DNA of 64,000 bases from an uncultured Gammaproteobacteria bacterium. GTDB lineage: Bacteria; Patescibacteriota; Microgenomatia; Levybacterales; GWA1-39-11. Position numbers and translations under genes: made by a program. The stretch is taken from the NCBI GenBank assembly GCA_964425075.1, contig CAYRKM010000001.1:395060-459059 (forward strand). The letters are read 5' to 3'. A model generated the notes under the pieces. That model was not told the DNA's origin. It did not search any database and saw nothing but the letters and a program-made list of their open reading frames with translations. How positions within the stretch are numbered: position 1 is the stretch's first letter; every line of letters begins with the position of its first letter. This document shows positions 1-64,000 of the stretch, one piece after another.

Positions 1-1
1 T

Positions 2-115
2 GGGACTGGAGATCATTTTGTTAGAGTGAAAGTAGAGATACCTAAAAGGCTTTCAGGTAAACAAAAAGAGCTTCTTAAAGAGTTTGAGGAATCATCCGGA
101 CGTGGCTGGTTTTAG
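2..115 (+). CDS. dnaJ: Chaperone DnaJ, C-terminal fragment (5' end outside window)
   Basis: Frame-2 translation ...VRVKVEIPKRLSGKQKELLKEFEESSGRGWF* resembles the DnaJ C-terminal tail. TAG stop at 113-115. Confidence 0.45.
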   Translation, partial: GTGDHFVRVKVEIPKRLSGKQKELLKEFEESSGRGWF

Positions 116-170
116 ACTGATATCTTGATTTAATACCTTCATTTCACCTACACTGTTAATAAGGAGTGCT

Positions 171-503
171 ATGGTTTTTTTATTGTATCCACTGTATCTA
201 ATAACATTTTGGTATGTCGACGTTGTAAGAGGTTTTATTAATTTTTTTATTAATTTTAATAGATATCTTGTTTCCTTATTATCCTTTTCAATTCTTTTAA
301 GAACTTTTTTTAAACCTCTTAAAAATGAATACCGAGATGGGTTAGTGTTATTTTCAATTATTGCAGGAATAATAATTAAGTTTATTATTTTATGTGCTTC
401 GGGTTTATTTATAGGTGTAGTTCTTATATTTGAAGTTTTTGTTATTATTTTTGTTCTGGTTTTACCTTTACTCGTATTTTTTTTAGGAAAGAAATTCTTT
501 TAA
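171..503 (+). CDS. Small very hydrophobic membrane protein, hypothetical
   Basis: 110-aa ORF with 3-4 predicted TM helices. It ends 1 nt before the clp-like gene, so it is likely co-transcribed. Confidence 0.4.
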   Translation: MVFLLYPLYLITFWYVDVVRGFINFFINFNRYLVSLLSFSILLRTFFKPLKNEYRDGLVLFSIIAGIIIKFIILCASGLFIGVVLIFEVFVIIFVLVLPLLVFFLGKKFF

Positions 504-504
504 T

Positions 505-2880
505 ATGAATAAATATCTTTATAACTATTATGATTTATTTAATAATACCCCTATCCAGTGGATAAGAGTAGGAGTCTTTTTAGCATTAGGAATTATTGTA
601 TATGTAAATATACACAATCCATCGGCTATCTTTTTCCTCATACCTCTTTACTTCATTTTAATTATCCAAGAACTTTTTATATTTACAAAACTTAATAACT
701 CGCTTCCACTAAATACTGTTAAAAATGAAAAAAATAATATTTTAGAAACTGTTGATTTTTCAACGCGTGCTTTATTGCAGCACAACAGTGTTTTGAATGG
801 ACTCAGAAAAATACAGGAAAAAAGTGAGGTAAAAGAATTAATTATTTTACTTGGAATGGACATACCAATTCAAGATATTTCTATTTCACAAGAGGAATTA
901 CTCAATAAAGCGTGGGAATTAGTGAATGAGTTAGATGGTAAATACATACATGCTATTGATATATATACTTCTTATTTACTTCTTGCAGATGAAAAAAACA
1001 AATTGTTGTTTGAGAAAGAAATAGAGAGAAAGGATATTATTTCAATCGTTTCATGGCTAAGGAAACAACATGGATATGATTCTCTCAAGTCTCACGAAAT
1101 GAATTTTGGAGGGAATGGAGTTTTTGACTCATTGGTGTACGGGTGGAGTGCAGAGCTTTCAAAATATGCTTTAAATTTTACAAATGAGTCAATTCGACGG
1201 GAAAATGTAAAGCCTATTGGAAGAGATAAGGAATACGACTTGCTGGTTACAGCTCTTAGTAAAAATTCATCAAGCAATGCGTTGCTCATAGGTGCTCCAG
1301 GAGTAGGGAAAACCTCACTTGTTGCACAACTTGCATTAGATTCGAATGCGGGTAAGCTTCCGTCTTTTGTATCACACAAAATTATTTTTCAACTTTTTGC
1401 TGAGCGACTTCTTGCAGGCGTAGAAAATCAAGGGGACATGGAAGCACGTTTTGTTTCTCTTTTTGAAGAACTATCTCATTCTGGGAATATTATTGTCTAT
1501 ATTCCAAATATTGAAAATATCCTCGGTGGAGGAGGAATGAATTTGGATTTATCAGGAATGCTTTCAGAATATTTAAAAAGCAACAGACTTACTATTATTG
1601 GAACTACAACAGAGGCTTTATATCAGACATATATTTATCCAAAACAAGAATTAAGGGAACTTTTTGAGAATGTGCAAGTTCAAGAGCCCGATAATGAAGT
1701 ATTACTATTTATGCTATTTGAGAAAAGAAAAGAGTTCATGAGTTTCAACGACGTTCAAATTTCGTACGATGCTCTAAAAGAAGCGCTTTCGCTTTCCTCT
1801 TCATATATTTCTGACGGTATTGCCCTTCCTGGAAGAGCAGTAAAGCTTCTTGAGGACGTTATCACTCATGCAAAAACCCATGGAGTAAAGACGATAAATA
1901 AAAGCGAAGTAAGGAATTTTGTAGAGCAAAAGGTGCACATTGTATTGAGCAAACCAACCACTGAAGAAAGCACTCAGCTTTTACATCTTGAAGAGGAAAT
2001 ACATAAAAAAATTGTTTCGCAGGAGGAGGCAGTAAAAGCAATTTCTGATGCCATGAGAAGAGTTAGAAGTGGCATGAAAGATGGAAATAGACCAATTGCA
2101 TCATTTCTTTTCTTGGGACCAACTGGTGTTGGAAAAACAGAAACCGCAAAAGCTCTTTCTTCGCTATATTTTGGCAGTGAGGACTCTATGCTTCGACTTG
2201 ATATGTCAGAATATCAAACACAGGATTCTATCGAGAGATTTTTGGGGTCAAGTAACCCTAATGAATTTGTTGATAATGTTGGTAATAAAATATTAAATAA
2301 TCCCTTCACGCTTATTCTTTTAGATGAATTTGAAAAAGCACACCCGAAAATTCTTGATTTGTTCCTTCAGATATTAGATGAAGGAAGGTTAACTGACAAC
2401 ACTGGTCGAACAATTTCTTTCACAAATGCAATAATTATCGCGACAAGTAATGCCGGAAGTGAATTAATAAGGGAAAAAATGGCGCATGCTCAAATTACAG
2501 AGGAAGAAAGAAAAAATCTAATCGATACAATTTTAAAGACCAATATTTTTAAGCCGGAACTAGTAAATAGGTTTGATGATGTAATTGTCTTTAAGCCACT
2601 TGTTCATGGAGACATCGTCTCAATTGCAGATCATTTCATGAAAGAAGTGGGGAATAAATTGTCTGAGCAGCATATTACATTAAGATACGACAAAGATGTT
2701 TTGGAATTTATTGCAAACGCTTCGTATAGCACAGAATTTGGTGCGCGTAACGTTAGGCGTTTTATAGAGCAGACGGTAGAAAATCAAATATCAACCAAGA
2801 TACTAGACCAAACACTGCCTCCGGGTGGTGTTGCAATTATTACCATTAATAGTGGTTCAATTGTTGTAACTACAAGTTGA
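505..2880 (+). CDS. Clp-type (ClpC/ClpB-like) double-AAA+ ATPase with N-terminal transmembrane anchor
   Basis: N-terminal segment has two hydrophobic helices, followed by a Clp_N-like repeat region. NBD1 Walker A is LIGAPGVGKTSL and NBD2 Walker A is FLGPTGVGKTETAKAL. NBD2 Walker B is ILLDEFEKAHP. NBD1 Walker B appears degenerate (IVYIPNIEN). Confidence 0.8.
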   Translation: MNKYLYNYYDLFNNTPIQWIRVGVFLALGIIVYVNIHNPSAIFFLIPLYFILIIQELFIFTKLNNSLPLNTVKNEKNNILETVDFSTRALLQHNSVLNGLRKIQEKSEVKELIILLGMDIPIQDISISQEELLNKAWELVNELDGKYIHAIDIYTSYLLLADEKNKLLFEKEIERKDIISIVSWLRKQHGYDSLKSHEMNFGGNGVFDSLVYGWSAELSKYALNFTNESIRRENVKPIGRDKEYDLLVTALSKNSSSNALLIGAPGVGKTSLVAQLALDSNAGKLPSFVSHKIIFQLFAERLLAGVENQGDMEARFVSLFEELSHSGNIIVYIPNIENILGGGGMNLDLSGMLSEYLKSNRLTIIGTTTEALYQTYIYPKQELRELFENVQVQEPDNEVLLFMLFEKRKEFMSFNDVQISYDALKEALSLSSSYISDGIALPGRAVKLLEDVITHAKTHGVKTINKSEVRNFVEQKVHIVLSKPTTEESTQLLHLEEEIHKKIVSQEEAVKAISDAMRRVRSGMKDGNRPIASFLFLGPTGVGKTETAKALSSLYFGSEDSMLRLDMSEYQTQDSIERFLGSSNPNEFVDNVGNKILNNPFTLILLDEFEKAHPKILDLFLQILDEGRLTDNTGRTISFTNAIIIATSNAGSELIREKMAHAQITEEERKNLIDTILKTNIFKPELVNRFDDVIVFKPLVHGDIVSIADHFMKEVGNKLSEQHITLRYDKDVLEFIANASYSTEFGARNVRRFIEQTVENQISTKILDQTLPPGGVAIITINSGSIVVTTS

Positions 2881-2913
2881 GAAAGGTGCTGGGATTTTAT
2901 ATCCTTATTAGAT

Positions 2914-3912
2914 ATGCAAATTGCTTTTTTTGGATTAGAACAATGGGAAAAGGAATATTTCGATAAAGAATTAAAAGGAAATCAACTTTTTTTCTTTGAA
3001 ACCTCACTTAATGACACAAATGATAATCTTGAAAATATTGAGGGATTAATTGTTTCCATACACTCTGAGATTAAAAGTGAAATTCTTGCCAAATTTCCTC
3101 GTCTTAAATTTATTGCCACAATGTCAACTGGATATGATCATGTTGATTTACTCGAGTGTGGAAAAAGAAATATTGTGGTATCAAATGTCCCATCATATGG
3201 GGAAGCAACTGTTGCCGAACACACCTTCTCGTTGATTCTCACAATTTCAAGACGAATTATTGAATCAGTTGAACGAGTAAAAAAAGGAGAATTTTCACCC
3301 GAAGGCTTAACGGGGTTTGAGTTGCGGGGAAAGACTTTGGGAGTAATTGGTGTTGGAAGCATTGGAAGTCATGTAATAAAAATTGCAAAAGGATTTGGAA
3401 TGAATGTTCTCGCATACAAGAGAACACCAGATTTGATGCTTGAGAGACAATTGGGATTTAAATTTGTGGAGCTAGATATTTTATATAAACAATCAGATAT
3501 AATTTCTCTTCACATTCCTTATACAAAGGAAACTCATCATTTTGTAAATTCTCATTCATTTGAAATTATGAAGGATGGGGTTGTTGTGATTAATACAGCA
3601 AGGGGCTCTCTTATTGACAGCGTTGCGCTTTTGCAGTCACTAAATAGCGGGAAAGTAAAAGCAGCAGGACTTGATGTATTGGAGGAGGAGCCATTATTAT
3701 TGGAGGAAAAGGATTTGTTGTCAAAGCAATTTGATAAAGAAAAAATTATGTCTCTTCTTCAGGACCATATGCTTATATCTCATCCTCATGTTTTAATTAC
3801 ACCACATAATGCATTCAATAGTACTGAAGCACTTAACAAAATTATAGAAACAACTCTAGAAAATATTACGGCATTTTCTTCCGGAGCCCCCATAAATGTA
3901 GTAAGTAATTAG
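2914..3912 (+). CDS. D-isomer-specific 2-hydroxyacid dehydrogenase (D-lactate/phosphoglycerate dehydrogenase family)
   Basis: NAD-binding motif GKTLGVIGVGSIGSHV. Catalytic R (NTARGSLID), E (LDVLEEEP) and H (ITPHNAF) are present. Confidence 0.8.
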   Translation: MQIAFFGLEQWEKEYFDKELKGNQLFFFETSLNDTNDNLENIEGLIVSIHSEIKSEILAKFPRLKFIATMSTGYDHVDLLECGKRNIVVSNVPSYGEATVAEHTFSLILTISRRIIESVERVKKGEFSPEGLTGFELRGKTLGVIGVGSIGSHVIKIAKGFGMNVLAYKRTPDLMLERQLGFKFVELDILYKQSDIISLHIPYTKETHHFVNSHSFEIMKDGVVVINTARGSLIDSVALLQSLNSGKVKAAGLDVLEEEPLLLEEKDLLSKQFDKEKIMSLLQDHMLISHPHVLITPHNAFNSTEALNKIIETTLENITAFSSGAPINVVSN

Positions 3913-3956
3913 AGTATTTCAAGAAATACTCTCTACTATATTGTAAAATTCACTAT

Positions 3957-5018
3957 ATGGTTAATTTTGAAGAATTCTCAAAAGCGTCTAGGGACCAAAT
4001 TATAAAAAATCTGGACGATTTTTTTGGGAAAAAGGCCAGCGAAGAACTTCCTAAGTATTTCTATGAACTTGAAATATTTTCTTCTCTTTCTCAAATGGTA
4101 TCCAAAGGAAAATTAGTGAGGGGAATACTGTTTTTATTTGCCTGCAAGATGTATGGAGTTAAGGAAGAAAAAGAATTGCTAGATATAGCTTGCGCTATAG
4201 AGCTACTTCATACTGGACTTTTAATTCATGATGATATTATTGATAACGACGATCTTCGTAGGGGGCTATCAACAATACATACATATTTTAAAGAAAAAGG
4301 TAAAAAAATTGGTGCTACGGATGCGTCGCATTATGGAGTATCAATGGGAATATTGGTAGGGGATGCGGCTTTTTATTGCGCAATTGAACTTTTGAGTAGG
4401 TATAGAGGAGCAAGAGCTATTAATCTTTTAGGCTACTATTCGCGTGAAGTAAATAGAGTAATTCTCGCAGAGGGTGCAGACAGTGAATTTGGTCAAACCA
4501 ATATTGAACCAACAAGCGAGGAAATAGAGGGAATATACCACTATAAAACAGCCAGATATACTTTCTCCATGCCATTTACAATGGCAGGAATTGTTGCAGG
4601 AATAACTGACGCACGACTTGAAATAATGGATAAGATTGGAGAATTAGCGGGGTTTATATTCCAATTAAAGGATGATGAGTTGGGTCTTCTTGGAACAGAG
4701 GAGAAAATTGGAAAACCAGTGGGTTCAGATGTTCGTGAGAATAAAAAAACTGCTATTAGAAAGCTTTTATATGAGATGGTAAATGATTCAGAGAAGGAAT
4801 TATTGAATACTTTATTTGGCAAACAGAACATAACCAGGGATGAAGTAAATAAAGTTAAAGAGCTAATTGAGAAGTATGAAATTCAGAAAAAGATAAACAT
4901 TCAGGTAGAGGAAATAATGGAAGAAATACATAAACTGTTTAATAATTTGGAAGTTGATGATGAATATAAAAAAGTTCTTCAGGAAATGTTAATATTTAAT
5001 ATAAAGAGAAAATATTAA
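3957..5018 (+). CDS. Polyprenyl diphosphate synthase (trans-isoprenyl diphosphate synthase family)
   Basis: First Asp-rich motif LLIHDDIIDNDDLRRG is present. A second Asp-rich region FQLKDDELG is also present. Confidence 0.75.
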   Translation: MVNFEEFSKASRDQIIKNLDDFFGKKASEELPKYFYELEIFSSLSQMVSKGKLVRGILFLFACKMYGVKEEKELLDIACAIELLHTGLLIHDDIIDNDDLRRGLSTIHTYFKEKGKKIGATDASHYGVSMGILVGDAAFYCAIELLSRYRGARAINLLGYYSREVNRVILAEGADSEFGQTNIEPTSEEIEGIYHYKTARYTFSMPFTMAGIVAGITDARLEIMDKIGELAGFIFQLKDDELGLLGTEEKIGKPVGSDVRENKKTAIRKLLYEMVNDSEKELLNTLFGKQNITRDEVNKVKELIEKYEIQKKINIQVEEIMEEIHKLFNNLEVDDEYKKVLQEMLIFNIKRKY

Positions 5019-5019
5019 T

Positions 5020-5364
5020 ATGCACGCACTAATTCGTTTTTTTATATTAATTATTGCAATTTTTGTTTCTTCCTATATCATTCCGGGCGTAAGGGTAGAT
5101 ACATTTACAGCGCTTATAATAACTGCAATTATAATTGGAGTCATAAATACATTCATAAAACCAGTTCTCGTGCTTTTAACTCTACCTCTTACTGTTGTTA
5201 CTTTTGGAATTTTCCTTTTAATCTTAAATGGAGCCCTGATATTACTAGTTGGACGGATAGTTCCAGGATTTTATGTTTCAGGTCTATTTTCGGCAATACT
5301 TTTTAGTATAGGGGTGTCTCTTGTTGCTTCTTTTCTTGAAATAGTATTGGGGAGTAAAAACTAA
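5020..5364 (+). CDS. YvlD/DUF360-family 4-TM membrane protein (phage-holin-4-like superfamily)
   Basis: IPGVRVDTFTALIITAIIIGVINTFIKPVLVLLTLPLTVVTFGIFLLILNGALILL matches the conserved core of YvlD-like proteins. Confidence 0.6.
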   Translation: MHALIRFFILIIAIFVSSYIIPGVRVDTFTALIITAIIIGVINTFIKPVLVLLTLPLTVVTFGIFLLILNGALILLVGRIVPGFYVSGLFSAILFSIGVSLVASFLEIVLGSKN

Positions 5365-5747
5365 AGACTTTTAAGGTCTTGTTCTACTTGTTTTAAGTCA
5401 GTCTCTGGATCTTCTACTTGAATTTGTTCTGTTTCAGTTTCAATATCAGTTACAGTTGGAATAGGAGTAGCTGTTGGTTGTGTTGCCTGTTCAACTGGAG
5501 CAGGTGCAGCTTCATACGACTGTCTAAGGATGATGTAGTAAAGTGCTCCAAGAAGAACTATAAGCAAGGTTAAAATTCCAGCTACTATCAAAAGACCCTT
5601 GTTTTTTTCTTCATGTGGTGCTGGAGGAGGTGTGGAAGAGGGAGCTGGTGTTGGTGGGGTTACAGGTTGTGTTGGAACAGTAGGTGCTGGAGGCGTTACG
5701 GGTATTACTGGTGGTGTGTTATTGTTTTGGTTTTCCATATTATTCAT
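5361..5747 (-). CDS. Pro/Thr-rich single-TM protein, hypothetical
   Basis: PT-rich N-terminus and one TM helix (LLIVAGILTLLIVLLGALYYIIL). Overlaps the upstream gene by 8 nt (operon). Confidence 0.4.
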   Translation of the reverse strand: MNNMENQNNNTPPVIPVTPPAPTVPTQPVTPPTPAPSSTPPPAPHEEKNKGLLIVAGILTLLIVLLGALYYIILRQSYEAAPAPVEQATQPTATPIPTVTDIETETEQIQVEDPETDLKQVEQDLKSL

Positions 5748-6411
5748 TTGCCCCCTTTGTTATTTTTTTAAGCTCTTTTGCGCTTGTTGTGACTGCTAGT
5801 TTTGCATCCATTACTGATTTGTATACTGCCTTAATATCTTTTCTAAATTGCGTGACGACTGGACTTATTGTTTCTCCAAGAGAAGCCTCGTCAGTTATTG
5901 TGATGACATATTCCTTCCCAGCCTGTGTAGTTACTGCAGTTTGAGCTGAAATGATTTTTTCTTCAGCATCCGTAATTGCGCTGTCCAAAGCTGCTGTGTC
6001 TTCCCCTTCACTTTTAAGGGATGCGGCTTTTGATGAAATTCTATCAAGAATTGAGGATAATTTCTCTAAATTTTCAGCCATTCTTTCGGTATGTTTCACA
6101 TTGGCAGCATTAAGTCGTGTATCAACTCTTTCAACTATTAGTTTTTTCTTTGCGTCAGTAATTGTTTCAAGTCTTGTCTTGAATTCCTCCCGCGCTGCTT
6201 TCATTTCCTCAATTGCTTCCTCTCTCTCTGTTTTAATTTCTTCCCTTAGATTTTTTCGTGCGCTTTTTTGCGATTCGAGAAGGTCAATTTTTTTAGGTGT
6301 AGTTGTAACTTCTGCAGTTTCTTCAGAATTTTCGTCAGATTGAGCAAAAGAAGAAGTTGGTGCGAGAATAACAATTGCCAAAAGAGTGAATACGACAATT
6401 CGTTTTAACAT
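5740..6411 (-). CDS. Secreted coiled-coil protein, hypothetical
   Basis: Signal peptide MLKRIVVFTLLAIVILAPTSSFAQS. K/E-rich heptad-like body. Confidence 0.5.
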   Translation of the reverse strand: MLKRIVVFTLLAIVILAPTSSFAQSDENSEETAEVTTTPKKIDLLESQKSARKNLREEIKTEREEAIEEMKAAREEFKTRLETITDAKKKLIVERVDTRLNAANVKHTERMAENLEKLSSILDRISSKAASLKSEGEDTAALDSAITDAEEKIISAQTAVTTQAGKEYVITITDEASLGETISPVVTQFRKDIKAVYKSVMDAKLAVTTSAKELKKITKGANE

Positions 6412-6456
6412 AGTTTAATTTTAGTGTAATTTGGAAAAAAAAGTCAAGTTTTGAAG

Positions 6457-6804
6457 TTATAGTTTTGTATACTTTATATGCTTGCCTCGGGCTTTTTTTA
6501 CAGGATATTTTTTAGAATTTTCTTTCATTTTTGCGTTAAAACTTCTTTTAATATCGATGCCCAAATCATAAGACATTAATAAAACCCAAGACAGCACGTC
6601 AGAAAGCTCATCAGCAATCTCTTTCTTACTGTCTTTAATATAGGCGCTTATTTCTTTTTCACTAAGCCACTTAAATTGATCAAGCACTTCAGCAGCTTCA
6701 GAAAGTAGTGCGATTGCGGAATCTTTGGGACTATGAAATTGTTTCCAGTCGCGTTCGTCTCTGAATTTAATTATTTTTTCTGTGAGTTCTTCAAGGTCTG
6801 ACAT
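6457..6804 (-). CDS. MazG-like nucleotide pyrophosphohydrolase (small all-alpha NTP-PPase)
   Basis: EExxE...E..D pattern in LSEAAEVLDQFKW ... EIADELSDVLSWVL. Confidence 0.6.
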   Translation of the reverse strand: MSDLEELTEKIIKFRDERDWKQFHSPKDSAIALLSEAAEVLDQFKWLSEKEISAYIKDSKKEIADELSDVLSWVLLMSYDLGIDIKRSFNAKMKENSKKYPVKKARGKHIKYTKL

Positions 6805-6839
6805 AACGGTATATTAACAAAAATGAAAGCACAAAAAAA

Positions 6840-7613
6840 TTACCGCTTTTCAAAGTATAAAGTGACAGTTGAGGATATGGTTTGTGAACCAGGTTGGAGA
6901 TCGGGGGTTGTTCCTCCTCCAGCGCCAATGCTTAACTCCTGCGACTTAAATGCATAGGGAATAGGTCCTGTTGTATTTGCAGATTCTACAATGTTTACAA
7001 TTTTACCAAGTCTAATTCCAAGATTGCCCGCGATTTTTTCTGCCTGATCTTTTGCGTTTTGAATTGCTTTTTCGCGTGCTTCTTCGCGATATTTTTCAGG
7101 TTTATCAACGCTATAATTAGTTCCAATTATTTGATTTGCTCCTGCTTTAGTTGCTGTAGCAATGACTTCAGGGAGTTTTTCAGTATCTCTAACCTTAACG
7201 CTAATAGTTACATTTCCATTGTATCCAGTAATACTTCCTGCGGGATTTCTCTGAAAGTCATAATTTGGGTTAATGGAATAATTTGATGTTTTTATATCTT
7301 CCTTTTTAATTCCAAGATTTGTGAGTCCCTCAACAATTTTATTATTAACTTCATTAATCTGGTTTTGAGTGTCCTCAACTGTCTTTGCGTTGTTGATGGT
7401 TATTCCCAAATCAGTTGTTGCAAGATCGGGGACTATATCGATTTTTCCTTCTCCAACAACTGCAAGTTCGCCTGAGACAGATCTTGTAGTAATACTTAAT
7501 GGATAGGCAATGTTTAGGGCATTGATAAACCACAATGCAATAACTGTTAGCAAAAGAATAGATCCGTAGACTGAAACAATTTTGTTCTCGCGAAATAATT
7601 TTTGAGGAGTCAT
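6840..7613 (-). CDS. SIMPL-domain (DUF541/YggE-like) periplasmic/secreted protein
   Basis: N-terminal TM/signal segment. The SIMPL-like core (KAIQNAKDQAEKIAGNLGIRLGKIVNI ... TISSTVTLYFE) is present. Confidence 0.65.
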   Translation of the reverse strand: MTPQKLFRENKIVSVYGSILLLTVIALWFINALNIAYPLSITTRSVSGELAVVGEGKIDIVPDLATTDLGITINNAKTVEDTQNQINEVNNKIVEGLTNLGIKKEDIKTSNYSINPNYDFQRNPAGSITGYNGNVTISVKVRDTEKLPEVIATATKAGANQIIGTNYSVDKPEKYREEAREKAIQNAKDQAEKIAGNLGIRLGKIVNIVESANTTGPIPYAFKSQELSIGAGGGTTPDLQPGSQTISSTVTLYFEKR

Positions 7614-7746
7614 AAGCCTAGTTTACAATTTTGTTCTAAGAAAGTAAAATCATTTTTTACTCGTATCGCAATGCGTCAATTATTGTTTCAAAACGAAAAC
7701 CTCTATCAGTTTTTTAATATTTTTGTGTTTATCATAACGGATGATT

Positions 7747-10700
7747 TTAATTCTTGTAGTCTTTATGGTAGACAATATAAAACACAACGGGGATGAAAAA
7801 CAACATGATAATTCCTGAAAATGAAAGTCCTGCAATAATTGCTCCACCCAGGCCACGCCATAGGGGGTTTGAAAGGGAAATTGGAATAAGTCCCACAATT
7901 GTCGTAAATGAGCCTAAGAAAACCGGTTCAAGTCTGCTTGCAGCTCCATCTGCAATTGCTTCCTTGAAGGGCATATGAGCGCTCAGATTTCTATTAAATT
8001 TGTCGACTAAAAACATTGCGTGAGTGACCACAATTCCAAAAAGTGAAAGAATCCCGATTAATGCCGGAAATGAAAGCGGAGTGCCGGTAAGAGCAAAGAC
8101 AACAAGAACCCCTGCAACGGCAACCGGAATAATAAGCATCACGATAACGGCTTTTCTGTAGCTTCTAAATTGGACTACCATGGTCGCCAAAATAAGTATT
8201 CCGGCAAGCATCATTGCCTGCAGAATTGACGCGACGGATTTTTGATTTTCCTCATTTGCTCCCCCCGTTTGATACGAATATCCTTCGGGAAGATTGAGAC
8301 CGTCAACGTACTTCAAAAGCTTACTATTTGCTTCACTTACCGAATAACCGACCGATACTCCCGAGCTTACTGAAATAGTTCTTTTTGTATCCAAATGTGT
8401 AATTGATGTCGGGTTAGTTTCAAGAACCAAGTCTCCCAAAGACAGCAGTGGAACATAAGTATTGTTGGTTGTCGGAATAGCCAACCGACCCAGATCTTCA
8501 GGGCTTTGTGTATCTGTGTTCATGCGGAAAGTTATGTCTTGTGATTCTTTTTGATCAAATTTTACGCTTTTGACCGTAAACCCGGTTGTAAAAGTTCTCA
8601 TCCAAAGTCCTAATGTTTCATAAGAGACATTTTCTTTGGTAATTTTTGAATGATCCGGTACAAAAGTCAGCTTTGACGTTCCGGGATTGATGGACTTGGT
8701 GACATTTATTATTCCCGCCTGCTTACTCAAAAAGCCTACAATTTTATCTGCGTACTGATCAAGTTTTGTCAGATCGTCACCGAGAAGTTGGACCTGTACC
8801 TCGGCCCCCGCAGGTGGCCCGCCCGATTGCTCAATAATTGTTATTTTTCCATCAACTTTTATGGTTTTGATTTTTTCCCGGAGGTTTTCTGCAATTTTCA
8901 GTGAGTCAATTTTTCTCTTATTTTTTTCAGGGAGTGCCATGGTGTAGAGAACCAGATTCGATCCGGATTTAAAATCTTGAGAGCCGGCATCAATTCCACG
9001 TCCAATCTCCGATGTTACGTATTCGATACCCGGAGTTTTTCTCAAAAATTCCTGAAGTCTCAAGCCATTTGTGGTTGCTGTATCAGTATTTGTACCGCTT
9101 GGAAGTTCTAAATTTACATACAATTGATCCCCTTCACTTTTGGGGAAAAATTCATTGGTAACAAATCCGAATGGCACTAATAAATAGGCAAAAACTGAAA
9201 AAATTATAACGATTCCGATAACTTTTTTTCTGGCACTTTTCGAGTTTAAAATCCGTAGAATGAGCCTTTTGTAATATACCGCAATATGCTCAATATCAAT
9301 AAGTCTTTCATTAAATCTACCTGCATATGATTTTCCGGTAGCTATTAAATTCTTACCAACAAGATTGTTGATCTTTTCTGACAGTGTTGATCTTATTCGG
9401 ATGGCAATAAATCCTAAGATTAAAAATAGAATAAGAATTAAAGGAAAGAACGGGTTTTCTCTAAAAAGCGTCAGCAACAAATAGACACAAAGAAGTGCTC
9501 CAATAAGCTTGAGTAAGATAACGACCCTTCTTGGAACTTGCAATTTCAAAATAACAATCATAAGCGGAATTGTGATGAGGACTGCAATTGCTGTTGAAGC
9601 ATAAAGGGTTGTTGCAACAACGATTGGAATAGTTTTGATAAACTCACCGATAATACCAGTTGCTATCAAAAGAGGCAGAAATGCCCATGCTGTAGTAATT
9701 GTTGTACTCCAAATAGGCACAATAAGATCTCGCCATACAAGAAGACCGGTTTGTTCCGGGGTGAATTTCCGGGTTCTAAAGTACGAAGTCATTCCCGTTA
9801 CAACAACAATTGTGTCATCAACCAGAAGACCCAATGCTAAAAGAAGCGAGAAGAGTGTCAAAAAATTAAGAGACAGGCCGGCTGCATTGATAACGGTAAA
9901 AGTCACAAGAAATGTGAGTGGAATTGTCAAAACCGCAATAAGGGCTTGACGGATTCCAAGAAAAATTAGAAATGTTATAAAAACCAAAATAAGCGTATCG
10001 CGGAAGCTTTCAGTCAGATTTCCGAATTCTTCATCTATCAGTTTTGAGGAATCGGTAATGGTCAAAATTTCGAAGTGTTCATGATAAGGCTTGACTGCAT
10101 TTTCAGCAATAAGCCGCATTTTTTTGACCGCATTATCAATTGTTGCGGTACTATTTTTATAAACATAAAATGTTGCTACTTTTGAAGGTTTTGTATTCTC
10201 ATTTGCGATGAACGACTCTTGGATACCCGGTTTGACTGTTTCAAAAACGTTAGCAATATCTGAAAGCTTTACTTGATTGTCGTTAACAACAAGCGTTGTA
10301 TTTCTTAAATTTTCAATTGATGAAATTGAGGAGTTGACTCCCAGTGGAAATGATAAGTCGGAAGTTGTGATATTTCCTGCCGGATAGGAATTGAGTAAGC
10401 TATTTATTTTTTGAGAAAGAACAATCGGGTTAATATTGTTATTTGCTACTTTTTCAGGATCTGCAAGAATTTGAATTTCCTGCTCTTCAAGCCCTGAAAT
10501 GGTAACCCGGTCAACAATAGAATCATCCTCAAGTTTTTCCTTTAATATTCTGGAAAACCTCAGTAAAGAAGCAGGGTCTTCACCGCGTATTGAGAAAACC
10601 CATACGGGTTGGTCTTCAAAATCAAAGCGCTTTACAAAAGGATCTTTTGCCTCATTTGGCAAAGTATTGACAGAGTCCACCGCAGATTTCATATCCGCCT

Positions 10701-11067
10701 CTGCTTTTTCGGGAGTTGTGGACGCACTGAATTGGGCAATTATTGTCGATACCGATTCATTGGAAATAGAATTAAGTGTTGAGAGTCCCTTCGTTCCTTT
10801 AATTGCATCTTCAAGTGGATTTGTTATCAGATCTTCAACATCTTTCGGGCTTGCTCCGGGAAGAACAGTTGTAACAGAAACAATTGGTAATTTTACTTCA
10901 GGATTGAGTCTTCTTGGCAAAGTAATAAAACTTGTGATACCTGCAACAACAATGATAAGTATGAGCAAAATAACAATTCTTATATTTGTTAAGAATTTTG
11001 CTTTAAATGTACTAAGAAGTTGAGGATCAAACTTTAGACGTGATAAATAGGAATTTTCGGATTTCAT
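7747..11067 (-). CDS. RND-family efflux transporter permease (AcrB/HAE1-like)
   Basis: 1106 aa with 12 TM helices. Conserved LALGLLVDDTIVVV motif and two large periplasmic loops. Confidence 0.8.
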   Translation of the reverse strand: MKSENSYLSRLKFDPQLLSTFKAKFLTNIRIVILLILIIVVAGITSFITLPRRLNPEVKLPIVSVTTVLPGASPKDVEDLITNPLEDAIKGTKGLSTLNSISNESVSTIIAQFSASTTPEKAEADMKSAVDSVNTLPNEAKDPFVKRFDFEDQPVWVFSIRGEDPASLLRFSRILKEKLEDDSIVDRVTISGLEEQEIQILADPEKVANNNINPIVLSQKINSLLNSYPAGNITTSDLSFPLGVNSSISSIENLRNTTLVVNDNQVKLSDIANVFETVKPGIQESFIANENTKPSKVATFYVYKNSTATIDNAVKKMRLIAENAVKPYHEHFEILTITDSSKLIDEEFGNLTESFRDTLILVFITFLIFLGIRQALIAVLTIPLTFLVTFTVINAAGLSLNFLTLFSLLLALGLLVDDTIVVVTGMTSYFRTRKFTPEQTGLLVWRDLIVPIWSTTITTAWAFLPLLIATGIIGEFIKTIPIVVATTLYASTAIAVLITIPLMIVILKLQVPRRVVILLKLIGALLCVYLLLTLFRENPFFPLILILFLILGFIAIRIRSTLSEKINNLVGKNLIATGKSYAGRFNERLIDIEHIAVYYKRLILRILNSKSARKKVIGIVIIFSVFAYLLVPFGFVTNEFFPKSEGDQLYVNLELPSGTNTDTATTNGLRLQEFLRKTPGIEYVTSEIGRGIDAGSQDFKSGSNLVLYTMALPEKNKRKIDSLKIAENLREKIKTIKVDGKITIIEQSGGPPAGAEVQVQLLGDDLTKLDQYADKIVGFLSKQAGIINVTKSINPGTSKLTFVPDHSKITKENVSYETLGLWMRTFTTGFTVKSVKFDQKESQDITFRMNTDTQSPEDLGRLAIPTTNNTYVPLLSLGDLVLETNPTSITHLDTKRTISVSSGVSVGYSVSEANSKLLKYVDGLNLPEGYSYQTGGANEENQKSVASILQAMMLAGILILATMVVQFRSYRKAVIVMLIIPVAVAGVLVVFALTGTPLSFPALIGILSLFGIVVTHAMFLVDKFNRNLSAHMPFKEAIADGAASRLEPVFLGSFTTIVGLIPISLSNPLWRGLGGAIIAGLSFSGIIMLFFIPVVFYIVYHKDYKN

Positions 11068-11082
11068 CTGATTGTGTAAGGA

Positions 11083-12576
11083 TTAGTTAACTTTGCGCAC
11101 TGTGTCTCCGCTGATAACTGTTCTTGAAAGAATGATCTGGTTTCCATTTGCAAGTCCCCGTTCAATCTGCGCATATTGTCCGACTATTTGACCAAGAATG
11201 ACTTTTTTGGCAGATGCTTTTCCATTTTCAATTACAAAAACATACGACCCGGTGTTACTTTGGTAAATTGCATCAAGCGGTATGAAGGGAACAGCGGTTG
11301 AGGTCGAGGCATATCCAACTGGAAGCTCAACTGTCACATATTCGTTGTCCGAAACGTCATTTTGGTAAGTATCCGGAATATCAAATATTACAGAATAGAG
11401 TGATCCGTCTGTTGCCTCAGTTGAAATATACAGGGGAGCGGCAGAATATGATTTTCCATTGATATCAATTTCGGACGCATCAATGCTTGATAATTTTTGA
11501 GCAATTTCACGGGGGACTTTAACAACCGCTTTTAATTTTTGTGCTCCATGAATAACTGCAATTGGGGTTCCGGGGTTGACCGACTCGCCGGGATTTACAA
11601 ATATCCGCTCAACTACTCCCGCAAAGGGTGCAGCAGGATACATCGTTGCTTCTTGAATTTGTGCAAGTTTTAATTGCAAGGAGCTTACTTCAAGAGACAA
11701 GGAAAGCGCCTTTTCCTGAATATCTAATTGTTTTTGTGCAACTTCACGTCCAAGATCTGAAAGCTGTGCCGGCGGTTTGTCTCCTGCTGCTTGATATTCT
11801 GATGCCCTTTGTGCTGTCTGAAGCTGGTTGACAGCCGATTGGTATTGGGAAATGATCTGCTTGGTTTGTAAAATTTGCGTGTCATTTTGACCGTTTTGAT
11901 TGTTTGCTTCTAATGCATTTAGCGTTGAATTGAGGCTTCCAACGATTTCTTGGTTGAGGCTTAAAAGGGATTTGGTATCTTCAGTAGACTTAGAAGTAAT
12001 ATCCCTCAATTGATCTGCATTTGCATCAGATCTATCTGCCAAATCTCTTTGTTTTTTAATAAGGTCTTTTTGCAGGTCATATGTTGTTTTTGCGTTTTGA
12101 TAGGTGGAAGAAGCAATTTCCCGTTGAACGCCGGGAGCATTACCACCCTGATAATTTGTCGCGAGAGAAACAATTACGTATCCTTTGCCAACTTCTTGCC
12201 CTTCAACCGCATTTACACTTGCAACAATTCCCGGTGTTTGGGCAACTATTTTTATAATTCCACTTTTTTCAATTTGTGCTTGAACCTTTAGGGTGGGGGC
12301 CGAACCAATTGAATAAACCTTTACGTCTTTTACCAGTGGGGGAAGAGCTTTTTCGGCTTTTGGCTTTCTTATAATTGAACCGGCGATGATAAGTATTAGC
12401 AAAGCTCCAAGAATTGCAAGAAAGGCAGTCATTGGTTTTTTATCAACAAGGCGAATGCTCTTTCGAATATTTTTGCGGAATTTCAATTCTATATTTTTAA
12501 ATATATATTTGCCTAAAATTCTTCCTTTTTTTAATGTTTTTTGTAGTTTTGATGTTTTTTTGTATCGCTTCGTCAT
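11083..12576 (-). CDS. Efflux periplasmic adaptor (membrane fusion protein, HlyD-like)
   Basis: N-terminal TM anchor, long coiled-coil segment and C-terminal beta-barrel-like region. Lies immediately upstream of the RND gene on the same strand. Confidence 0.7.
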   Translation of the reverse strand: MTKRYKKTSKLQKTLKKGRILGKYIFKNIELKFRKNIRKSIRLVDKKPMTAFLAILGALLILIIAGSIIRKPKAEKALPPLVKDVKVYSIGSAPTLKVQAQIEKSGIIKIVAQTPGIVASVNAVEGQEVGKGYVIVSLATNYQGGNAPGVQREIASSTYQNAKTTYDLQKDLIKKQRDLADRSDANADQLRDITSKSTEDTKSLLSLNQEIVGSLNSTLNALEANNQNGQNDTQILQTKQIISQYQSAVNQLQTAQRASEYQAAGDKPPAQLSDLGREVAQKQLDIQEKALSLSLEVSSLQLKLAQIQEATMYPAAPFAGVVERIFVNPGESVNPGTPIAVIHGAQKLKAVVKVPREIAQKLSSIDASEIDINGKSYSAAPLYISTEATDGSLYSVIFDIPDTYQNDVSDNEYVTVELPVGYASTSTAVPFIPLDAIYQSNTGSYVFVIENGKASAKKVILGQIVGQYAQIERGLANGNQIILSRTVISGDTVRKVN

Positions 12577-12722
12577 AGAATGATGTAGATTGTACTATTT
12601 TTGTCGCATACAATCAACTAATTTTCAGGCGAAAAGCACTATTAAATACTGGAGAAATATTTTTTGCAATAGGATGAGTGAAACCTTGTGTTAGGTGACA
12701 GGATCTTGAGTTTCACAGATTC

Positions 12723-13934
12723 TCATTCATATCTTAATGCGTCAATTGGAGAAAGTTGCGCAGCTCTTCTTGCAGGATATAGACCAAAAACAATACCCAC
12801 GAGCGTTGATACTCCCACAGCAATTATTATTGCAGGAATGCTTACTACAAAGGGAATTCCAGCGACTAGAGATACAGCGTATGCTCCAGAAATACCCAAA
12901 ATTATTCCAATAAGTCCTCCAATAAGCGTCATCACTACGGCTTCTACTAAGAATTGAGTTAAGATATCTTTTTGTTTGGCGCCAATTGCTTTTAGTAAAC
13001 CAATTTCCTTAGTCCTTTCAGTAACAGATACAAGCATTATATTCATAACACCAACACCGCCTACAACTAAAGAAATTCCTGAGATGCCGGCTATCATGGC
13101 AGTCAGCAGTCCAGTTATGGTTTGTACAGTTGTTAGAATGTCTTGTGCGCTTGAGATTCGAAAATCATTTTCGTCTCCTTCCCCTAATTCATGTCTGTCT
13201 CGAAGGAGTGCTTCTACATCATTAATTGTTTGATTTATGGCATTTTCATCATAAACACTAATATCAATTTCCTGAAGTTTTTCTTCTCCAAGAATTTGTT
13301 TTGTAACAATATTTATTGGTATAAAAATGGAATTGTTAATAAATCCTCCAGCAAGAGCACTTGATGAATCGATAACTCCAGTCACTCTAAAAGTTCTATT
13401 ATTTATGCGAATCGTTTCCCCAACCGCCTGAGAATTTTCACCAAAAAAAGTTTTAACAACATCAGATCCTATTACTGCAATTCTTTCTCCCGCCACTTCT
13501 TGCTCAGCAGTAATAAATTCTCCTTCAATTACATCAGGGCGTAGGATTTCAAGCGCTTCAGGTGTTGAGCCATATATCAACAGATCATCAGTTTCACCAT
13601 TTGCAGTAACTTTTGATGAAGCCATGGCAAATGGGGCTACGCTTTTTATATTGGTTAAAGAGGAGTCATTTTCTATAGCCTTAAGATCATCAAATGTTAA
13701 TGCTGTTGACCCTGCGAAAGTACTAATTTGACTACTCCCTGGGTTGATTTGAAAATAATCTGTTCCAAACGAAGAAAGCTCATTTGTTATAAACGCGACA
13801 GCTCCTTGTCCAATTGAGTAAATAAGAATTACTGACGTAATACCGATGATAATTCCTATCATCGTAAGAGAAGTTCTTAGAACATTGTTTCTTAAAGCCT
13901 GTATTGCGCTTTTGAAAATTTCTTTATATTGCAT
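12723..13934 (-). CDS. ABC transporter permease, FtsX/MacB-type
   Basis: N-terminal TM, large periplasmic domain and C-terminal 3-TM FtsX-like bundle. Confidence 0.8.
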   Translation of the reverse strand: MQYKEIFKSAIQALRNNVLRTSLTMIGIIIGITSVILIYSIGQGAVAFITNELSSFGTDYFQINPGSSQISTFAGSTALTFDDLKAIENDSSLTNIKSVAPFAMASSKVTANGETDDLLIYGSTPEALEILRPDVIEGEFITAEQEVAGERIAVIGSDVVKTFFGENSQAVGETIRINNRTFRVTGVIDSSSALAGGFINNSIFIPINIVTKQILGEEKLQEIDISVYDENAINQTINDVEALLRDRHELGEGDENDFRISSAQDILTTVQTITGLLTAMIAGISGISLVVGGVGVMNIMLVSVTERTKEIGLLKAIGAKQKDILTQFLVEAVVMTLIGGLIGIILGISGAYAVSLVAGIPFVVSIPAIIIAVGVSTLVGIVFGLYPARRAAQLSPIDALRYE

Positions 13935-13974
13935 ACGATCAGTTATTAGTTGTTAGGAATAGTTATTAGTTTGA

Positions 13975-14667
13975 TCATTTCTTTTTATCAAGGACAACTT
14001 TTCCATCCACAAGCCTTATTACCCTTTTGGCATATGAGGCAATATCTTCTTCGTGTGTAATAAGTATGATAGTTCTTCCATCTTTATTAATCCCTTTAAG
14101 GAATTTCATGATTTCATGAGAAGTTTTGCTGTCTAAATTTCCAGTTGGTTCGTCTGCAAGTATTATTGAAGGATTCATGACAAGAGCCCTGGCAATTGCT
14201 ACTCTTTGGATTTGTCCTCCAGAAATGTGATTTGATAAGTTGTTTGCCTTCTCCTCAATCCCTACTAGTTTTAAAGCATCCATTGCTCGCATGTGTCGCT
14301 CTTCCGATTCAACTCCTGCATACATCATGGGTCTTTCTACATTTTTTAGAACCGTGGTTCTTGGAAGTAAATTAAAGGCTTGAAATACGAACCCAATTTC
14401 TCGATTGCGTATTTCTGCAAGTTGGTCCTCAGTGTAGCTTGAGATGTTCTTGCCTCTTAGTAAATACTTTCCTCCTGATGGTGTATCAAGCGCACCCAAT
14501 ATATGCATAAGTGTTGATTTTCCACTTCCTGAGGGGCCCATGATAGCAACGAAATCACCCTCATCTATAGTTAGAGTAATACCATTTAATGCATTGTAGT
14601 ATTCACCTTCTGCTAGGGGGTATTTTTTTGTTATGTCGGTAAGTTTGATGAGGGCATTTTTAGACAT
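13975..14667 (-). CDS. ABC transporter ATP-binding protein (MacB/LolD-type)
   Basis: Walker A GPSGSGKST, signature LSGGQIQRVAIARAL, Walker B ILADEPTGNLD. Confidence 0.9.
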   Translation of the reverse strand: MSKNALIKLTDITKKYPLAEGEYYNALNGITLTIDEGDFVAIMGPSGSGKSTLMHILGALDTPSGGKYLLRGKNISSYTEDQLAEIRNREIGFVFQAFNLLPRTTVLKNVERPMMYAGVESEERHMRAMDALKLVGIEEKANNLSNHISGGQIQRVAIARALVMNPSIILADEPTGNLDSKTSHEIMKFLKGINKDGRTIILITHEEDIASYAKRVIRLVDGKVVLDKKK

Positions 14668-14669
14668 TA

Positions 14670-15935
14670 TTAATTTCCAAATAATCCAGGACGCTTTAAC
14701 TGCTCATTAGATAAAGTTGTAATAATTTCTTGTCCCTCTGTCAGTCCTTTCAATATTTCAGTTCTATCTTCTCCTCGGACTCCTGTAATCACGGGTACAT
14801 ATTTTATTCCATCTTTAGATTTTTTATCAGGCACTCTTACCGCCTTTCCTCCCTGGTATGGTTTGATTGCTGAATTTGGAACACTTAGTACATTTTTTAC
14901 TTCTTTTGTAATTATCCTTGCGTCTGCATTCATGCCTGAACGTAGTGCCCCATCGGTATTTTGAATATTTAAATATACGTTGTAACTAATAACTCCTCCA
15001 TTGTCTGTTCCAATTTCATCAACTCGACTAACTTCTGCCCTATATTTTTTATTTAGGACCGCACTTACATCAACTTCTGCTTTTTGTCCGGGTTTTATTT
15101 TTGCAATATCAGTTTCACTAAGTGCAATTACTATTTCACTAGCAAGTTCGCCATTAGAAATTAGAAGTACTGGAGATAGGGTTGTAGTGATTGATGCAGC
15201 AGTGGCTTTTACTGGACTACCTTCCCTAATTGATAGATTTGATATTTTTCCTGCAACAGGGGATTTTACAATTGCGTTTTGTGTTGCTTGATACAAAAGC
15301 CAAGTGGAAGAGACTTGGGCTTGTCCTTGTGCAATTGCGGTTACTTGATCTTTATATTTCTTTTCAGCTGCTAACCATTGGTCTTTGGCAATCTGAAATT
15401 CTGCTGCCGTTCTGTTTTGTTCATTTGGGGTGTCATCTCCATTTTCATATGTGCCATTTGTTGCAAGATTTCTAAAAGTATCCCATTCATCATACATTGT
15501 AGCTCTTAACGTATTAGCGCTTGACTGGGCTGCATTAAGTGTTGCTTGGGCTGCAAGATAATTTGCATATGCCGCATTGGCTTGTTGTTCAGTTGCTGAG
15601 CTTTGTACGACAAAAAGTTCCTGACCCTCAACAACGGAGTCTCCATTTGATATATATGATTCTGTAACAACACCATTGGTTGGAGAATATACTTCTGTGG
15701 TGCCGCTTGCCACAATATTTCCAGTTTCAGTAACTTCTTCTGTGATATCCGTAATTTCTGTTTTTGCGGTTGTGTAAGGTGGCTTTTTAGTAAGATTCCC
15801 AATTATATTTGAAACAATAACCGCTCCAATAATAAGTAGGACAATAATAATTATTTTTCTCTTCAAAGATGCTTTGAGAAAATAACTCCAAGCTCTTGTT
15901 GGAATTGAAAGTAGTTTTTTAATTTTAGGTTTCAT
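14670..15935 (-). CDS. Efflux periplasmic adaptor (MacA/HlyD-like) of the ABC pump
   Basis: TM anchor followed by coiled-coil and barrel domains. Start likely at MKPKIKK (15935). First gene of a three-gene operon. Confidence 0.7.
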   Translation of the reverse strand: MKPKIKKLLSIPTRAWSYFLKASLKRKIIIIVLLIIGAVIVSNIIGNLTKKPPYTTAKTEITDITEEVTETGNIVASGTTEVYSPTNGVVTESYISNGDSVVEGQELFVVQSSATEQQANAAYANYLAAQATLNAAQSSANTLRATMYDEWDTFRNLATNGTYENGDDTPNEQNRTAAEFQIAKDQWLAAEKKYKDQVTAIAQGQAQVSSTWLLYQATQNAIVKSPVAGKISNLSIREGSPVKATAASITTTLSPVLLISNGELASEIVIALSETDIAKIKPGQKAEVDVSAVLNKKYRAEVSRVDEIGTDNGGVISYNVYLNIQNTDGALRSGMNADARIITKEVKNVLSVPNSAIKPYQGGKAVRVPDKKSKDGIKYVPVITGVRGEDRTEILKGLTEGQEIITTLSNEQLKRPGLFGN

Positions 15936-16040
15936 ATACATATGTATGATTATATTTCGTTTGGATTTATATAGCTAGTAATTATAACTCATGGTTTTCA
16001 ATAAAAAAGAGATAATAGTGCTTTTCTATTGCCTTATGCC

Positions 16041-16069
16041 TTGACAGGCGAAAATTCATTTGGTAATAT
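16041..16069 (+). promoter_or_regulatory. Sigma70-like promoter
   Basis: TTGACA(17)TAATAT. Confidence 0.45.
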
Positions 16070-16090
16070 CCACATACTTTCGAATTGCTG

Positions 16091-16120
16091 CCCCGAATAC
16101 GTTCGGGGTTTTTTATTTTT
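16091..16120 (+). terminator. Intrinsic terminator-like hairpin + U-run directly upstream of the ORF start at 16125
   Basis: ccccgaa-tacg-ttcgggg followed by ttttttattttt. Oriented for the + strand. Confidence 0.5.
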
Positions 16121-16124
16121 AAAT

Positions 16125-16931
16125 ATGGAACAGAATCAAGCATTAGCACCAAAAAAAGTAGAAGTTACTTTTACACTCCCTAGCCTTCAAGGAATAGCCA
16201 TCGACATAAAACAAAAACTTTATTTACTTCTATCCAAAGCTATAACGCTTGCATATTCTGTATACAATCCATTAAGAAAGTCCGCTCCTAGTGAATTAAA
16301 CATAAAGCATTCTTTCGGTTTTCCAAAATTCTCTTTTAGTAAATTTAATTTTAGAAATTTCAACAGAAAGAAAGCAATGAAGATTGGCTTTCCACTTTTA
16401 ATAGGAGTACTTGCGCTTGTAGGGCTTGTAAGTATTGCAAGGGGATTACCAAATGCACAAAATAACCTTAATTCTTCTAGTGATAACATTAAAGTACCAG
16501 ATGCAACTTCGACAATAGAATTAAATCGTAAATTCGCTTTTCCATTAAGAGATGATAAGGGAAAAGAGGTTGGAAAATTTGATTTTATTGTAGAGCGTGC
16601 AGAACTTCGAAAACAAATTATTGTACAGGGAAAAAGAGCAACCGCTGTTGATGGAAGAATATTCCTAGTTTTTGATCTAAAAGTAGTAAATGATTTGAAA
16701 TTTCCTATGGAGCTTCCAACAAGAAATTTCATGAGAATTATTCTTAACAACAATAATAAAGAACTTTTGGCTCCCGATATCCACAATGATCCTGTTGAGG
16801 TTCAGGCAATATCAACAAAATACACTCGACTTGGGCTTGCAATTGACGAGAGTACTTCAAAAGAAACAATAAGAGTACAGGTTGGAGAAGTTGATGGGGA
16901 CAAACAAACCATCGAACTTAATTTCAAATAA
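16125..16931 (+). CDS. Hypothetical protein with internal signal/TM segment (alternative start 16377)
   Basis: Open frame from 16125. Strongly signal-peptide-like segment MKIGFPLLIGVLALVGLVSIARG at 16377. Beta-rich extracytoplasmic domain. Confidence 0.5.
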   Translation: MEQNQALAPKKVEVTFTLPSLQGIAIDIKQKLYLLLSKAITLAYSVYNPLRKSAPSELNIKHSFGFPKFSFSKFNFRNFNRKKAMKIGFPLLIGVLALVGLVSIARGLPNAQNNLNSSSDNIKVPDATSTIELNRKFAFPLRDDKGKEVGKFDFIVERAELRKQIIVQGKRATAVDGRIFLVFDLKVVNDLKFPMELPTRNFMRIILNNNNKELLAPDIHNDPVEVQAISTKYTRLGLAIDESTSKETIRVQVGEVDGDKQTIELNFK

Positions 16932-16960
16932 AAATCATTCGTTAAAGTTTGTAAAAGCAT

Positions 16961-17230
16961 ATGACCAAACTTTCAAATACTAGTTCCTCTACTAATAAAA
17001 ACAAACGTCAAAACTTGGTTTCTGAAATAAAGGAGGCATTGAAAAGTGTTTCTTATGGAAGTATTGAAATTTTTGTACAGAACAAAGTAGTAACCCAGAT
17101 AACAGTAAGGAATATCAAAAAAACCAGTGTTGAAATAGAAGATAGTGACGAATTATCTTCACAAGAAATTCATATGTTCCAAGATGAGGCAAAAAGAATA
17201 CGAAGAACAATTGTAAAAAGGGTTTCTTAA
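16961..17230 (+). CDS. YezD/DUF2292-like small protein
   Basis: YGSIEIFVQNKVVTQITVRNIKKT resembles the YezD motif. Confidence 0.4.
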   Translation: MTKLSNTSSSTNKNKRQNLVSEIKEALKSVSYGSIEIFVQNKVVTQITVRNIKKTSVEIEDSDELSSQEIHMFQDEAKRIRRTIVKRVS

Positions 17231-17330
17231 ATTGTATTTCTGTAAGGAAATCGTAAGTTTTTCATTTAGCCCTTGACACCAATATTTCTTTAGTATATAA
17301 GTTTAGTAAATCAAGAAAGCTGGCCGCAAA

Positions 17331-17381
17331 CGGAGGCTTCTTCACACAACTATTTTTGTGTGCGGAAGTCTCCGTTTTTTT
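17331..17381 (+). terminator. Long imperfect hairpin + T7 intrinsic terminator
   Basis: cggaggcttcttcacaca ... tgtgtgcggaagtctccg forms an ~18-bp stem (1 mismatch, 2 GU), followed by ttttttt. Confidence 0.6.
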
Positions 17382-17478
17382 GTTCTTTAGGGCTACCGAG
17401 AACAAAAATAGGCGGGAGAGTATGAAGTGCTCTCTATAAACGGGAAAGCTTTTTTAACGAGAGGAGGTGAAATAATAT

Positions 17479-18729
17479 ATGACAAATTTAAATAAACAAA
17501 TTTTCTCAGTAATTGCAGCTGGAACTATGGTTCTTAACATAGCTACTCCTGCATTTGCTGGAACCACTATTGAACTTTCAGGAAATGGTACTGAATCTGA
17601 TAACAAGGCTATTGTTAACCAGAACAGTAACACAACTGTTACACAATCCAATGTAGCTGATATCAAAAATAATGTTGATATTAAATCTAACACTGGAGGT
17701 AATGATGCTAATAGCAACACCGGAGGAAACGTAAAAGTAGAAACTGGAGATGCTACTTCAAATGTTACCGTTAAAAACACCGTTAACAGCAATGCTGCTA
17801 ATGTTGATTGTTGTGATACAGGAGATACTAACGTTCTAATTAGTGGAAATGGTGAAGATTCAGATAACTTTGTTAAATTGAATCAGAACCACGACACTAC
17901 ATTAACTCAAAGAAATGAGGCTAATGTAGAAAATGATGTTGACGTAGATTCTAACACCGGAGATAACGACGCAGAAGATAATACAGGTGGAGATGTTTCT
18001 ATCGAAACTGGAGATGCTAATGCAACCGTTAAAGTTGGCACAACTGCTAACGCTAACTGGGCACGTATTGGTGGATCTTCAAACGGCGGATCTCTTACAG
18101 CTAGAATCACTGGAAACGGAGAAGACAGTGACAACAAAATCAAATTAAACAATGGTGGAGATGTCACTCTAACTCAATGGAACCTTGCTGATATCGAGAA
18201 TGACGTAGATGTTGATTCCGACACCGGATACAACGACGCAAATGACAACACCGGAGGAGATGTAATGATCGAAACTGGAGATGCTGACACTGATGTAACC
18301 GTAGATAATATGGTTAACTTCAATGCAGCAGATGTTAACTGCGGATGTCTTCTTGACGATGTACTCGCAAAGATCTCTGGAAACGGAGAAGACTCAGACA
18401 ACAAGATCATTGCTAACCTTGGTGGAGACACCACGGCTACACAAGCTAATGAACTTGATTGTGCAGGACATCACGACAGCTGTGCTGACGTTGACGTAGA
18501 CGGCGACACTGGACACAATGATGCAAACGATAATACAGGGGAAGTTGATGCTGACTCTGATCCAAGCATTGAAACCGGAGACGCTGACGCAACCGTAAAA
18601 GTAAACAACTCAGGAAACAGCAATGCTTTCGGAGTTGATATGGATGATTTGGACCTTCCAGATTTTGGAGGACTTCACTTCAGCTTTAGCTTTGACTTAG
18701 GAGATCTTCTTGATCTTTTAAACGGTTAA
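17479..18729 (+). CDS. Secreted tandem-repeat protein (4 x ~90-aa repeats), paralog family member A
   Basis: Strong SD gaggaggtg. Signal peptide ...ATPAFAG. Four repeats with SGNGEDSDN...TQ.N.A.I.NDVDVDS.TG.NDA.DNTGGDV.IETGDA and terminal CC/CxC motifs. Acidic C-terminus. Confidence 0.8.
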   Translation: MTNLNKQIFSVIAAGTMVLNIATPAFAGTTIELSGNGTESDNKAIVNQNSNTTVTQSNVADIKNNVDIKSNTGGNDANSNTGGNVKVETGDATSNVTVKNTVNSNAANVDCCDTGDTNVLISGNGEDSDNFVKLNQNHDTTLTQRNEANVENDVDVDSNTGDNDAEDNTGGDVSIETGDANATVKVGTTANANWARIGGSSNGGSLTARITGNGEDSDNKIKLNNGGDVTLTQWNLADIENDVDVDSDTGYNDANDNTGGDVMIETGDADTDVTVDNMVNFNAADVNCGCLLDDVLAKISGNGEDSDNKIIANLGGDTTATQANELDCAGHHDSCADVDVDGDTGHNDANDNTGEVDADSDPSIETGDADATVKVNNSGNSNAFGVDMDDLDLPDFGGLHFSFSFDLGDLLDLLNG

Positions 18730-18824
18730 TTGGGAATTAAGTAGGGTGCTCTAGCTAGCACTTCGGCAGGAACACCCTACGAAACCCAAAATAGAATTAA
18801 GAATTAAAAATACACAAAACATAT

Positions 18825-21047
18825 ATGAATAACAAAAAAACAAGAAAATTACTGTCCACAGTATTAATACTAGTTATATTTTCAGCAAAACTTGCTTTTC
18901 CAATTGGTGCTTTAGCTCTTGATGCTCCAACTGCGCCGAGTGCACCTACTGCTCCAAGCGCTCCATCTGCTCCAACTGCGCCGAGTGCACCTACTGCTCC
19001 AAGCGCTCCATCTGCTCCAACTGCGCCAACTTCTCCCCCAGCACCTACTGCGCCAGTTGCTCCAACTGCGCCGAGTGCACCTACATTAGTAACTCCAACA
19101 CCAACACCCACAGAGACTACACAGGCGCAGCAACAATCAGCACCAAAAGAAAGCAGCAATGATATTCAAAACCAAGAAAATGAATCAAATACACAAGGTG
19201 GAAATGTGGGGGATACAACAATTGACACGGGAGATGCTACAAGTAACGGTACAATTTCAAATGTAGGAAATACAAATACAGCCTCAACTCCTGGAGGAAG
19301 TGGTGGAGGAGCCACAGTTGTAAATAGCGGAAATGGGGAGGACTCAACAAACACTGGAGCAGTAATAAGTTCAGATACTTCAACCACTAACCAGACTAAT
19401 TCAGCAACTATTAATAACACAATGAATCAAGGAGCAACAAGCGGAAATAACATTTCTGATAGTAATGTTGGAAATACAACCATTAATACTGGGGATTCAA
19501 ACACTAGCGGAACTATTATTAATGCAGTGAATACAAATGTTGATGGAATTGCAGTTGCCGAGTTCAATGTAGTAGATGATCATATTGGGGACATAATTCT
19601 CGACTTCGGAAATTCAAATTGTATCGCAGGATGCGGAGGAGAAACAGCAGTTATTAATACTGGAAATGGGGAGGACTCAACCAATACTGGAACTGTTGAC
19701 TCTACAACTACAGATAACACTTTCCAAACTAACACAGCAGGAATTGTAAATGACATGATTCTTGATTCTAACGCTGGAGACAATTCAGCATCTCACAATA
19801 CGGGTGGAGACAGCATTATAACAACGGGCGATGCTAATACGGCAGCAAATGTAATGAATTTGGTTAACAATAATATTGCAGGGAATGTGATATTGGGAGT
19901 CGTTAATATATTCGGAGACCTTATTGGAGATATCATTTTGCCAGAAAATCCATTTGCAAATTGTTCAACTTGTGTTGCAAATAACACAACAGTCGCAAAT
20001 ACAGGAAATGGCGAAGGTTCTACAAATGAAGCTACATTTACTAGCACCACAAATGATGGAACATTTCAATACAATGACGCAAGCATTCAGAATAACATAA
20101 TAAGCGATGCTAATTCAGGAGATAATTCAGCAAGCAAGAATACTGGAGGCAGTAGCAATATCGAAACTGGAGATACTAATACTGAGGTAGGAATATTGAA
20201 TATCGCAAACATGAATCTTGCGGGTGGGGATTGGTGGTTAGTAATCGTAAACGAAGCAGGACAATGGATCGGAAAGATATTGGGTGGAGACGGAAGCAAC
20301 GTAGCAGGTTCTAATGGACTTGAATTTATAGTAGATCCACTTACTGGGGCAGTAACAGCAAAGAATTCAGGAAATGGTGAAGGCTCAACCAACACAGCAG
20401 CAGTTAACCAGACAAACAATTCAACAACCAACCAAAGCAACACTGCAGCAATTACAAATAATCTTGACCTATCTGCTAATACCGGTGGAAACAGTACTAG
20501 TCACAACACTGGTGGTAACAACTCAATAGTAACTGGGGATGCTCACATAATCGCAAACATAGTTAACTTTGTTAACAATAATATAACTGGCAATGGTAGG
20601 CTCTTTGTAACAGTAGTGAATGTATTTGGAAGTTGGATGGGAGATTTGGTAACTCCTGGACAACATAAGGAAACAGCATCTGCACAAAATGGAGTAGGTG
20701 GATCAAACGGCTCAAATAATTCAACATCAACAGTTCAAGGTTCATTCGGAAGTTCGTCTAGCCTTGTTCAAGCAGAGAATGTGCTTTCACAAATCACAGG
20801 AAACGGCAACAATAACACTCTTGCATACGGAAGCGTTCAGGGTACAAACGACTCAAAACCACAAAATGATGCTACTGTTGCAAGCGTAGGGCAAGACGAC
20901 TCTGCGGCAGTAGCAGATAAGAATATCAATATTAATTTAGCATGGTTCCTTCTCTTAATTCCAGGGATGGGATTTGTGCTACTCGCAAAAAAATCGTTTG
21001 CTCCAGTTTCAAGCCTGGCGCTAAGAGGTATACATTTGTTTCTTTAA
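18825..21047 (+). CDS. Secreted tandem-repeat protein with PT/PS-rich linker, paralog B
   Basis: Signal peptide. (APTAPSAPS)n linker. Repeats contain NTGNGEDSTN, NTGGxSxIxTGDxNT and IFGDLIGDIILPE segments. C-terminal hydrophobic segment + KK. Confidence 0.8.
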   Translation: MNNKKTRKLLSTVLILVIFSAKLAFPIGALALDAPTAPSAPTAPSAPSAPTAPSAPTAPSAPSAPTAPTSPPAPTAPVAPTAPSAPTLVTPTPTPTETTQAQQQSAPKESSNDIQNQENESNTQGGNVGDTTIDTGDATSNGTISNVGNTNTASTPGGSGGGATVVNSGNGEDSTNTGAVISSDTSTTNQTNSATINNTMNQGATSGNNISDSNVGNTTINTGDSNTSGTIINAVNTNVDGIAVAEFNVVDDHIGDIILDFGNSNCIAGCGGETAVINTGNGEDSTNTGTVDSTTTDNTFQTNTAGIVNDMILDSNAGDNSASHNTGGDSIITTGDANTAANVMNLVNNNIAGNVILGVVNIFGDLIGDIILPENPFANCSTCVANNTTVANTGNGEGSTNEATFTSTTNDGTFQYNDASIQNNIISDANSGDNSASKNTGGSSNIETGDTNTEVGILNIANMNLAGGDWWLVIVNEAGQWIGKILGGDGSNVAGSNGLEFIVDPLTGAVTAKNSGNGEGSTNTAAVNQTNNSTTNQSNTAAITNNLDLSANTGGNSTSHNTGGNNSIVTGDAHIIANIVNFVNNNITGNGRLFVTVVNVFGSWMGDLVTPGQHKETASAQNGVGGSNGSNNSTSTVQGSFGSSSSLVQAENVLSQITGNGNNNTLAYGSVQGTNDSKPQNDATVASVGQDDSAAVADKNININLAWFLLLIPGMGFVLLAKKSFAPVSSLALRGIHLFL
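18925..19085 (+). repeat. 45-bp tandem repeat (2 perfect + 1-2 degenerate copies) encoding the PT-linker
   Basis: gctccaactgcgccgagtgcacctactgctccaagcgctccatct is repeated head-to-tail. Confidence 0.85.
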
Positions 21048-21051
21048 AATC

Positions 21052-22173
21052 ATGTTTAAGAAGGCAGTAATGTTCATAATCTGCCTGCCCATAGTTCACT
21101 TCGCACTTGCATTTCAAGTTAGAGCAGAAGAGATTAACCTTTCCGTTACTGGTAATGGTGAGGGTTCGTCAAATGCTACACAAGTTCAGAATAATACTAC
21201 TACGACAGTTACCCAAACCAACACAGCGGATATAAATAATAATGTAAATACGAATACTAACACTGGAGGAAATAATGCAACTGATAATAACGGAAATGCT
21301 TCAATTCAAACAGGCGATTCGACAACTTCTACTACTATTAATAATGAAAATATCAATTCAAATTCAGCAAATATTAATCCATGCTGCAATGGTAATTCTG
21401 TAAATATTGAGATTTCAGGAAATGGTAGTGATTCCAACAATTTAGTTAATGCTTCAAATAATAATACAAACAACATCTACCAAACTAACTACGCAAATAT
21501 CTACAACAACGCAATGACAAATTCTAACACCGGATACAACAGCGCAGACAGCAATATTGGAAATGTATACATAAAGACTGGAAATATTTCAGCAACTACA
21601 AAAATCAATAACAAAAATATTAATAATAGCTATGCTGCAGGAGGTAGCGTTGATTCCTCTTTTTATGCTGTTATAAAAAATAATGGAGAAGATTCTGAGA
21701 ACAAAATTATTTTCAACAAGGATAATGAAAATAATCTAATTGTTACAAATATTGCAAACATATCAAATAATGTAGAGCACAATTTGAATACTGGATACAA
21801 TAGTGCAAATGGAAATTTGGGTGACGTTGCAATAATTACAGGAGATATTACAAGCGATGTTGAAATCAATAATGAAAATATAAATAGTAGTACTGCAATT
21901 CTTCCATGCTTAACATGCGAAAAACCAGAAGATCCTGAAACTCCACCTACTAACCCACCAAGCACACCACCTACATCAGTTGGTGGTGGAGGTGGTGGTG
22001 ATGGAAGATCAGACGGTAGGTCTGATGGAAAAGGTGGTTCGGTATTGGGTGCTATGTTGCCTGCAACAGGACTTCCTTTTATGTTCTACGCTACGCTTCT
22101 TCTCTTCTTCCTTTTCCTCTCAGGTATCTTTCTGCGTTATCACTCCGGAGTTTCTCCTCCAGTTGTAGCTTAG
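21052..22173 (+). CDS. Secreted repeat protein with C-terminal LPATG sortase sorting signal, paralog C
   Basis: Signal peptide. SGNGEGSSN/NTGGNNA...IQTGDST repeats and CC/CxxC motifs. C-terminus LPATG + hydrophobic stretch + RYHSG basic tail. Confidence 0.8.
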   Translation: MFKKAVMFIICLPIVHFALAFQVRAEEINLSVTGNGEGSSNATQVQNNTTTTVTQTNTADINNNVNTNTNTGGNNATDNNGNASIQTGDSTTSTTINNENINSNSANINPCCNGNSVNIEISGNGSDSNNLVNASNNNTNNIYQTNYANIYNNAMTNSNTGYNSADSNIGNVYIKTGNISATTKINNKNINNSYAAGGSVDSSFYAVIKNNGEDSENKIIFNKDNENNLIVTNIANISNNVEHNLNTGYNSANGNLGDVAIITGDITSDVEINNENINSSTAILPCLTCEKPEDPETPPTNPPSTPPTSVGGGGGGDGRSDGRSDGKGGSVLGAMLPATGLPFMFYATLLLFFLFLSGIFLRYHSGVSPPVVA

Positions 22174-22183
22174 TATTTTAAAC

Positions 22184-22212
22184 CAAAGCCCCGCTAAGCG
22201 GGGTTTTTTCTT
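22184..22212 (+). terminator. Rho-independent terminator
   Basis: aaagccccgcTAAgcggggtttttt directly after the stop of 21052..22173. Confidence 0.8.
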
Positions 22213-22226
22213 GGTTTAAGCATAGT

Positions 22227-22255
22227 TGCATTATGTTTGTTTCGTGTTTAATATA
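22227..22255 (+). promoter_or_regulatory. Sigma70-like promoter for the sortase gene
   Basis: TTGCAT(17)TAATAT. Confidence 0.4.
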
Positions 22256-22294
22256 CCTTTATGAAGAAGCAAGGCTTGTTCACAATCAGAGATT

Positions 22295-22852
22295 ATGAGT
22301 AGAAAACTTCAGAGAAATATCGGCAACGCTCTAATGGCGTTTTCTTTTTTAGGTTTGGTATTAATTTATTACCCAATAGCAAAAGAATATTTATTTCCTC
22401 CTACTTATACCCAAGAGGAGAAGAAAAGTCTTGGATTTTCTGTCGAAATTCCATCAATTAATGTTTTTTCAAAAGTAATCGAAAATGTAGACCCTTTCAA
22501 TCAGGCAGAATACATAGAGTCCCTTAAGGACGGAGTAGCACATGCGAAAGGCACTTCTTTGCCTGGTGAAAAAGGAACTATATATCTTTTTGCTCACTCC
22601 TCGGACGTACCATGGAGAATTACAAGATATAACACTGCATTTTTTAAATTAGGACAGGTGAAAAATGGGGAGGAAATACTAATTCAACACAAAGGCAGGG
22701 AGTATAAATATAAAGTGTTTACTCAAAAAACAGTTTGGCCAAGCGAAGTTAAATACCTAACTGAGTCTCAAGGTGACGTATTAATTCTTCAAACCTGTAC
22801 ACCAGTAGGAACTTCCTTTAAAAGACTTCTTGTATTTGCAAAACCCCTCTAG
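22295..22852 (+). CDS. Sortase-family transpeptidase
   Basis: N-terminal TM anchor. Candidate catalytic His in IYLFAHS. Active-site motif LILQTCTP (TLxTC). Conserved Arg in FKRLLVFA. Confidence 0.8.
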   Translation: MSRKLQRNIGNALMAFSFLGLVLIYYPIAKEYLFPPTYTQEEKKSLGFSVEIPSINVFSKVIENVDPFNQAEYIESLKDGVAHAKGTSLPGEKGTIYLFAHSSDVPWRITRYNTAFFKLGQVKNGEEILIQHKGREYKYKVFTQKTVWPSEVKYLTESQGDVLILQTCTPVGTSFKRLLVFAKPL

Positions 22853-22896
22853 GTGTGGCGGGGGCGGACGAGCCGCCCCCATGCGCCCTTACGGGT

Positions 22897-23136
22897 TCAT
22901 TCTTGTTGTGGGTAAAATAACCTCCTTACTATGTTGAAGAGCCCGTTGAAAATCGAGATAACGATCATGATGGGCGTGCCAACATAGATAAGTATCCCAA
23001 TCCCGACGTGCTCTTTCGTAGTGGCTACAGGATGGCGGCGAAACCGCTCCCTCGTGTACTCGCTGAATGCATCTGGGATCATCAAGCAGAGTGTGATGAT
23101 TCCCCACACTGCCAAGATGATAATCAAGATTTCCAC
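22897..23136 (-). CDS. Small two-TM membrane protein, hypothetical (GTG start)
   Basis: SD GGGAGGAGGG lies 6 nt upstream of the GTG. Two hydrophobic helices. Confidence 0.5.
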   Translation of the reverse strand: MEILIIILAVWGIITLCLMIPDAFSEYTRERFRRHPVATTKEHVGIGILIYVGTPIMIVISIFNGLFNIVRRLFYPQQE

Positions 23137-23157
23137 CGGTGTCCCTCCTCCCAGAGG

Positions 23158-23175
23158 TGAATGGGTCCCGCCTCG
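23158..23175. repeat. 18-bp direct repeat copy 1 (gaatgggtcccgcctcgc) in the 5'UTR of the 2-TM gene
   Basis: Identical 18-mer also at 23445-23462. It lies 20-30 nt upstream of the SD of the minus-strand gene. Confidence 0.8.
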
Positions 23176-23206
23176 CGGCGAGACCTGCTGCGTGATGGGG
23201 TGCTGA

Positions 23207-23425
23207 CTACCGTCGGGATCTACGAGACTTTTTCTTTTTGGCGACTCGTCGTCGGAAGATCAGACAGTACGTCTCCAGACCTTTTGACGGTTTCTGTTTG
23301 GTCGGCGCAAACCCAACGAATTCCCAGCCTCCGTAGTGGGCCATTCCATCCAAATGGTCTTTGAGAAGGGCAGTCGCCCTCCATGAATCTGCACTGACTT
23401 CCTGAAGCTTGTGCTCGTATTTCAT
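23207..23425 (-). CDS. DUF4177-like small protein
   Basis: MKYEHK...GGWEFVGFAPT...YCLIFRRR resembles the DUF4177 consensus (KWEY...GWELV...YLKRP). SD GAAGGAG lies 7 nt upstream. Confidence 0.45.
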   Translation of the reverse strand: MKYEHKLQEVSADSWRATALLKDHLDGMAHYGGWEFVGFAPTKQKPSKGLETYCLIFRRRVAKKKKSRRSRR

Positions 23426-23444
23426 CGAATGCTCCTTCGAGGCG

Positions 23445-23462
23445 AATGGGTCCCGCCTCGCA
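23445..23462. repeat. 18-bp direct repeat copy 2 in the 5'UTR of the DUF4177 gene
   Basis: Identical to 23158-23175. Confidence 0.8.
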
Positions 23463-23488
23463 GCAGGACTGGCCGAGTTGTATTCTGA

Positions 23489-23656
23489 CTAGTCGTTCGG
23501 GTTGTCAAACCTTTTTCTTCTGGTGGAAGATTTTGGGTTTGACTCTCCGCGTATCTTCCTTGCTTCCTGAACAATCCCCTGAGCATGCTCAACAATGTTG
23601 GCAATGCTCTCGAGGATTCCGCCTATTCGACGGCACATTCTCACAAACCTATCCAT
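23489..23656 (-). CDS. 55-aa hypothetical small protein (helical, basic C-terminus)
   Basis: Manual translation gives MDRFVRMCRRIGGILESIANIVEHAQGIVQEARKIRGESNPKSSTRRKRFDNPND. SD AAAGGAG lies 6 nt upstream. Not in the ORF track (<60 aa). Confidence 0.35.
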   Translation of the reverse strand: MDRFVRMCRRIGGILESIANIVEHAQGIVQEARKIRGESNPKSSTRRKRFDNPND

Positions 23657-23945
23657 CGTTTCTCCTTTTTTTGAGTTTTGTCCCGCGCAATCCCGATCTT
23701 ATCGGAACTCTGCGGGGCAAAACTCTTCCACCTTCGCTAAAGCTATGGCGGATAAACAAGAATGAATTGTAAAGGTGCGTACTTTTTTGTTTAATCTGGT
23801 GAATTTAAGCACGTTAAAAACTATCAATCAAACTGAAAAGTGGATGGATTATATAGGAAAATGGATCCAAAATCAAAACTATAAGTTTAAAAACACAAAA
23901 AACCCCTCCAAATTGGAAGGGCTTTTTGTATCAACTAGAAAGAAA

Positions 23946-24539
23946 CTAGTTTGAGTTTGTTGAACCTGTAACATTTACAGTTGTAGTGGTTGTATTGTCA
24001 TCAGTATTGATGTCATTAGCGCCACCAACGTTACCGTTAGCATTATTGCCCCCAGTGTTTTGAACTGTTGTTACGTTTGTGCTAACAATTGTGGTATTTT
24101 TTTGCTTCACAATGTTTTTGCAAAGATCGATTACCAAAGCTCCATTAACTGAGCCAGCACCATTGTGATGTATGTCAACCGTTGTTTCGCCTTGTCCATC
24201 ACAACAACAGCTTTCTGCTGTGTTGGTATTGGTTCCACCTGCAACAGTCACATTTGTTGTTGTCGTATTTTTACCTGTAGTAATGGTATTTCCGCCACCA
24301 ACGTTACCGTTAGCATTATTGCCCCCAGTGTTTTGAACTGTTGTTACGTTTGTGCTAACAATTGTGGTATTTTTTTGCTTCACTTTCGATTTAGAAAGCT
24401 TTACAATAAGCGCTCCGTTGACTGAGCCAGCACCATTATTATTGATTTCAATTGGTGCAGCGAATGCTGTCGGGACTACCAAAGCCGCCATCATTGTTCC
24501 AGTTGCGATAGCTGTTGTAATTTTGTATTTAATATTCAT
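23946..24539 (-). CDS. Secreted repeat protein (2 internal repeats), paralog D
   Basis: SD aaggaggtga. Signal peptide ...VVPTAFAAP. Duplicated NNGAGSVNGAL..KQKNTTIVSTNVTTVQNTGGNNANGNVGG unit. CCCDGQ motif. Confidence 0.75.
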   Translation of the reverse strand: MNIKYKITTAIATGTMMAALVVPTAFAAPIEINNNGAGSVNGALIVKLSKSKVKQKNTTIVSTNVTTVQNTGGNNANGNVGGGNTITTGKNTTTTNVTVAGGTNTNTAESCCCDGQGETTVDIHHNGAGSVNGALVIDLCKNIVKQKNTTIVSTNVTTVQNTGGNNANGNVGGANDINTDDNTTTTTVNVTGSTNSN

Positions 24540-24604
24540 TTTTTTTATTCACCTCCTTTCAAGCTAAGATATCTCCGATTTACGTTTCGGCAAACGTACT
24601 AAAA

Positions 24605-25456
24605 CTATGCTTCACAGAAAGATTCTGCTTCAGCGTTACAATAATCATTGTCTGCGCCTCCGTTGGCATCATCTGTTCCTCCATCACCTTTTAGTGAATC
24701 AGAACCTACTCCTCCAAAAAGATGGTCGCTTCCAGAAGCTCCTTTAATAGAGTCGCTTCCATTCTCGCCATACAACCAATCGTTTCCTTCATTTCCCTGA
24801 ATAGCATCACTACCATTTCCACCGAGAACTACATCATTACCGCCTTGTCCGTGTATGGCATCACTTCCATTTCCTCCTACAATACAATCATTGCCTCCCT
24901 TACCGTTAATGACGTCACTTCCTCCTTTTCCAAGGATTAAGTCAGGACCGCTAGTACCATTTAGTACTTCACTTGCTTCTGTTCCTTCAATGACGTTGTA
25001 TTCAACTTCATCATCACATTGCTCAGGAATGTTTGAAGGAGGCGTTGCCTCAATCTCATCCGCTGATCCGGCAGGCATTGTAAAGGTTGAACAATTACCA
25101 TCAGTTGTTCCGCTGATAGATCCATCGTTTGCTATTGTTCCATTACCATTTAATGTATAGCCGAAGTTTGCACCGGTATAAACAAGAGCAAAGGTAATAC
25201 TGCTTCCATCTATTGTGCCGTCAATATCCCATGTGTATGAAGCATCTGCGTCAAAATCACCTGTTCCGGCAAACACTCCGTTTACGTCCTGAGAAACCGT
25301 ATTGAGAGTGTGAGCATAGTCAGACCCTCCGCAATTAAAAACTATAGCTTTCGGTGCTGTTAATTCCCAGTTTGGGGCTGCGAATGCTGGCATTGCAACA
25401 TTTCCAAAAAGAAGAGCTGCTGCAGCTCCTGTCGTTAAAATTTTTTTTATATTCAT
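24605..25456 (-). CDS. Secreted protein with RTX-type calcium-binding beta-roll repeats
   Basis: SD gagggggtga. Signal peptide MNIKKILTTGAAAALLFGNVAMPAFAAP. Multiple GGxGxD nonapeptides (GGNGSDAIHGQGGNDVVLGGNGSDAIQG...). Confidence 0.75.
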   Translation of the reverse strand: MNIKKILTTGAAAALLFGNVAMPAFAAPNWELTAPKAIVFNCGGSDYAHTLNTVSQDVNGVFAGTGDFDADASYTWDIDGTIDGSSITFALVYTGANFGYTLNGNGTIANDGSISGTTDGNCSTFTMPAGSADEIEATPPSNIPEQCDDEVEYNVIEGTEASEVLNGTSGPDLILGKGGSDVINGKGGNDCIVGGNGSDAIHGQGGNDVVLGGNGSDAIQGNEGNDWLYGENGSDSIKGASGSDHLFGGVGSDSLKGDGGTDDANGGADNDYCNAEAESFCEA

Positions 25457-25865
25457 TTTTTTCACCCCCTCTCGTGTAAAATCGCCCTGCCATTCCATAT
25501 GAACTTTCTAAGCATTTACTGCATCAATGCAGGCACAAAAAAACAACCATATCGGTTGTTTAGCAATTTGTGTTGTATAAAAATTTCATAGGCAGGTTCA
25601 TGTTTTTTCTCCTGCCTCTTCTCGCGAAAGCTCAAATTAGGCAGGTTAAATTAGCTACTGCCCTTTATCTAAAAGAAGATTTAGGCAGATTCAAATAAAA
25701 AAATAAGGAATAACGCTTAAGTGGGCAAGAATGAATACTTAGCAATTAACAGAGTATTGTATTAGTAGTTTTATTAAAAAAACGTTGATGTGTCAAGGTA
25801 AGCAAAATGGATACATTTGGATTAAAAAGTGTCAATATTCTTTTCACGGTTTTAGAGTGGTTAGC

Positions 25866-25895
25866 TTGACTTCAAGCGCTATTTTCTGCTAAAAT
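25866..25895 (+). promoter_or_regulatory. Sigma70-like promoter
   Basis: TTGACT(18)TAAAAT. Confidence 0.5.
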
Positions 25896-25951
25896 GAACA
25901 CAATAAAGTGTTATATTAGGTTCTTGCTAAATATAACTAAAGTAATGTGCG

Positions 25952-25976
25952 CGGTGGGACAACCCACCGTTTTTTA
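25952..25976 (+). terminator. Intrinsic terminator-like hairpin + T6 immediately upstream of the nusA ATG
   Basis: cggtggg-acaa-cccaccg followed by tttttt. The ATG is 4 nt later. Confidence 0.6.
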
Positions 25977-25979
25977 AAT

Positions 25980-26978
25980 ATGCCAGCAATACAAAGAAGC
26001 GAGTTTGCGCTCGCACTTAACCAAATAGCAACCGAAAGGGGAGTGGATCCTCAAGATATTCTTGAGAGCATAAAAACTGCAATTTTAGCGGCTTACAAAA
26101 AAGATCACGTCCCAGCAACTCTTACAGAAGATGAAGTTGATGAAACTGTTTACTCTGCTGAAATTAACCCTCAAACTGGAGAAACCAAGATAATTCATGA
26201 AGGAATTGACGTAACGCCTCCAGGTTTTGGACGAATTGCAACACAAACAGCAAAGCAAGTTTTGCTTCAAAAAATAAGAGAAAGAGAGAAAGACGCAGTC
26301 ATGTCAGAATATTCTAAAAGAATTGGGACCGTAGTAAATGGAATGATTTTGCGATTTGCAGGACCCACTATAATCGTTGATATTGGAAAAGCTGAGGCTA
26401 TTATGCCTCAAGCACAAAGAATACAAAACGAGCAGTATTTTTTAAATAAAAAAATCGCTGTATATATAGTAGAAATTGCAGAGGATGAGAAAAGAGGACG
26501 GGAAATTATTGTGTCCCGTACTCACAATGGTCTTTTGGAAGGACTTTTGCGCCGTGAGGTTCCAGAAGTTGCTGCAGGAAATGTAATAATTAAGGCAATT
26601 ATAAGAGAACCAGGTTCAAGAGCTAAAATCGCAGTACATTCAGACCAATCTGGGATTGATCCAGTTGGAAGCTGTGTTGGACAAAAAGGAGTCCGAATTC
26701 AGGCTGTAATTGATGCAGTTGACGGACTTGAGAAGATTGATGTCATCCAGTGGAATCAAGATCCTGTTAGGTTTATTACTAACGCGTTGTCTCCCGCAAA
26801 GAATTTAACCGTTGAGGTAAATGAAAAGGAGAAAATAGCAAAAGTTACAGCTCCTCAGGAGGAATTGCCTCTTATTATTGGTCGTGAAGGACAAAACGTA
26901 AGACTTGCTTCAAAACTCACTGGTTATAATATTGAAGTAGAAGGAAGTAATGAGCCAATTGCTGAAGTTGAAGCTTAG
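25980..26978 (+). CDS. nusA: Transcription termination/antitermination factor NusA
   Basis: N-terminal domain, S1 domain and two KH domains. Conserved order nusA-infB. Confidence 0.9.
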   Translation: MPAIQRSEFALALNQIATERGVDPQDILESIKTAILAAYKKDHVPATLTEDEVDETVYSAEINPQTGETKIIHEGIDVTPPGFGRIATQTAKQVLLQKIREREKDAVMSEYSKRIGTVVNGMILRFAGPTIIVDIGKAEAIMPQAQRIQNEQYFLNKKIAVYIVEIAEDEKRGREIIVSRTHNGLLEGLLRREVPEVAAGNVIIKAIIREPGSRAKIAVHSDQSGIDPVGSCVGQKGVRIQAVIDAVDGLEKIDVIQWNQDPVRFITNALSPAKNLTVEVNEKEKIAKVTAPQEELPLIIGREGQNVRLASKLTGYNIEVEGSNEPIAEVEA

Positions 26979-27005
26979 TATGAGAGTTCTAACGCACATA
27001 ACAAT

Positions 27006-28487
27006 ATGGAAGATAAGAAACAATTTACACAATACCCTCCAGTCGTATCTGTTTTAGGTCATGTAGACCACGGAAAAACCACACTTCTTGACGCTATCCG
27101 AAAAAGTAATATCGCATCAGGCGAGGCTGGTGGAATTACTCAATCTATTGGTGCTTCAAGCATTGAAATTGATTCCTTCGATTCTTCTCAGGGCAAGCAT
27201 GAAGGCAAAAAAAGGTGGATTACCTTTATCGATACACCCGGTCATGAGGCTTTTTCTAATATGCGCTCCCACGGAGTGTCAGCATCAGATGTGGTTCTTC
27301 TAATAGTTGCAGCAGATGATGGGATAAAGCCTCAAACCATAGAGTCAATTGAAAAAATTAAAGCATCCAATCTTCCTTATATCGTTGTAATTACAAAAAT
27401 GGATGCTCCTGGAGCTGAAATTGAGAAAGTAAAACAGCAATTATTAAAAGAACAAGTTTTGCTTGAAGGACTTGGTGGAGACGTGCCATATATAGGAGTG
27501 AGTGCAAAAACCGGAGAAAAAGTTTCTGATCTTCTAGATCTTATCGCAATTGTTTATGACATAAGAGAAATTAAAAAAAGCGAGACTGAGGACTTTTTGG
27601 GTGTTGTAATTGAGGCAAAGCTTGATAAAAGACGGGGGATTTTAGCATCAGTTATTGTTAAAGCAGGCAAACTTGCAGTTGGAGAAAAAATATATTTTGA
27701 GGCAAAAGAAGTTGGAAAAGTGCGGGCACTGGTTGATACATTTGGAAAACAGGTTAAAGAGGCTCTGCCAGGGGATGCGGTTGAGATTTTGGGGTCTACT
27801 GAGGTGCTCTCTGCAGGTTCACTTCTTGCCACAAAACCCGGAGCTCTTGTTGTTGCACAGGCAAAAGAAGTAGCTAAATATACCTCAGCTGATTTAATGA
27901 AGCATTTAGCTGAAATAAAAGAGGAAAAAGTAAATATTGTTCTTAAAACCCACACAAGTGGTGAATTGGAGGCTATATCAGAGTCACTCCCTGAGGATGT
28001 TCAGGTAATTTTTGAGGGAAGAGGAGATATTGGAGTATCAGACGTTATGATGGCCAAAGACTTTAATGCAATTGTTGTCGGCTTTAATGTAGATATTGAG
28101 AAACAGGCGAAAATTCTTGCAGACACACAGGGAACTTTCTACAGAAATTACACGATTATCTATAACCTACTTGATGAATTAGCAGATGCAGTTACTCTTA
28201 TCAAAGAGCGAGCTCAGCGTAAAATATTTGGAAAAGGACAAATTTTGGCGGTATTTGAAGGTAATGAAGGTAAAATTCTTGGAGTAAGGGTTGATGAAGG
28301 AAAGCTTAAAGTTGGAGATACAATTGTAATTACTAGGGGAGTAAATGAAACTTCATCTTCAAAAATAATGTCACTAAAGCAAGGTAAAAACGATATTAAA
28401 GAAATAGGAAAAGGGAATGAATGCGGAATTATGATTGACCCTATGGTTGACTTTACTATAGGGGATATGGTAATATCCTGGGGCTAA
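27006..28487 (+). CDS. infB: Translation initiation factor IF-2 (short form without long N-terminal extension)
   Basis: G1 motif GHVDHGKTTLLD, G3 motif DTPGHEAF, G4 motif TKMD. Confidence 0.9.
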   Translation: MEDKKQFTQYPPVVSVLGHVDHGKTTLLDAIRKSNIASGEAGGITQSIGASSIEIDSFDSSQGKHEGKKRWITFIDTPGHEAFSNMRSHGVSASDVVLLIVAADDGIKPQTIESIEKIKASNLPYIVVITKMDAPGAEIEKVKQQLLKEQVLLEGLGGDVPYIGVSAKTGEKVSDLLDLIAIVYDIREIKKSETEDFLGVVIEAKLDKRRGILASVIVKAGKLAVGEKIYFEAKEVGKVRALVDTFGKQVKEALPGDAVEILGSTEVLSAGSLLATKPGALVVAQAKEVAKYTSADLMKHLAEIKEEKVNIVLKTHTSGELEAISESLPEDVQVIFEGRGDIGVSDVMMAKDFNAIVVGFNVDIEKQAKILADTQGTFYRNYTIIYNLLDELADAVTLIKERAQRKIFGKGQILAVFEGNEGKILGVRVDEGKLKVGDTIVITRGVNETSSSKIMSLKQGKNDIKEIGKGNECGIMIDPMVDFTIGDMVISWG

Positions 28488-28531
28488 TATTGAGGATTAG
28501 ATTTTGCCTTTTTTAATTAGCTATAAGACAT

Positions 28532-29773
28532 ATGAATCCACAGATTTCACAGGAAATTAATTTTTTGCGCGACATGCTACAAAACCATAATGATGTTGGA
28601 ATCATTGTGGGAAATCATCAAACAATTGATACGATGGCCTCATCTCTTGCCCTCTATCTTTCCTTATCTCAAAGCGGAAAACAAGTTCAAATCGTTTCTT
28701 TAAAAGATCCAATCGTTGAATTATCAAATCTTGTAGGAATAGATAAAGTAAAAAAAACTTTTGCAGGGAACACAACTAAATTAGTTGTTTCTTTGCCTTA
28801 CAAAAAAGGTGAAGTTGAGAAGGTGCTTTTTACTGAAGCGCCATCAACTATTAATTTCCATCTTACTGCGGCTGAAGGAAAAAGTATTACACCATTTGAC
28901 ATAAAAGATGTTCATCTTAATTGGGAAGGTGGGGCTCCAGGTTTTATTATTGCCGTGGGAGTTGGAACAATAGATGAATTCTCTCAAATAATTGATATTA
29001 ACAATACAAAAATTGTAAATATAGATAACTACCCTCAAAATACTAGATTTGGGGATGTTGTTTTGGTTGATGAGTCTTTCTCTTCACTCTCTGAGGTAGT
29101 AGGTAAGATCATTAAAGACCTTTCTCTTCCATTAAACATTGATAGTGCGCAGAATCTTTTAGACGGTGTTTTATTTGCAACTCGAAATTTCACGAAGCCA
29201 AACACTTCTCCTTTTGCATTTGAAACAGCATCAAGTGCTATGTACCAAGGGGCACAGAGACGAGAAAATAGGGATAATAACAGAGGAGGACAGCGTGAGC
29301 AAGGGCAGACCCCTAGAGAGCCAATGCAGCCACAGCGTTCGAACCCACAACAGCAAAGACAAAGAGTAAATGAAAATGATTTTCCAGCTATGCATATGCA
29401 AAATAGGCCACAACAGCCTCAAATGCCAAGACGACCTCAGTCAGCATTGGGTCAGCGACCTCAACCACAAATGCCACGTCCACAAAACACTCAGCCCCAA
29501 ATGAGTCCGCAGGATATTATTAATAAAATTAGACAAGAGACACCTGTAAGACAACCCCAACCACAAGTAGAGCCTGTCTATGAGGAAGGTCAATTTGATG
29601 CCATTTCTTCTCAAGCTCCAGAGCCAATGGATAACAATTCTATGCCTTTTGATAACGAGCCACCATTTCCACCTCAACCACAGGAAAATGCTGTTTCAAG
29701 TCAAAATACTGAGGAAATTCCAGATGATTGGTTAATGCCAAAAGTCTTCAAAAGCTCCAAGAATCAGAATTAG
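28532..29773 (+). CDS. DHH-family phosphoesterase-like protein (NrnA-like) with Q/P-rich C-terminal low-complexity tail
   Basis: N-terminal region is NrnA-like, but the DHH motif reads GNHQTIDTMAS (degenerate). ~150-aa Q/P/R-rich tail. Confidence 0.5.
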   Translation: MNPQISQEINFLRDMLQNHNDVGIIVGNHQTIDTMASSLALYLSLSQSGKQVQIVSLKDPIVELSNLVGIDKVKKTFAGNTTKLVVSLPYKKGEVEKVLFTEAPSTINFHLTAAEGKSITPFDIKDVHLNWEGGAPGFIIAVGVGTIDEFSQIIDINNTKIVNIDNYPQNTRFGDVVLVDESFSSLSEVVGKIIKDLSLPLNIDSAQNLLDGVLFATRNFTKPNTSPFAFETASSAMYQGAQRRENRDNNRGGQREQGQTPREPMQPQRSNPQQQRQRVNENDFPAMHMQNRPQQPQMPRRPQSALGQRPQPQMPRPQNTQPQMSPQDIINKIRQETPVRQPQPQVEPVYEEGQFDAISSQAPEPMDNNSMPFDNEPPFPPQPQENAVSSQNTEEIPDDWLMPKVFKSSKNQN

Positions 29774-29803
29774 TTGTAAATCACGCTCATATTTGTTAAA
29801 ATA
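29774..29803 (+). promoter_or_regulatory. Promoter-like element giving a leaderless or near-leaderless rpsO mRNA
   Basis: TTGTAA(16)TTAAAAT ends 7 nt before the ATG. No SD. Confidence 0.35.
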
Positions 29804-29809
29804 TCAACC

Positions 29810-30079
29810 ATGCCGTTAACAACAGACGAAAAAACAGTAATTATTAAGGAAAATGCAGTTATCGACGGGGACACCGGAAGCCCTGAGGTGCAGATAGCGC
29901 TTCTTACTCACAAGATTCAGAAATTAACTGATCATTTGAAAATCCACCAAAAGGATTTTCATAGTAGACGTGGACTTTTAAATATGTTATCAAAGAGAAG
30001 AAGGCTTTTTAACTTCTTAGTAAAAGTGGACAAAGTCCGCTCCGAAAGTATCGGAAAAAAAGTTGGTCTCGCAAAGTAA
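29810..30079 (+). CDS. rpsO: 30S ribosomal protein S15
   Basis: Typical S15 sequence. Position upstream of pnp. Confidence 0.9.
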   Translation: MPLTTDEKTVIIKENAVIDGDTGSPEVQIALLTHKIQKLTDHLKIHQKDFHSRRGLLNMLSKRRRLFNFLVKVDKVRSESIGKKVGLAK

Positions 30080-30147
30080 AATATAAATAGATAAACTAAT
30101 CTTCAATTCTTTTTTGGTTGTTGGGAAGTAAATATAGAAAAAAATAG

Positions 30148-32574
30148 ATGAAAAAAATTTCAAAGTCGTTTCAGATAAACGGTAAAACATTAACTTTTGA
30201 AACTGGTTCTTTGGCACAGCTTGCTACTTCTAGCGTGCTTGCAAAGATGGGGGACACTACAGTTCTTGCAACTGTTACCATGGGTCGAAACGACACTACT
30301 TTAGATTATTTTCCATTATCAGTTGACTACGTTGAGCGACTTTATGCTGGAGGAAAAATCAAAGGTTCACGTTGGGTAAAACGTGAAGGACGTCCTAGCG
30401 ACGACGCAGTTTTGACTGGAAGGTTAATTGACCGCTCCATTCGACCAATGTTTCCAAAGGCTCTTAAAAAGGATGTTCAGGTAATAGTAACTGTTCTATC
30501 AATTGATGGAATTAATGATCCTGCAATTCTATCCTTAAATGCAGTGTCGGCTGCACTTGCGATTTCAAAGATTCCATGGAATGGACCTGTTGCAGCTGTA
30601 AGAGTGGGAGACTTAAAGGCTGTTTCCACTGATGATTTGGTAATTTTCCCTGATGTAAATGAAGAATTAGATTTGGACTTTATATTAACTTCAAGTAGCA
30701 ACGGTAGCACCATTATGGTTGAGGCTGGTGCAAATCAGGTAAGCGAAGAGATTGCACTTAAGGCTGTAACTTTGGCGCGGGAAAATAATATAAAAATTAT
30801 TGAATTTATAAACGAGTTAGTAAAAGAAGTAGGAGAGAAGAAAATTGAACTTGCAGTAGATGAGGCAAAAGAAGAAATAATTGCGCTTGTAGAAAAGTCT
30901 TATAAGGATAAAATTACAGCAGTTCTTGAAGGTGAGTTGGGAGAAAATGTATCGGGCGACCTTCAGAAAATCGCAGACAGCATTATTGAACTTGAAGGCG
31001 AAAATGCTGACAGAAAGAAAATCTTTGATGCAGTTGACTATGTATTTAAGAAAATAATTCGTGAAAGAATTGTAAATGAAGAGAAAAGATTCGATGGGCG
31101 AAAGATTGATGAATTAAGAGAAATTACTGCACAGGCAGGATATATTCCACGCGTTCATGGTTCTGGTCTTTTCTCTCGTGGTCAAACCCAAGTACTTTCC
31201 ATTGCAACACTTGCTTCAACTGCATTAGGACAACTTATTGAAACATTGGATGGTGAGGAAACAAGTCTTTATATGCATCATTATTCTTTCCCACCATACT
31301 CGGTTGGAGAAACAGGAAGAATAGGCTCTCCTTCTAGAAGAGAGATTGGACATGGAGCGCTTGCTGAGCGTGCAATTGAGGCAGTTTTACCATCAGTTGA
31401 AGAATTCCCATATGCAATTAGGGTAGTGTCAGAGGTTTTGTCTTCAAATGGTTCAACATCAATGGCTTCAACTTGTGGCTCCACTCTTGCTCTTATGGAT
31501 GCGGGTGTTCCCATAAAGTCACCAGTTGCAGGAATTGCAATTGGACTAATGACTCTAAATGGTAAATACAAAATTTTAACTGACATAATTGGGCTTGAAG
31601 ATTTTGCAGGGGATATGGATTTTAAAGTTGCAGGAACTAAAGACGGAATTACTGCAATTCAACTAGACGTTAAATTAGATGCACTAACTGACGACATGAT
31701 AAAGGAAGTTTTTGACCGTGCAAAGAAAGCAAGACTAGATATTCTAAAGGTTATGAATAAAGCAATTGCTGAATCAAGAAAAGAGGTAAGCGTTTATGCT
31801 CCAAAGATTAAAATGATAAAAATCGATCCTGAAAAAATTGGTGGACTTATAGGTCCTGGAGGAAAGATGATAAAGAGTATTATTGCCCAAACCGGAGCAG
31901 AGGTTAATGTAGAAGATGATGGTTCGGTAAGTATCTCAGCGGTGGACGAGGAAGCAGTACAGAAAGCTACAGAATGGATTGAGGGACTTACTCATGACGT
32001 TACACCAGGTGAAACATATGACGGAACGGTGAAGAGACTTTTGGCATTTGGGGCATTTGTCGAATTCCTTCCCGGAAAAGAAGGAATGGTGCATGTAAGT
32101 GAAATGGCGACAGATTATGTAAAAGATCCCGCTGATGTTGTGCAGATTGGACAAACTGTAAAAGTAAGAGTAAAAGAAATTGATGATCAAGGAAGAGTAA
32201 ATCTTTCAATGCTTTTTGGAGAAGACGCAGAAAAGGGTGGAAATAAAGGTTCAGCTGGCGGAGGAGACCGCGGCCCACGAAGAGAAAGTGGACCTCGTTC
32301 ATATGGGGGCTCTCAAGATAGGGGACCAAGACGTGAAGGACCAGGCGGGGGAAGAAGTTTTGGTGGAGGCGGATTTAGCGGTGGAAGAAGTAGCAGTGGA
32401 CCCAGAAGAGATTTTGGAGGAGGTAGTAATCGTACTTCAGGAAGTTTTAGCGGTGGCGGACGTTCTTCAGGTGGGTTTGGTGGACCAAGAAGAAGTAGTG
32501 GTGGTCCAAGAAGATCTTCAACTGCTAATGCTCCAACATACCAAGGCGGCAAACGTGATGAGTGGAGAGGCTAA
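30148..32574 (+). CDS. pnp: Polyribonucleotide nucleotidyltransferase (PNPase) with ~110-aa RGG/SGG-rich C-terminal tail
   Basis: Two RNase PH domains, KH domain and S1 domain, followed by GGDRGPRRE.../RSFGGGGFSGGRSS low-complexity extension. Confidence 0.9.
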   Translation: MKKISKSFQINGKTLTFETGSLAQLATSSVLAKMGDTTVLATVTMGRNDTTLDYFPLSVDYVERLYAGGKIKGSRWVKREGRPSDDAVLTGRLIDRSIRPMFPKALKKDVQVIVTVLSIDGINDPAILSLNAVSAALAISKIPWNGPVAAVRVGDLKAVSTDDLVIFPDVNEELDLDFILTSSSNGSTIMVEAGANQVSEEIALKAVTLARENNIKIIEFINELVKEVGEKKIELAVDEAKEEIIALVEKSYKDKITAVLEGELGENVSGDLQKIADSIIELEGENADRKKIFDAVDYVFKKIIRERIVNEEKRFDGRKIDELREITAQAGYIPRVHGSGLFSRGQTQVLSIATLASTALGQLIETLDGEETSLYMHHYSFPPYSVGETGRIGSPSRREIGHGALAERAIEAVLPSVEEFPYAIRVVSEVLSSNGSTSMASTCGSTLALMDAGVPIKSPVAGIAIGLMTLNGKYKILTDIIGLEDFAGDMDFKVAGTKDGITAIQLDVKLDALTDDMIKEVFDRAKKARLDILKVMNKAIAESRKEVSVYAPKIKMIKIDPEKIGGLIGPGGKMIKSIIAQTGAEVNVEDDGSVSISAVDEEAVQKATEWIEGLTHDVTPGETYDGTVKRLLAFGAFVEFLPGKEGMVHVSEMATDYVKDPADVVQIGQTVKVRVKEIDDQGRVNLSMLFGEDAEKGGNKGSAGGGDRGPRRESGPRSYGGSQDRGPRREGPGGGRSFGGGGFSGGRSSSGPRRDFGGGSNRTSGSFSGGGRSSGGFGGPRRSSGGPRRSSTANAPTYQGGKRDEWRG

Positions 32575-32576
32575 AT

Positions 32577-33401
32577 CTAGAGTAATTCTACGGCTTTCTC
32601 CATAACTCGATTGAATTTTTTATTAAAATCCCGAATTGCATCCCAATATGGTTCTCTTGTTTCCTGATTCATAATAAAACCCCTATTGTATTCTACTTGA
32701 ATTGCATAAACTGTATTTCCATGGTTAAGGTTAGGATTTCCAAAATATTGAGTGATATGACCGCCTTTATATGAGGTATTGATCTCAATTTCGGAAGTTT
32801 TTAATCCAAACTCGGAGGCTATAAAGTTTCTCACACTCTGAATAAATTCAGCCGGAGAGGCATTGAATCCAATTGTAGGATCTATGTCTCCCGTGTGAGG
32901 TAGTCCAAAGTTTGACAATATAAATTTTGGCATAGTTCTTGTTTCATTAGGTAAAAAACGGTCACGTTTTCCGGTATTTTTATCATAATCTCCCGTGTCG
33001 TGATGGTCCCAAAGGATCACTTTTTCAAATCCAAATTCCTTCGAAGCAGCAATCAGGTTTTTGATTTCCTCATAATATGGATCGTGATGGGTTGAGAGCC
33101 AGAACTCTTTCTCCTCATCAGTTAAGTTTTGTCCGTCTTTCCAAATTTGATTTCCATGAAAGTCCTGAAGCTTAAAAAGGTTCTTATCACGGGGTTGATT
33201 TAGACTCCCCAGTCCACGGATTACTTTTGACTTCAAATTTCCCAATGCATGGGGATGAAAAGCAGTATCTGCAGTGAATTTATCACTAAATTCACCTATG
33301 AACCATTCATCCAATGCCACTCTATCAATAAGATGGGCAAAGTCATCAGAGTCATGCGGCGCGGAAGTTATAAGAGGTAGCTTCATATCCAGATTATACA
33401 A
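32577..33401 (-). CDS. Putative metal-dependent hydrolase, N-formylglutamate-amidohydrolase-like (tentative)
   Basis: His/Asp-rich motifs (SAPHDSDD, WDHHDTGDYD, LPHTGDID). Family assignment is by eye only. Confidence 0.3.
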   Translation of the reverse strand: MYNLDMKLPLITSAPHDSDDFAHLIDRVALDEWFIGEFSDKFTADTAFHPHALGNLKSKVIRGLGSLNQPRDKNLFKLQDFHGNQIWKDGQNLTDEEKEFWLSTHHDPYYEEIKNLIAASKEFGFEKVILWDHHDTGDYDKNTGKRDRFLPNETRTMPKFILSNFGLPHTGDIDPTIGFNASPAEFIQSVRNFIASEFGLKTSEIEINTSYKGGHITQYFGNPNLNHGNTVYAIQVEYNRGFIMNQETREPYWDAIRDFNKKFNRVMEKAVELL

Positions 33402-33464
33402 TGAATTTCGTAATTATCATTGCAATGGCTATGTTATTTGCTGAAGATGTTATACTAAAAAAGT

Positions 33465-34553
33465 ATGGATCCTGCTCAACAAAATCCGGACTCCGCGTCC
33501 CAAATTCAGAAACTTGAAGAATCAGTAAATACAGCTAATTTACCTCCTGAGCTTTTGCAGAATGCAAAAGCAATGATAGCAAGATTAAAGATAGTTTCGG
33601 GTCAAACAAGTTTTTACACAGAGTATGACACAATTTCTCGTTATATTAATTGGATTGCTTCTCTGCCGTGGGGAAAATACTCACCCGACGTATTGGATCT
33701 TAATCACGCTCGACAAGTTTTGGAAAAAAATCACTATGGCTTAAATGACGTTAAAGAAAAAATTCTTGAATACTTGGCCATTATGATAAACACAAAACAA
33801 CAGGCTGGGGATAAAGCCCAGGATATAATTGCTCGTGCTCCAATCATTTCTCTTGTTGGTCTTGCAGGTGTGGGTAAAACGACCATAGCCTATTCAATTG
33901 CCGAAGCTTTGGGTCGAAAAATTGAGAGAATTCCATTTGGAGGTATGGGAAGCGCTTCACAGCTTCGTGGCAAGTCTAGACTTTATTCAGATTCAGAACC
34001 AGGGTTAGTAGTAAAAGCTCTGAGGCGTGCTGCAACCTCCAACCCAGTCATTTTATTGGACGAGATAGATAGAGTATCATCTGAAGCACGCTCTGACATA
34101 ATGGGTGTTTTGGTGGAACTTTTGGATCCGACGCAAAACAAAGCATTTCTTGATCACTTTATTGACTATCCTGTTGACCTCTCGCAAGTTCTTTTTATTG
34201 CAACAAGTAATAACACTAAGGATATCTCAACAGCTGTAGTTGATAGGCTTGAGATTATTCAAATGCCATCTTATTCTGATGAAGAAAAAATTGTAATAGG
34301 CAAAAATTTTATCATGCCCCAGGTTCTTGCCGAGAGTGGACTAACAACAAATGATTTTGGAATTAGTGATGATGTTTGGCCAGAAACAATTGTAAGGCCA
34401 CTTGGATACGACCCTGGAATTAGAAGTCTTCAGCGAATAATTCAAGGAATGGTAAGAAAAACTGTATATTTTATGCTCATGGGTAAAATTCCACGAGGTC
34501 AGAAATTTATGATAAATGCGGAAAACGTAAAAACCTTTGTTTCAGCGTGGTAA
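33465..34553 (+). CDS. Lon-like AAA+ ATPase module lacking LAN and protease domains
   Basis: LPWGKYS...HYGL.DVKE.ILEYLA, Walker A GLAGVGKTT and Walker B VILLDEIDRVSS are collinear with the Lon ATPase domain. The protein ends after the alpha-subdomain (362 aa). Confidence 0.65.
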   Translation: MDPAQQNPDSASQIQKLEESVNTANLPPELLQNAKAMIARLKIVSGQTSFYTEYDTISRYINWIASLPWGKYSPDVLDLNHARQVLEKNHYGLNDVKEKILEYLAIMINTKQQAGDKAQDIIARAPIISLVGLAGVGKTTIAYSIAEALGRKIERIPFGGMGSASQLRGKSRLYSDSEPGLVVKALRRAATSNPVILLDEIDRVSSEARSDIMGVLVELLDPTQNKAFLDHFIDYPVDLSQVLFIATSNNTKDISTAVVDRLEIIQMPSYSDEEKIVIGKNFIMPQVLAESGLTTNDFGISDDVWPETIVRPLGYDPGIRSLQRIIQGMVRKTVYFMLMGKIPRGQKFMINAENVKTFVSAW

Positions 34554-34591
34554 TGGTTTAGCAGTTTTATTTAAGCTCAATTTGGAATATA

Positions 34592-36274
34592 ATGATGGAA
34601 CAAATGGAAAATTCTTCTAATTCGGTTTCGATAGTTCCCATCGGCGGCATAGGTACAGTTACAAAGAATATGTACCTTTATATTTATGGCAATGAGATTC
34701 TTATTGTGGATTGTGGAATGGGTTTTCCAGATCCCTCAACTCCGGGTGTCGACTTTCTGGTTCCCGATATTTCTTATCTAAAAAAACTAACCGCTGAAGG
34801 TAAGAAGAAAATTGTTGGACTTCTTTTAACTCACGGACATGAGGATCATATTGGCGGAGTGCCTTTTGTTCTTGATCAATTGCCTCAATTTCCAATTTAT
34901 GCAACACCGCTCACTGCAGCATTCGTAAATGAAAAACTTAAAGATTTTGGGCTTAATCAGAGGGCAAAGGATGTTGAATTTAAGAAGGATATGAAGATTG
35001 GCAGCTTTACTGTTCGCTTCCTTCACATTACTCATTCGGTTCTTGATACCTCTAATATTTTTATAAAAACCCCGGCGGGTAACTTTTATCACGGGAGTGA
35101 TTATAAATTTGATCTCACACCAGTTGATGGACATTTATCAGATCTTCATGGTATTGCTGGCACAGCCCAAGAAGGAGTTTTGTGCATGCTATCAGATTGT
35201 CTTGGAGCAGAGCGTCAAGGGCATTCTGAATCAGAAAGCAAGATAACTGATAGTTTCGAAAAAGAATTTAGGAGAAGTAAAGGAAAAATATTTATTTCAA
35301 CTTATTCTTCAAATATTTCAAGAATGAATCAAGCAATTGAGGTGGCATTAAAGTTTAACCGCAAGATTTGTTTTATGGGGCGTTCATTCACAAAATCTCG
35401 GGATGTTGGAAAACAGCTTTCATACATGAAATATCCGCCCAACTCAGAGATAAAACCACCTCAAGTAAAAAGTATGGATCCTTCAAAAGTTATGATATTA
35501 ATTCCCGGCAATCAAGGCCAAGAAACTTCAGCTATGGTTCGTGTTGCTTCGGATAATGATCGTGATATTAAAATTGATAGAAATGACACGGTTATTTTTT
35601 CTTCTGATCCGATTCCAGGAAATGAATTAAATGTTTATAACCTCATTGATACTATAGCCAAAAAAGGAGCACGCATTGTGCATTCTGACACAAATCCTGA
35701 TTTTCATGTTTCGGGGCATGGTTCCCAAAACGACATAAAGCTGCTTGCTTCCCTAACGACTCCAAAATTTACACTTCCAATTGGTGGAACCTATCGTCAC
35801 ATGGTGGCGTTTAAAGAATTGATGCGGGAGATGGGTTATCAGGATAACAATATTATTTTGCCTGAAAATGGGCAGGAAATTGTGTTTACAGGAGGAAGTT
35901 ACAAGTTTGGAATCAAGGTTCCATTATCTACTGTGTATGTTGATCAGATAACTGGTGAGGAGATGGAGAAATTTGTACTTATGGATAGGCAAAAAATTGC
36001 AAAGGAGGGAATAATGATAATTATTGCCGAAGTTGAAACAGAAAGTGGAAGAATTGTAGGCACGCCCGATATTCTTTCTCGTGGATTTGTTTTTCCTGAA
36101 AAAGACCAATTTGCCAAAAAACTAGCAGAGCAATTAGTGAAAGATATGGGCGAGAAAAGTGCAAAAGCTACTCATTTTGGATACTATAGAAAAATCATAC
36201 AGCAAAATGCCGAAGGGCTTTTATATAGAATGAAGCGAGAGCCATTAGTAATACCTGTCATTGTTGAAGTTTAG
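34592..36274 (+). CDS. rnj: Ribonuclease J (metallo-beta-lactamase/beta-CASP)
   Basis: HGHEDHIGG motif, beta-CASP region and C-terminal domain. Confidence 0.85.
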   Translation: MMEQMENSSNSVSIVPIGGIGTVTKNMYLYIYGNEILIVDCGMGFPDPSTPGVDFLVPDISYLKKLTAEGKKKIVGLLLTHGHEDHIGGVPFVLDQLPQFPIYATPLTAAFVNEKLKDFGLNQRAKDVEFKKDMKIGSFTVRFLHITHSVLDTSNIFIKTPAGNFYHGSDYKFDLTPVDGHLSDLHGIAGTAQEGVLCMLSDCLGAERQGHSESESKITDSFEKEFRRSKGKIFISTYSSNISRMNQAIEVALKFNRKICFMGRSFTKSRDVGKQLSYMKYPPNSEIKPPQVKSMDPSKVMILIPGNQGQETSAMVRVASDNDRDIKIDRNDTVIFSSDPIPGNELNVYNLIDTIAKKGARIVHSDTNPDFHVSGHGSQNDIKLLASLTTPKFTLPIGGTYRHMVAFKELMREMGYQDNNIILPENGQEIVFTGGSYKFGIKVPLSTVYVDQITGEEMEKFVLMDRQKIAKEGIMIIIAEVETESGRIVGTPDILSRGFVFPEKDQFAKKLAEQLVKDMGEKSAKATHFGYYRKIIQQNAEGLLYRMKREPLVIPVIVEV

Positions 36275-37218
36275 TATTCTCTTCCCTCATAGATCTCTTT
36301 TTTTACGAATTCATATAGTTTGGCTGCTTTTTCCTGGCCAATAAATTCGACATACCCTTCCAAAAACTCTTCTCTACCCCTAGTAAACTGTTCACCAGCA
36401 ACAGCTAGTAATTCTGTCAATTTGATTCCACCGTACATGATTCTTATTTGAGTGGATGAAGGTCTAGGTTTGTTTCTTGTTTGTGTTAGTTCAAAACCCG
36501 AAGAACTTTCTTGTTGAGCAACATATTGATTTAGTTTCTCAGTTTTAAAAATAGACTGAAGTTGTCTTTCGTCTTCAATTTCTAAAACTTGCATTACTTC
36601 CCTTTCAAGACTATTTAATCGAGGGTCTATTGCGCGATGAACAAATTCATGGACAATATTTTGTTTTGCCTTGTCTTGTTCCAAAAAGGATTGTCCAAGT
36701 GATTTTTTATTAAAAAATATTAATCCACTAGAATTATCTGCGGACCTACAATAAAGTCCTCCTTTATTTTTCATTTGGGGAGTTCTTAGGTCCCAATCTG
36801 CCAAGGAAACAGCAAGCGGCAGAAGTCTTCCACTTGTTTCTCTTGGTTGATAAAAAAATGGAGGAAGCACATCAAGAGCTTTGGACAACGCTTTGATGCG
36901 AGGCGCATCCCAGTGGACCCTATGATTTTTTGTAAACTCTATGCTGTCATTTGTACTCGTAAAACTTAAATTTGTATCTGGAGATATTAATATTATTCCA
37001 TATTTGTTTTCAACTTCAGTTTTCATTTGATCAGCATCCATTCCAAAAGTGCCGGTTTCTAATCCTTCTACAAGACCTCTGCTAATAGAGGGTCTGTTGG
37101 TATGAGCATTTATAACATCTATTCCCGTAAGACCACCTACTATAATTCCTCCCACTGCGCTTAAAAAACGCCTTCTACTCATTGTTGATGTTGTGTATTT
37201 TGGGGCCTCTTCTGACAT
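36271..37218 (-). CDS. Tat-signal secreted HExxH zinc metallopeptidase-like protein
   Basis: Twin-arginine motif SRRRFLSAVGG followed by a hydrophobic region. HEFVH zinc-binding motif. Confidence 0.5.
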   Translation of the reverse strand: MSEEAPKYTTSTMSRRRFLSAVGGIIVGGLTGIDVINAHTNRPSISRGLVEGLETGTFGMDADQMKTEVENKYGIILISPDTNLSFTSTNDSIEFTKNHRVHWDAPRIKALSKALDVLPPFFYQPRETSGRLLPLAVSLADWDLRTPQMKNKGGLYCRSADNSSGLIFFNKKSLGQSFLEQDKAKQNIVHEFVHRAIDPRLNSLEREVMQVLEIEDERQLQSIFKTEKLNQYVAQQESSSGFELTQTRNKPRPSSTQIRIMYGGIKLTELLAVAGEQFTRGREEFLEGYVEFIGQEKAAKLYEFVKKEIYEGREY

Positions 37219-37296
37219 GGTGCGATTATACCATGAGTATAAATGTGGTTAGTAATGGCTGTATAGATTTTGATATAATGATTGTTACTCTAAGAT

Positions 37297-39462
37297 ATGC
37301 CCAGAAGAAAGATAAAAAAACGCGGCTCATACAAGCGACGCAGCAAGGGACTAAAACTTAAGAAAGGTACAGTTTATACTTTGTCAGCAGTTAGTCTTGT
37401 TTTCCTTGCACTTGCATCTCTTGCTTCATATACACAAAGTGGGGTTGCCCTTACAACCTTTAATGAATACCTGATTGATTTTTTTGGATTTTTCTCATTT
37501 CTTATTCCAATAAATCTAATCTTATTTGCCTTATTTATTTCAAAAATAAAAAGCGCAATTTCTCAACCAAATATTGCAATCGGTTTTTTTGTTTTTACAC
37601 TCTCAATCCTTGGATTGTTCCAAAGTGGGATGGTAGGGCATGATTTATTTTTCTATACAAGTTCTATAATGGGTTCTATCCTTACGATATTGGCATTTGC
37701 TTTGGGTGCATTTGTTGGATTTGTTGTTTGTCTCAATCTTTCTTTTGCAGAAATTGGAACATTTATATTTGAGCAAGGAAAAGGAGCAGCGTCAGGTATT
37801 GGAAAAGGTGTGGTTCCTCTTCTTAAAACAAAAGACAAGTTTGCAACAGGAATGCAGCAAGTTGCAATAAAAGGACTTGATGACGACGTAAAAATTTCTG
37901 ATGGGAAGGTTGAAAAAGTAGCGACATCAGCTGCTCAGTCAGCTGCAACATTAGCGCCGCTTAAAAAAGGTATGCTTCCTGAAGAAATGATTCTTAACAA
38001 GCCACTAGAGATGGGAATGTGGGAATATCCTCCGTACTCACTTTTAAATGAAGTTAAAGAAAAGAAAAGAGATACAGGGGATGTTAAAAGAATTGCTGCA
38101 ACAATTGAAAGCACTCTTCAAAGTTTTGGAGTTAAGGCACAGGTTTCAGAAATAAACGTAGGTCCATCTGTTACCCAATACGCTATTCGTATTCCATTAG
38201 GTACAAAACTTACCAAAATTACAACTCTTGCAAATGATTTAGCATTAGCAACCGAGGCCCCAACTGGTCAAATTAGAATAGAAGCTCCAATTCCTGGTAG
38301 AAATTTGGTAGGAATTGAAATACCAAATAGAGCTCTTGAAATGGTATCACTACGAACCATGCTTGAATCAAAGGCAATGCAAAACGTAAAATCCAAACTT
38401 GCAGTGCCATTAGGGCTTAATGTTTCTGGAGAGCCGGTTGTAGCAGATATCTCCAAAATGCCCCACGTTCTAATTGCAGGTACCACTGGGTCTGGAAAAT
38501 CAGTTATGGTAAATGCAATTATTGCCTCCATTTTATTTCGGGCGTCTCCTTCCGAAGTAAAATTTATCATGATTGATCCAAAACGCGTTGAATTAACGGG
38601 CTATAACGACATACCGCATCTTCTATCCCCAGTTGTCGTTGAAGCAGAGCAATCAGTATCCGCACTAAAATGGGCACTCAAAGAAATGGATAGGAGATAT
38701 TCAAAATTTGCGGAAGCGGGTGTAAAGAATATAGACTCATACAATGAATTAGCGGGTTTTCAGGCAATTCCTTACATCATAATTGTGATGGATGAGTTGG
38801 CAGATCTTATGGCTCTTGCGCCTGTTGAGGTTGAGGATAGCATTGCCCGTCTTGCTCAGATGGCCAGAGCCACAGGGATTCATTTACTGCTTGCGACCCA
38901 GCGTCCATCGGTAGATGTTATTACAGGACTTATTAAGGCAAATATTCCATGTAGGATTGCATTTAATGTTTCATCTGGAATTGACTCTAAGGTTATTATT
39001 GATGGACCAGGAGCAGAGAAATTGTTAGGACGAGGAGATATGTTATTTGTGCCCCCTGATCAGGCAAAACCAACTCGTATTCAGGGGACATTTGTTTCAG
39101 ACCCTGACGTAAAAAGGCTTACTAATTTCATAAAATCTAAAGGAATTCCCGTAGAATACACTTCAGAAGTAGTAGAGCAAGCAGTTAACATCAAGGGACG
39201 CTCTAGCAGTATGCCAATGACAGGCGAAGGTGGTAGAGATGAGTTATTTGATCAAGCTGTAAAAGTTGTATGTCAGCATGATAGAGCATCAGCATCGCTT
39301 ATTCAAAGGAGACTTCAGGTAGGTTTTAATAGAGCAGCAAGACTTTTAGAACAACTTGAGGAAGCAGGAGTTGTGGGCCCGGCAGATGGCTCGAAACCTA
39401 GGGACGTATTGGTGAGAGATGCTGACAGTTTCTTAAATGGACCACCACCTGCCCAAGAATAA
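37297..39462 (+). CDS. ftsK: DNA translocase FtsK/SpoIIIE
   Basis: Four N-terminal TM helices. Walker A GTTGSGKSV. LLLATQRPS. C-terminal gamma (winged-helix) domain. Confidence 0.9.
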   Translation: MPRRKIKKRGSYKRRSKGLKLKKGTVYTLSAVSLVFLALASLASYTQSGVALTTFNEYLIDFFGFFSFLIPINLILFALFISKIKSAISQPNIAIGFFVFTLSILGLFQSGMVGHDLFFYTSSIMGSILTILAFALGAFVGFVVCLNLSFAEIGTFIFEQGKGAASGIGKGVVPLLKTKDKFATGMQQVAIKGLDDDVKISDGKVEKVATSAAQSAATLAPLKKGMLPEEMILNKPLEMGMWEYPPYSLLNEVKEKKRDTGDVKRIAATIESTLQSFGVKAQVSEINVGPSVTQYAIRIPLGTKLTKITTLANDLALATEAPTGQIRIEAPIPGRNLVGIEIPNRALEMVSLRTMLESKAMQNVKSKLAVPLGLNVSGEPVVADISKMPHVLIAGTTGSGKSVMVNAIIASILFRASPSEVKFIMIDPKRVELTGYNDIPHLLSPVVVEAEQSVSALKWALKEMDRRYSKFAEAGVKNIDSYNELAGFQAIPYIIIVMDELADLMALAPVEVEDSIARLAQMARATGIHLLLATQRPSVDVITGLIKANIPCRIAFNVSSGIDSKVIIDGPGAEKLLGRGDMLFVPPDQAKPTRIQGTFVSDPDVKRLTNFIKSKGIPVEYTSEVVEQAVNIKGRSSSMPMTGEGGRDELFDQAVKVVCQHDRASASLIQRRLQVGFNRAARLLEQLEEAGVVGPADGSKPRDVLVRDADSFLNGPPPAQE

Positions 39463-39468
39463 CCTTCT

Positions 39469-40095
39469 ATGCGAAAGATATCTGAAATGCTTCAGGATGC
39501 CAGAATTGAAAAAAACCTATCTATTGCAGATGTTGTAAAGGCTATTAGAGTAAAAAAAGAATTCTTGATAGCAATTGAAAATGGCTATTATCACGAACTG
39601 CCTTCTGAAAGCTATGCGCTAGGATTTGTGAAAAACTATGCCTCCTTTGTAGGAATTGATAAAGTAAAAGCTGCTGCACTTTTCAGGCGTGAATATGAGG
39701 GGCAACAGACAAAGCTCATACCTACATTTAAAAGCCAGGATAAAAAAATCAGGCGGAAATTATTTTTTTCACCTCGAAGTTTACTTATTTTTATAGGAAT
39801 ATTGCTTGTAATAGGATATATTTTATATCAGTACAGCTCATTCCTGTTCGGTCCGAAACTTCAGGTTGCAAAACCTACAGACAACCAAGTAGTAAATGAG
39901 AATATTGTAGAAGTTGAAGGGACTACTGATCCTTATGCTTCAATTTTAGTTAATAATGATGAAGTTTATGTGAAGCTTGATGGAACTTTTAAGAAAACAC
40001 TTTATCTTTTTGAGGGAAATAGGCAAATTACAGTCGTTGCCAAAAGTCGAAATGGTAAAGAAACAAGAAAAGTTGTGAATGTAATTGTAAGATAA
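39469..40095 (+). CDS. rodZ: RodZ-like protein (XRE HTH + TM + C-terminal domain)
   Basis: N-terminal HTH, single TM helix (LLIFIGILLVIGYILY) and C-terminal beta-rich domain. Confidence 0.55.
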   Translation: MRKISEMLQDARIEKNLSIADVVKAIRVKKEFLIAIENGYYHELPSESYALGFVKNYASFVGIDKVKAAALFRREYEGQQTKLIPTFKSQDKKIRRKLFFSPRSLLIFIGILLVIGYILYQYSSFLFGPKLQVAKPTDNQVVNENIVEVEGTTDPYASILVNNDEVYVKLDGTFKKTLYLFEGNRQITVVAKSRNGKETRKVVNVIVR

Positions 40096-40397
40096 TTTTC
40101 TCGTACTTTTCTGCCGAGAAAAGTACCAAAAGCTCTCGTCAATTGTCCCTCACGTATTCTTCAGTTTCACTTACTCGTTGAAAGAACCCGGTTCACTTCG
40201 TTCACTTCAGTTCTTTCTCCTTTGGATCACTCGTTCGTTTACTGACTCATATGTTCGGTACAAAATGACGAATAACTTAATCTTGTTTCAAGTGTAAAAA
40301 ATCTTCCTTAATTCTTAATTCATCATTCTTTATTCTATTTGAAGTACTTTGTTATATTGACTCTGAAATTTTCACGTGATAGGCTGAGATACTCATT

Positions 40398-40661
40398 ATG
40401 ATTGATACTGTCCAGGCTGTTTTATTATTTGTAATAGTTCTTCTTTCAATCCTTTTTGTTGTATTGGGTATTCAAGTATATTTTCTTTTAAAAGACCTTC
40501 GTCAAACGCTTTCAAGAACAAATAAAATTCTTGATGATGTCGAGGCCATAACTGCAGGAATCGCAGAACCAGTATCTTCACTTTCAGGATTTTTGAGTAA
40601 CGGGTCTGCCCTCGGGGTAGCTGCAAAGATATTCTCATTATTTACTAAGAGGAAAAAATAG
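40398..40661 (+). CDS. Small membrane protein (DUF948/YtxG-like)
   Basis: N-terminal TM helix followed by a helical tail. Paired with the YtxH-like gene. Confidence 0.4.
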   Translation: MIDTVQAVLLFVIVLLSILFVVLGIQVYFLLKDLRQTLSRTNKILDDVEAITAGIAEPVSSLSGFLSNGSALGVAAKIFSLFTKRKK

Positions 40662-40662
40662 T

Positions 40663-40959
40663 ATGCAAGAAAAAAACCACTCAAACGGATTTATGTTTGG
40701 TCTTTTATTGGGTGCTGCTGTTGGTGCTTTGGTGAGTACTAAAAAAGGAAGAGAAATTCTAAAAGATGTAGCAGACTATGGACTAGAATATGTAGGTAAT
40801 GTTATAAATTTAGATGATTTGGAAGGAGTGATGGAAGAAGAGGAAGAAATAATGGGTGGAGAGACTGAAGAGGCTGTTCCAAAGGAAAAAATTACAGTTG
40901 AAGAAGAGCCAAAAAAACCCCTGAGAAGAAGATTGTTTCGCGGAATCCGAAAGAAGTAG
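40663..40959 (+). CDS. YtxH-like small membrane protein
   Basis: GFMFGLLLGAAVGALVSTKKGREILKDV matches the YtxH motif. Confidence 0.5.
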   Translation: MQEKNHSNGFMFGLLLGAAVGALVSTKKGREILKDVADYGLEYVGNVINLDDLEGVMEEEEEIMGGETEEAVPKEKITVEEEPKKPLRRRLFRGIRKK

Positions 40960-41023
40960 TTGAAAGTTTATTATTCATGGTCTATAGTTTTATAAACTGC
41001 CCTCGGCAGTTTTTTTGTAGAAA

Positions 41024-41893
41024 ATGAATATCCACGAAGGAGAGCAAGATATGCAACAAATCGGACAAGAATTTGAAGTACGTACTCCCCAAAATTTTAT
41101 GGAGATGATTGAGAGGAAGTGGGGTGAAGGAAAGTACGTATGTGTAGGGTTAGATAGTGAGCTTGGAAGAATTCCCGAGTCAATGCAAGGGAGTGTTTCT
41201 GCATTTAATCATGAGATTATTGATGCTACTCACGATCTTGTAGCTGCTTATAAACCTAACTTTGCATTTTATGAAGCATTAGGGGCCAAGGGAATTGAGA
41301 TTCTTGTTGATACAGTTCAGTATATAAAGGAAGCGCATCCTGATATTCCTGTGATTCTCGATGCGAAAAGAGCCGATATTGGAAATACCAATAATGGTTC
41401 TGTTGAATTTGCCTTCAAAGAATGTGGTGCGGATGCGATTACAGTAAATCCTTATTTGGGAAGAGTAGCGTTAGAACCATTTTTGCAGCAAGCAAATAAA
41501 GGTATTATTGTTTTAGCACGTACCTCAAACGATGGTGCAGGAGAATTTCAGGATCTTATGATTGATGGGAGACCATTATATCTGCATGTGGCTGAACATG
41601 CTGTTAATGAGTGGAATGAAAATGGCAATATTGGGCTAGTGATGGGGGCAACAAGTCCTGAAGAATTAGGGCGAGTCAGGGATCTTTTTCCTGACGTACC
41701 TCTTTTGATTCCAGGAATTGGAGCACAAGGTGGGGATCCTGAAAAAGTGATACACGCGGCAAGGCATAGAATGCTTATAAATAATTCACGAGGTATAATT
41801 TTTGCCTCTGGAGGAAAAGATTTTGCCCAAGCAGCTCGACAAGCTACTCTTAATACGCAGGTTCAGATAGCTGCAGGGATGAGTTCATCATGA
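41024..41893 (+). CDS. pyrF: Orotidine 5'-phosphate decarboxylase (type 2)
   Basis: LDAKRADIGNT motif. Overlaps the start of pyrE-like gene (ATGA). Confidence 0.8.
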   Translation: MNIHEGEQDMQQIGQEFEVRTPQNFMEMIERKWGEGKYVCVGLDSELGRIPESMQGSVSAFNHEIIDATHDLVAAYKPNFAFYEALGAKGIEILVDTVQYIKEAHPDIPVILDAKRADIGNTNNGSVEFAFKECGADAITVNPYLGRVALEPFLQQANKGIIVLARTSNDGAGEFQDLMIDGRPLYLHVAEHAVNEWNENGNIGLVMGATSPEELGRVRDLFPDVPLLIPGIGAQGGDPEKVIHAARHRMLINNSRGIIFASGGKDFAQAARQATLNTQVQIAAGMSSS

Positions 41894-42567
41894 AGTTAAT
41901 GAATGCGCGAAAAGAATTAGAAAAAGCTGGATGTATATATAGTGCCCACTTTGTGGGTGTAAGTGGTAAACATCTAGCAGGATATTGCAATATCGATCCT
42001 CTTTTGCCTCACGTTTCATTAGTAAGCAAAATGATAAAACTTCTCGTAAGCGAGTTTGGAAATATAAAAATTGATACGGTTGCCTCTCCTGCGGTTGGTG
42101 CAATTCCGTTTTCTCATTGGGGTGCATATCACCTTTCAAAATTACAAAAAAAAGATGTTCTAGGGGTTTGGGCAGATAAGGTGAGTGGGGTAGAGAAAAA
42201 AGCTTTTGCTTTCGAAAGACAAGGTTTTACAGAGGCTGTAAAAGGGAAGAGGGTATTAATTTTAGAAGATATAATTAATCAAATGTTCTCAATTAAAGCA
42301 ACTATTGAAGCAGTTGAAAAAGCCGGAGGGAAAATTGTTGGTGTAGGTTCAATTGCTGCTAATAAGGGAGTAAGCGCAAAGGCAATGAATGTCAAAAAAT
42401 TCGTAAATTTATGCGATATATATTACGACACCTGGACTCCAGAGGAATGTGTAGAGATTGGGTTGTGTAGTAAAAATGTACCAATAGTTGAGGATATTGG
42501 GCATGGAGATGAATTTAAAAAGAAAAACCCTAAATATAAGGGTGGCTACGTAAAGCTTCTGAGTTGA
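41890..42567 (+). CDS. pyrE: Orotate phosphoribosyltransferase-like (type I PRTase fold; PRPP motif degenerate)
   Basis: Position downstream of pyrF. PRTase-like region reads VLILEDIINQMFSIKATI instead of VxxVDDVITTGGT. Confidence 0.45.
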   Translation: MKLMNARKELEKAGCIYSAHFVGVSGKHLAGYCNIDPLLPHVSLVSKMIKLLVSEFGNIKIDTVASPAVGAIPFSHWGAYHLSKLQKKDVLGVWADKVSGVEKKAFAFERQGFTEAVKGKRVLILEDIINQMFSIKATIEAVEKAGGKIVGVGSIAANKGVSAKAMNVKKFVNLCDIYYDTWTPEECVEIGLCSKNVPIVEDIGHGDEFKKKNPKYKGGYVKLLS

Positions 42568-42604
42568 GTTTGATTCTTTAAGAGCTTATAATTCTCATAC
42601 AAAT

Positions 42605-43543
42605 ATGAAAAAAATTGTTGTTATTGGAGGAGGAACGGGGGTCTTTACTGTCCTGACAGGACTTAAAGAATACGATTATGAGTTGTCTGCAATTGTGTCG
42701 ATGGCAGATGATGGAGGCTCCACTGGCGTTTTAAGAGAGGAATTTGGAACACTTCCGGCTGGGGATATCAGACGTGCATTAATTGCATTATCCGACTCTA
42801 ATGAAAAAGTACTATCCGATCTTTTTAATTATCGTTTTGGAGAAGCAACATCTCTAAAGGGGCACAGTTTGGGTAATCTTTTATTAACTGCACTTGAGAA
42901 AATCACAGGAAATTTTGCTTCCGCAGTAGATGAAGCAGTACGAATTTTAAATGTTAAGGGGAACGTAATTCCTGTAACTCTTTCAAATACTAAGCTTTAT
43001 GCAGAGCTTGAAAATGGAACAGTGGTTGAGGGAGAGTCTAATATTGACATACCAAAACACGATGGAAATATAAAAATAAAAAACGTATTTCTAAAACCAC
43101 AAGTTGCAGCAAATCCTAAGGCCGTCAAGGCAATAGAAGAGGCTGATGCAGTGATTTTGGGACCTGGAGATGTGTACACCTCAGTATTGCCAAACATTAT
43201 TATTCCAGGAATTGCAGAAGCAATTAAAAAAACTAAAGCAAAAGTTATTTATAACGTAAATATTATGACCAAATTTGGAGAAACAAATGACTTTAAGGCA
43301 TCTGACTTTATAAAAAAGATGGAGGAGTATTTAGGAGAAGGAGTTATTGATTATGTGACTGTAAATACCCAAAAGCCTAAGGGTGAGATTGTTGAGAGAT
43401 ATAAAAGAGAGCATGTGGAATTTGTTGAGGATGATTTGGGGAAAGATAAGCGAGTAGTGGAAGGTGACTTTTTGCGACGAGGGATGTTTTTGCGTCATGA
43501 CCCAGAGAAATTGGCACAAGGCTTATCAAAGATAATCAAGTAG
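42605..43543 (+). CDS. YvcK/CofD-family (UPF0052) protein
   Basis: KIVVIGGGTG ... AIVSMADDGGSTGVLREEFGTLPAGDIRRALIALS. Confidence 0.8.
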   Translation: MKKIVVIGGGTGVFTVLTGLKEYDYELSAIVSMADDGGSTGVLREEFGTLPAGDIRRALIALSDSNEKVLSDLFNYRFGEATSLKGHSLGNLLLTALEKITGNFASAVDEAVRILNVKGNVIPVTLSNTKLYAELENGTVVEGESNIDIPKHDGNIKIKNVFLKPQVAANPKAVKAIEEADAVILGPGDVYTSVLPNIIIPGIAEAIKKTKAKVIYNVNIMTKFGETNDFKASDFIKKMEEYLGEGVIDYVTVNTQKPKGEIVERYKREHVEFVEDDLGKDKRVVEGDFLRRGMFLRHDPEKLAQGLSKIIK

Positions 43544-43555
43544 CAAGCAAGTAGA

Positions 43556-44173
43556 ATGGAAAAAAAGAAAAGAGCAGGGGAGATCACCAAAGTTTTAAAA
43601 AAATTATTTCCCAACCCCACTACCCCACTTAATCACAGTAACCCTTGGGAATTATATGTTGCAGTAGCTCTTTCAGCGCAGCAAACGGATGTAGGGGTAA
43701 ATAAGGTCACAGAAAGTTTGTTTCAAAAATATAAAAAACTTGATGACTATAAAAATGCAACATTTGAAGAGTTTGATAGTGATATTAAAAGCATTAATTT
43801 TCACAAAGGAAAGGCAAAGGCAATCTTGGAGGCGGCAAAAATAGTTGCAGAGAAGTATAAAGGACAAATGCCGCAGACGATGGAAGAATTAGTTGCCCTA
43901 CCCTTCATCGGGAGAAAAACAGCGAATGTCATTTTGCAGGAAGCTTTTGGAAAAAGCGAGGGCATAGTAGTGGATACTCATGTAAAACGTTTGACCCGTT
44001 TGTTTGGCTTAACTCAAAATTCTGATCCGGTAAAAATTGAACGTGATCTTATGGAACTGGTTCCACAAAAAGACTGGCAGGAATTTGGTTTGGGTCTAAT
44101 TTATTATGGGCGTACGTATTGCGCTGCGCACTGTAAACATCTTGAATGTCCTTTGAAAAAGTATATCCATTAA
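43556..44173 (+). CDS. nth: Endonuclease III (HhH-GPD, 4Fe-4S)
   Basis: HhH-GPD motif. FeS cysteine cluster C-x6-C-x2-C-x5-C at the C-terminus. Confidence 0.85.
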   Translation: MEKKKRAGEITKVLKKLFPNPTTPLNHSNPWELYVAVALSAQQTDVGVNKVTESLFQKYKKLDDYKNATFEEFDSDIKSINFHKGKAKAILEAAKIVAEKYKGQMPQTMEELVALPFIGRKTANVILQEAFGKSEGIVVDTHVKRLTRLFGLTQNSDPVKIERDLMELVPQKDWQEFGLGLIYYGRTYCAAHCKHLECPLKKYIH

Positions 44174-44241
44174 CTTCTTTTTCTCTCTGAATTAAAATAT
44201 TGCTGGGGATTTATTATTGAAATACTAAAAAAAACATATTC

Positions 44242-44270
44242 TTGCTCTCTATTTCAACTTATAGTATAAT
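44242..44270 (+). promoter_or_regulatory. Sigma70-like promoter producing a leaderless mRNA
   Basis: TTGCTC(17)TATAAT. The ATG of 44277 lies 6 nt after the -10. No SD. Confidence 0.5.
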
Positions 44271-44276
44271 GCACGC

Positions 44277-44981
44277 ATGACAAAAGGCAAAGAGATGGAA
44301 GAAATGGGAATAACCCCAAACGTAGAACATTCTGAAGGATCGCAGGTACCTCTTGCGACAATGGCTGACCTAGAAGCTGTTTTCAGATTTTTACTGTATG
44401 ATAAAATTATTGCATCCATGGTAAGGGATGGATTCAAAACACCCTGGGGGGAGTTTTCCGATAACAAGTCTATACTTGAGGCATGTGCGATTGCTTTAAA
44501 AAGCTCACATGGGAAATTAAATCCAGACGAATTTATTGAAGAACTTATTGCAAACAAACTTTTGCATACAAGCTTTGAATTAGATGCCTTATATAGAACC
44601 AGTAGTAACCGTTTTGCTGATGATAAAACACGAGTAAGAGGGCTTTATGTCTATGACTGGGCAAAATTAGAAGGTTTGGGCTTGATAGAAGAAGGTCCAA
44701 AAGAAAGTATAGGTAATAGTTATGGTATACCACAGGATATTTATGAGCATTTACGTACTAACGCTGCTCTTGAGGAACCTTATGAGGGAACAAGTAGAAT
44801 TGGTCGTAGATATGATGGAGAATATACACGCGTAGTGAGTCAAACTGCCTACTCGGGAATAAGCGTGGATTATATTCTGTATCGTGGGGGTCCTAAGAAC
44901 CATAATATTTTGGGCAGAAGCTATGTGACTACAACACCTGATGTTTGGAGTACAGTTTTTGCTTCCATGGTACAGTTCTAG
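44277..44981 (+). CDS. Hypothetical protein
   Basis: 234-aa ORF with no recognisable motifs. Confidence 0.5.
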   Translation: MTKGKEMEEMGITPNVEHSEGSQVPLATMADLEAVFRFLLYDKIIASMVRDGFKTPWGEFSDNKSILEACAIALKSSHGKLNPDEFIEELIANKLLHTSFELDALYRTSSNRFADDKTRVRGLYVYDWAKLEGLGLIEEGPKESIGNSYGIPQDIYEHLRTNAALEEPYEGTSRIGRRYDGEYTRVVSQTAYSGISVDYILYRGGPKNHNILGRSYVTTTPDVWSTVFASMVQF

Positions 44982-45032
44982 CCTTAATTAGTAGCTAATT
45001 TCAGCGTAGCTTGTTTTGATATAATAAGCTAC

Positions 45033-46880
45033 ATGAAAGCAGCGGATATTCTTCAAAAGTATATTTCATATTTTGAAAAGCAGAGACATACTCGTATAGA
45101 AAATAGCTCTCTTGTTCCTTTAAATGATCCGACAACTCTTTTTACCTCAAGCGGTATGCAGCCATTAGTCCCTTTTCTTTTAGGAGAAAAACATCCACAG
45201 GGCGTGCGTCTTGTGAATGCACAGAATTGTTTTCGAGCTCAAGACATAGATGAAATTGGGGACAACCGGCATACTACTTTTTTTAGAATGCTTGGGAATT
45301 GGTCACTGGGTGACTATTTTAAAAAAGAACAACTCCCCTACTTCTTTGAATTTTTGACAGATGAGTTAGGTTTGGATCCAAAAAAGCTTTACGTCACTGT
45401 TTTTTCAGGAAATAAAACCGTACCAAAAGACACGGAAAGCATCGAGATTTGGAAATCATTGTTTGCATCCAAAGGAATTGATGCAGAAGACGGGAGAATT
45501 TTTGAATATGGTGTTGAAAAAAACTGGTGGTCTAGAGCTGGAGTTCCTGAAAATATGCCGGTTGGCGAGCCCGGAGGACCTGACAGCGAAGTTTTTTTCG
45601 ACTTTGGTATTGATTTAAAGATACACGAAAGCAGTGTTTTTAAAGACGAAAAATGTCATGTAAATTGCGACTGCGGAAGGTATCTTGAGATAGGAAATTC
45701 TGTTTTTATGCAATATATAAAAAAGGAAACCGGCTTTGAGGAGCTCCCGCAGAAGAACGTAGATTTTGGAGGAGGTTTGGAACGGTTACTCGCTGCAGTG
45801 GAGAATAAGCAGGATGTTTTTGAGACCACTCTCTTCAGTCCCATAATTCATTCAATTGAGAATACAACTGGAAAAGAATACAGCAAAAATCCACAGGAAA
45901 TGAGAATAATCTTGGACCATTTTGTAGCCGCAATATTTATTTGCTCAAATGATGTAAAGCCATCCAACAAAGAACAGGGGTATATTTTGCGTCGTCTTAT
46001 TCGTCGCGGTTTGGATAATTTTTATGTCCTCAATGGAGATACGATAGTTCCAATCATAGAAAAAATCATAGAGCAATATAAAGATACTGATCCTGTTTTG
46101 GTCGAGCAGTTTGAGGAGATTAAAAATACTATTTTGGAGGAAGAGACTGTATACCAAAAGGCACTAGCAGGAGGTAAAAAACTTATTGAAAAAGAAATTT
46201 CCAAAAATCCTTTAGGTTTTAAAACATCAGATGAAGTAAAAATAGGCGGCGAGCTAACAGGAGTTACCCTTATTTCAGCAGATTTGGCATTTAAAGCAAT
46301 TTCTTCATATGGGTTGGGACCTACGCAGCTCAAAAGTTTGGGTTACACTTTCGATGATAAAGCATTGGCTGAGCTTATAAAGCAACACCAAGAAACGTCT
46401 CGTGCTGGTGCAGGACAAAAATTTGCTGGAGGGTTAGCCGACCACTCAGAGTTAACTGTAAAGGGACACACTGCAACACACCTAGTGCATCAAGCGTTGC
46501 GAGATGTTCTAGGAAATTCAGTACATCAAACAGGAAGCAATATCACGTCCGAACGTGTTAGGTTTGATTTTGCATATGAGAAAAAAGTAACAGAGGAAGA
46601 GCTTAAGAAGGTTGATGCGATAGTGCAGCAAAAAATAAAAGATGACCTTCCAGTGCATTTTGAAATAATGCCGCTTGAGAAGGCAAAAAAACTAGGAGCA
46701 ATTGGTCTTTTTGATGATAAGTACGCTAAAGACGTAAAGATTTACTTTATAGGGGAGTATTCCAAGGAGTTTTGTGGTGGTCCCCATGTCGAAAAGACTT
46801 CAGATATCAAAAGTTTTGCTATACTAAAAGAAGAAGGGGTTGCCCGCGGTGTTCGTCGTATTTACATTAAGGTGACCTAA
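45033..46880 (+). CDS. alaS: Alanine--tRNA ligase, short form lacking C-Ala domain
   Basis: Catalytic motifs TSSGMQPLVPFLLG and RHTTFFRMLGNWSLGDYFK. Editing-domain HxxxH and CGGPH motifs. 615 aa. Confidence 0.85.
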   Translation: MKAADILQKYISYFEKQRHTRIENSSLVPLNDPTTLFTSSGMQPLVPFLLGEKHPQGVRLVNAQNCFRAQDIDEIGDNRHTTFFRMLGNWSLGDYFKKEQLPYFFEFLTDELGLDPKKLYVTVFSGNKTVPKDTESIEIWKSLFASKGIDAEDGRIFEYGVEKNWWSRAGVPENMPVGEPGGPDSEVFFDFGIDLKIHESSVFKDEKCHVNCDCGRYLEIGNSVFMQYIKKETGFEELPQKNVDFGGGLERLLAAVENKQDVFETTLFSPIIHSIENTTGKEYSKNPQEMRIILDHFVAAIFICSNDVKPSNKEQGYILRRLIRRGLDNFYVLNGDTIVPIIEKIIEQYKDTDPVLVEQFEEIKNTILEEETVYQKALAGGKKLIEKEISKNPLGFKTSDEVKIGGELTGVTLISADLAFKAISSYGLGPTQLKSLGYTFDDKALAELIKQHQETSRAGAGQKFAGGLADHSELTVKGHTATHLVHQALRDVLGNSVHQTGSNITSERVRFDFAYEKKVTEEELKKVDAIVQQKIKDDLPVHFEIMPLEKAKKLGAIGLFDDKYAKDVKIYFIGEYSKEFCGGPHVEKTSDIKSFAILKEEGVARGVRRIYIKVT

Positions 46881-49103
46881 TTGTATCGAATTGTTAGCAA
46901 TATGTTAAAACTGCCTCCCATTCCATTTATAAATGGTGGAAAGAAAGAAGATTTTTTTCTTTCCCTACTTTTCCGTCAAGACAAAATTTCTGCAATTCTT
47001 TTTAGAGAAGAGCAAAAAACCTTGGTAATTTTAGGAAGCAGCGAGGAAAAGATTGACCTTGAAGAAGCTGCAATAGAGGATTTGGTTATTGCCTCAGACA
47101 CTGTTATTTCCAAAATCGAAATGAGTTTGCCAGAAGGGGCAAATCTTGAAAAAACAATTTTTTCAGTCCCCTACTCCTGGGTTGAGGAAGGAAAGATAAA
47201 AGAAGAAAGACTTGCCCAGCTTAAAAAAATAAGTGTCGAATTAGCTCTTGTTCCAATGGGTTTTATAGTTTCAATTGAGGCTATTATTGCTTTTCTTCAG
47301 AAAAAAGAAGGCGTGCCGATAAATGGAATTTTTGTGGAAATTTCAGAAACATTTTTATATGTTTACCTTGTAAGAAGTGGAAATATTTTAGAAGTAAAAC
47401 AAGGGAAGATTGATGATTCAGCCGAAAAAACTGTTGAAAATTTGCTTTCCTCCGTCATAAAATTTGAAGTTTTACCATCAAAAATTATTCTTTTAAATAA
47501 TAAGGAAGCAGAAACCATTCAGCAGAAATTTTTGTCTCATCACTGGACTAAGCAGCTTCCTTTTCAGCATCTTCCCCAGGTTGCAATGCTTGAAAAAGGA
47601 TTTGAGAATGAAGCAATCATTCATGGGGTTGCAAGCCAAATGGGAGCAGCAATAAAGGGTGAGCTGGCAGTTTCAAGATCGGAAGAAAAGGGAGGCGAAG
47701 AAAAAGAAGTAAGCGCTACGGAAGATTCGTTCGGTTTTTCCCAAGACGTTGATATAGCAAAGAAATCAACTCCACTCGTTGAAGATAAAGAAATTGACGA
47801 GCCTGATTTAATGGATGGAAACCAGGAAAAGGATATTGCAATGGACGAGGGGATAGAAGAAAGCTATGTTCCTCCGGAAAAGAAAAGTCCTTCTGGCGGG
47901 ATTTTTGCAGTTATTTTGTCGTTCATTCCAAAGAATTTATCATTACCCAAACTTTCATTTGCTAAAGGTGGGAGATCGTATCTTATTCCGCTTGCTGCGG
48001 CAGTTATTGTAATTGCAATAACAGCTTTTTATTACATGTTTCTTATAAAGGCTGATGTAATTGTTTTTACGGGTCAAAAAGAATTTAACGACACGCTCAA
48101 TATAACTCTTACAACAAATGGAACCTCATCATTTGACGAGAAGGTTTTGCGTATAGAAACAGTAACAGAGGAAGTGAGTGGAAGTGAAACGCAAGAAGTT
48201 ACCGGAAAGAAAGAAACAGGTGAAAAGGCAAAAGGAGAGGTAACAATATTCAACAAAACTGATAAAAAACAAACAATAGAAAAGGGAACAACGATAACCT
48301 CATCTAATAATTTAGAATTTACCTTAAGCGACACAGTTGAGATCGCATCCACTAGTTCTTTTGCAACAGAATTTTCTAATAAAAAAGCCAAGGTGGAGGC
48401 TTCAAAATTTGGAAAGGAATACAATTTACCATCAAACACCAATTTTACTGTTACAAGCTTCACAACTTCACAAGTTTTTGCGAAAAATGACACTGCTTTT
48501 GCAGGAGGTACTAAAGAAGAAATCCAGGTGGTGTCAGAGAAAGATATGGACTCATTGTCTGAGAGCCTATCTGACAAGCTTTTAAGTGATGCAAAAAAGA
48601 AAGCTTCAGCAAAAGTTGCAGATGGTCAGGAATTATTGCCAGTTGTGTTATCCACTAAATTTGAAGAGAAAAAATTTGATAAAAAAGAAGATCAGGAAGC
48701 AAAAAATCTTAAATTAACTGCAACAATAACCTTCACGCTTGGATCTTACAAAAAAGAAGAATTGGATGCATTTATTGCAAGTTCTGACTCATTTGATGTT
48801 CCTGACGATTTTAAATTATCTGATCAAGAGTCAGAGTTAAGGTTATCAAATGTTTCTCAGAAAGGAAAAGATATCACTGCAAAGTTGTCATTTAATGCAA
48901 TCTATAAGCCTCAGCTTGAGGTTTCAAATATTCCTCAGGAAATAAAAGGAAAAAGTATAAAAACAGCGGAGGGAAAACTTAGGGAAATTTCAGGAATTTC
49001 AGATGTGAAGATTTTGATTCACAATGGAATTCCACTTCTCCCAAGCCTTCTCCCATTTAGAAAGGAGAATATAACTCTTGAAATAAAAGCTGAAGAATTA
49101 TAA
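46881..49103 (+). CDS. Large bitopic membrane protein, hypothetical (start uncertain: TTG 46881 or ATG 46902)
   Basis: ~330-aa cytoplasmic N-domain, acidic linker, TM helices (~aa 340-395) and ~340-aa K/E/T-rich extracytoplasmic domain. Lies upstream of the second sortase. Confidence 0.6.
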   Translation: MYRIVSNMLKLPPIPFINGGKKEDFFLSLLFRQDKISAILFREEQKTLVILGSSEEKIDLEEAAIEDLVIASDTVISKIEMSLPEGANLEKTIFSVPYSWVEEGKIKEERLAQLKKISVELALVPMGFIVSIEAIIAFLQKKEGVPINGIFVEISETFLYVYLVRSGNILEVKQGKIDDSAEKTVENLLSSVIKFEVLPSKIILLNNKEAETIQQKFLSHHWTKQLPFQHLPQVAMLEKGFENEAIIHGVASQMGAAIKGELAVSRSEEKGGEEKEVSATEDSFGFSQDVDIAKKSTPLVEDKEIDEPDLMDGNQEKDIAMDEGIEESYVPPEKKSPSGGIFAVILSFIPKNLSLPKLSFAKGGRSYLIPLAAAVIVIAITAFYYMFLIKADVIVFTGQKEFNDTLNITLTTNGTSSFDEKVLRIETVTEEVSGSETQEVTGKKETGEKAKGEVTIFNKTDKKQTIEKGTTITSSNNLEFTLSDTVEIASTSSFATEFSNKKAKVEASKFGKEYNLPSNTNFTVTSFTTSQVFAKNDTAFAGGTKEEIQVVSEKDMDSLSESLSDKLLSDAKKKASAKVADGQELLPVVLSTKFEEKKFDKKEDQEAKNLKLTATITFTLGSYKKEELDAFIASSDSFDVPDDFKLSDQESELRLSNVSQKGKDITAKLSFNAIYKPQLEVSNIPQEIKGKSIKTAEGKLREISGISDVKILIHNGIPLLPSLLPFRKENITLEIKAEEL

Positions 49104-49122
49104 GTCTAAAGCTTAATTTTAA

Positions 49123-49881
49123 TTGAATACTATTATGTCCAAAACATATACATATGGAAAAGCTCGTAGTGTGCTTAAAAAGCGCTTAAAAAGGTTCGTG
49201 GGTATATCAACCCTGGTTCTTGGAGTCGTGGTTGTGCTTTATTTTTTCTTTCCCGTTATTTCTTACCATTTATTTCTCTCTTCGGAATTTTCTGCAGATG
49301 ATATAGAATCCCCCTTGCCAAAGAGATATGTATTACAGGGGAATAATAATATTACTTCAATAGTAGCTTCAAGTTTTAGTGATGTAGCTTATGATTTTAC
49401 GGACGCTAGAAATTGGTTCCCTCAAGTAGAAGCGAAAGGGGTTACAGTTAAAAAAGTAAGCGAGTACGAGCTATCAATTCCTTCTCAAAAGATAATGAAT
49501 GCAAAAGTTTCTGGGGATGATTTTGATCTTTCAAAGCATTTGGTCCAATATTTTTCAACGTCAAAAAACCCCATAGATAAGGGAACATCTGTAATTTTTG
49601 GTCATTCTACTCTACCTCAATGGTTTGATCCTACTAATTACAATACAATTTTTGCAAAGCTTCATACAATAAAAGTAGGGGATGAAATAATTCTTACGGT
49701 AAATAACTTGAATTTTTCTTATAAAATATTTTCAACCAATATTACTGATCCTTCTGACCCAAATATTTTCTCTCAAAGCTTTGATAATAGCTATATTACT
49801 CTTGTTACATGTACTCCACCCGGTACGGTGTGGAAAAGACTTATTGTGAGGGCAAGTCTTACTGGTCTTGCAAAAAATTGA
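49123..49881 (+). CDS. Sortase-family transpeptidase (second copy)
   Basis: TM anchor, catalytic His in VIFGHS, TLVTCTP active-site motif, Arg in WKRLIVRA. Confidence 0.8.
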   Translation: MNTIMSKTYTYGKARSVLKKRLKRFVGISTLVLGVVVVLYFFFPVISYHLFLSSEFSADDIESPLPKRYVLQGNNNITSIVASSFSDVAYDFTDARNWFPQVEAKGVTVKKVSEYELSIPSQKIMNAKVSGDDFDLSKHLVQYFSTSKNPIDKGTSVIFGHSTLPQWFDPTNYNTIFAKLHTIKVGDEIILTVNNLNFSYKIFSTNITDPSDPNIFSQSFDNSYITLVTCTPPGTVWKRLIVRASLTGLAKN

Positions 49882-49907
49882 GAGGTAATTCTGATACTAT
49901 GTAGAAT

Positions 49908-50108
49908 ATGGAGCAAATTGGAGTTGATTCTTCCTCCCAGGATGATAAGCTTTTAGCGCAGTATAAAAGGCAGAGGATAAAAGAATCAATTTATAGATTT
50001 TTTTACAACATTTGGCCAAGTATTCAGCGTACACTAACATTTATTTTTTATCACACTTTTCGAATTATTCGAGGGGGGATAAGAACAGCATTAGAGCAGT
50101 TAAAATAA
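49908..50108 (+). CDS. Small hypothetical ORF
   Basis: 66-aa ORF between the sortase and the phosphorylase gene. Weak support. Confidence 0.2.
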   Translation: MEQIGVDSSSQDDKLLAQYKRQRIKESIYRFFYNIWPSIQRTLTFIFYHTFRIIRGGIRTALEQLK

Positions 50109-50109
50109 T

Positions 50110-51381
50110 ATGGAAAAACAACAAGAAGCATTAAAAGCAATTCAAAAAAAGCTTGTAGGAAAGGAGCTTAACTATAAGGAAATCTATGCAATTATGGATG
50201 AAATTGCAAATGATAGACTTGGTGATATTTTGACAACATATTTTGCAGCCTCGGGGTATTCTAAAGGATTTTCATATGATGAATTGTACTTTCTAACCAA
50301 AGCAATGGTTGAAACTGGGGAAAAGCTTGAGTTTAAGGGAATTGTTGCTGACAAACATTCAATTGGGGGACTTCCCGGAACTCGTTGTACTATGATAATA
50401 GTACCCATAATTGCCTCAGCTGGTTTTACAATTCCAAAAAGTTCTTCTCGCGCTATTACAACCCCAGCAGGAACTGCCGATGTGATGGAAGTTTTATCAA
50501 GTGTAACATTTGATGAAAAAGAGATATACAAAATTGTTGAGAAGACGAAAGGATGTATCGTATGGGGTGGAAGTTTTAAAATTGCTCCCGCTGATGACGA
50601 GATAATTCAAGTCGAAGAACCCTTACTTCTTGAAAGTTATGACAAAATTTTGGTTTCTGTTATGGCAAAAAAGATCGCGTTTGGTTCAAACCATATAGTT
50701 ATTGATATTCCATACGGCAAAACGATGAAAGTGCATCGAGAAGAAGATGCTGAAAGTTTAGCTCGAAAATTTAAATTTATTGCAAATAAATTTGATATGA
50801 AATTGGAAGTAATTCTAAGTCACACAGCTGAACCTGCAGGAAACGGCATAGGTCCACTTCTTGAGGCAGTAGATGTTCTGAAAGTGCTTGAACAAACTCC
50901 AGACAGGCCACTTGCTCTTGAAAAGCGTTCAATTGAACTTGCTGGGGCATTATTAAAATTATGTCTTGAAGATGCACCCGACGAGTTAAAAGAGGTTTCC
51001 AAGCAATTTGAAAATACGCAAGAGTGGGCACGTTCCATATTAATATCAGGACAAGCACATAAGAAAATGATGGAAATAATTGATGCCCAAGGAGGAAAGG
51101 CGAATATTACCTCAGACAAACTCCATCCAGCTTCCAATCATAAGTCAGTAAAGTCGGAAAAGTCTGGAGAAATAACAGCAATTAATTGTAAAAATATTTC
51201 TTTAATAGCAAAAATATTAGGAGCTCCACAGGATGCAAAATCAGGAATACTCCTTAAAAAAAGACTTAAAGATAAGATTTCAAAAGGTGAGGAATTATTT
51301 GAGGTTTTCAGTGAAAGCGAGCATAGAATTTCTGAAGCAATTGATTCATTGGAAATGTTTCCACTTTATACAATTGAATAG
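50110..51381 (+). CDS. AMP/thymidine phosphorylase-family protein (glycosyl transferase family 3)
   Basis: DKHSIGG (DKHSTGG-like) phosphate-binding motif and overall DeoA-like collinearity. Confidence 0.75.
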   Translation: MEKQQEALKAIQKKLVGKELNYKEIYAIMDEIANDRLGDILTTYFAASGYSKGFSYDELYFLTKAMVETGEKLEFKGIVADKHSIGGLPGTRCTMIIVPIIASAGFTIPKSSSRAITTPAGTADVMEVLSSVTFDEKEIYKIVEKTKGCIVWGGSFKIAPADDEIIQVEEPLLLESYDKILVSVMAKKIAFGSNHIVIDIPYGKTMKVHREEDAESLARKFKFIANKFDMKLEVILSHTAEPAGNGIGPLLEAVDVLKVLEQTPDRPLALEKRSIELAGALLKLCLEDAPDELKEVSKQFENTQEWARSILISGQAHKKMMEIIDAQGGKANITSDKLHPASNHKSVKSEKSGEITAINCKNISLIAKILGAPQDAKSGILLKKRLKDKISKGEELFEVFSESEHRISEAIDSLEMFPLYTIE

Positions 51382-51403
51382 GTTTGGTTTGTTATAATAA
51401 AAT

Positions 51404-52036
51404 ATGGAGTATTTCTCACTAATACTAACCGTTTCAATTATCCACCTCCTAGCAGTAATTAGTCCTGGCCCTGATTTTCTAATGATTACAAGAAATAGTC
51501 TTGTGTATTCTCGAAAAACTGGTATTTATTCATCGATTGGATTGGGGATCGGGATATTATTACATGTAACGTATTCATTGGTTGGTATTGGTTTTATAAT
51601 TGCTCAGTCTATCGTATTATTTAATGTTATTAAATACTTAGGGGCTGCATATCTAATCTATATTGGAATAAAATCATTAACATCAAAAACTTCTCATATA
51701 ACAAAAGCAGAAGAGAATGAAGCTCTTCCCGACATATCAAAATGGAAGGCAATCAAGATAGGATTTTTAACAAACGCACTAAACCCCAAAGTGACACTGT
51801 TCTTTTTAAGTGTTTTTACGTTGGTAATTAGTCCAACAACCCCTTTAGTTATAAAATTATTTATGGGAGCTGAAATGGCGCTGGTTACTTCCTTGTGGTT
51901 CTCGTTTGTCGCGTTGATTTTCTCGCTCAATATTATTAAGGATAGAATATCTCGAGTTCAGAATTATGCAGTCAAATTCATTGGAGTAGTTTTAATTCTT
52001 CTGGGGGTAAAAGTTGCACTTTCGAGTGCAAAATAA
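51404..52036 (+). CDS. LysE/RhtB-family amino-acid exporter
   Basis: 6-TM protein. N-terminal AVISPGPDF motif. Confidence 0.75.
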   Translation: MEYFSLILTVSIIHLLAVISPGPDFLMITRNSLVYSRKTGIYSSIGLGIGILLHVTYSLVGIGFIIAQSIVLFNVIKYLGAAYLIYIGIKSLTSKTSHITKAEENEALPDISKWKAIKIGFLTNALNPKVTLFFLSVFTLVISPTTPLVIKLFMGAEMALVTSLWFSFVALIFSLNIIKDRISRVQNYAVKFIGVVLILLGVKVALSSAK

Positions 52037-52089
52037 ATACAATTCATATAAGCTTACTAGCTTCAATATGTTACAATAATGCCAAGGAT

Positions 52090-53040
52090 ATGAAGAAGTT
52101 ATGGGTAGTAATACTTTTGGCCGTAGTTGTTGGGATTGGAACGATTGTCTGGTGGAGAAATGGAGTTGCCCCCGTTAACCCTAAAAATACCTCGCAGAAA
52201 GTTTTTGTTATTCCAAAAGGAGCCGCAATTAGAATAATTGGAAATGATCTTAAAGAGCAAGGTCTTATAAAAGATCCTGTTGTTTTCTTTTTATACATAA
52301 AGAAGAACAGACTTGATAAAAAAATTCAGGCTGGTTCTTATAAATTATCACCATCTATGAGCTTGTCACAGCTAGTTGATGAAATGAGAAAAGGGACTAT
52401 TGATGTATGGGTTACAATTCCCGAAGGATATAGAGCAGCAGAAATAGCTGAGGTTTTAAAGGAAAATATAGGAACTTACAGTGATACTTGGATAAAGTCC
52501 CTTGAAGAGGAGGAGGGATATTTATTCCCTGATACTTACTTAATTCCAAAAGATGCAGATGTTACAACAGTCATTTCGATAATGAATAACAATTTTTACG
52601 CGAAGATTGAAAGCATTGAATTAAGTAAAGACACAAAAAATCTTAACAGTATCGTAACAATGGCGTCTCTTATTGAGAGAGAGGCTATTACTGATTCAGA
52701 AAAACCCCTTATAGCCTCAGTTATTAATAATAGATTGAAGAATGATATGGCGCTTGATATAGATGCAACTCTTCAATATATTAAGGGTAAAGATGCAAGA
52801 GGGAAGTGGTGGAGCGTGCCAACAGGAAATGACAAAAACTTAAATTCTTTGTATAATACTTATAAGAATATAGGACTACCTCCAGGACCTATTGCAAATC
52901 CGGGGCTTGAAGCCATTCGAGCTGCAGCAAATCCAGGAGAAAGTAATTATTATTTTTACATACATGACACAACGGGAAAGGTTCATTTTGCAAGGACTTT
53001 GGAAGAACACAATAGAAATGTCGAAAAGTATTTGAGGTAA
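52090..53040 (+). CDS. mltG: Endolytic murein transglycosylase MltG/YceG
   Basis: N-terminal TM anchor and YceG-like domain. Confidence 0.75.
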   Translation: MKKLWVVILLAVVVGIGTIVWWRNGVAPVNPKNTSQKVFVIPKGAAIRIIGNDLKEQGLIKDPVVFFLYIKKNRLDKKIQAGSYKLSPSMSLSQLVDEMRKGTIDVWVTIPEGYRAAEIAEVLKENIGTYSDTWIKSLEEEEGYLFPDTYLIPKDADVTTVISIMNNNFYAKIESIELSKDTKNLNSIVTMASLIEREAITDSEKPLIASVINNRLKNDMALDIDATLQYIKGKDARGKWWSVPTGNDKNLNSLYNTYKNIGLPPGPIANPGLEAIRAAANPGESNYYFYIHDTTGKVHFARTLEEHNRNVEKYLR

Positions 53041-53066
53041 AGTACGTCTTTAAAAACTATAGGGCA

Positions 53067-53095
53067 TTGACAAACTTCGTCATATGCTGTATAGA
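53067..53095 (+). promoter_or_regulatory. Sigma70-like promoter upstream of rpoB
   Basis: TTGACA(17)TATAGA. Confidence 0.45.
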
Positions 53096-53121
53096 TTAAC
53101 ATCACGTATTAAAAAAGATGG

Positions 53122-53178
53122 AGGTCATTGACCTTTCATCCTTTTTTTTCGTGAGTTGGAGGCCAACTTCTCTTTTTT
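53122..53178 (+). promoter_or_regulatory. rpoB leader with two small hairpins each followed by T-runs (possible attenuator)
   Basis: aggtc-att-gacct followed (after 7 nt) by T8. gttgg-agg-ccaac followed by T6 3 nt before the ATG. Confidence 0.3.
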
Positions 53179-53181
53179 CCG

Positions 53182-56100
53182 ATGGCAAAACAATCAAACG
53201 CAAGACAATACTGGGGTAAGCAAGTAAAAAAGCTTCCCGAAATGGACCTTTTGGGGATTCAAAAGCAATCATATGATTGGTTTATTCGCGAAGGTATTCA
53301 AGAGATAATTAATGAAATCACCCCAATTTCAGACTTCACCGGTAAAAACTGGGAGCTCTCATTAGGAGAATACAAATTAGGAGAGCCAAAAATTACAGAA
53401 GAACTAGCCATGCAAAAAGGGCTTACCTACTTCACGCCTCTCATGGTTGAGGCAACACTACTCAATAAAAAGACCGAGAAAAAAGTTACTCAAGAAGTTT
53501 TCTTGGGAGAAATTCCAAAAATGACCGATAGGGCAACATTTATTGTTAATGGTATTGAGAGAGTTATTGTTAATCAAATTGTTCGTTCTCCTGGTGTATT
53601 CTTTACAGGCTCTGAAGATCCGATTACCGGAAAAACATTATATACAGCAGAACTTAGACCAGTTCACGGTTCATGGCTTGAGATTTCTACAACTAGAACT
53701 GACATGATAGTTGTAAGAATTGATAGAAGAAAGAAATTTTTGGGTTCAGTTTTCCTAAAGGCTTTAGGAATTGAAACAAATGAAGAGATTTACGCTCTTT
53801 TTGAAGGAATTGATGGAGCAGAAGAATTTGTCAAAAATACCCTTGAAAAGGATGAGGCAAAAGGATCAAATGATGCTTTAATTGAAATTTTCAAGAAACT
53901 TAATCCAGGAGAGCCAGTCGTAATTGATACAATTCGTCAGAACTTCAGAGATACATTCTTTGATAGAAGACGTTATGATCTTTCTAGAGTTGGAAGATAC
54001 AAAATTAATAAAAAACTAAATGGTCTTAACGGCAATGTTGATCCTGAAATTGCGACTTTAACAATTGAGGACGTTGTAGGAATTATTAAATATCTTATTG
54101 ACCTTTCAAAGGGTAAAGGAAAAGTGGACGATATTGACCATCTTGCTAACCGTCGTATTCGTTCTGTTGGAGAACTTGTTCAATCAACCGCTTTTAGAGT
54201 TGGAGCACTAAGACTTGAAAGAATTGTGAAGGAAAAGATGTCTTTAACTTCAACTGAGGAAGTTTATTCTCCTTCTCACTTTATTAATGCCCACCCAATA
54301 ATTGCAGCAATTAACGAATTCTTCAGAACCTCACAGCTTTCAGCAATCCTTGACCAAACAAATCCATTAGCAGAAATTGACAATCTTCGACGTCTTACAG
54401 TTATGGGAACTGGTGGTATCTCAAGAGAAAGAGCTTCTTTTTCAATTAGAGACATTAATGCTTCACAATACTCCAAGATTTGCCCTGTACGAAGCCCTGA
54501 GGGTCCAAATATCGGTCTTGTTACTTATCTAGCACTCTACTCCCATGTAAATGATTTTGGATTCTTGGAGGCACCTTATAGAAAGGTTGTAACTGAGAAA
54601 AAAGGAAATAAAACCTTAGTACGTGTAACTGATGACATTGTATATCTTGATGCTGATGTTGATTCAGATTATTACATTACTCATGCAGATATTGCACTTG
54701 ATGAAAAGGGATATATAGTGGACGAATTGGTACCAGCTCGTTATCGAGGAGAATATCTTGAAGTAGACAGAGATAAAATTCAATATATTGATGTTATTCC
54801 ACGCCAAGTTGTTGGAACTTCCGCTTCCCTTATTCCATTTATTGACCACGATGAAGCTAATCGTGCTCTGATGGGTACTCACATGCAGTGTCAGGCAGTG
54901 CCGTTAATTAAGACCGAAAGCCCAATTGTTGGAACCGGTATGGAAGCAACAGTTGCTGAGGCTATGGGAAGAGTTGTAAAGGCTCCATTTGACGGAGAAA
55001 TTACATATGTTGACGCAGGAAAAGTAGTTATTAAAGGAAAGAATGGGGTAATGGAATATGAAATTCAAAAGTTTAAGAGAACAGCTCAGAACACTTACTT
55101 TTCAGAAAAGCCAGTTGTTGTAACTGGACAAAAAGTAAAAGCAGGCGACGTACTAGTTGATGGACCAGCAACTGATTTTGGAGAATTGGCGCTTGGTAAG
55201 AATTTATTAATCGCTTATGCATCATTTGATGGACTTGGATATGAGGATGCTATTGTTATTTCAGACAGACTTGTTAAAGACGATGAACTTTCTTCAGTTC
55301 ATATCGAGAAATATGAGGCTACAGTAGTTGATACAAAACTTGGACCTGAAGAGACAACTCGAGATATTCCAAATGTAGCTGAAGAAGACTTGGCAAATCT
55401 TGACGAAGAAGGAATTGTTGTAATTGGATCTGAAGTTCTTCCTGGAGATATTCTAGTCGGTAAAATTGCACCAAAGGGTGAAACTGAACTTACTGCTGAA
55501 GAGCGTTTGCTTCGTGCTATCTTTGGAGAAAAAGCACGAGAAGTGAGGGACACATCACTAAGAATGCCTCATGGAGAGCATGGAATTGTAACTTCTATTC
55601 AAGTTCTTGATAGAGAGAAGGGTGACGAATTGGAACCTGGAGCAATTAGAAAGCTCATCATCGAAGTTGCGCAACTTCGTCATGTTGTAGTTGGAGATAA
55701 GCTTGCAGGACGACATGGAAATAAAGGTGTTATTTCAAAGATTGTTCCCCAATCAGATATGCCATATCTTGAAGACGGAACTCCAGTTGATATTATTATT
55801 TCTCCAATTTCAGTACTTGGTCGTATGAATTTGGGTCAGCTTCTTGAGGCTCATGCTGCATGGGCTGCTGACAAGATGAATACAAAAATCGCTGTGCCTG
55901 TATTTGAAAAAGTTCCTGAGCAAAAATTATTCGATCTTATGAAAGGCGCTGGTATTCCAGCCGATGCTAAGGTAAAATTATGGGACGCAAGAACCGGTGA
56001 GCCATACGAAAATAATATCGTAGTTGGAATTGGATACATCATGAAGCTTATCCACATGGTTGAGGATAAAACTCATGCTCGATCTACTGGACCATACTCT

Positions 56101-56589
56101 CTTGTTACCCAACAGCCTCTTGGAGGAAAAGCACAAATGGGTGGACAGCGTCTTGGAGAGATGGAGGTTTGGGCTCTAGAATCGCACAGAGCAGCCTACA
56201 CTTTGCAGGAGATGTTAACAATTAAGTCAGACGACGTTGCAGGAAGAGCAAAAGCATTTGAAGCTATTATCAAAGGCGTTGATATACCAACTCCAAAAGT
56301 ACCTGAATCATTTAAGGTTCTTATCCGTGAGCTTCAATCATTGGGTATGAATATCCAGCCAACCGCAGCAGTTGTTGCAGATGACGAAGATGCAACTGAC
56401 GAGGTAGAAGAAGTTAAGAAAGAGGCAGAAGAGCTTCAGGAAGCACTTGAAGTAGAAAATGTCGAGGAAGCAGGAGAGGGACAAGACAATACTCTTCCAG
56501 CAGAAACAGAGTTAATAGTAGACTCAGTTGAACAAACCGAGCCAACAATGGAAGATACGGCTAAAGCAATGGAAGGAGAAGAGAATTAG
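53182..56589 (+). CDS. rpoB: DNA-directed RNA polymerase subunit beta
   Basis: Full-length collinear beta subunit with conserved regions. Confidence 0.95.
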   Translation: MAKQSNARQYWGKQVKKLPEMDLLGIQKQSYDWFIREGIQEIINEITPISDFTGKNWELSLGEYKLGEPKITEELAMQKGLTYFTPLMVEATLLNKKTEKKVTQEVFLGEIPKMTDRATFIVNGIERVIVNQIVRSPGVFFTGSEDPITGKTLYTAELRPVHGSWLEISTTRTDMIVVRIDRRKKFLGSVFLKALGIETNEEIYALFEGIDGAEEFVKNTLEKDEAKGSNDALIEIFKKLNPGEPVVIDTIRQNFRDTFFDRRRYDLSRVGRYKINKKLNGLNGNVDPEIATLTIEDVVGIIKYLIDLSKGKGKVDDIDHLANRRIRSVGELVQSTAFRVGALRLERIVKEKMSLTSTEEVYSPSHFINAHPIIAAINEFFRTSQLSAILDQTNPLAEIDNLRRLTVMGTGGISRERASFSIRDINASQYSKICPVRSPEGPNIGLVTYLALYSHVNDFGFLEAPYRKVVTEKKGNKTLVRVTDDIVYLDADVDSDYYITHADIALDEKGYIVDELVPARYRGEYLEVDRDKIQYIDVIPRQVVGTSASLIPFIDHDEANRALMGTHMQCQAVPLIKTESPIVGTGMEATVAEAMGRVVKAPFDGEITYVDAGKVVIKGKNGVMEYEIQKFKRTAQNTYFSEKPVVVTGQKVKAGDVLVDGPATDFGELALGKNLLIAYASFDGLGYEDAIVISDRLVKDDELSSVHIEKYEATVVDTKLGPEETTRDIPNVAEEDLANLDEEGIVVIGSEVLPGDILVGKIAPKGETELTAEERLLRAIFGEKAREVRDTSLRMPHGEHGIVTSIQVLDREKGDELEPGAIRKLIIEVAQLRHVVVGDKLAGRHGNKGVISKIVPQSDMPYLEDGTPVDIIISPISVLGRMNLGQLLEAHAAWAADKMNTKIAVPVFEKVPEQKLFDLMKGAGIPADAKVKLWDARTGEPYENNIVVGIGYIMKLIHMVEDKTHARSTGPYSLVTQQPLGGKAQMGGQRLGEMEVWALESHRAAYTLQEMLTIKSDDVAGRAKAFEAIIKGVDIPTPKVPESFKVLIRELQSLGMNIQPTAAVVADDEDATDEVEEVKKEAEELQEALEVENVEEAGEGQDNTLPAETELIVDSVEQTEPTMEDTAKAMEGEEN

Positions 56590-56616
56590 TTAAGATTCTC
56601 AAATTAAATTTATATT

Positions 56617-59600
56617 ATGGAACCACAAGACAACAATAATCAATTAAGAGAGGCAGCATTTGCTCCAAAAGCAGTTCGAAGGAATGATGTAATTAATATC
56701 TCAGACTTTGAGGGTCTAAGAATTACTATAGCTTCTCCCGATGACATAAAAAATTGGTCATACGGAGAAGTAACTAAGCCAGAAACCATTAATTACAGAA
56801 CTTTTAGAGCTGAGAAGGATGGTTTGTTTGACGAAAGAATCTTTGGTCCAACACGAGACTTTGAATGTTACTGTGGAAAATATAAAAGAATTAGGTACAA
56901 AGGAATTGTTTGTGATAGATGTGGAGTTGAGGTTACTTATTCAAGAGTAAGACGTGAGAGAATGGGGCATATCACCCTGGCTGCTCCTGTAATTCATGTT
57001 TGGTATTCAAAAGGTTCACCTTCAAAACTTTCAACTCTTTTGGGAACAACTCAAAAAGAGCTTGAGTCTATCATTTACTATGCTTCATATCTTGTAACTT
57101 CAATTGATGAGGATAAAAGAAAAGAGGCAATGGAAAGACTAGAGACTATTAAGCAATCACGTCTTGATGAATTAAAGAAAACAATTGAAGAAGAGAAGAA
57201 AAAACTTGAATTAGAAGAAAAAGACAAGCTTAAAGAAATTGAATCAACCCTTAAGAAAGAAAGAAAAGAATTAGTTCTTGAGGAAACCAGAGTTAACTAT
57301 AAACAAAGAAACGCGGCATTTGACAAGAGACTTGAAGCTGAGGGTGGAAGAATTGAAGAAATCTTTACAAGAATTAATGATATCGTAAAGGGACTTAAGA
57401 CCTGGGATGTTCTTTCTGAGGAAGAATACGTAAGGCTTCTTGAGTATGATGTTTTAATCTTCTTTGAGGTAGAAACAGGAGCTTCAGCTATACTTCATGC
57501 CATTGAGTCAATGGACATTGGTAAGATTATTGGTGAATTAAGAGAAGATGTTCACAAATCATCTGGTCAGAAGCAATTGAAACTCCTTAAAAGACTTCAC
57601 TTAATCGAGGCTATAAATGAAGCTGGATTTGACCTCTCCTCAATGGTTCTACGCGTTCTTCCAGTTTTGCCTCCTGATCTACGCCCAATGGTACAACTTA
57701 ATGGTGGAAGATTTGCAACATCTGACTTGAACGATCTTTACAGAAGAGTAATTAACAGAAACAATCGTTTGAATCATCTTATTTCTCTTGGAGCACCTGA
57801 AATTATTTTAAGAAATGAAAAGAGAATGCTTCAAGAGTCTGTTGATTATCTAATTGATACTTCAATTCGAGCTTCTTCAACACAAAGACAATTTAAATCC
57901 CTTTCTGATGTTTTGAGAGGAAAACAAGGCCGATTTAGAAAGAATCTTCTTGGAAAAAGAGTAGATTACTCAGGTCGTTCTGTTATTATTGCAGGACCTG
58001 AATTATCCCTTAATCAATGTGGTATTCCAAAAGAAATGGCCCTTGAGCTCTTTAAACCTTTTGTTATAAGAGAAATTATTGCTAGAGGTTTAACCACACC
58101 TAATGCGAAAGCTGCAAAGAGATATATTGAGAAAAGACCAGCTGAGGTGTTTGATATCCTTGAGGAAATTACCAAGAATCACCCAGTGCTTCTAAACCGT
58201 GCCCCTACACTTCACAAATTGGGTATTCAGGCTTTTTATCCAGTGCTTGTTGAGGGTAGTGCTATTAAAATTCACCCTTGTGTCTGTGCTGGTTATAACG
58301 CTGACTTTGATGGAGACCAAATGGCAATTCATGTACCACTTTCATCTCGTGCGCAAAAAGAAGCAATTGAGTTAATGATGCCTGCATCAAACTTGCTTAA
58401 GCCTGCAGATGGTAACCCAATTACTCTTCCAAACAAAGAGATGGCATTGGGAACTTTCTACTTAACAAGTGTTGATGAGAGACTTCGAGGCGAACAATTA
58501 AAGATGTTTTCAAGCCCTGAAGAGGCTTATTTAGCTCGAACAACTAAAAAATTGAGCTTTAGAGAGCCAATTATGATTCGGGTTGATGGTAAAACTTTCG
58601 AAACAACTTTGGGTAGAGTTATGTTTAATGAGGCACTTCCAGAGGGTTTGGATTTTGTAAATGAAGAAGTTAAAGCCTCAACAATTAGAGATATTATTAC
58701 AAAAGCTATGGTTACTCTTTCAAAAGAAGACGTAGCACTTTTAATTGACAGAATTAAAGAAATTGGATTCTATGCTGCAACTATTTCTGGTATTTCAGTT
58801 TCAACATTTGACTTGAAGATGCTTGATACAAAGTCAACTCTTATTGATGAAGCGGAGAAACAAATTCAAGAAATTGAAGATGAATTCCAACAAGGTCTTA
58901 TTACTCACAGCGAGCAAAAAAGACTTATGAATCATGTATGGTTAGAGGCTACCGAAAAGATGGCAAATCTTACTTGGAACTTATTTGATAAAAATGACAT
59001 CGTAAGAATAATTGCTGATTCAGGTGGAGCTCGTGCAGGAAAAGATCAAATTAAACAGCTTGCTGCGATGCGTGGTCTAATATATGATCCTCTTGGACGT
59101 ATCGTTGAACTTCCAATTAAATCTAACTTTAGAGAAGGTCTTTCAATTTTTGAATACGTTAATTCAGCTCGTGGTTCAAGAAAGGGTCTTACCGACTCAG
59201 CTCTTAAGACTGCTGACGCTGGATACTTAACTCGAAGACTTGTTGACGTTGCTCATGACGTAATTATTCGTGAAGATGATTGTGGAACAACTGAGGGATT
59301 TGAGGTTAATCTTGAAAACAGAGAAAATCTAACACCTCATATCAATATGCTTTTGGGTCGTGTGGCTTTAAAAGACATAGCATCTAAGAAAACAAAGAAA
59401 GTGTACGTTAAGAAAGGTGAGGACATTGATCACGAACAGCTAAGAGAAATCTTGGAAGACGAAAGTATTTCCGAGGCATTTGTAAGAAGCCCCATTGATT
59501 GTAAATTAAAGCATGGAATTTGTGCAGCTTGTTATGGATGGGACCTTTCAACTTACAAGAGAGCAGATCTTGGTACTCCAGTAGGTGTTATTGCTGCGCA

Positions 59601-60477
59601 ATCTATTGGTGAGCCAGGAACTCAGCTTACTATGCGTGTTAAGCATTTTGGTGGAGTTGTTATGTCTGACGTGACTCAAGGTTTGCCAAGAGTTGAGGAG
59701 TTATTTGAGGTAAGAAGACCAAAGAATTTGGCACCAGTTGCTGAGATTACCGGTAAAGCAAGCGTTGAGAAGGTTGAAGATGGATATATTGTGAAGGTAA
59801 AGAACACTAAGGTAAAACCGGTTGAGGAAAGAGAATATTTTGTACCACTTGCTTCAAGTTTGTTAATTGCAGATGGAGATCAAGTAACTGCAGGAACTCA
59901 ACTTTGTGAAGGCCATCTTGATCCAAAAGATGTTCTTAAAGTTGGTGGTTTGGTTCGAGCACAACAATACCTTATCAAACAAATTCAGGATGTGTATGAG
60001 TCTCAAGGTATTTCAATTCACTACAAGCACTTTGAGACAATTGTAAGAAAGATGTCTGATAAAGTAATGCTTGAAACTGCTGGAGACACAAAGCTACTTC
60101 CTGGAGATCTTACTTCAAAACTTAGATTTGAAGATCAGAATGCAGCAGTAATTTCAGAAGGTGGAGAGCCTGCAACTGCTCGAGAAATAATGCTAGGTGT
60201 AACCAAAGCTGCTCTTGTTACTGATTCGTGGTTGTCTGCCGCTTCATTCCAAGAAACAACTCAGGTATTAACTGATGCTTCTCTTGAAGGAAAGGTTGAT
60301 GATCTTATCGGACTTAAAGAAAACGTTATCGTTGGAAGACTTATTCCAGTTAGAGAGCACTTCATGGATGATGAGGTGCAGACAATTGAGGATGTTCCTA
60401 TGTTCCCAGCTTTAATGTCAACTGAGTCTGCCCCATCTGCACCTGAGGCTGGAATTGAGCCTGTCGAAAGTGTATAA
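56617..60477 (+). CDS. rpoC: DNA-directed RNA polymerase subunit beta'
   Basis: Zn-finger C-x2-C...C-x2-C, NADFDGD catalytic motif, trigger loop. Confidence 0.95.
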   Translation: MEPQDNNNQLREAAFAPKAVRRNDVINISDFEGLRITIASPDDIKNWSYGEVTKPETINYRTFRAEKDGLFDERIFGPTRDFECYCGKYKRIRYKGIVCDRCGVEVTYSRVRRERMGHITLAAPVIHVWYSKGSPSKLSTLLGTTQKELESIIYYASYLVTSIDEDKRKEAMERLETIKQSRLDELKKTIEEEKKKLELEEKDKLKEIESTLKKERKELVLEETRVNYKQRNAAFDKRLEAEGGRIEEIFTRINDIVKGLKTWDVLSEEEYVRLLEYDVLIFFEVETGASAILHAIESMDIGKIIGELREDVHKSSGQKQLKLLKRLHLIEAINEAGFDLSSMVLRVLPVLPPDLRPMVQLNGGRFATSDLNDLYRRVINRNNRLNHLISLGAPEIILRNEKRMLQESVDYLIDTSIRASSTQRQFKSLSDVLRGKQGRFRKNLLGKRVDYSGRSVIIAGPELSLNQCGIPKEMALELFKPFVIREIIARGLTTPNAKAAKRYIEKRPAEVFDILEEITKNHPVLLNRAPTLHKLGIQAFYPVLVEGSAIKIHPCVCAGYNADFDGDQMAIHVPLSSRAQKEAIELMMPASNLLKPADGNPITLPNKEMALGTFYLTSVDERLRGEQLKMFSSPEEAYLARTTKKLSFREPIMIRVDGKTFETTLGRVMFNEALPEGLDFVNEEVKASTIRDIITKAMVTLSKEDVALLIDRIKEIGFYAATISGISVSTFDLKMLDTKSTLIDEAEKQIQEIEDEFQQGLITHSEQKRLMNHVWLEATEKMANLTWNLFDKNDIVRIIADSGGARAGKDQIKQLAAMRGLIYDPLGRIVELPIKSNFREGLSIFEYVNSARGSRKGLTDSALKTADAGYLTRRLVDVAHDVIIREDDCGTTEGFEVNLENRENLTPHINMLLGRVALKDIASKKTKKVYVKKGEDIDHEQLREILEDESISEAFVRSPIDCKLKHGICAACYGWDLSTYKRADLGTPVGVIAAQSIGEPGTQLTMRVKHFGGVVMSDVTQGLPRVEELFEVRRPKNLAPVAEITGKASVEKVEDGYIVKVKNTKVKPVEEREYFVPLASSLLIADGDQVTAGTQLCEGHLDPKDVLKVGGLVRAQQYLIKQIQDVYESQGISIHYKHFETIVRKMSDKVMLETAGDTKLLPGDLTSKLRFEDQNAAVISEGGEPATAREIMLGVTKAALVTDSWLSAASFQETTQVLTDASLEGKVDDLIGLKENVIVGRLIPVREHFMDDEVQTIEDVPMFPALMSTESAPSAPEAGIEPVESV

Positions 60478-60489
60478 TCAACCCTTACT

Positions 60490-60912
60490 ATGCCAACACT
60501 TAACCAATTAGTTAAAAAAGGAAGAGCAAAGAAAAGTAAAAAGATTAAAGCAACCGGTTTGCGAACTATTTTTAATGCAAAAAATAGAGAATACACCGAG
60601 AATCCTTCTCCTCAAAAAAGAGGAGTGGTAACGCTTGTAAGAACAATGACTCCAAAAAAGCCTAATTCAGCTTTGCGTAAGGTTGCAAGAGTTAAGCTTT
60701 CAAACAGAGAAGAAGTTACAGCCTACATTCAGGGAATTGGACACAATTTAGCCGAGCACGGAATCGTTTTGGTTCGTGGAGGAAGAGTAAAAGATTTACC
60801 AGGTGTGAAATACCATTTAGTAAGAGGAAAATTTGACCTTGCTGGAACTCAGAACAGAAAAACATCCAGATCAAAATACGGAGCTAAAAAAGGAGGAGCT
60901 GCACAAGCTTAA
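60490..60912 (+). CDS. rpsL: 30S ribosomal protein S12
   Basis: [12 protein letters not shown]... canonical S12. Confidence 0.95.
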
Positions 60913-60917
60913 GTAGT

Positions 60918-61397
60918 ATGGCTAGAGGTGGAAAAAGCATTGCAAAAAGAAAAATAGAAGCAGACCCAATTTATGGGAGCATTCTTCTTTCAAAATTCAT
61001 AAATAATGTAATGCAGGATGGTAAAAAAACCACTGCGCAAAGAATAGTGTATGATGCACTCGATATTCTTAAGGAAAAAGGGAAAGATCCGCTTGCTACT
61101 TTCGAAAAAGCATTGGACACTGTTGCACCAAGACAAGAAGTGAGGGCAAAAAGAGTAGGTGGAGCAGCTTATCAGGTTCCTATGGAGGTACGTGGACCAC
61201 GAAAAGTTTCTCTTTCTATTCGATGGGTTCTTGAAGCAGCCCGCAAACGCTCAAATTCTGAGTACAAGTCATTTGCTGCAAAACTAGCTCAAGAACTTCT
61301 TGATGCATTAGAAAATCAGGGAGAAGCAGTAAAAAAGAGAGACTCCGTACAACGTATGGCCGAGTCCAACAAGGCTTTTGCACATTTCCGTTTTTAA
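60918..61397 (+). CDS. rpsG: 30S ribosomal protein S7
   Basis: Canonical S7 sequence. Confidence 0.95.
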
Positions 61398-61464
61398 TTT
61401 CGATTGCCCTTCCGTAGCTTTACGCGAAGGAGGGCCCACTTCAGATTCTAGATTTTAATTATCT

Positions 61465-61950
61465 TCACAACAAAACAGCGGCTGTAGTAGTTATTCTCTC
61501 TGCATAAAAGTCTAATGGAAAATTTAATATCGCAACTGGGTCTTCATAGGAAAGCTCAAGACTGTGTTGCCTTACTGCTTGACTAAGTGCGCTTGTTATT
61601 CCCTCATCAACATTTTCTTTTCTTTCTTCATCGAGAATATTGTATGCTTCTCCTGAGTGTAGGGCAAAGTAAGGAGGTCTTTGAGTAAATAGAACCATGT
61701 CTCCTTCGATTCGAAAGTTGGGTGGCGCAAATCCTGAGAACACCAATTTTAGAAGTGGAGTATCCCAAACAAATCTAGTATTTCCGCCATTTTCGATAGT
61801 ATCTCTTATAATTAATAGTGCTGCATTTCTACTGTCTTTATCACCCTCGCTTACATGTTTTGCAAGGTCTCGTATTAGGTCATGCGATGCCGCCCAAATC
61901 CTTTGTTTGTCAAAGCGAACATCCTCAAATACTACTCTCTCTTTCGGCAT
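61465..61950 (-). CDS. Hypothetical protein
   Basis: 161-aa ORF convergent with rpsG. No recognisable motif. Confidence 0.45.
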   Translation of the reverse strand: MPKERVVFEDVRFDKQRIWAASHDLIRDLAKHVSEGDKDSRNAALLIIRDTIENGGNTRFVWDTPLLKLVFSGFAPPNFRIEGDMVLFTQRPPYFALHSGEAYNILDEERKENVDEGITSALSQAVRQHSLELSYEDPVAILNFPLDFYAERITTTAAVLL

Positions 61951-62027
61951 ATAGAAATTATATTTCCAAAAATGAAATTTGCAAGAGATAAGTTGTCAAT
62001 TCGCCCTTTAAATAGTTCTTTTTTTAA

Positions 62028-62264
62028 TTAACCTCGAACTCCTCCTAGAGGTGGACCGTTTAAATCAGGAGAGTGTTCAAAATCTGCCCCATCTGTTCTA
62101 CTTTTAATTAAAGTGCCCGATGGAACGGTAATTCCATCAACCCTGTTTTCAATAATAATACCCGTGCGAATTCCTGGATTTCCATCCCCACTTTTTAAAG
62201 GTTCTGAGTTCAAACCCGAGTGTTCAAAACTTGCATCAAGTGCTCTATCTAGTTCAGTTCCCAT
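62028..62264 (-). CDS. Small Gly/Pro-rich protein with internal duplication, hypothetical
   Basis: SD aaggaggtga. Repeats ASFEHSGLNSEPLKSGDGNPG / ADFEHSPDLNGPPLGG. Confidence 0.45.
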   Translation of the reverse strand: MGTELDRALDASFEHSGLNSEPLKSGDGNPGIRTGIIIENRVDGITVPSGTLIKSRTDGADFEHSPDLNGPPLGGVRG

Positions 62265-62473
62265 AATATATCACCTCCTTTTCACTGCTTGAAAGTTATC
62301 ATAAATATTTATGGTTTTGAAGTCAATTTTTTATAAATTCTTTACAAAATTTAACAATTTGTTAAAATATTAACACCTCGCAAGCTCGGCGCAAGCCCTT
62401 CACAAAGTTCAGGACAGGCACTTCTTGCAGGCTCACTGCAGGCAGATTAGAGGTTTAGCTATTTATAAAAATT

Positions 62474-63124
62474 ATGATTACGGTTCCAGATGGTACAAAA
62501 ATTATTATAGAGCGCTCTCGATATCTATCAGAAGCGTTATCTAAAAAACTTATAAATATTTCCTCACTTGCAGAGTATTTAAAGCCAGAACTTGAAGAAA
62601 TGCTTTTAAAGCCTGTTTCAAAAGGCTCTATTATCATGGCAATTATGCGTCTTCAGCCAACTCTCAAACCAAAATATAAGGAGAACAAACTTTTTCAAAA
62701 ACAACCAGAAATGGCAGTACGCTCAGGGCTTTCTTTGATAAATATTCAAAGAACCAAAGAAACAGAAGAGGCAATACGAGAATTATTTATAAGAAGAGTA
62801 AAGGGGACTTTCTTCTCAATTACAATTGGTGCAAGTGAGATAAACATTGCTATTTCTTCAAGTTTCTTGCCTCAAATTGAGGCAGAATTTTCAAAAAATC
62901 ACATCATCTCGGTTATCCCAAATGTTTCATTGATTACAATATTTCTTCCAGAGAAAGCCATCACTACTCCCGGCGTGTATTATTTTTTCCTTAAGTCAAT
63001 TGCATGGGAAGGGATAAATATTTTAGGAAACGCTGCAACAACCTCTGAGCTCACGCTCTTTTTTGCAGATAAAGATGTCCATCGAGCATTTGAGATTTTG
63101 TCATCAATCTATAAAGAGAAGTAG
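62474..63124 (+). CDS. Tandem ACT-domain protein (aspartokinase regulatory-domain-like)
   Basis: GSIIMAIMRL..., FFSITIGASEINIAI and EGINILGNAATTSELTLFFADKDVHRAFEIL resemble ACT folds. Confidence 0.45.
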   Translation: MITVPDGTKIIIERSRYLSEALSKKLINISSLAEYLKPELEEMLLKPVSKGSIIMAIMRLQPTLKPKYKENKLFQKQPEMAVRSGLSLINIQRTKETEEAIRELFIRRVKGTFFSITIGASEINIAISSSFLPQIEAEFSKNHIISVIPNVSLITIFLPEKAITTPGVYYFFLKSIAWEGINILGNAATTSELTLFFADKDVHRAFEILSSIYKEK

Positions 63125-63589
63125 TTGTATAATAGGTGCCCTATGTCTAATTTTCAAACAGCCAGTATTCTTATATGGGGTGTGTATGGATTGATTGCGG
63201 TGATATTTGGTTTTGTAAGAACATATAAGAAGAATAATCCCTACGGCCTTTCGTATTGGTTCAATCCACTGGGAGCATTTGTTTGGGCAGACACAGTTGT
63301 TTTTGGTGCTTTCTTTTTTCTAGTTTCAGTTTTTACTTTACTGATTTCAGATTTTATTTTATTTTGTTTAACATTTTTTGTATTTTGGACAGTCCGCTCA
63401 ATTGGCGAGCAGATATATTGGTTTCTTGAACAATTTGCGACAAATCACAGGAATCTTGAGCATACATTGTGGGCGAGCAGGTTTTTTCCGAGAAATTCTG
63501 TATGGATTGCCAATCAAATTTTCTGGCAATGTGTAAGTGTTGTAGCAATTATTGCTTCAATGTATTTTTTTGTAAAGTGGCTTAATTAA
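63125..63589 (+). CDS. Integral membrane protein, hypothetical
   Basis: Four predicted TM helices. Confidence 0.5.
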   Translation: MYNRCPMSNFQTASILIWGVYGLIAVIFGFVRTYKKNNPYGLSYWFNPLGAFVWADTVVFGAFFFLVSVFTLLISDFILFCLTFFVFWTVRSIGEQIYWFLEQFATNHRNLEHTLWASRFFPRNSVWIANQIFWQCVSVVAIIASMYFFVKWLN

Positions 63590-64000
63590 CGGTGATTGAC
63601 AGTATTTTGTCTCCGATTTCGATTTTATCAACAACATCCATTCCTTCTTTTACTATTCCAAAATTTGTGTACTGACCATTCAAATGAGGACTTGCAATTT
63701 TTGTAATAAAAAATTGTGAGTCATTTGAAATTCGAATATCAGCTGGTGTTCTGGCTATTCCAAGTGAACCCCTTGTAAATGTTCTGGTTGATATTTCAGT
63801 TGGCATATCTCCTCCTCCTGTCCCATTTCCTTTAGGGTCTCCACCCTGAATTACCCAATTCTCAACTCGGTGGAACGTGAGGTTTTTATAATATCCCGTT
63901 ATTGCTTTTGTAATAAAGTTTTTAACTGTATTTGGCGTTTCCTTTGTATAAAACTCAATTTTTATTGCTCCTTTTGTGGTGTTAATTGTTGCCTGCGTTG
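63582..64000 (-). CDS. Cyclophilin-type peptidyl-prolyl isomerase (5' end beyond window)
   Basis: Manual extension upstream of the listed ORF gives ...FHRVENWVIQGGDPKGNGTGGGDMPTEIS...SQFFITKIASPHLNGQYTNFGIVKEGMDVVDKIE. The frame stays open to the window edge. Confidence 0.8.
   Translation of the reverse strand, partial: TQATINTTKGAIKIEFYTKETPNTVKNFITKAITGYYKNLTFHRVENWVIQGGDPKGNGTGGGDMPTEISTRTFTRGSLGIARTPADIRISNDSQFFITKIASPHLNGQYTNFGIVKEGMDVVDKIEIGDKILSITVN

Follow-up and report, generated by a model that had tools for sequence, protein, structure and literature searches.

Textbooks present the Hsp100/Clp ATPases as soluble machines that thread their substrates, and we are aware of no bacterial Hsp100 that is itself integral to the membrane and has an obligate partner there. 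The locus described here lies near the start of a 64,000-nucleotide (64-kb) stretch of DNA, referred to as the window, and raises the question of what a Clp-type ATPase is for when its N-terminus is predicted to form a membrane anchor and its gene directly follows that of a small membrane protein. The two open reading frames (ORFs) specify a two-subunit membrane AAA+ machine that is peculiar to Patescibacteria. Its large subunit is paralogous to the soluble Clp/Hsp100 chaperone of the organism, with an N-terminal membrane hairpin added, and the small protein is the obligate membrane partner of the large one, associated with the ATPase through co-translation and, in some lineages, through gene fusion. 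The large subunit represents a previously undescribed Clp/Hsp100 branch from Patescibacteria/CPR; a full-text search of the literature found no account of a membrane-anchored Clp/Hsp100 in CPR bacteria, and a match to Levybacteria in PMC9717686 was irrelevant to the membrane Clp. The features of the locus are as follows.

171..503, + strand: small integral-membrane partner ORF, 110 aa
501..507, + strand: gene junction TAA-T-ATG, read directly from the sequence
505..2880, + strand: ORF of the membrane-anchored Clp/Hsp100 paralogue, 791 aa
547..693, + strand: predicted N-terminal transmembrane hairpin, aa 15-63 (hydropathy, AlphaFold2, conservation)
694..1074, + strand: divergent all-helical N-domain, aa 64-190, eight helices (AlphaFold2 secondary structure)
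1105..1182, + strand: family-specific linker motif between N-domain and NBD1, F201-GG-x-G-x-FD-xx-V-x-GW214...Y221..NFT226
1201..1944, + strand: NBD1 pseudo-ATPase module, aa 233-480 (phmmer alignment to ClpB, motif table, residue counts)
1291-1317, + strand: NBD1 Walker A, G263-APGVGKTS, present
1414-1437, + strand: NBD1 pore loop, E307-N-Q in place of KYR
1489-1518, + strand: NBD1 Walker B, P334-N335 in place of DE
1651-1665, + strand: NBD1 Arg-finger position, E385-L386 in place of RR
2002..2589, + strand: NBD2 large domain, aa 500-695, by sequence the only competent ATPase
2116-2139, + strand: NBD2 Walker A, GPTGVGKT
2245..2283, + strand: NBD2 pore-loop position, GSSNPNEFVDNVG in place of GAPPGYVGYEEGG
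2311-2334, + strand: NBD2 Walker B, LILLDEFE
within the NBD2 large domain, + strand: NBD2 sensor-1, N649
2563-2580, + strand: NBD2 Arg finger, R689
2590..2877, + strand: C-terminal D2-small domain, aa 696-791, with sensor-2 G746-A-R748 (Pfam ClpB_D2-small)

A single base separates the stop codon of the small ORF from the ATG of the large one, an arrangement that suggests translational coupling. The first-pass annotation had placed a coupled 110-aa membrane ORF upstream of the Clp gene, and both ORFs are as it described. In the 80 related genomes compared, the two genes most often overlap by 4 bp (31 loci), and otherwise a few bases lie between them. Regulatory and RNA signals were also sought: a promoter and terminator scan of positions 1-3100 gave no operon-relevant signal above shuffled expectation, no CIRCE heat-shock operator was found in 780 kb (the window and related loci) with up to three mismatches allowed, and tRNA and Rfam scans of the window were both empty.

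The identity of the large protein as a two-ring Clp/Hsp100 ATPase is confirmed by its domain content and fold. Pfam detects AAA at aa 260-370, AAA_2 at aa 529-692 (8.8e-47) and ClpB_D2-small (1.1e-19), and no peptidase domain; the best solved relatives in phmmer are ClpB and ClpC, at about 1e-102; and the AlphaFold2 (AF2) model, with a pLDDT of 84.8, matches ClpC and ClpB in Foldseek at an E of 5e-53, with a TM-score of about 0.8 over both rings. It has the Clp-type fold and the two tandem AAA+ modules of the superfamily, the second of AAA_2 type and followed by a D2-small domain. Scores for the ClpB equivalog TIGR03346 (440.1 bits) and the ClpA equivalog TIGR02639 (409.6 bits) do not reach the respective cut-offs of 1232.1 and 993.15 bits, and membership of ClpB, ClpA, ClpK, ClpG and ClpV was rejected because every NCBIfam score fell far under its cut-off. 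The earlier label of ClpC/ClpB-like therefore covers fold and superfamily only, since the protein failed the membership tests for ClpB, ClpA and ClpC. Relatives are nonetheless named 'ATP-dependent Clp protease ATP-binding subunit ClpC' in the automatic annotation of JGI.

Two elements that define the partnerships of familiar Clp proteins are missing. No M-domain insertion is present: query residues 458 and 466 align with ClpB residues 403 and 533, and the TIGR02639 alignment shows collinearity with ClpA. A loop scan of 120 proteins found no ClpP-docking [ILV]-G-[FL] tripeptide between sensor-1 and the Arg finger of the query, a segment of ClpB-like length (50 aa), which settles for this protein a point that the first-pass annotation had left for checking. 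The same tripeptide is absent from all of about 75 core-family relatives, with the 'VGI' of P0051 alone fitting the looser pattern [ILVM]-G-[FLIM]. No CLP_protease domain was found within the 64-kb window; in L087, a distant relative, clpP is located close to the pair. A role as a ClpP partner was rejected on the ground of the missing docking loop. The lack of both M-domain and ClpP-docking loop means that the protein is not a ClpB coupled to DnaK and not the partner of a protease.

Membrane anchoring of the Clp protein by a predicted N-terminal hairpin is supported by three lines of evidence. Kyte-Doolittle hydropathy flags aa 16-63, AF2 places helices at residues 15-34 and 39-63 with a pLDDT of about 90, and most core relatives have a hydrophobic segment before about residue 70, N-terminally truncated entries being among the few that do not. 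The two hydrophobic helices noticed at first reading are borne out by all three, and the hairpin carries an invariant R21 and a near-invariant E56. The 'Clp_N-like region' said to follow them fares less evenly: Pfam Clp_N (PF02861) has no match in the protein, whereas hhalign against canonical Clp N-domains gives a probability of 71% (E 3.7e-5), and the top Foldseek matches of the N-domain are nearly all Clp/Hsp104 N-domains (ClpC, ClpA, Hsp104), although weak, with a best E of 0.11. The alignment to the ClpA model TIGR02639 starts at aa 126. The domain probably has a Clp_N-type fold, a weak assignment. In the linker that follows, G203, G213 and W214 are invariant and G205, Y221 and T226 near-invariant; its pLDDT in the monomer AF2 model is 53-64, and it may serve as a docking site.

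In the first ATPase module, phmmer aligns the query IIVYIPNIEN to ClpB VILFIDELHT, so that the Walker B D-E pair corresponds to P334-N335. Among 68 full-length relatives the D position is occupied by P in 57, Q in eight, E in two and S in one, and never by D, while 58 have N at the E position; 62 retain the Walker A K269. All soluble Clp proteins from the same search carry DE, and the soluble paralogues of the same genomes retain DE, RRF and GYVG. The competent Walker B and trans Arg fingers that the superfamily has in NBD1 are thus gone from the membrane Clp. The claim that Walker B was lost from NBD1, and with it hydrolysis but not nucleotide binding, agrees with these counts: on its motifs, NBD1 is very probably unable to hydrolyse ATP. 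The loss of the NBD1 pore-loop Tyr and of both Arg fingers had gone unremarked.

NBD2 presents a different pattern. K544, D607, E608, N649, R689 and R748 occur without exception in the 68 relatives (68/68), and the earlier view that the NBD2 motifs are intact stands for these catalytic residues but not for the canonical GYVG pore loop, which is replaced. An F588-V589 pair lies two residues C-terminal to the canonical Tyr position; this aromatic-aliphatic pair is restricted to the closest relatives (P0002-P0004), and elsewhere the position reads Y-E-E or the loop is deleted. The mean pairwise identity of the pore-loop region is 0.29 as against 0.64 for the NBD2 large domain, which makes it the least conserved stretch of the domain, deleted in some members. 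Neither aromatic pore loop of the superfamily (K-Y-R in NBD1, G-Y-V-G in NBD2) is found, and their absence from both rings argues, at the level of sequence, against ordinary threading. Substrate threading by the membrane Clp appears doubtful, and since the family does not conserve the canonical Tyr pore loops, any grip on a substrate would be non-canonical or weak.

The small protein has an amphipathic N-terminal half and a 49-aa hydrophobic stretch in which K70 and P99 are invariant and E88 is near-invariant. It also carries an invariant loop, T45-F-F-K-P-L-K-N-E-Y-R55. The ORF and nine distant homologues match no Pfam or NCBIfam family. Its core family comprises 68 clusters at 50% identity among 1.84e9 representative proteins and spans at least 174 species-level genomes; the wider superfamily has at least 1019 clusters. 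The partner gene lies directly 5' of the membrane-Clp gene in 78/80 genomes, the other two loci being truncated, and a homologous coupled small ORF is present in 6/6 distant TM-bearing Clp relatives checked. Natural fusions of partner and ATPase occur (P0067/71/72/73, L069, P0229), and such independent fusions, together with conserved gene order, support a physical and functional pairing. The helix parity of the fusions puts the partner C-terminus outside the cell, in conflict with the positive-inside rule. That the small ORF is an obligate partner had been overlooked in the first reading of the locus.

The family is confined to Patescibacteria, where it is widespread, with a core in Levybacteria. 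In the tree, one bipartition separates all 25 soluble proteins from all 57 TM-bearing and two N-truncated ones, and the membrane Clp branch has a single origin; its sequence identity to the soluble Clp paralogue is about 30-38%. Chaperone genes recur upstream of the pair on the same strand: dnaK/dnaJ in 23/80 loci, an intact clp paralogue (DE, RRF, GYVG) in 21/80, and one or the other in 43/80. The clp paralogue is immediately adjacent in about half of its 21 loci, and in the rest a gene such as that for an S8 peptidase lies between. This dnaK/dnaJ/clp context supports a link of the pair to protein quality control. In the sub-lineage of the window chaperone genes are not adjacent, and the neighbours are T2SSE, 2-hydroxyacid dehydrogenase and polyprenyl synthase.

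The protein can be compared with several known systems. With ClpC, ClpB and ClpA it has in common a helical N-domain and a pair of AAA+ modules in tandem, as well as D2-small, and it resembles ClpA in being collinear with it and lacking an M-domain, and ClpB in lacking a ClpP loop. It differs from them in its membrane hairpin, in its obligate small membrane partner and in the loss of GYVG from NBD2 and of Walker B, the Arg fingers and the pore Tyr from NBD1. In FtsH and Msp1/ATAD1, models for membrane-protein quality control, an anchor that crosses the membrane at the N-terminus holds an AAA+ ring on the cytoplasmic side. The likeness to them is one of functional analogy only: their AAA+ module is single, belongs to the classical clade and has a conserved aromatic pore loop, FtsH carries an M41 protease domain in addition, and neither has a small obligate partner of the present family.

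A precedent for the division of labour between the rings is PEX1/PEX6, in which D1 binds nucleotide yet is inactive, D2 is active and the complex is recruited by a membrane protein (PMC5447069). PEX1/PEX6 with PEX26/Pex15 shares with the present pair a double ring, a D1 without Walker B acids and Arg fingers, a D2 motor and a dedicated membrane protein (PMC5447069), but belongs to the classical AAA+ clade rather than HCLR/Clp, is eukaryotic and soluble, is recruited to the membrane and keeps its D2 pore loops. Torsins are Clp/Hsp100-related, membrane-associated ATPases without aromatic pore loops that depend on transmembrane cofactors (PMC5425593). The missing aromatic loops and the transmembrane cofactor (LAP1/LULL1) are shared; Torsin differs in being luminal and eukaryotic, with a single AAA+ module and no Arg finger of its own (the cofactor supplies it, whereas R689 is present here in 68/68), and in having cofactors that are degenerate AAA+ folds rather than small and polytopic. 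ClpI, a third Clp class defined bioinformatically in Actinomycetota, is likewise a lineage-specific double-ring Clp paralogue known from sequence alone (PMC10149685), but it is soluble, its ATPase and substrate-translocation motifs are intact, it has an M-domain, and a ClpP-binding LGF occurs in some members.

The explanation to which we give about an even chance is that of an NBD2-driven membrane proteostasis machine with a dedicated membrane subunit, in which threading is doubtful. The complex would be a hexamer on the cytoplasmic face of the membrane. Its NBD1 ring would most likely bind ATP as an assembly scaffold, like D1 of PEX1/PEX6, and its NBD2 ring, judged by the motif pattern, would be the sole motor. 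The partner would probably pack on the ATPase hairpin through intramembrane charges (K70 and E88 on one side, R21 and E56 on the other). Hydrolysis at NBD2 would then remodel or release membrane-associated or membrane-integral clients, and the pair may serve the dnaK-dnaJ-clp proteostasis set as its arm at the membrane. The 'quality-control or extraction machine' of the first-pass annotation survives in part: the chaperone neighbourhood (43/80 loci) speaks for the quality-control link, and the change of KYR to ENQ and the variable NBD2 loop speak against canonical threading.

The same missing loops can be read another way, as a non-threading switch akin to Torsin or to a mechanotransmission device, in which NBD2 hydrolysis alters the protein's own membrane partner by gating, assembly and disassembly or transmembrane signalling. 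We consider this rather unlikely, and just as unlikely its corollary that the small protein is the effector and not an anchor or adaptor. Aromatic pore loops gone from both rings, a hypervariable NBD2 loop, an invariant 11-residue partner loop that with K70 and E88 exceeds the needs of a passive anchor, the fusion parity that places the partner C-terminus outside the cell, and the Torsin precedent (PMC5425593) would all fit. Such a switch is harder to reconcile with the NBD2 Arg finger, sensor-2 and ring-forming elements, which are invariant as in processive Hsp100 motors and unlike Torsin; with the retained N-domain, in Clp proteins a substrate or adaptor site; with the F588-V589 pair kept by the window protein and its nearest relatives; and with a chaperone-gene neighbourhood that suggests protein clients.

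The intact clp gene that precedes the pair, on the same strand, in 21/80 loci, the common superfamily origin and the preserved oligomerisation elements would suit a membrane docking subunit that co-assembles or stacks with the intact soluble Clp and so recruits its disaggregase activity, in the manner of inactive subunits (FtsHi, PEX6-type) that pair with active ones. It is an improbable role for a protein whose own NBD2, fully competent by sequence, would be needless in a mere anchor, whose gene is unlinked to the other in most genomes, the lineage of the window included, and whose identity of about 30-38% to the soluble Clp is low for mixed rings. A hexamer could also feed polypeptide through a channel of hairpins and small proteins, as an export or import motor resembling PTEX, in which the EXP2 pore is the docking site of HSP101, a ClpB-like protein. 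Six hairpins and six partners would together span the membrane as a large assembly on the axis of the AAA+ channel, and the window lineage adjoins type IV pilus/T2SS genes; but the gripping pore loops that translocation requires are what was lost, T2SSE lies on the opposite strand with linkage in one sub-lineage only, and there is no conserved cargo or signal, all of which makes such a motor very improbable. That the gene is a pseudogene in decay, or encodes an ordinary ClpC/ClpB of the soluble kind whose start was mis-called, has a probability close to nil. The automatic ClpC naming of relatives by JGI would suggest as much, but M1, Y9, R21 and the hairpin are conserved across the family, the ORF is intact, the partner occurs in 174 species-level genomes with the membrane Clp next 3' in 78/80 loci, NBD2 is strongly constrained, and conservation extends to the NBD1 substitutions (P-N in 57-58 of the 68). 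The conserved N-terminus and conserved substituted motifs refute it.

Beyond the proteostasis machine that we favour, a broader reading is offered tentatively, namely that the pair is ancient and Patescibacteria-wide and that a single active ring without gripping pore loops pushes force into or through its membrane subunit, a way of working new among bacterial Hsp100 proteins. With the partner's invariant loop possibly outside the cell, the pair might, equally tentatively, be a mechanotransmission or remodelling device of the envelope in these episymbiotic ultra-small bacteria rather than an unfoldase of the classical type.

For the annotation of these genomes, the automatic ClpC name of the ATPase is misleading, and the partner family is absent from Pfam and NCBIfam. 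The family is a natural experiment in which one Hsp100 ring has been silenced and the pore-loop Tyr freed from selection while the other catalytic site has stayed invariant, and it bears on how far AAA+ function requires threading. The membrane and envelope biology of Patescibacteria is largely unknown, and their reduced genomes seldom retain paralogues without reason.

Two adjoining genes, referred to here as the pair, are at issue:

171-503, + strand: small ORF encoding a 110-aa membrane protein (the small protein, or partner)
505-2880, + strand: ORF encoding a 791-aa Clp/Hsp100 ATPase (membrane Clp)

A single base lies between the stop codon of the first and the start codon of the second, read in the sequence as TAA-T-ATG. 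Membrane Clp is a Clp paralogue integral to the membrane; one of its AAA+ rings is degenerate and the other intact, and by domain order and fold it belongs to the Clp/Hsp100 superfamily. Its Pfam domains are AAA at aa 260-370, AAA_2 at aa 529-692 (8.8e-47), and ClpB_D2-small (1.1e-19), and its top solved relatives are ClpB and ClpC (~1e-102, phmmer). An AlphaFold2 model computed from an alignment of 63 family sequences (mean pLDDT 84.8, pTM 0.73) matches ClpC and ClpB protomers in Foldseek at E 5e-53, with a target-normalised TM-score of ~0.8 across the two rings. The two N-terminal hydrophobic helices proposed in the first-pass annotation are borne out by the Kyte-Doolittle profile (aa 16-63) and by modelled helices at residues 15-34 and 39-63 (pLDDT ~90); most relatives carry a hydrophobic segment within the first ~70 residues, with few exceptions that include N-terminally truncated entries. 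In databases the ATPase is labelled ‘ClpC’ and the partner ‘hypothetical protein’.

A substituted Walker B motif had been suspected in the first AAA+ module (NBD1), and alignment upholds it: IIVYIPNIEN pairs with VILFIDELHT of ClpB at high posterior probability (phmmer), placing P334-N335 at the Asp-Glu positions. The Arg fingers are replaced by E385-L386 (LERRF in ClpB vs LRELF), and the pore loop reads E-N-Q vs K-Y-R in ClpB. Walker B acids, both Arg fingers, and the pore-loop Tyr are thus all replaced, and the catalytically dead NBD1 first proposed is very probable. Among 68 full-length relatives, the Walker B Asp position is occupied by P in 57, Q in 8, E in 2, and S in 1, never by D, while N stands at the Glu position in 58 and at the pore-loop Tyr position in 54. 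The Walker A Lys (K269) is kept in 62 of the 68, so NBD1 of the window protein probably still binds nucleotide. This lysine is missing in some branches (GTGVTT, GSGRxx, and DDDEEVALD in the distant relative P0106) and, as the alignments indicate, NBD1 across the family is in progressive decay to a putative pseudo-ATPase.

For the second module (NBD2), the earlier description of intact motifs stands for catalysis, K544, D607, E608, N649, R689, and R748 being conserved in 68/68 relatives, and falls for the canonical GYVG pore loop, in place of which stands GSSNPNEFVDNVG. Nowhere in NBD2 is conservation lower than in this segment (identity 0.29 vs 0.64 for the large domain), and one subgroup has it in shortened form (‘LLLGEGIVDKI’). 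Because an aromatic-aliphatic pair is retained two residues C-terminal to the canonical Tyr position (F588-V589 in the window protein; YV, FI, or YI in its three closest relatives), some residual grip on substrate may conceivably persist in the window protein.

Between the hairpin and the rings, aa 64-190 are modelled as an eight-helix bundle that has no Pfam Clp_N match, aligns with Clp N-domains by hhalign (71% probability, E 3.7e-5), and draws leading Foldseek matches that are nearly all Clp/Hsp104 N-domains, none of them significant (best E 0.11); this bundle probably represents a strongly diverged Clp_N fold. The N-domain/NBD1 junction carries a family-specific linker motif, F201-GG-x-G-x-FD...GW214, which is disordered in the monomer model and in which G203, G213, and W214 are invariant. 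Assignment to ClpB failed on the equivalog score and on the M-domain, of which membrane Clp has none: it is collinear with ClpA, and its alignment to ClpB breaks off at residue 403 and resumes at 533. Assignment to ClpA, ClpC, or ClpE failed on the equivalog score and on the ClpP-docking loop, which the first-pass annotation had left to be checked: membrane Clp contains no [ILV]-G-[FL], and among ~75 core relatives a loose pattern appears in one only (P0051, VGI), not fitting that tripeptide. The tests of NBD1 catalysis and of the pore loops failed for a canonical class I unfoldase. No ClpP domain occurs within the 64-kb window. On a distant Patescibacteria contig, clpP (PF00574; L087:1-93) is found ~2-2.4 kb upstream of the pair (L087:2103-5029), and ClpP is therefore present in at least some pair-carrying genomes, though the ATPase lacks the docking loop.

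The small protein, for which Pfam and NCBIfam hold no family, is an obligate co-encoded membrane partner of membrane Clp. Its profile recovered only 68 clusters from 1.84 billion representative proteins, nearly all of 105-130 aa, and the single 832-aa cluster among them is the small protein fused to the Clp ATPase. Pattern matching across 185,579 species genomes gave 174 loci, the best 80 of which were used for neighbourhood counts; a membrane-Clp homologue follows within a few bases on the same strand in 78 of these 80, most frequently with a 4-bp overlap (31 loci), and in the other two the sequence stops ~300 bp past the small ORF. The two genes are naturally fused in three places or more (P0067/71/72/73; L069; the distant P0229). 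The partnership suggested on first pass also extends to 6/6 distant TM-bearing Clp proteins examined (P0080, P0087, P0081, P0106, P0091, and P0077; 29-32% identity; from Parcubacteria-type, Berkelbacteria, and other Patescibacteria sources), the start of each being adjoined by a 120-133-aa ORF without Pfam match. These ORFs align to the window small protein, sharing the motifs [FW]-W-[YH] and [TN]-[LF]-F-x-P, a basic residue at the K70 position, and Pro at 99, and their profile gathers at least 1019 clusters, all annotated ‘hypothetical’ and all from Patescibacteria-type sources. In P0077 (L090:2501-5338) and P0080 (L085:4001-6772), a ClpE/ClpX/DnaJ-like zinc-ribbon (CxxC...CxxCxGxG) stands N-terminal to the TM segments, and the N-domain of both is Pfam Clp_N, the P0077 match being faint.

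One loop of the small protein, T45-F-F-K-P-L-K-N-E-Y-R55, is invariant throughout the family; after it comes a hydrophobic stretch of 49 residues, among which K70 and P99 are invariant and E88 nearly so. Every fusion consists of the whole small protein and then just one more hydrophobic helix, the end of which (‘FFED..KLKPKK’) corresponds to TM2 of the stand-alone ATPase, which means that TM1 was lost. As the AAA+ rings are necessarily cytoplasmic, this helix count places the C-terminus of the partner outside the cell. Reading the hydrophobic stretch as a hairpin of two helices would put the invariant basic loop outside too, in contradiction to the positive-inside rule; alternatively, aa 58-80, with their polar stripe S62-G66-K70-S77, would form an interfacial amphipathic helix and only aa 84-106 would span the membrane.

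A neighbour-joining tree built on both NBDs of 25 soluble Clp, 57 TM-bearing, and 2 N-truncated proteins contains one bipartition that divides all of the soluble, motif-intact proteins from all of the TM-bearing and N-truncated ones, as expected if the membrane form arose once. A soluble Clp paralogue with DE, RRF, and GYVG intact occurs in the same genomes as membrane Clp, so that the membrane form has been added to it rather than replacing it. Patescibacteria soluble Clp (L001:2690-5599; P0085-P0119; upstream clp of L024, L029, L031, L049, L058, L064, L076, and L081) have His for the NBD1 pore-loop Tyr (AGASHRGEFE) in an otherwise canonical protein, C-terminal tails rich in Q and P, and, separating sensor-1 from the Arg finger in NBD2, long low-complexity insertions of up to ~100 aa.

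The pair is frequently linked to chaperone genes, in agreement with the quality-control context first proposed: dnaK/dnaJ or an intact clp accompanies it in 43/80 loci, with dnaK and/or dnaJ upstream on the same strand in 23/80 (often as dnaK-dnaJ-small-mClp-nusA-infB) and an intact clp upstream in 21/80. A subtilase of ~900 aa (Peptidase_S8 with an SdrD_B domain) lies between soluble clp and pair on the same strand in L016, L035, L062, L066, L068, and L078, and in a related genome a 587-aa AAA protein adjoins the pair on the opposite strand at L001:8438-10201 (-). In the window sub-lineage, T2SSE is upstream on the opposite strand, and genes for a 2-hydroxyacid dehydrogenase, a polyprenyl synthase, and a holin-4-like protein are downstream. 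The window itself is chromosomal and low in GC (~37%), with rpoB, S12, S7, nusA, infB, and pnp; despite these dense housekeeping genes, its 64 kb yielded no tRNA or tmRNA genes and no Rfam families at the gathering threshold. Relatives with informative names are Candidatus Levybacteria/Levyibacteriota. Many pair-carrying Levybacteria-type MAG records (among L005-L084) are titled ‘uncultured Gammaproteobacteria bacterium’ and a few ‘Candidatus Woesearchaeota archaeon’, ‘Methylomirabilota’, or ‘Limnocylindrales’, names that are probably placeholders or wrong. Other genes in the window include:

7747-15941, - strand: efflux-type cluster (AcrB-type RND pump of 1106 aa, two HlyD-like adaptors, MacB/FtsX permease, ABC ATPase)
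17479-22852, + strand: three large ORFs (416, 740, and 373 aa) without Pfam match, then a sortase
24605-25498, - strand: RTX calcium-binding nonapeptide-repeat protein, 297 aa (HemolysinCabind 2.4e-20)
33465-34553, + strand: single-module AAA protein, 362 aa (PF00004)
46881-49881, + strand: Baseplate_J-like protein, 740 aa, then a second sortase

The lineage is usually considered to be without an outer membrane, which makes the tripartite-efflux-type genes notable. The ORFs preceding both sortases may encode surface or pilus proteins that a sortase processes.

Nearest to the pair in mode of working, by ring asymmetry and a membrane partner, is PEX1/PEX6-PEX26; in PEX1/PEX6, D1 lacks both the Arg fingers and the acidic Walker B residues, and the motor is D2 (PMC5447069). 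Torsins, Clp relatives that associate with membranes and depend on cofactors (PMC5425593), resemble membrane Clp in having lost the pore loops and in relying on a cofactor that spans the membrane; membrane Clp is a member of neither system. ClpI, another sequence-defined Clp class, is soluble and keeps all motifs (PMC10149685), whereas membrane Clp is integral with motif losses. A full-text literature search found no account of any Clp anchored in the membrane of CPR bacteria.

The reading that we favour is remodelling of membrane-associated clients, and its main weakness is the loss of the conserved aromatic pore loops, which are critical to processive unfolding by Clp/Hsp100 and the absence of which is a Torsin hallmark (PMC5425593). 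Pore-loop loss in both rings weakens the first-pass claim of an unfoldase or extraction machine and, because of it, a non-threading switch working on or through the partner, as in Torsins, is kept as a substantial rival, although, unlike Torsin, membrane Clp has an invariant Arg finger and an invariant sensor-2 in NBD2, and its N-domain is retained. Two further rivals carry less weight: that membrane Clp is a docking subunit for its soluble paralogue, and that it is a PTEX-like translocation motor. Under the remodelling reading, membrane Clp would form a hexamer at the cytoplasmic face of the membrane, in which NBD1 would serve as a static ATP-binding assembly ring, after the precedent of PEX1/PEX6 D1, and NBD2 would do all of the work. 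The partner would pack on the hairpin, possibly via intramembrane charges (R21 and E56 of the ATPase; K70 and E88 of the partner), and the pair would remodel or release clients associated with the membrane, acting there as an arm of the DnaK/DnaJ/Clp system.

Follow-up and report, generated by a model that had tools for sequence, protein, structure and literature searches.

A conserved promoter-hairpin-U-run leader before a Microgenomates-specific membrane-protein gene: a candidate transcription attenuator

Introduction

Why would a near-consensus promoter be followed almost at once by what looks like an intrinsic terminator, when the gene that it serves begins only a few nucleotides further on? 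The question is raised by one locus in a stretch of 64,000 nucleotides from an uncultured bacterium (the window, to which all coordinates refer). The combination looks wasteful unless either the short RNA that it would produce or some form of regulation matters. The first-pass annotation of this DNA described the layout and offered three readings: a transcription attenuator, an independent small RNA unit, and a 5' stabilizing stem-loop with an A/U-rich ribosome landing site in place of a Shine-Dalgarno (SD) sequence. To our knowledge, gene regulation is almost unexplored in CPR/Patescibacteria, whose genomes are tiny and contain few recognizable regulators. Here, we examine the leader, its counterparts before orthologous genes and similar modules elsewhere in the window.

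Results

Genomic setting and anatomy of the leader

The window has a G+C content of 32 to 44%; its genes include nusA, rpoB, rpoC, a short infB (493 aa) and a large number that encode hypothetical proteins. The leader precedes the gene for a 268-aa single-pass membrane protein that is specific to Microgenomates, with 760 homologs, and whose family matched no Pfam or NCBIfam entry. The homologs that carry a source name are from Candidatus Levybacteria, and related loci come from Levy-, Woese-, Roizman- and Daviesbacteria, which are Microgenomates of the CPR/Patescibacteria. A gene identical to that of the window was found in SRR14271365 and SRR14271370, and relatives occur in groundwater data sets such as those of the Hainich wells. 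Many of the related records (L001-L160) bear the title "uncultured Gammaproteobacteria bacterium", although by gene content and similarity they belong with Levybacteria/Microgenomates; the titles are probably placeholders or taxonomic errors of the source assemblies.

In about 70 of 80 related loci, the membrane-protein gene adjoins a gene for a small DUF2292 protein (Pfam PF10055), the second gene of the unit, and about as many contain a cassette that continues with genes for two to three large secreted repeat proteins and for one more protein and ends with a sortase gene. This six-gene cassette, present in the window as well (Table 1), probably specifies a sortase-dependent surface structure. 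Just downstream of the membrane-protein/DUF2292 pair, three related loci (L044, ~4281-4380; L051, ~10862-10960; L080, ~10709-10810) have a strong promoter, 47 to 60 nt and then a conserved hairpin, AGGCACCUCACAnnUAUGUGUGGUGCUU, with a U-run and no ORF behind it; these units are a candidate small RNA gene.

Table 1. Positions of the features discussed, in window coordinates
Feature	Position	Strand	Details
-35 hexamer	16041-16046	+	TTGACA, read directly
Extended -10	16061-16069	+	TGg 16061-16063, closing the 17-nt spacer; TAATAT 16064-16069
Predicted transcription start	16075-16077	+	From promoter geometry, ~7 nt past the -10
CUGCC word	16088-16092	+	Overlaps hairpin 5' arm
CUGCC-bearing leader RNA stretch			ACUUUCGAAUUGCUGCCCCG
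Terminator-like hairpin	16090-16109	+	GCCCCGAA-UACG-UUCGGGGU; 3' arm 16102-16109
U-run	16110-16120	+	TTTTTATTTTT; as RNA, UUUUUAUUUUU
AAAT (AAAU)	16121-16124	+	Followed by ATG 16125
268-aa membrane protein	16125-16931	+	First gene of unit
DUF2292 protein	16961-17230	+	Second gene of unit
Surface-protein/sortase cassette	16125-22852		Secreted "ISGNG"-repeat proteins 17479, 18825; further protein 21052; sortase 22295
Secreted repeat-protein leader	17273-17381	+	TTGACA-17-TATAAG 17273-17301; 44-nt hairpin 17331-17374, -26.9 kcal/mol; U7
RTX-repeat gene	24605-25498	-
RTX-repeat leader	25498-25796	-	~290 nt; TTGACA 25796-25791; (C)CUGCCUA words 25688, 25644, 25595; hairpin 25561-25541 and U7
nusA-infB leader	25866-25975	+	TTGACT-18-TAAAAT 25866-25895; hairpin GCGGUGGG-ACAA-CCCACCGU 25951-25970, -14.7 kcal/mol; U6
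nusA	25980-26978	+	ATG 25980
pyrF-pyrE leader	40960-41017	+	TTGAAA-17-TATAGT 40960-40988; hairpin AACUGCCCUCGGCAGUU 40995-41011 and U-run; ATG 41024
pyrF-pyrE	41024-42567	+
rpoB leader	53067-53149	+	TTGACA-17-TATAGA 53067-53095; A-run/hairpin/U8 53111-53149, -12 kcal/mol; ATG 53182
Predicted leaderless examples	36271-37218	-
	44277
	45033
	51404
	61465-61950	-

The promoter had been read as TTGACA-17-TAATAT, and we found it as described, with an extended TGg in addition. The hairpin begins 20 nt past the promoter, and the T-rich run, which had been said to end 4 nt before the ATG, does so. The stem, earlier counted as 7 bp, comprises eight pairs (five G-C, one G-U and two A-U) around a 4-nt loop. 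Its calculated energy, the check that had been proposed, is -12.6 kcal/mol (z = -2.6), a value equaled by only 2 of 200 shuffled sequences. Being G+C-rich, within the range of about 5 to 14 bp and closed by a short loop, the stem has the form of an intrinsic terminator, and the U-tract begins at the base directly after it, as in such terminators. With the promoter 20 nt upstream of the terminator and the ATG 15 nt downstream, all on the same strand, the placement relative to the predicted start is that of an attenuator. As the earlier annotation had stated, no plus-strand gene lies upstream: the neighboring HlyD-like gene (14670-15941) is on the minus strand and diverges, so that no plus-strand transcript is available to be terminated at 16090-16120.

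The start codon is well defined, since the N-terminus (M-x-x-N/H...KKV..T.TLP) is conserved across the protein family, which identifies ATG 16125 as the true start. Counted from the predicted transcription start, the leader would be ~49 nt long, has no SD sequence before the ATG and would carry a single-stranded 5' tail of ~13 nt ahead of the hairpin. Both the minimum-free-energy and the centroid folds of the leader show the terminator and no antiterminator. A search for a sensor domain (riboswitch, T-box or leader peptide) in the leader was negative, with no Rfam match at the gathering score or at E <= 10. Rfam gave no matches at the gathering score in the whole window, permissive scans of the membrane-protein, nusA and rpoB leaders returned only noise (snoRNA and miRNA models at 10 to 23 bits), and no tRNA or tmRNA was found near the leaders. 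We found neither an antiterminator nor a candidate regulator for the 16041-16124 leader. With only ~13 nt before the hairpin and no alternative fold, read-through of a terminator at this position would have to be set by proteins.

Two other arrangements were considered and rejected. A leaderless promoter might be hidden within the U-run, where TATTTT is found 5 nt ahead of ATG 16125; the orthologs, however, have no -10-like box at a constant position. Antitermination by reiterative transcription, a known mechanism of the pyrG type, was ruled out at this leader, as the predicted start has no G-run.

Elsewhere in the window, comparable hairpins with U-runs stand at true gene ends, at 22187-22205 (-12.9 kcal/mol) and, on the minus strand, at 23923-23901 (-13.8 kcal/mol). 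In this genome, then, such a signal seems to serve for termination.

Conservation among orthologous leaders

We compared 81 leaders, from the window and from 80 fetched loci that encode relatives of the 268-aa protein. The promoter (TTGAC(A)-17-TAnnAT) is present in 71 to 74 of them, mostly with an extended TG. The hairpin and U-run are found in about 36 to 40 of the 81 and are absent from the remainder. Where present, the hairpin starts 10 to 21 nt past the -10, which is 3 to 14 nt past the predicted +1. The stems differ between species while complementarity is kept (GCCCCG/CGGGGC, GCCCCC/GGGGGU, GCCCGA/UCGGGC, GCCUC/GAGGC, GCUCUG/CAGAGC, AACUGUCC/GGACAGUU and AAACUGCUC/GAGCAGUUU), and the loops range from 3 to 12 nt; compensatory changes of this kind before orthologous genes are what an attenuator would lead one to expect. 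A realignment with a covariance model gave a covariation score of 0.168 versus 0.121 in shuffles, 0 of 500 of which reached it; since the subfamilies do not share one register of the 3' arm, the pair counts from this model are noisy and were given little weight, and the stems of individual sequences were used instead.

The layout could in principle be a functionless juxtaposition in A+T-rich intergenic DNA, and promoter-like hexamer pairs do occur in the window at chance frequency (50 versus 53 expected). However, the layout has been kept across dozens of species with <50% identity between their proteins, and in close relatives (58 to 75% protein identity) the DNA from the -35 to the ATG is ~90% identical, whereas the DNA upstream of the -35 cannot be aligned. 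We consider chance an extremely unlikely explanation; as judged from these comparisons, it is conservation and not the hexamer matches that lifts the module above chance. Terminator-like sites numbered 29 in the window versus 14 expected. In a census of 1.41 Mb of related DNA, a compact terminator lay within 70 nt past a strong promoter in 16 of 164 cases outside the membrane-protein family, compared with 0.97 expected.

Hairpin and U-run tend to occur together. In 72 leaders, both were present in 32, the hairpin alone in 4, the U-run alone in 13 and neither in 23 (Fisher p = 6e-6, kinship ignored), and the U-run begins no more than 2 nt from the end of the stem in 30 of 36 hairpin leaders. 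This tie between U-run and stem argues that termination is the selected property. Two sublineages (L003/L010, compared with L001, and L004-6, compared with L002/L007) have lost the 3' arm together with the U-run while keeping the promoter and the 5' arm, which leaves a leader of roughly 18 nt. In this clean joint loss, hairpin and U-run behave as a single unit that can be dispensed with, which is how an intrinsic terminator would be expected to behave; that the hairpin is missing from about half of the orthologs likewise marks it as dispensable, a point against the attenuator. The distance from the U-run to the ATG, on the other hand, varies from 4 to 30 nt in the membrane-protein leaders, and the nusA leader of one locus (L012) has its terminator >100 nt from the ATG. 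The immediate abutment on the start codon, to which the first-pass annotation had drawn attention, is therefore not a conserved feature; we read it as a reflection of compact genomes and not as a constraint.

These observations bear on the idea that the hairpin protects the mRNA from 5'-end-dependent decay and that the U/A-rich stretch recruits ribosomes through protein S1, replacing an SD sequence, with any termination being incidental. Hairpins that stabilize mRNAs in this way are known from the ompA, aprE and ermC leaders, and the likeness lies in a stable hairpin near the 5' end of the mRNA for a probably abundant envelope protein; the near-consensus promoter also suggests a highly expressed envelope gene. 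The translational setting agrees with the idea. An SD-like word precedes 4 of 53 window genes, compared with 13.9% of random ATGs, and in 11 of the 53 a TAnnnT box (at least five of six positions) ends 4 to 11 nt before the ATG, compared with 4.5% of controls. The scarcity of SD sequences and the closeness of -10 boxes to start codons suggest that much of the genome is expressed from leaderless mRNAs (examples in Table 1), with the SD GGAGGTGA used by a minority of genes. Microgenomates keep the anti-SD sequence, and CPR bacteria keep an S1 protein with three to four domains (PMC9297842).

The part of this proposal that concerns an SD-poor genome was borne out, but the U-run is fixed to the stem at whatever distance the ATG lies, and most orthologs without the hairpin have neither U-run nor SD, yet retain the gene and its promoter. 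Stabilizing stem-loops need no adjoining U-run and must sit within a few nucleotides of the 5' end; here, the presence of the U-run covaries with the hairpin, and the predicted 5' tail of ~13 nt in the window (3 to 14 nt in the orthologs, counted from the predicted starts) is long for a 5'-end protector. Moreover, the similar module before the secreted repeat protein has 100 nt behind its U7, followed by a proper SD (GGAGGTGA) and ATG 17479. A stabilizing and ribosome-recruiting role as the main function seems to us improbable, if by no means negligible, and it could coexist with attenuation.

A third proposal was that the locus makes an independent small RNA, here a trans-acting product of ~40 nt, with the downstream gene expressed by leakage only. 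A consensus promoter and an efficient-looking terminator would indeed give an abundant short RNA, and its 5' tail (ACUUUCGAAUUG) is conserved in close relatives. Across the family, however, nothing of the tail is conserved except (A)ACUGCC, and a covariance model run over the 1.41 Mb finds the element essentially only before the membrane-protein family; neither a conserved single-stranded seed nor occurrence independent of one gene was found, as would be expected of a trans-acting RNA. In addition, the terminator is absent in about half of the species, in which no discrete small RNA would be possible. With its 5' part unconserved beyond close relatives and the element bound to one gene family, we hold this proposal to be quite unlikely.

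The CUGCC word

The leader RNA also contains a nearly invariant short word that the first-pass annotation, while correct on the promoter, hairpin and U-run layout, had missed, along with the instances at 17273-17381 and 40960-41017. CTGCC occurs in 45 of 71 family leaders, and a further 12 have CTGCT and 6 CTGTC; the expectation is 1.8%, and the word is found at 5 of 164 other strong promoters. In 33 hairpin leaders, the T and G of the word are invariant and both flanking C residues are at least 90% conserved; the C and U are conserved even where they fall outside the stem. Most family leaders, with or without a hairpin, have CUGCC(C), CUGCU or CUGUC 8 to 20 nt past the -10, although over the whole family this distance extends from 8 to >30 nt. 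Since the word is kept whether or not there is a hairpin, another function may be primary.

It is not a general feature of the genome: AACTGCC is not enriched as a repeated word (9 matches versus 6.4 expected), and CUGCC is only mildly favored in 576 other upstream regions (41 sense versus 29 antisense). Pairing with the start-codon region or the early coding sequence was rejected, because no consistent complement was found, and a role as SD substitute was rejected on account of a word-to-ATG distance that ranges from 8 to 62 nt in leaders without a hairpin. No 16S rRNA gene, whose 3' end might pair with CUGCC, was found in the fetched loci.

A repressor might instead recognize the inverted repeat or CTGCC as a DNA operator just downstream of the promoter. 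The conserved word does adjoin a conserved promoter, and some leaders (L074, L039 and L048) have two to three copies 9 to 13 bp apart. Against this, the distance from the -10 to the word is variable, the spacing of copies is irregular (5 to 28 nt), the stems change in sequence and the loops in length while complementarity is kept, and a U-run follows the stem. Variable spacing, retained complementarity and a U-run are typical features of RNA signals, whereas a palindromic operator would be fixed; we regard the operator as very unlikely.

A sequence-specific RNA-binding factor would be the most economical idea to account for conservation of the word. In its strongest form, CUGCC(C), 4 to 11 nt into the transcript, would be the primary element, a site for a Microgenomates RNA-binding regulator that would control the CPR-specific sortase/surface-protein cassette; the word would have been built into the terminator in about half of the species, where binding would cause antitermination, and would act on translation or stability elsewhere. 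Candidates for the regulator would be the neighboring small DUF2292 protein or a specialized elongation factor. We offer this version tentatively and think it rather unlikely to hold as a whole.

Hairpins with CUGCC-type 5' arms are also found in the leaders of pyrF (40995), the RTX-repeat gene (25688-25595, minus strand) and, at L012 and L013, secreted repeat proteins, which may hint at a small regulon. In the long leader of the RTX-repeat gene, two of the three (C)CUGCCUA words are paired with GGCAG 25 to 35 nt downstream, and the hairpin with U7 stands 35 nt before the ATG.

The same module before other genes

The first-pass annotation had reported the same layout before nusA and, more weakly, before rpoB. 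For nusA this holds, with the coordinates of the hairpin and the ATG amended as in Table 1. The module is present in 14 of 14 loci that contain nusA (13 others and the window), as cTTGACT-17/18-TAAAAT or TACAAT followed by GGUGG(G)...(C)CCACC and a U-run. In 13 aligned leaders, the five pairs of the GGUGG/CCACC core are invariant and the outer pair covaries between U-A and C-G. The window leader has an additional AU-rich hairpin, GUUAUAUUAGGUUCUUGCUAAAUAUAAC (25902-25937), between promoter and terminator; its closest relatives (L001-L008) have no room for it, their terminators lying 7 to 26 nt past the -10 versus 55 nt in the window.

Before rpoB, which follows mltG/yceG in the window, the A-run, hairpin and U-run could be verified, whereas a second small hairpin at 53153-53169 folds no better than shuffled sequences (z = -0.3). 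Promoter, hairpin and U-run lie upstream of rpoB in nearly all of the related metagenomic contigs listed, although in close relatives, judged by reading the sequences, the -10 boxes are imperfect and the stems mismatched. In more distant CPR genomes (L096-L132 and L159), the rpoB leader contains a nearly invariant element, GAGGCGAACGUUCAUUGUUCGCUUC, then UUUUUGUCGUUC (also given as GAGGCGAACGUUCAUUGUUCGCUUC-UUUUUG), ~30 to 60 nt before the ATG and after TTGACA-17-TATAAT. Conservation of both loop and stem in these leaders suggests a protein-binding site.

Two further instances were found in the window. The hairpin of the pyrF-pyrE leader begins at the predicted transcription start, and this leader is a candidate pyrimidine-gene attenuator without a leader peptide. 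The hairpin at 17331-17374, before the secreted repeat protein, may have two roles, as terminator of the two-gene unit before it and as attenuator of the unit that follows; its promoter is less certain, because TATAAG lacks the final T.

Comparison with known systems

The window nusA leader invites comparison with the rimP-leader, which we take to be Rfam family rimP (RF01770). Naville and Gautheret (2010) described the rimP-leader as a premature terminator that precedes rimP-nusA-infB and has a G-rich 5' arm, a C-rich 3' arm, a conserved GGG..CCC, a U-stretch and no antiterminator, located 4 to 130 nt from the start codon, and NusA was proposed as the effector (PMC2965389). The leaders described here are likewise short and essentially a terminator, with a conserved stem sequence, no antiterminator and a variable distance to the start codon, and the window nusA leader (GGUGGG...CCCACC and a U-run) fits the published description. 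It differs in that there is no rimP gene and the element directly precedes nusA, and the Rfam rimP covariance model gave no match in 25840-26000 at E <= 10. The 16041-16124 leader is less similar, with a C-rich 5' arm, which is the opposite polarity, and an unrelated, lineage-specific membrane-protein gene behind it. In Bacillus subtilis, autoregulation by NusA through a leader terminator is established, according to the summary of Mondal et al. (2016) in PMC12288461; as described there, an intrinsic terminator in the 5' leader determines the amount of transcription into the gene, which is what we predict for the window nusA. On the strength of that summary, the circuit would supply a natural feedback for the nusA instance but no obvious logic for the membrane-protein gene.

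In model bacteria, nusA, rpoB and pyrFE are regulated by attenuation, and classical attenuators stand before rpoB in the rplL-rpoB intergenic region of Escherichia coli and before the pyrimidine genes pyrBI and pyrE. The same gene classes, rpoB and pyrF-pyrE, carry a hairpin and U-run in the window; the difference is that each window terminator stands directly behind a promoter of its own, and that neither a leader peptide nor a preceding ribosomal-protein operon is present. For the cassette, a parallel is the pil1 sortase-pilus operon of Streptococcus gallolyticus, in which a premature terminator lies upstream, basal expression comes from read-through and a leader peptide with GCAGA repeats mediates ribosome-dependent antitermination (PMC3894217). 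The order of promoter, stem-loop terminator, surface-protein genes and sortase gene is common to both, but the 16041-16124 leader is too short to encode a leader peptide.

Discussion

Of the three readings proposed at the outset, the attenuator is the best supported: the element has all of the sequence features of an intrinsic terminator, a conserved promoter lies upstream, and hairpin and U-run are gained or lost together. The reading also draws on the fact that the same module precedes nusA, rpoB and pyrFE, which attenuation regulates in model bacteria. We put the probability at roughly 0.55 that 16090-16120 is a promoter-proximal intrinsic terminator that acts as an attenuator without an antiterminator structure, with read-through set by a protein factor. 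The transcription start, the termination itself and any regulator are what we infer from sequence comparison. Under the proposed mechanism, the sigma-70-type promoter would start the ~49-nt leader, which lacks an SD sequence, and a fraction of the polymerases would terminate in the U-run, yielding a ~40-nt RNA. The remaining polymerases would read through into the membrane-protein and DUF2292 genes at the head of the surface-protein/sortase cassette. The extent of read-through might be set by NusA or NusG, or by a specific factor that binds CUGCC(C) in the 5' arm and blocks formation of the hairpin.

The element is real and conserved, and it is ordinary in kind, being a premature terminator in a 5' leader, while its members are new. 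What appears to be new is the leader motif of the Microgenomates-specific membrane-protein gene, together with nusA and rpoB leaders by which classical circuits would be extended to the CPR. Since premature termination in 5' leaders is a well-established principle, the finding adds to known biology and overturns nothing. The membrane-protein and CPR rpoB leaders are candidates for new cis-regulatory RNA motifs, as no Rfam family matched them in the window scans.

Judging from the window, genes without leaders or SD sequences seem to exist alongside a few leadered ones in a Levybacteria-type genome, and each leader of the latter (nusA, rpoB, pyrFE and the surface-protein/sortase cassette) seems to open with a consensus promoter followed by an intrinsic terminator. 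If these are attenuators, autoregulatory circuits of the classical kind would reach into the CPR by way of the nusA and rpoB leaders, and factor-dependent termination would be a main regulatory lever in these organisms.

Follow-up and report, generated by a model that had tools for sequence, protein, structure and literature searches.

Introduction

CPR bacteria (Patescibacteria) have tiny genomes, are attached to other cells, and are almost uncultured. How they gain and diversify accessory functions is, to our knowledge, poorly understood. The morons of lambdoid phages are extra transcription units inserted between two genes. The locus described here, a GC-rich cassette in a 64-kb stretch of bacterial DNA (hereafter the window), resembles them: it has its own predicted promoter and its own end hairpin, sits between two genes that are adjacent in relatives, deviates in composition (52% versus 37.6% GC), and carries accessory, strain-variable cargo. 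It differs in lying in a bacterial core chromosome instead of a phage, with core genes as neighbours and no phage similarity. Moreover, cassettes with different cargo occupy always the same slot on one conserved frame, which falls outside the moron concept.

Integron cassettes and CALIN arrays likewise consist of small genes, often orphans and foreign in composition, with a hairpin-forming repeat behind each one; a fixed upstream promoter serves them, and strains exchange the cargo. In the cassette, however, one large conserved hairpin lies upstream of the genes, and the repeats between the cistrons are GNRA hairpins of 8-9 bp and not attC sites. An integron array was considered and rejected: neither the cassette nor the 27 window ORFs scanned include an integrase, and the hairpins, as read in the sequence, are without R''/R' cores (RYYYAAC/GTTRRRY).

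In mobile insertion cassettes and MITE-like elements, too, short inverted repeats flank passenger genes with no transposase among them, and strains differ in presence and absence. As in non-autonomous transposons (MIC/MITE and PATE of the IS200/IS605 type), a 12-nt inverted repeat and hairpins at both ends, on the same strand, are found here. Unlike those elements, the cassette occurs at one site only; further copies are absent from the 64-kb window and from 150 kb of related loci, a target-site duplication is lacking, and a cognate IS was not seen. Its inverted boxes are internal to the promoter and end hairpin. From an inverton it differs in that all seven cassettes point the same way with respect to the sortase gene and in that no invertase was seen.

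The Thermococcales Ig-protein module (PMC8416519) is an example of hypervariable conflict or defence islets beside surface-protein genes, where a conserved anchor gene is followed by strain-variable, unique combinations of small genes, as in the present case. The cassette differs from such islets in its much smaller cargo without a detected defence or conflict domain, and in its conserved RNA and promoter frame, which is not known to be described for them. A literature search for a described CPR equivalent found none. It is on balance probable that positions 22853 to about 23895 represent one allele of a hypervariable slot, a self-contained, moron-like mini-operon on the minus strand that is exchanged between strains.

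Composition and Integrity of the GC-Rich Island

The host is, judged from its genes, a Levyibacteriota-like CPR bacterium. Its IF-2 is 59% identical to that of Ca. Levyibacteriota MAGs, and the neighbouring genes are core genes (NusA, IF-2, PNPase, MacAB, and AcrB). The first-pass annotation, made from the sequence alone, reported a jump in GC content over about 900 bp next to the sortase gene. The calculation agrees: the GC content of 22853-23760 is 52.3%, against a mean of 37.6% (sd 3.0%) in 900-nt windows over the 64 kb (z = 5.0), and this is the highest-GC 900-nt stretch of the window. GC content peaks in non-coding hairpin segments (60-77%), and the three ORFs of the island have 47-51%. 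These values support a composition foreign to the host.

The originally proposed extent, 22853-23760, holds for the GC-rich part, but the inserted unit is longer: its AT-rich promoter and leader (26% GC) take it to about 23895. Its right end is homologous to two related loci, L013 and L010 (alignments A1 and A3). The features are as follows.

22853..23895, minus strand: whole inserted unit, GC-rich body plus AT-rich promoter and leader, bounded by the stop codon of the sortase gene and by the ancestral bidirectional terminator
22859..22879, minus strand: 3' end hairpin GGGGGCGG-ACGAG-CCGCCCCC, followed by an ACAC-like tail
22883..22907, no strand assigned: left inverted box, core TTCATTCTTGTT at 22896-22907, overlapping the stop codon of the 79-aa ORF
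22897..23136, minus strand: 79-aa ORF, GTG start, SD GGGAGGAGGG; predicted two-pass membrane protein, orphan
23164..23185, minus strand: intercistronic hairpin with GCGA tetraloop, inside the 40-nt repeat copy 23154-23193
23207..23425, minus strand: 72-aa ORF, ATG start, SD GAAGGAG; DUF4177-like, predicted beta-alpha-beta-beta, polybasic tail KKKKSRRSRR
23450..23469, minus strand: second intercistronic hairpin with GCGA tetraloop, inside the repeat copy 23439-23478
23489..23656, minus strand: 55-aa ORF, ATG start, SD AAGGAG; helical, C-terminal half basic, orphan
23673..23725, minus strand: leader hairpin, 53 nt, with stems of 14 bp and 9 bp on either side of a 2x2 internal loop and a 3-nt loop at the tip; 8 nt separate it from the first SD downstream
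23755..23778, no strand assigned: right inverted box inside the leader, GCACCTTTACAATTCATTCTTGTT on the minus strand
23848..23876, minus strand: sigma-70-type promoter TTGATT-17-TATAAT
23904..23921, minus strand: ancestral terminator of the gene for the 197-aa surface protein, with the single terminator of empty sites as its homologue; boundary, outside the cassette

The abrupt GC jump is the only observation in favour of an assembly chimera or a contaminating fragment, an explanation that is hardly credible. A Logan contig of run SRR14271365, assembled independently, is 100% identical to 19029-24049 of the window and spans both junctions; because of this identity, the island is not chimeric. 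Six further public metagenome contigs, from several projects, contain equivalent GC-rich inserts at this position.

The Slot in Related Loci

The search yielded 16 sortase-related loci. A cassette is present in seven loci: the window and L008, L010, L011, L013, L015, and L016. The slot is flanked by the convergent sortase gene and by a gene for a surface protein of about 200 aa. Synteny among relatives, proposed in the first-pass annotation as a check, revealed presence/absence polymorphism: other GC-rich cassettes fill the slot directly 3' of the sortase gene in the six loci, and it is empty in L007, L009, L012, and L014. The empty sites of L007, L012, and L014 comprise about 60-90 nt with a single terminator. 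Both sortase clades contain filled and empty sites, and the seven cassettes share one genomic site and one orientation relative to the sortase gene. These relations support reading the island as an accessory insertion.

The loci L011 and L012 are identical over 1100 nt of flank and then differ at 14 of the last 36 nt of the sortase gene; past its 3' end, L011 carries a cassette and L012 none. The proposal of recombination is drawn from this one pair of strains, whose right junction lies off the contig. A duplication of att type, with the 3' end of the sortase gene repeated at the right junction, was considered and discarded, as the only resemblance there is an AAAACC-type similarity to the ancestral terminator, which is also present in empty sites. 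Reading of the junctions revealed no target-site duplication.

The other cassettes encode RNA-polymerase alpha-CTD-domain proteins (above the Pfam cutoff in four loci), a zinc ribbon, and small membrane proteins (L008, L011, and L015). The cargo is otherwise mosaic, swapped among relatives, and that of the window has nothing in common with any other cassette. In all seven cassette loci, the GC content at third codon positions (GC3) is higher in the cargo than in the sortase gene (0.51-0.62 versus 0.25-0.42; 0.58 versus 0.27 in the window).

It is rather unlikely that the cassettes descend from a resident ancestral operon, old in the lineage, fast-diverging, deleted in some lineages, and kept GC-rich by selection on RNA structure. 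Such an origin would account for the same site and frame in both sortase clades and the window, and for the alpha-CTD gene common to four cassettes. It would also fit the concentration of GC in non-coding hairpin segments and the strong RNA folding of the island, with z-scores against shuffles of -6.5 on the minus strand and -5.4 on the plus strand, compared with -1.4 to +0.7 for three typical host stretches and -4.2 for the repeat-protein gene at 18200-19100. However, the excess of GC is greatest at third codon positions, and this holds for unrelated cargo genes at all seven loci; the window cargo overlaps with that of no other cassette; and the identical flanks of L011 and L012, with a whole-cassette difference and an abrupt switch to divergence inside the sortase 3' end, also argue against such an origin.

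The horizontal acquisition proposed in the first-pass annotation stands as far as the foreign composition and the accessory insertion are concerned, but no donor was found, and nothing pointed to the actinobacterial donor at which it had hinted. Searches of phage and plasmid DNA, including tblastn, returned nothing except one match with an e-value of 0.5. Scans of IMG/VR with the three ORFs, an alpha-CTD cargo protein, an 18-nt repeat, and two hairpin patterns gave no true matches; four hairpin-pattern matches were ruled out with a covariance model. A common donor pool was thus not found in the phage, plasmid, and IMG/VR searches.

The Conserved Frame

The first-pass annotation described the island without the cassette family, in which a conserved promoter, leader hairpin, and end frame accompany swapped cargo. 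The -35 TTGA and the perfect TATAAT of the promoter are aligned in L008, L010, and L013 (A3), which makes four loci with the window. Promoter and leader align across loci, and transcription would start near 23841.

The leader hairpin was recognized with a covariance model in five of the seven cassettes (window, L008, L010, L011, and L013). In this alignment, 95.5% of the cells are paired and 14 of the 23 pairs have changed on both sides, as in 0 of 500 shuffles. The minus strand shows 12 G-U pairs and 5 mismatches, versus 2 G-U pairs and 15 mismatches on the plus strand; the fewer mismatches on the minus strand indicate that the hairpin folds on the transcribed strand. It corresponds to no Rfam family, and a second copy is absent from the 64-kb window (filters off) and from 150 kb of related loci. 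By these comparisons, the leader hairpin is a new RNA motif with strong covariation.

The first-pass annotation had also recognized a GC hairpin at the left edge, and folding confirms it at 22859-22879 on the minus strand. Equivalent GGGGGAGG...CCTCCCCC hairpins are located at the same end in L008, L010, L011, L013, and L015 (folded) and in L016 (sequence read), so that the G-rich 3' hairpin is conserved in seven loci. Its probable role is to end the mini-operon and, at the same time, to cap the sortase gene that converges on it. No U-tract follows the window copy, and its function as a terminator is therefore only inferred. Between the cistrons, the 18-nt core GAATGGGTCCCGCCTCGC of the repeat occurs only twice in the window. 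The 5' arms of the two intercistronic hairpins, as read in the sequence, differ by C/U changes only, with the pairing to G kept. The 26-nt intergenic repeat had 0 matches in metagenome and genome contigs.

The inverted boxes form a perfect 12-nt inverted repeat around the cargo (22896-22907 and 23755-23766; p about 0.003 against shuffles), which can be extended by eye to 20 of 25 positions. CAYATTCTTG-like boxes are present at both ends in L008, L010, L011, and L015; the significance of the inverted boxes is p about 0.013 in L010 and p about 0.006 in L015, and weaker in L008, L011, and L013. A recombinase or transposase encoded elsewhere could recognize the boxes and end hairpins as DNA sites and insert, excise, or invert a non-autonomous cassette. 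Mobile insertion cassettes, hairpin-ended elements of the IS200/IS605 type, and invertons are the analogues named for such a cassette. The box sequence itself is conserved between cassettes, beyond the complementarity within each cassette, the one-strand folding preference of the leader hairpin also fits single-stranded-DNA sites, and the near-identical strains L011 and L012 differ by the presence of a cassette. Nevertheless, this explanation is unlikely: seven of seven cassettes occupy one site in one orientation, the junctions as read are without target-site duplication, and the hairpin has no second copy in the DNA searched. Since the boxes are internal to the promoter and end hairpin, they do not bound the whole insert. 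The cassette has no recombinase ORF, and none was seen among the 27 window ORFs scanned, in accordance with the first-pass annotation, which had noted neither an integrase nor a transposase.

The Three Small ORFs

Three minus-strand ORFs with SD sites had been annotated, and all three were found in place, with GGGAGGAGGG, GAAGGAG, and AAGGAG located 5-8 nt ahead of the starts. In 2000 dinucleotide shuffles of the island, a set of three SD-preceded ORFs on the same strand, each of 50 aa or more and none overlapping another, was obtained with P = 0.0075. The pooled GC content by codon position is highest at the third position (GC3 0.58 > GC1 0.48 > GC2 0.40), versus a GC3 of 0.27 in host genes. 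The hydrophobic segments of the 79-aa ORF correspond to about residues 1-23 and 43-67 by hydropathy. A gene finder run on the Logan contig called the 55-aa ORF and left the other two uncalled. It is plausible, on these sequence features, that the island carries three small genes. The plus strand of the island also contains long ORFs, of 108 and 67 aa, because stop codons are scarce in GC-rich DNA.

GC-rich islands within AT-rich genomes are often RNA genes, and the very strong folding z-scores and the many ORFs on both strands would suit a large structured non-coding RNA with the ORFs as by-products of GC-rich sequence. Rfam 15 gave 0 matches at the gathering threshold over the window and only noise at e-values up to 10 for 22600-24000, and a tRNA/tmRNA scan returned nothing. 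Such an RNA is very improbable in view of this lack of Rfam matches, three optimally spaced SD sites, the codon-position pattern of GC, predicted transmembrane helices, DUF4177-like motifs, and a homologous position in relatives that clearly codes for Pfam-domain proteins.

No homologue of the three ORFs was detectable in any protein or DNA collection searched, and the three word-indexed searches matched only the 55-aa protein to itself. The first-pass annotation had itself named conservation elsewhere as a point on which its reading depended, and in the collections searched no relatives turned up. Exact-protein look-ups found one Logan contig only, identical to the window. The expression and function of these ORFs are therefore predictions from sequence features.

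The resemblance of the 72-aa ORF to DUF4177 (PF13783), also suggested by the first-pass annotation, is weaker than stated there. DUF4177 is a family without established function. The ORF belongs to the same length class, and its motifs MKYEHK, GWEFVG, and LIFRRR align to MKWEYK, GWELVG, and IVFKRQ of the DUF4177 protein PEG446, with 28% identity over the full length in pairwise BLASTP (pairwise e-value 9 × 10−6). An AF2 model of low confidence (pLDDT 70) shows the beta-alpha-beta-beta topology matching DUF4177. Against this, the Pfam profile gave 14.0 bits (e-value 0.059) with a gathering cutoff of 25, in a match confined to residues 32-60 of the ORF and profile positions 36-65. An exhaustive phmmer search of 1.84 billion representative proteins identified no real relative and no family members, but one spurious repeat-protein match. 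The polybasic tail is an additional difference from the family.

Antibacterial activity was reported in one paper for PEG446, a 66-aa protein (PMC11322243). This activity, together with the small two-pass membrane protein and small soluble basic proteins in a strain-variable locus, and with the small membrane proteins again present in L008, L011, and L015, could indicate a toxin-antitoxin, bacteriocin/immunity, or similar two-partner cassette, in which the membrane protein and the DUF4177-like protein are an effector/immunity pair. PADLOC returned 0 matches for the island proteins, searches of PHROGs, NCBIfam, and PDB sequences were also negative, and nothing below an e-value of 0.03 was seen for toxin, antitoxin, or defence families in Pfam, NCBIfam, and PHROGs; the toxin-antitoxin or immunity function proposed earlier is thus unsupported. 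With DUF4177 membership below threshold, no secretion leader or processing machinery, and alpha-CTD DNA-binding proteins in place of such a pair in most related cassettes, a two-partner system appears distinctly unlikely.

Proposed Organization and Exchange of the Cassette

The reading as an exchangeable mini-operon can be followed along the predicted transcript. The conserved sigma-70 promoter (23876-23848) would produce an mRNA whose 5' leader contains the conserved 25-bp hairpin just upstream of the first ribosome-binding site, where it may function at the RNA level, as a site for processing, stability, or the binding of a regulator. From the strong SD sites, three small proteins would be translated, predicted to be a basic helical protein of 55 aa, a DUF4177-like protein of 72 aa, and a protein of 79 aa with two membrane passes, with the duplicated GNRA-tetraloop hairpins between the cistrons. 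The G-rich hairpin at 22859-22879, which backs onto the sortase stop codon, would end the transcript. Cassettes may be exchanged between strains by recombination via the conserved frame and flanks, without a self-encoded recombinase, and the cargo may be drawn from a common GC-richer mobile gene pool. The weakest step concerns the three orphan proteins, which may constitute a strain-specific accessory module for the cell envelope or for conflict with a phage or competitor or in the interaction with a host cell; assigning the cargo to the envelope or to conflict is a guess.

A further-reaching proposal is possible but doubtful. The slot could be the expression site of an undescribed CPR cassette system, in which the fixed promoter, leader RNA, boxes, and G-hairpin serve as a docking frame, and small genes from a GC-richer mobile pool are captured, swapped, or flipped by a recombinase encoded elsewhere. 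Such a system would be integron-like or shufflon-like in function and distinct in mechanism. Its effect would be diversity among small proteins, envelope-associated or transcription-modulating, that are encoded next to the sortase and surface-protein genes by which the symbiont makes contact with its host cell.

The slot is a defined hot spot next to genes for sortase and surface protein: its frame is conserved, and the GC-rich mini-operons built on it differ between strains. It offers three testable objects: the covariation-supported leader hairpin, the conserved end boxes, which may mark a recombination mechanism, and the orphan small-protein pool, which includes stand-alone alpha-CTD-domain proteins and may tune transcription or the envelope. 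Directed exchange would make the slot a gene-capture site of a new kind; with simple homologous exchange, it would still be a clear case of moron-like accessory units in the chromosome of a streamlined symbiont. The conserved inverted boxes are equally compatible with simple homologous exchange and with a recombinase acting in trans.

A Strain-Variable Slot Beside the Sortase Gene

Synteny is the decisive source of information on the GC-rich island. A sortase-protein scan of JGI metagenome contigs revealed 16 loci with 30-72% identity. In L007, L014, and L012, the sortase stop codon is followed by 60-90 nt with a single terminator and then by a convergent gene for a ~200-aa repeat surface protein, and the slot of L009 was judged empty too by GC profile and tblastx. 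In L008, L010, L011, L013, L015, and L016, the slot holds an insert of 0.6-1.8 kb with 45-57% GC and minus-strand ORFs. Both sortase clades contain filled and empty sites. The contigs L011 and L012 match at 100% identity along 1100 nt and then show 14 mismatches in the final 36 nt of the sortase gene, past which L011 carries a cassette and L012 none. This is a strain-level presence/absence polymorphism, with the breakpoint within the sortase 3' end.

Several relatives carry a REP-like repeated element next to their sortase gene; none was seen beside that of the window. The element yields pseudo-ORFs, such as "MLRFARNDK..." and "...CDFTPSS...SLRGIPRLHCSRKI".

REP-like element in related loci
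L008, 208-255
L011, 540-590
L012, 5953-6000
L010, 6802-6975
L015, 5685-5939
L016, ~480-600

L010 also has a 70-aa two-TM ORF (6571-6783, plus strand) in AT-rich DNA between the sortase gene and the cassette, whose genes are on the opposite strand.

The Island and Its Genes

The GC content of 22853-23760 is 52.3%, compared with a mean of 37.6% (sd 3.0; z = 5.0) for 900-nt windows across the 64 kb. It is the top GC stretch of the window and its rise is sharp, as the first-pass annotation had described. The three minus-strand ORFs with Shine-Dalgarno sites are also present exactly as claimed there.

22897-23136, minus strand: 79-aa ORF
23207-23425, minus strand: 72-aa ORF
23489-23656, minus strand: 55-aa ORF

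The island contains many ORFs on both strands, including plus-strand ORFs of 108 and 67 aa, because GC-rich DNA has few stop codons, and the coding claim was therefore tested in four ways. Three non-overlapping ORFs of at least 50 aa preceded by a Shine-Dalgarno site on one strand were seen in 0.75% of dinucleotide shuffles. The three cargo ORFs show the coding pattern GC3 > GC1 > GC2, while the plus-strand ORFs of the island are flat. Two clear hydrophobic helices mark the 79-aa product, and the 72-aa product aligns end to end with a genuine DUF4177 protein. Across both junctions, the window matches a Logan assembly of run SRR14271365 at 100% identity; thus, a chimeric assembly is very unlikely.

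The three window proteins have no detectable relative in word-indexed searches of 5.8 billion clusters, where the sole match was the 55-aa protein itself. An exhaustive phmmer search of 1.84 billion representatives with the 72-aa protein returned one match, a spurious one to a repeat protein. None of the three ORFs is conserved elsewhere in the collections searched. The 72-aa ORF scores 14 bits (E = 0.059) against Pfam DUF4177, below the 25-bit cutoff, yet its residues 1-63 align by BLASTP over the full length with residues 1-66 of the DUF4177 protein PEG446 (PMC11322243) at 28% identity, with the three family motifs in register. It is therefore designated here as DUF4177-like rather than as a member.

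The Conserved Frame

Shared features were identified with the right-end alignments A1 and A3. The aligned right ends share a sigma-70 promoter (-35 element TTGA, spacer of 17 nt, perfect TATAAT), followed by an AT-rich leader with the box GCACCTT...CATTCTTG and then by a 53-nt hairpin. At the opposite end of every cassette there is a GGGGGAGG...CCTCCCCC-type hairpin, and then an ACAC-like tail. An inverted copy of the leader box lies just inside this end hairpin in the window (p~0.003), L010 (p~0.013), and L015 (p~0.006); it is present in L011 and weaker in L008 and L013.

23876-23848, minus strand: promoter
23673-23725: 53-nt hairpin
22859-22879: G-rich 3' hairpin

A covariance model of the 53-nt hairpin built from three copies found further matches in L008 and L011. 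In the five-sequence alignment, 95.5% of cells are paired, compared with 75% in shuffles and 35-54% with slid partners, and 14 of the 23 pairs are changed on both sides, which was reached in none of 500 shuffles. The minus strand reads 12 G-U pairs and 5 mismatches, against 2 and 15 on the plus strand (binomial p = 0.0065). It follows that the transcribed strand is the one on which the hairpin is read, as RNA or conceivably as single-stranded DNA. There is one copy per locus, and a search of the 64-kb window with filters switched off found no second copy. An additional 29-nt hairpin (UCCGCC...GGUGGA; 23726-23754, minus strand) between the leader box and the 53-nt hairpin is specific to the window and is not in the aligned leaders of L008, L010, and L013.

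Rfam has no match to the island. Relative to shuffles (n = 60), the 918-nt island folds far better on either strand (minus strand, z = -6.5; plus strand, z = -5.4), compared with -1.4 to +0.7 for three typical host stretches and -4.2 for a repeat-protein gene. This folding is concentrated in the non-coding pieces, the GC-richest parts as well (60-77% versus 47-51% in the ORFs): the 53-nt hairpin 5' of the first ORF (z = -5.3), a 40-nt intercistronic repeat with a GCGA-tetraloop hairpin in each of its two copies, the G-rich hairpin at the left edge, and a 12-nt perfect inverted repeat linking both island ends. Both intercistronic spacers, 23426-23488 and 23137-23206 (minus strand), carry SD-like GAGGCG and anti-SD-like CGCCUC/CACCUC beside the true SD, which can pair into hairpins mutually exclusive with the GCGA-tetraloop stem. 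Speculatively, they may form a translational coupling or switch arrangement. The second GC-richest stretch (18200-19100, plus strand; 44-50%, fold z = -4.2) is inside the gene for a 740-aa repeat protein, whose internal repeats, and not an RNA element, are its probable cause.

Cargo of Related Cassettes

The cargo of the relatives is unrelated to that of the window and mosaic among themselves. In all seven cassette loci, GC3 of the cargo is 0.51-0.62, versus 0.25-0.42 for the adjoining sortase gene. GCCTGAGGAGGC precedes most cargo genes in the relatives; the two internal genes of the window have the related CGCCTCGAAGGAGC and CACCTCTGGGAGGAGGG. RNA-polymerase alpha C-terminal domain proteins, stand-alone or N-terminally extended, scored above the Pfam cutoff (PF03118) in four loci.

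L008, 1932-2273, minus strand: alpha-CTD protein
L010, 7446-8183, minus strand: alpha-CTD protein
L011, 1732-2064, minus strand: alpha-CTD protein
L013, 6685-7314, minus strand: alpha-CTD protein

They are the commonest cargo among the related cassettes, and a free alpha-CTD could serve as a transcription-factor decoy or adaptor. L010 and L016 share a ~100-aa family, L008 includes paralogues, L015 has a zinc-ribbon protein, and small membrane proteins are found in L008, L011, and L015.

Tiny membrane proteins and stand-alone alpha-CTD proteins recur in this strain-variable slot, with sortase and surface-protein genes alongside. The pattern suggests accessory roles that are envelope-related or modulate transcription, perhaps in conflict or in interaction with a host. 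The cargo may also be a toxin/immunity pair, a possibility raised initially, but this gains no positive support; PHROGs, PADLOC, NCBIfam, and PDB returned no match for the window cargo.

Nature of the Cassette

The simplest reading is that the cassette is a moron-like accessory mini-operon. The window unit combines a predicted promoter of its own with a structured leader, strong ribosome-binding sites, and an end hairpin. Its composition is foreign, and it sits between two genes that are adjacent in relatives. Beyond the moron concept, unrelated cargos here use one common frame and one chromosomal slot. Strains may exchange cassettes by recombination through the frame and flanks, and the L011/L012 breakpoint fits such exchange; the cargo would be drawn from a common GC-richer pool. 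This donor pool was not found: DNA and tblastn searches of phages, plasmids, and IMG/VR gave nothing for the window cargo. The idea of a horizontally acquired micro-module is partly supported, by the foreign composition and the strain-level presence/absence; its DUF4177 and toxin or immunity components are weak, and its ORFs do not recur.

Most likely, the leader hairpin works at the RNA level. Its 25-bp stem, with an internal loop, would suit RNase III as a substrate, and the hairpin may be cut by this enzyme or, equally, bind a regulator. The moron-like reading leaves the conserved inverted boxes unexplained. One option is that the boxes bring the mRNA's 5' and 3' ends together by pairing; another is that they are DNA sites at which a recombinase encoded elsewhere would insert, excise, or invert the unit. 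Against such a transposon or inverton, the cassettes of all seven loci occupy one site and point the same way, with no target duplication and with no recombinase in the window cassette or among the 27 window ORFs scanned. That the locus represents a truly novel system for directed gene capture or switching is considered unlikely. The analysis adds a CPR cassette family with a conserved frame and a new covariation-supported leader hairpin.

Surface-Protein and Host Surroundings

Core genes surround the island in the window: NusA, a short IF-2, PNPase, MacAB/HlyD, and AcrB. IF-2 shows 59% identity to Candidatus Levyibacteriota MAGs; thus, the window is chromosomal DNA of a Levyibacteriota-like CPR bacterium. 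The Asn/Thr/Gly-rich repeat proteins of the surface-protein locus have no Pfam match.

21052-22173, plus strand: surface-protein locus
18825-21047, plus strand: surface-protein locus
23946-24539, minus strand: surface-protein locus
24605-25498, minus strand: surface-protein locus

A 373-aa repeat protein ends in LPATG, a TM helix, and a basic tail, and is therefore a likely sortase substrate. The 197-aa protein, secreted, two-repeat, and Cys-containing, is kept beside the sortase gene in all relatives. The window also encodes a 297-aa protein bearing RTX calcium-binding repeats, which L007 and L014 lack. In the Levyibacteriota MAG locus L004 (20-2188, plus strand), HlyD/ABC/FtsX (MacAB-like) genes abut NusA directly. 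In the window they are inverted (12723-15941, minus strand) and separated from NusA by the surface-protein/sortase locus of ~10 kb, which makes the entire 16-25.5 kb region variable at a deeper level. IF-2 (27006-28487, plus strand) is short, at 493 aa, and without the long N-terminal region, as would fit a reduced CPR genome.

Follow-up and report, generated by a model that had tools for sequence, protein, structure and literature searches.

Two copies of an 18-bp repeat in a small operon

In the 64-kb window (the whole stretch of DNA that was analyzed), an 18-bp sequence, GAATGGGTCCCGCCTCGC on the plus strand, occurs as two exact copies, at 23159–23176 and 23444–23461, one at each internal junction of a predicted three-gene operon. 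This repeat is real and non-random. It forms the invariant core of a longer, imperfectly palindromic block, and collinear similarities around it show that the modules of about 95 nt at both junctions derive from a single ancestor. We tentatively favor the view, without giving it quite even chances, that the core acts in cis on the polycistronic mRNA, as a stem-loop or as a recognition site.

The first copy (GCGAGGCGGGACCCATTC in the mRNA sense) lies in the spacer between the ORFs of 72 and 79 aa, and the second lies in the spacer between the ORFs of 55 and 72 aa; each spacer precedes a minus-strand ORF, in agreement with a sequence-only reading of this DNA, which had placed the copies upstream of two consecutive minus-strand genes. 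That reading had also correctly reported an 18-bp repeat in two copies, but its coordinates were one base off at each copy, and the gap of 20–30 nt that it gave between the repeat and the SD was too long. Read in the mRNA sense, the distance from the end of the 18-mer is 6 nt to the SD at both copies and 22 or 18 nt to the start codon.

No third copy was detected in the 64-kb window, even when 3 mismatches were allowed, and 100 dinucleotide shuffles gave a chance expectation of 0.00 matches for the 18-mer. Sequencing error, which had been raised as a possible source of the repeat, does not account for it: the Logan assembly of run SRR14271365 (contig L007, 5021 bp) carries both copies and is 100% identical to positions 19029–24049 of the window, and because this identity extends across the region, both copies and both junctions of the surrounding island are reproduced.

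Searches of larger collections returned 6 exact matches to the 18-mer in the GTDB species representatives (185,579), 12 in the JGI metagenomes and 0 in IMG/VR; a degenerate pattern for the full hairpin gave 1 match in IMG/VR, which was attributed to chance. All of the GTDB and JGI matches were single-copy, with unrelated flanks, and lay in GC-rich, mostly coding DNA. No similarity to the proteins of the island was found around them, and none of the 185,579 GTDB species representatives carried the 18-mer more than once. Since these matches fit what chance would give for an 18-mer in such volumes of sequence, we take the motif to be confined to this island and not to form a common repeat family; the idea of a common genome-wide motif is contradicted by the presence of two copies in 64 kb and of single chance matches elsewhere.

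Extent of the repeated sequence

The 18-mer is embedded in a 32-nt ungapped block on the minus strand, which reads GGTCTCGCC-GCGA-GGCGGGACC-CATTCACCTC at 23154–23185 and AGTCCTGCT-GCGA-GGCGGGACC-CATTCGCCTC at 23439–23470. The two copies of the block are identical at 27 of 32 positions, and all five differences are transitions. The block is an imperfect palindrome with 9-4-9 dyad symmetry, of which the 18-mer is the invariant core. It is sharply bounded, the identity beyond it in the same register being at background level, and both copies are extragenic, lying within intercistronic spacers of 70 nt and 63 nt.

When gaps were allowed, collinear homology extended over about 95 nt and comprised, in order, an A-rich 9-mer (AAGAAAAAG), TAG-TCAG, a spacer, the 32-nt block and the SD. 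In module copy 1 (23143–23236, minus strand), AAGAAAAAG at 23228–23236 is followed by 18 nt, TAGTCAG at 23203–23209, a further 17 nt, the 32-nt block and the SD GGGAGGAGGG at 23143–23152. In module copy 2 (23432–23519, minus strand), AAGAAAAAG at 23511–23519 is followed by 19 nt, TAGTCAG at 23485–23491, a further 14 nt, the 32-nt block and the SD AAGGAG at 23432–23437. The 9-mer, TAGTCAG and the core are collinear and have nearly equal spacing in both modules, and on the gene strand TAGTCAG and the 9-mer were found in the window only at these two places. TAGTCAG includes a stop codon, that of the 72-aa ORF in module copy 1 and that of the 55-aa ORF in copy 2. Since the two ORFs read the 9-mer in different frames, what has been conserved is its nucleotide sequence and not a protein sequence.

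On the upstream-ORF side, the alignment of the flanks without the core was reached by 6 of 1000 shuffles; downstream of the block, the shuffle test detected no significant homology. Within the 126 aligned columns, a perfect 18-nt run has a probability of P = 0.005–0.05 at 60–70% identity. An nhmmer profile of the module found no third copy in the window. The modules occupy both internal junctions of the three-gene operon, and the bodies of the ORFs are unrelated to one another. A small duplication had been among the origins proposed for the repeat, and of the three proposals it is the nearest to the data; judging by the collinear blocks, a duplication did take place, but it was more extended than supposed and involved the junction module of about 95 nt.

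The GC-rich island and its genes

The operon lies on the minus strand of a foreign, GC-rich island of about 0.9 kb (22853–23770), with a GC content of 0.47–0.575 (about 0.52) compared with 0.375 for the window. The island is the only long GC-rich stretch in the 64 kb, and composition changes abruptly at both of its edges. GC3 is 0.52–0.62 in the island ORFs and 0.24–0.31 in the neighboring host genes. On the left, the island adjoins a sortase gene (plus strand, stop at 22852), and on the right the terminator of a 197-aa gene (minus strand, hairpin at 23895–23929); the immediate neighbors are a sortase and repeat-rich surface-type proteins. All of the island ORFs are co-oriented on the minus strand and have a strong SD 5–6 nt before the start. 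Among the host genes in the window, 3 of 39 have an SD-like motif, and many have a TATAAT box 6–10 nt before the ATG, a location that suggests leaderless mRNAs. Because both its composition and its translation signals differ from those of the host, we regard the island as foreign.

Among promoter-like sites, the best candidate for driving the operon (TTGATT-17-TATAAT, 10/12; 23848–23876, minus strand) is situated in AT-rich DNA just downstream of the neighboring gene's terminator, and the promoter scan gave a weaker site at 23766–23793 on the same strand. No tRNA or tmRNA was found as an integration target. Transposon ends were considered and rejected; the 12-nt inverted repeat on the left lies inside the GC-rich boundary, and the 10-nt repeat AAAACCCCTC is at chance level. 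The DNA of the island had no match among phages (blastn, tblastn) or plasmids (blastn), and no locus corresponding to it was found in IMG/VR. Exact look-ups of the flanking genes returned only the same strain, in two sister runs, the second contig ending before the island. No variant without the DUF4177 gene was found in these data, which are thin.

ORF 1 (23489–23656, minus strand) encodes 55 aa and has the SD AAAGGAG 5 nt upstream. It is modeled as a single long helix (residues 2–36) followed by a disordered basic tail, and protein searches identified it as an orphan, with matches only to its own entry and to the Logan contig of the same run. ORF 3 (22897–23136, minus strand) encodes 79 aa with two hydrophobic segments (2-TM); it begins with GTG behind the SD GGGAGGAGGG and has coding-like codon-position GC values of 0.44/0.34/0.62. 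No close relatives of the three ORFs were found in large protein collections, phage records or IMG/VR, and no PHROG, NCBIfam or PADLOC families were found for the island proteins. ORFs 1–3 are credible and co-oriented and make up the predicted three-gene operon on the minus strand. The island itself is the more unusual feature of this region, being a highly structured, SD-dependent micro-operon of orphans in a mostly SD-less host.

ORF 2 (23207–23425, minus strand) encodes a 72-aa protein that ends in an Arg/Lys-rich C-terminal tail (FRRRVAKKKKSRRSRR) and that had been described as DUF4177-like from the sequence alone. Against DUF4177 (PF13783) it scored 14.0 bits (E = 0.059), with a match to the C-terminal half of the model only and below the Pfam cutoff of 25 bits. 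The description nevertheless gained support from three sides. ORF 2 and the published DUF4177 protein PEG 446 (PMC11322243) align end to end, with 28% identity in 69 aa and a pairwise E of 9e-6; its single-sequence AF2 model (pLDDT 70) had a beta-alpha-beta-beta order, which is the reported DUF4177 topology; and its top fold match in BFVD was a DUF4177 protein (E = 9e-3, TM 0.60). Each of these is weak, and they are suggestive of a DUF4177-like protein. An exhaustive HMMER scan gave one marginal match that carried no information, and comparison of the modeled fold with PDB structures was likewise uninformative. In B. subtilis, the small DUF4177 protein YjzH was recovered in a screen of the RNA-binding proteome (bioRxiv 10.1101/2025.03.21.644579).

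Predicted folding of the mRNA

In the mRNA sense, the palindromic block can form a hairpin, A, with a GCGA (GNRA) tetraloop in both copies. Hairpin A of copy 1 (23164–23185; GGUCUCGCC-GCGA-GGCGGGACC) has 9 bp and a predicted energy of −18.3 kcal/mol, and its pair probability in context is about 1. The corresponding hairpin of copy 2 (23450–23469; GUCCUGCU-GCGA-GGCGGGAC) has 8 bp, with 2 G·U pairs, and −13.2 kcal/mol. In its 5′ arm, hairpin A has four differences between the copies, and three of them are exchanges of C and U opposite a G, with which pairing is kept only in the mRNA (minus) sense. In context, copy 2 is predicted to form a different hairpin, B, instead (23438–23460, probability about 1), consisting of CGAGGCG-loop-CGCCUCG with −12.4 kcal/mol, or −17.4 kcal/mol when extended into the SD. 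On the 3′ side of the 18-mer, the copies differ solely at 23158/23443 (T/C), and this change is compatible with hairpin B in the antisense strand only. A single structure conserved in both copies is, according to these models, possible rather than demonstrated.

The local folds of the spacers were not better than those of shuffles (z = −1.2 and −1.3). Masking of the SD by the element was also considered and dropped. The predicted probability of being unpaired is 0.97 for the SD of the first cistron and about 0.42 for each of the two SDs that follow the element, and scrambling of the 32-nt block left the predicted SD accessibility unchanged (0.46 vs 0.38±0.11 and 0.42 vs 0.49±0.14).

Two further hairpins were predicted in the island. 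In the 5′ leader before ORF 1, a hairpin of −32.2 kcal/mol (23673–23725, minus strand; z = −5.1) contains GCGGGAC at 23680–23686, in its descending arm and 23 nt before the start codon. This heptamer occurs three times in the 64 kb, in the leader hairpin and in the two repeat copies, always on the gene strand. Directly 3′ of ORF 3, a GC-only hairpin without a U-run (GGGGGCGG/CCGCCCCC; 22859–22881, minus strand) lies where the GC-rich island begins on the left, 1–7 nt past the sortase stop codon. The island as a whole folds in the mRNA sense with z = −8.4 (20 shuffles) or −7.4 (40 shuffles) and in the antisense direction with z = −4.0 to −4.75; host controls gave −3.0 and +0.5. The excess in the mRNA sense comes mostly from the leader with the 55-aa ORF and from 22880–23000. 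That the island is one large structured non-coding RNA is disfavored, because the three ORFs with ideal SDs, one of them with family-level similarity, argue for a structured mRNA.

Promoter, terminator and attachment-site signals

Reading the element as a promoter, an intrinsic terminator or an attachment site finds no support in its sequence. A promoter element had been proposed, and the promoter scan found no sigma-70-like −35/−10 at either copy; the module of copy 2 contains a TTGACA that lacks an acceptable −10 and has no counterpart in copy 1. No U-run follows hairpin A, the sequence at this position being CATTCACCTCTGGG or CATTCGCCTCGAAG; no TTTTT occurs in the island in the mRNA sense, and the terminator scan detected only the host terminator at 23904–23921. 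Nor was boxA (CGCTCTT or GCTCTTTA) found in the island, and no known RNA family or ribozyme was recognized: at gathering thresholds the window had 0 Rfam matches, and at E ≤ 5 none overlapped either spacer.

Another proposal, that the copies are remnants of attachment sites flanking the DUF4177 gene, fits the data poorly. The attC consensus RYYYAAC/GTTRRRY is absent from both strands of either spacer, its only two matches lying inside ORFs, at 23317 and 23593, and no recombinase was seen among the immediate neighbors of the island. The homology is not confined to the 18-mer: it extends well past it toward the upstream ORF and, in the direction of the SD, takes in nucleotides of the 32-nt block. 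The DNA between the copies matches the remainder of the island in composition.

Possible roles of the repeat

The junction module was duplicated, and its copies now occupy the two internal junctions of an operon of three genes that is SD-dependent and was acquired horizontally. In the scheme that we tentatively prefer, the core would have been kept intact through its action in cis on the polycistronic mRNA. Each spacer is predicted to fold into a stable GC-rich stem-loop around the 18-mer, which would end 6 nt before the SD. Intercistronic stem-loops typically serve as barriers or processing points for neighboring cistrons or as sequence-specific binding sites. Here, the stem-loops may act as barriers or processing points that influence the relative stability and expression of the neighboring cistrons; alternatively, they could provide a sequence-specific binding site for small proteins that the operon itself encodes and that carry Arg/Lys-rich tails. 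The binding of Arg-rich peptides to GNRA-type hairpins is a known mode of recognition, as in lambda N/boxB.

We counted the wobble-compatible changes in the mRNA sense and the third GCGGGAC hairpin before gene 1 in favor of a role at the RNA level. The discrete collinear blocks with unalignable spacers between them also form the pattern that would be expected of constrained sites in an old duplication. The uneven conservation and the all-transition pattern are suggestive, but indecisive with two copies. Because there are only two copies and no relatives were found, covariation and purifying selection lend the RNA role no support, and against it stands the prediction that the copies fold differently in context, as A in copy 1 and as B in copy 2. 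If the element is functional, a tiny acquired operon would bring its own SDs and intercistronic stem-loops into a mostly SD-less host, and it would be a simple system in which to study how small proteins with basic tails, among them a DUF4177-like one, recognize RNA.

A possible alternative, doubtful in itself and yet nearly as likely as the RNA role, is that the repeat is a neutral relic: a junction would have been duplicated at operon assembly, and the functionless 18-mer would not yet have decayed. In a variant of this explanation, template switching or gene conversion would later have carried a patch of about 32 nt from one spacer into the other, and a fairly recent small patch copy could also produce the all-transition pattern and the 18-nt run. 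A relic is consistent with a repeat that is limited to two copies and private to one island, as well as with the lack of a common in-context fold, of local structure above background and of an effect on SD accessibility. At the block identity of 27/32, moreover, an 18-nt run is unremarkable, and since the genes are orphans, selection on the genes themselves is uncertain. At flank-level identity, however, such a run has P = 0.005–0.05, and a relic does not readily explain the occurrence of discrete, conserved collinear blocks between unalignable spacers, the wobble-compatible changes in hairpin A or the presence of a third GCGGGAC hairpin in the corresponding place ahead of gene 1. If the repeat is a relic, it records only the assembly of the island through gene-junction duplication. 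In both cases the feature is local, with two copies in a single uncultivated genome, and has no bearing on a general open question.

The arrangement of the island as hairpin-ORF-hairpin-ORF-hairpin-ORF-hairpin brings to mind a recombination module, in which the repeated modules would be cassette boundaries for swapping small ORFs and the DUF4177 gene a 285-bp cassette. We consider this improbable. The ORF bodies are indeed unrelated and share a common module of 3′ tail, stop and spacer in different frames, the island is foreign DNA composed of orphan ORFs, a perfect 18-bp direct repeat 285 bp apart could in principle support deletion or circle formation, and the PeSL cassettes of T4-type phages provide a precedent (PMC2839356). 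However, the spacers contain no attC cores, a recombinase is missing among the immediate neighbors, no third copy flanks the operon and no multi-copy motif was found in other genomes or metagenomes. In addition, the inter-copy segment does not differ in composition from the rest of the island, and the data, thin as they are, gave neither a variant without the DUF4177 gene nor evidence of ORF exchange. By analogy with the phage elements, and with slightly lower probability again, the module might be the boundary of a promoter-less, integrase-less plug-in cassette that both regulates and shuffles orphan ORFs, its GNRA hairpin perhaps being bound by an Arg-rich protein. If true, this would make it a bacterial counterpart of the phage PeSL that supplies SD signals to genes landing in a mostly SD-less host.

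A DNA-level operator or internal promoter, with the duplex 18-mer controlling separate transcripts for the 72-aa and 79-aa genes, is quite unlikely. The 9-4-9 dyad and the 18-nt exact core would suit a sequence-specific binder, and the island proteins have basic tails. An operator had been one of the earlier suggestions, but as a dimeric operator the element is a poor fit: only one half-site is conserved, the arms being Watson–Crick paired at 8/9 and 6/9 positions, and the changes in the other arm make sense only as G·U pairs in RNA. The absence of a sigma-70-like −35/−10 from both copies weighs against separate transcripts, as does the location of the sites in spacers of 63 and 70 nt between tightly packed, co-oriented genes, and neither of the soluble island proteins is modeled as a known DNA-binding fold.

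A function of the plus strand is very unlikely, whether through real proteins from the ORFs that begin with MGPAS at the two copies (23161–23364 and 23446–23772) or through an antisense RNA pairing with both leaders via the 18-mer. GAGG-N3-ATG is present on the plus strand at both copies, the difference in hairpin B is wobble-compatible in the plus sense, and the antisense strand is more structured than shuffles (z = −4.0 to −4.75). Nevertheless, the MGPAS ORFs have flat codon-position GC, are rich in Cys, Trp and Ser and are not protein-like; they fully overlap, in antisense, SD-led ORFs, one of which has family-level similarity, and their copies differ at second codon positions (RRD vs QQD; R/Q), all of which bears out their earlier dismissal as spurious. 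Furthermore, no promoter-like site was found on the plus strand in 22600–24100. Finally, it is barely credible that the island or one repeat copy is a chimeric or collapsed product of assembly, as might be suspected from the abrupt composition change at both edges and from the origin of the data in one sample series, because the independent Logan assembly is 100% identical over both junctions and both copies, whose clearly different flanks show that neither is a collapse or duplication error.

Comparison with known systems

The element is, in kind, a short intercistronic palindromic element, but it is of no described family. It resembles integron attC sites in that imperfect palindromes of similar size follow small promoterless ORFs in a co-oriented foreign array. 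It differs from them in having no RYYYAAC/GTTRRRY pair in the spacers and no integrase among the immediate neighbors, and also in the long exact core that its two copies share; to our knowledge, unrelated attC sites share no long exact core. The stoperators of cluster A mycobacteriophages are 13-bp repressor sites that occur in about 20–35 copies per phage genome together with a cognate repressor gene. Like them, the 18-mer is a short, asymmetric, exact motif that lies in short intergenic gaps, follows the direction of transcription and is placed near gene starts and stops; unlike them, it has two copies and no repressor homologue.

The boxB hairpin of lambda nut is recognized by the arginine-rich motif of protein N. 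The likeness here consists of a small GC stem with a GNRA-type loop, two copies in the transcript and nearby small proteins with Arg-rich segments. In contrast to nut, the island has no boxA and no protein similar to N, and the hairpin lies between cistrons instead of just after the promoter; the GNRA hairpin is not the predicted fold of copy 2, and protein binding is conjectural in the present case.

The PeSL cassettes of T4-type phages contain a strong sigma-70 early promoter and a functional terminator stem-loop and are present many times per genome (Arbiol et al. 2010, PMC2839356). They bracket small orphan ORFs in direct orientation, and recombination between them can excise or replace single ORFs (PMC2839356). 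Compared with PeSLs, the present element has no promoter consensus and no T-run, is limited to two copies, and neither a phage context nor phage homologues were found for it. It shares with them the arrangement in which direct repeats containing a stem-loop bracket a small ORFan, here the 72-aa ORF, in a set of three ORFs that are all without close relatives.

REP/BIME palindromes stabilize mRNA between genes, for example between malE and malF in E. coli, and REPs, which are associated with RAYT transposases, number from dozens to hundreds in a genome. The element described here differs from REP/BIME sequences in that its two copies both lie in a 0.9-kb island and its module extends into the upstream coding sequence. 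Like them, it is a GC-rich imperfect palindrome of about 30 nt that can form a stable stem-loop without a U-run, which is extragenic and lies in a fixed orientation between co-transcribed genes.

Folding of the island transcript

The island, the GC-rich foreign segment at 22853–23770 with its operon on the minus strand, was predicted to fold far beyond its dinucleotide shuffles in the minus, that is, the mRNA sense (z = −8.4 and −7.4). The corresponding values were −4.0 to −4.75 for the island antisense, and −3.0 and +0.5 for host controls that were matched to the island in length. The sequence TTTTT was absent throughout the mRNA sense of the island. The leader of the 55-aa ORF contained a near-perfect 53-nt hairpin (23673–23725; −32.2 kcal/mol, z = −5.1), which was followed downstream by an A-rich tract and then by an open Shine-Dalgarno (SD) sequence, and which matched no Rfam family. 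Rfam searches at gathering thresholds gave zero matches across the 64-kb window, and no tRNA or tmRNA gene was found anywhere in it; nusA and rpoB were nevertheless present.

Translation starts and gene calls

Among the host genes, i.e., the genes of the window lying outside the island, an SD-like motif was located no farther than 20 nt from the start codon in only 3 of 39 across the whole window, and a TATAAT-like box was observed 6–10 nt before the ATG in many, such as those starting at 37218(−), 44277(+), 45033(+), 51404(+) and 61950(−). Given this proximity of the boxes to the ATG, the sequence suggests that leaderless mRNAs are widespread in the host. A perfect GGAGGTGA marked the exceptions among the host starts, at 17479(+) and at the 197-aa gene (23946–24539, minus strand). 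In the Logan contig SRR14271365_28040 (L007/L008), the 55-aa ORF was the sole island ORF called by the gene caller of the public collection. The caller overlooked the 72-aa and 79-aa ORFs, which explains why neither appears in the protein collections despite the presence of the contig itself.

Genomic surroundings and ends of the island

The sortase gene is flanked by a cluster (18825–22173 and 23946–25498) encoding repeat-rich, Asn/Thr/Gly-rich surface-type proteins with hydrophobic anchors at the C-terminus. The cluster includes an RTX-type calcium-binding repeat protein, a member with an N-terminal tract rich in Pro, Ala, Ser and Thr (GC 0.52 near 18.9 kb), and the 197-aa gene, which carries an internal duplication (23964–24049 versus 24237–24322, 80% identical). 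A second short GC-rich patch (32201–32600, approximately 400 nt, GC 0.50–0.52) lies inside an 808-aa ORF (30148–32574).

The 10-mer AAAACCCCTC occurs on both sides of the island, at the end of the sortase ORF directly before it (22840–22849) and, on the other side, within the stem of the neighboring bidirectional terminator (23899–23908). This pair could be the target-site duplication of an insertion of approximately 1.05 kb; a 10-nt repeat of this kind is at chance level for the region. Close to both island ends we also found a perfect 12-nt inverted repeat (22896–22907 and 23755–23766; arms TTCATTCTTGTT and AACAAGAATGAA), for which the chance expectation in the region is about 0.05–0.1, and which may thus be a coincidence. 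In the minimum free energy structure of the island in mRNA sense, the repeat forms the helix that closes the entire transcript, and the 79-aa ORF has its stop codon within the 3′ arm. This predicted closing helix resembles the 5′–3′ fold-back pairing of hok-type toxin mRNAs.
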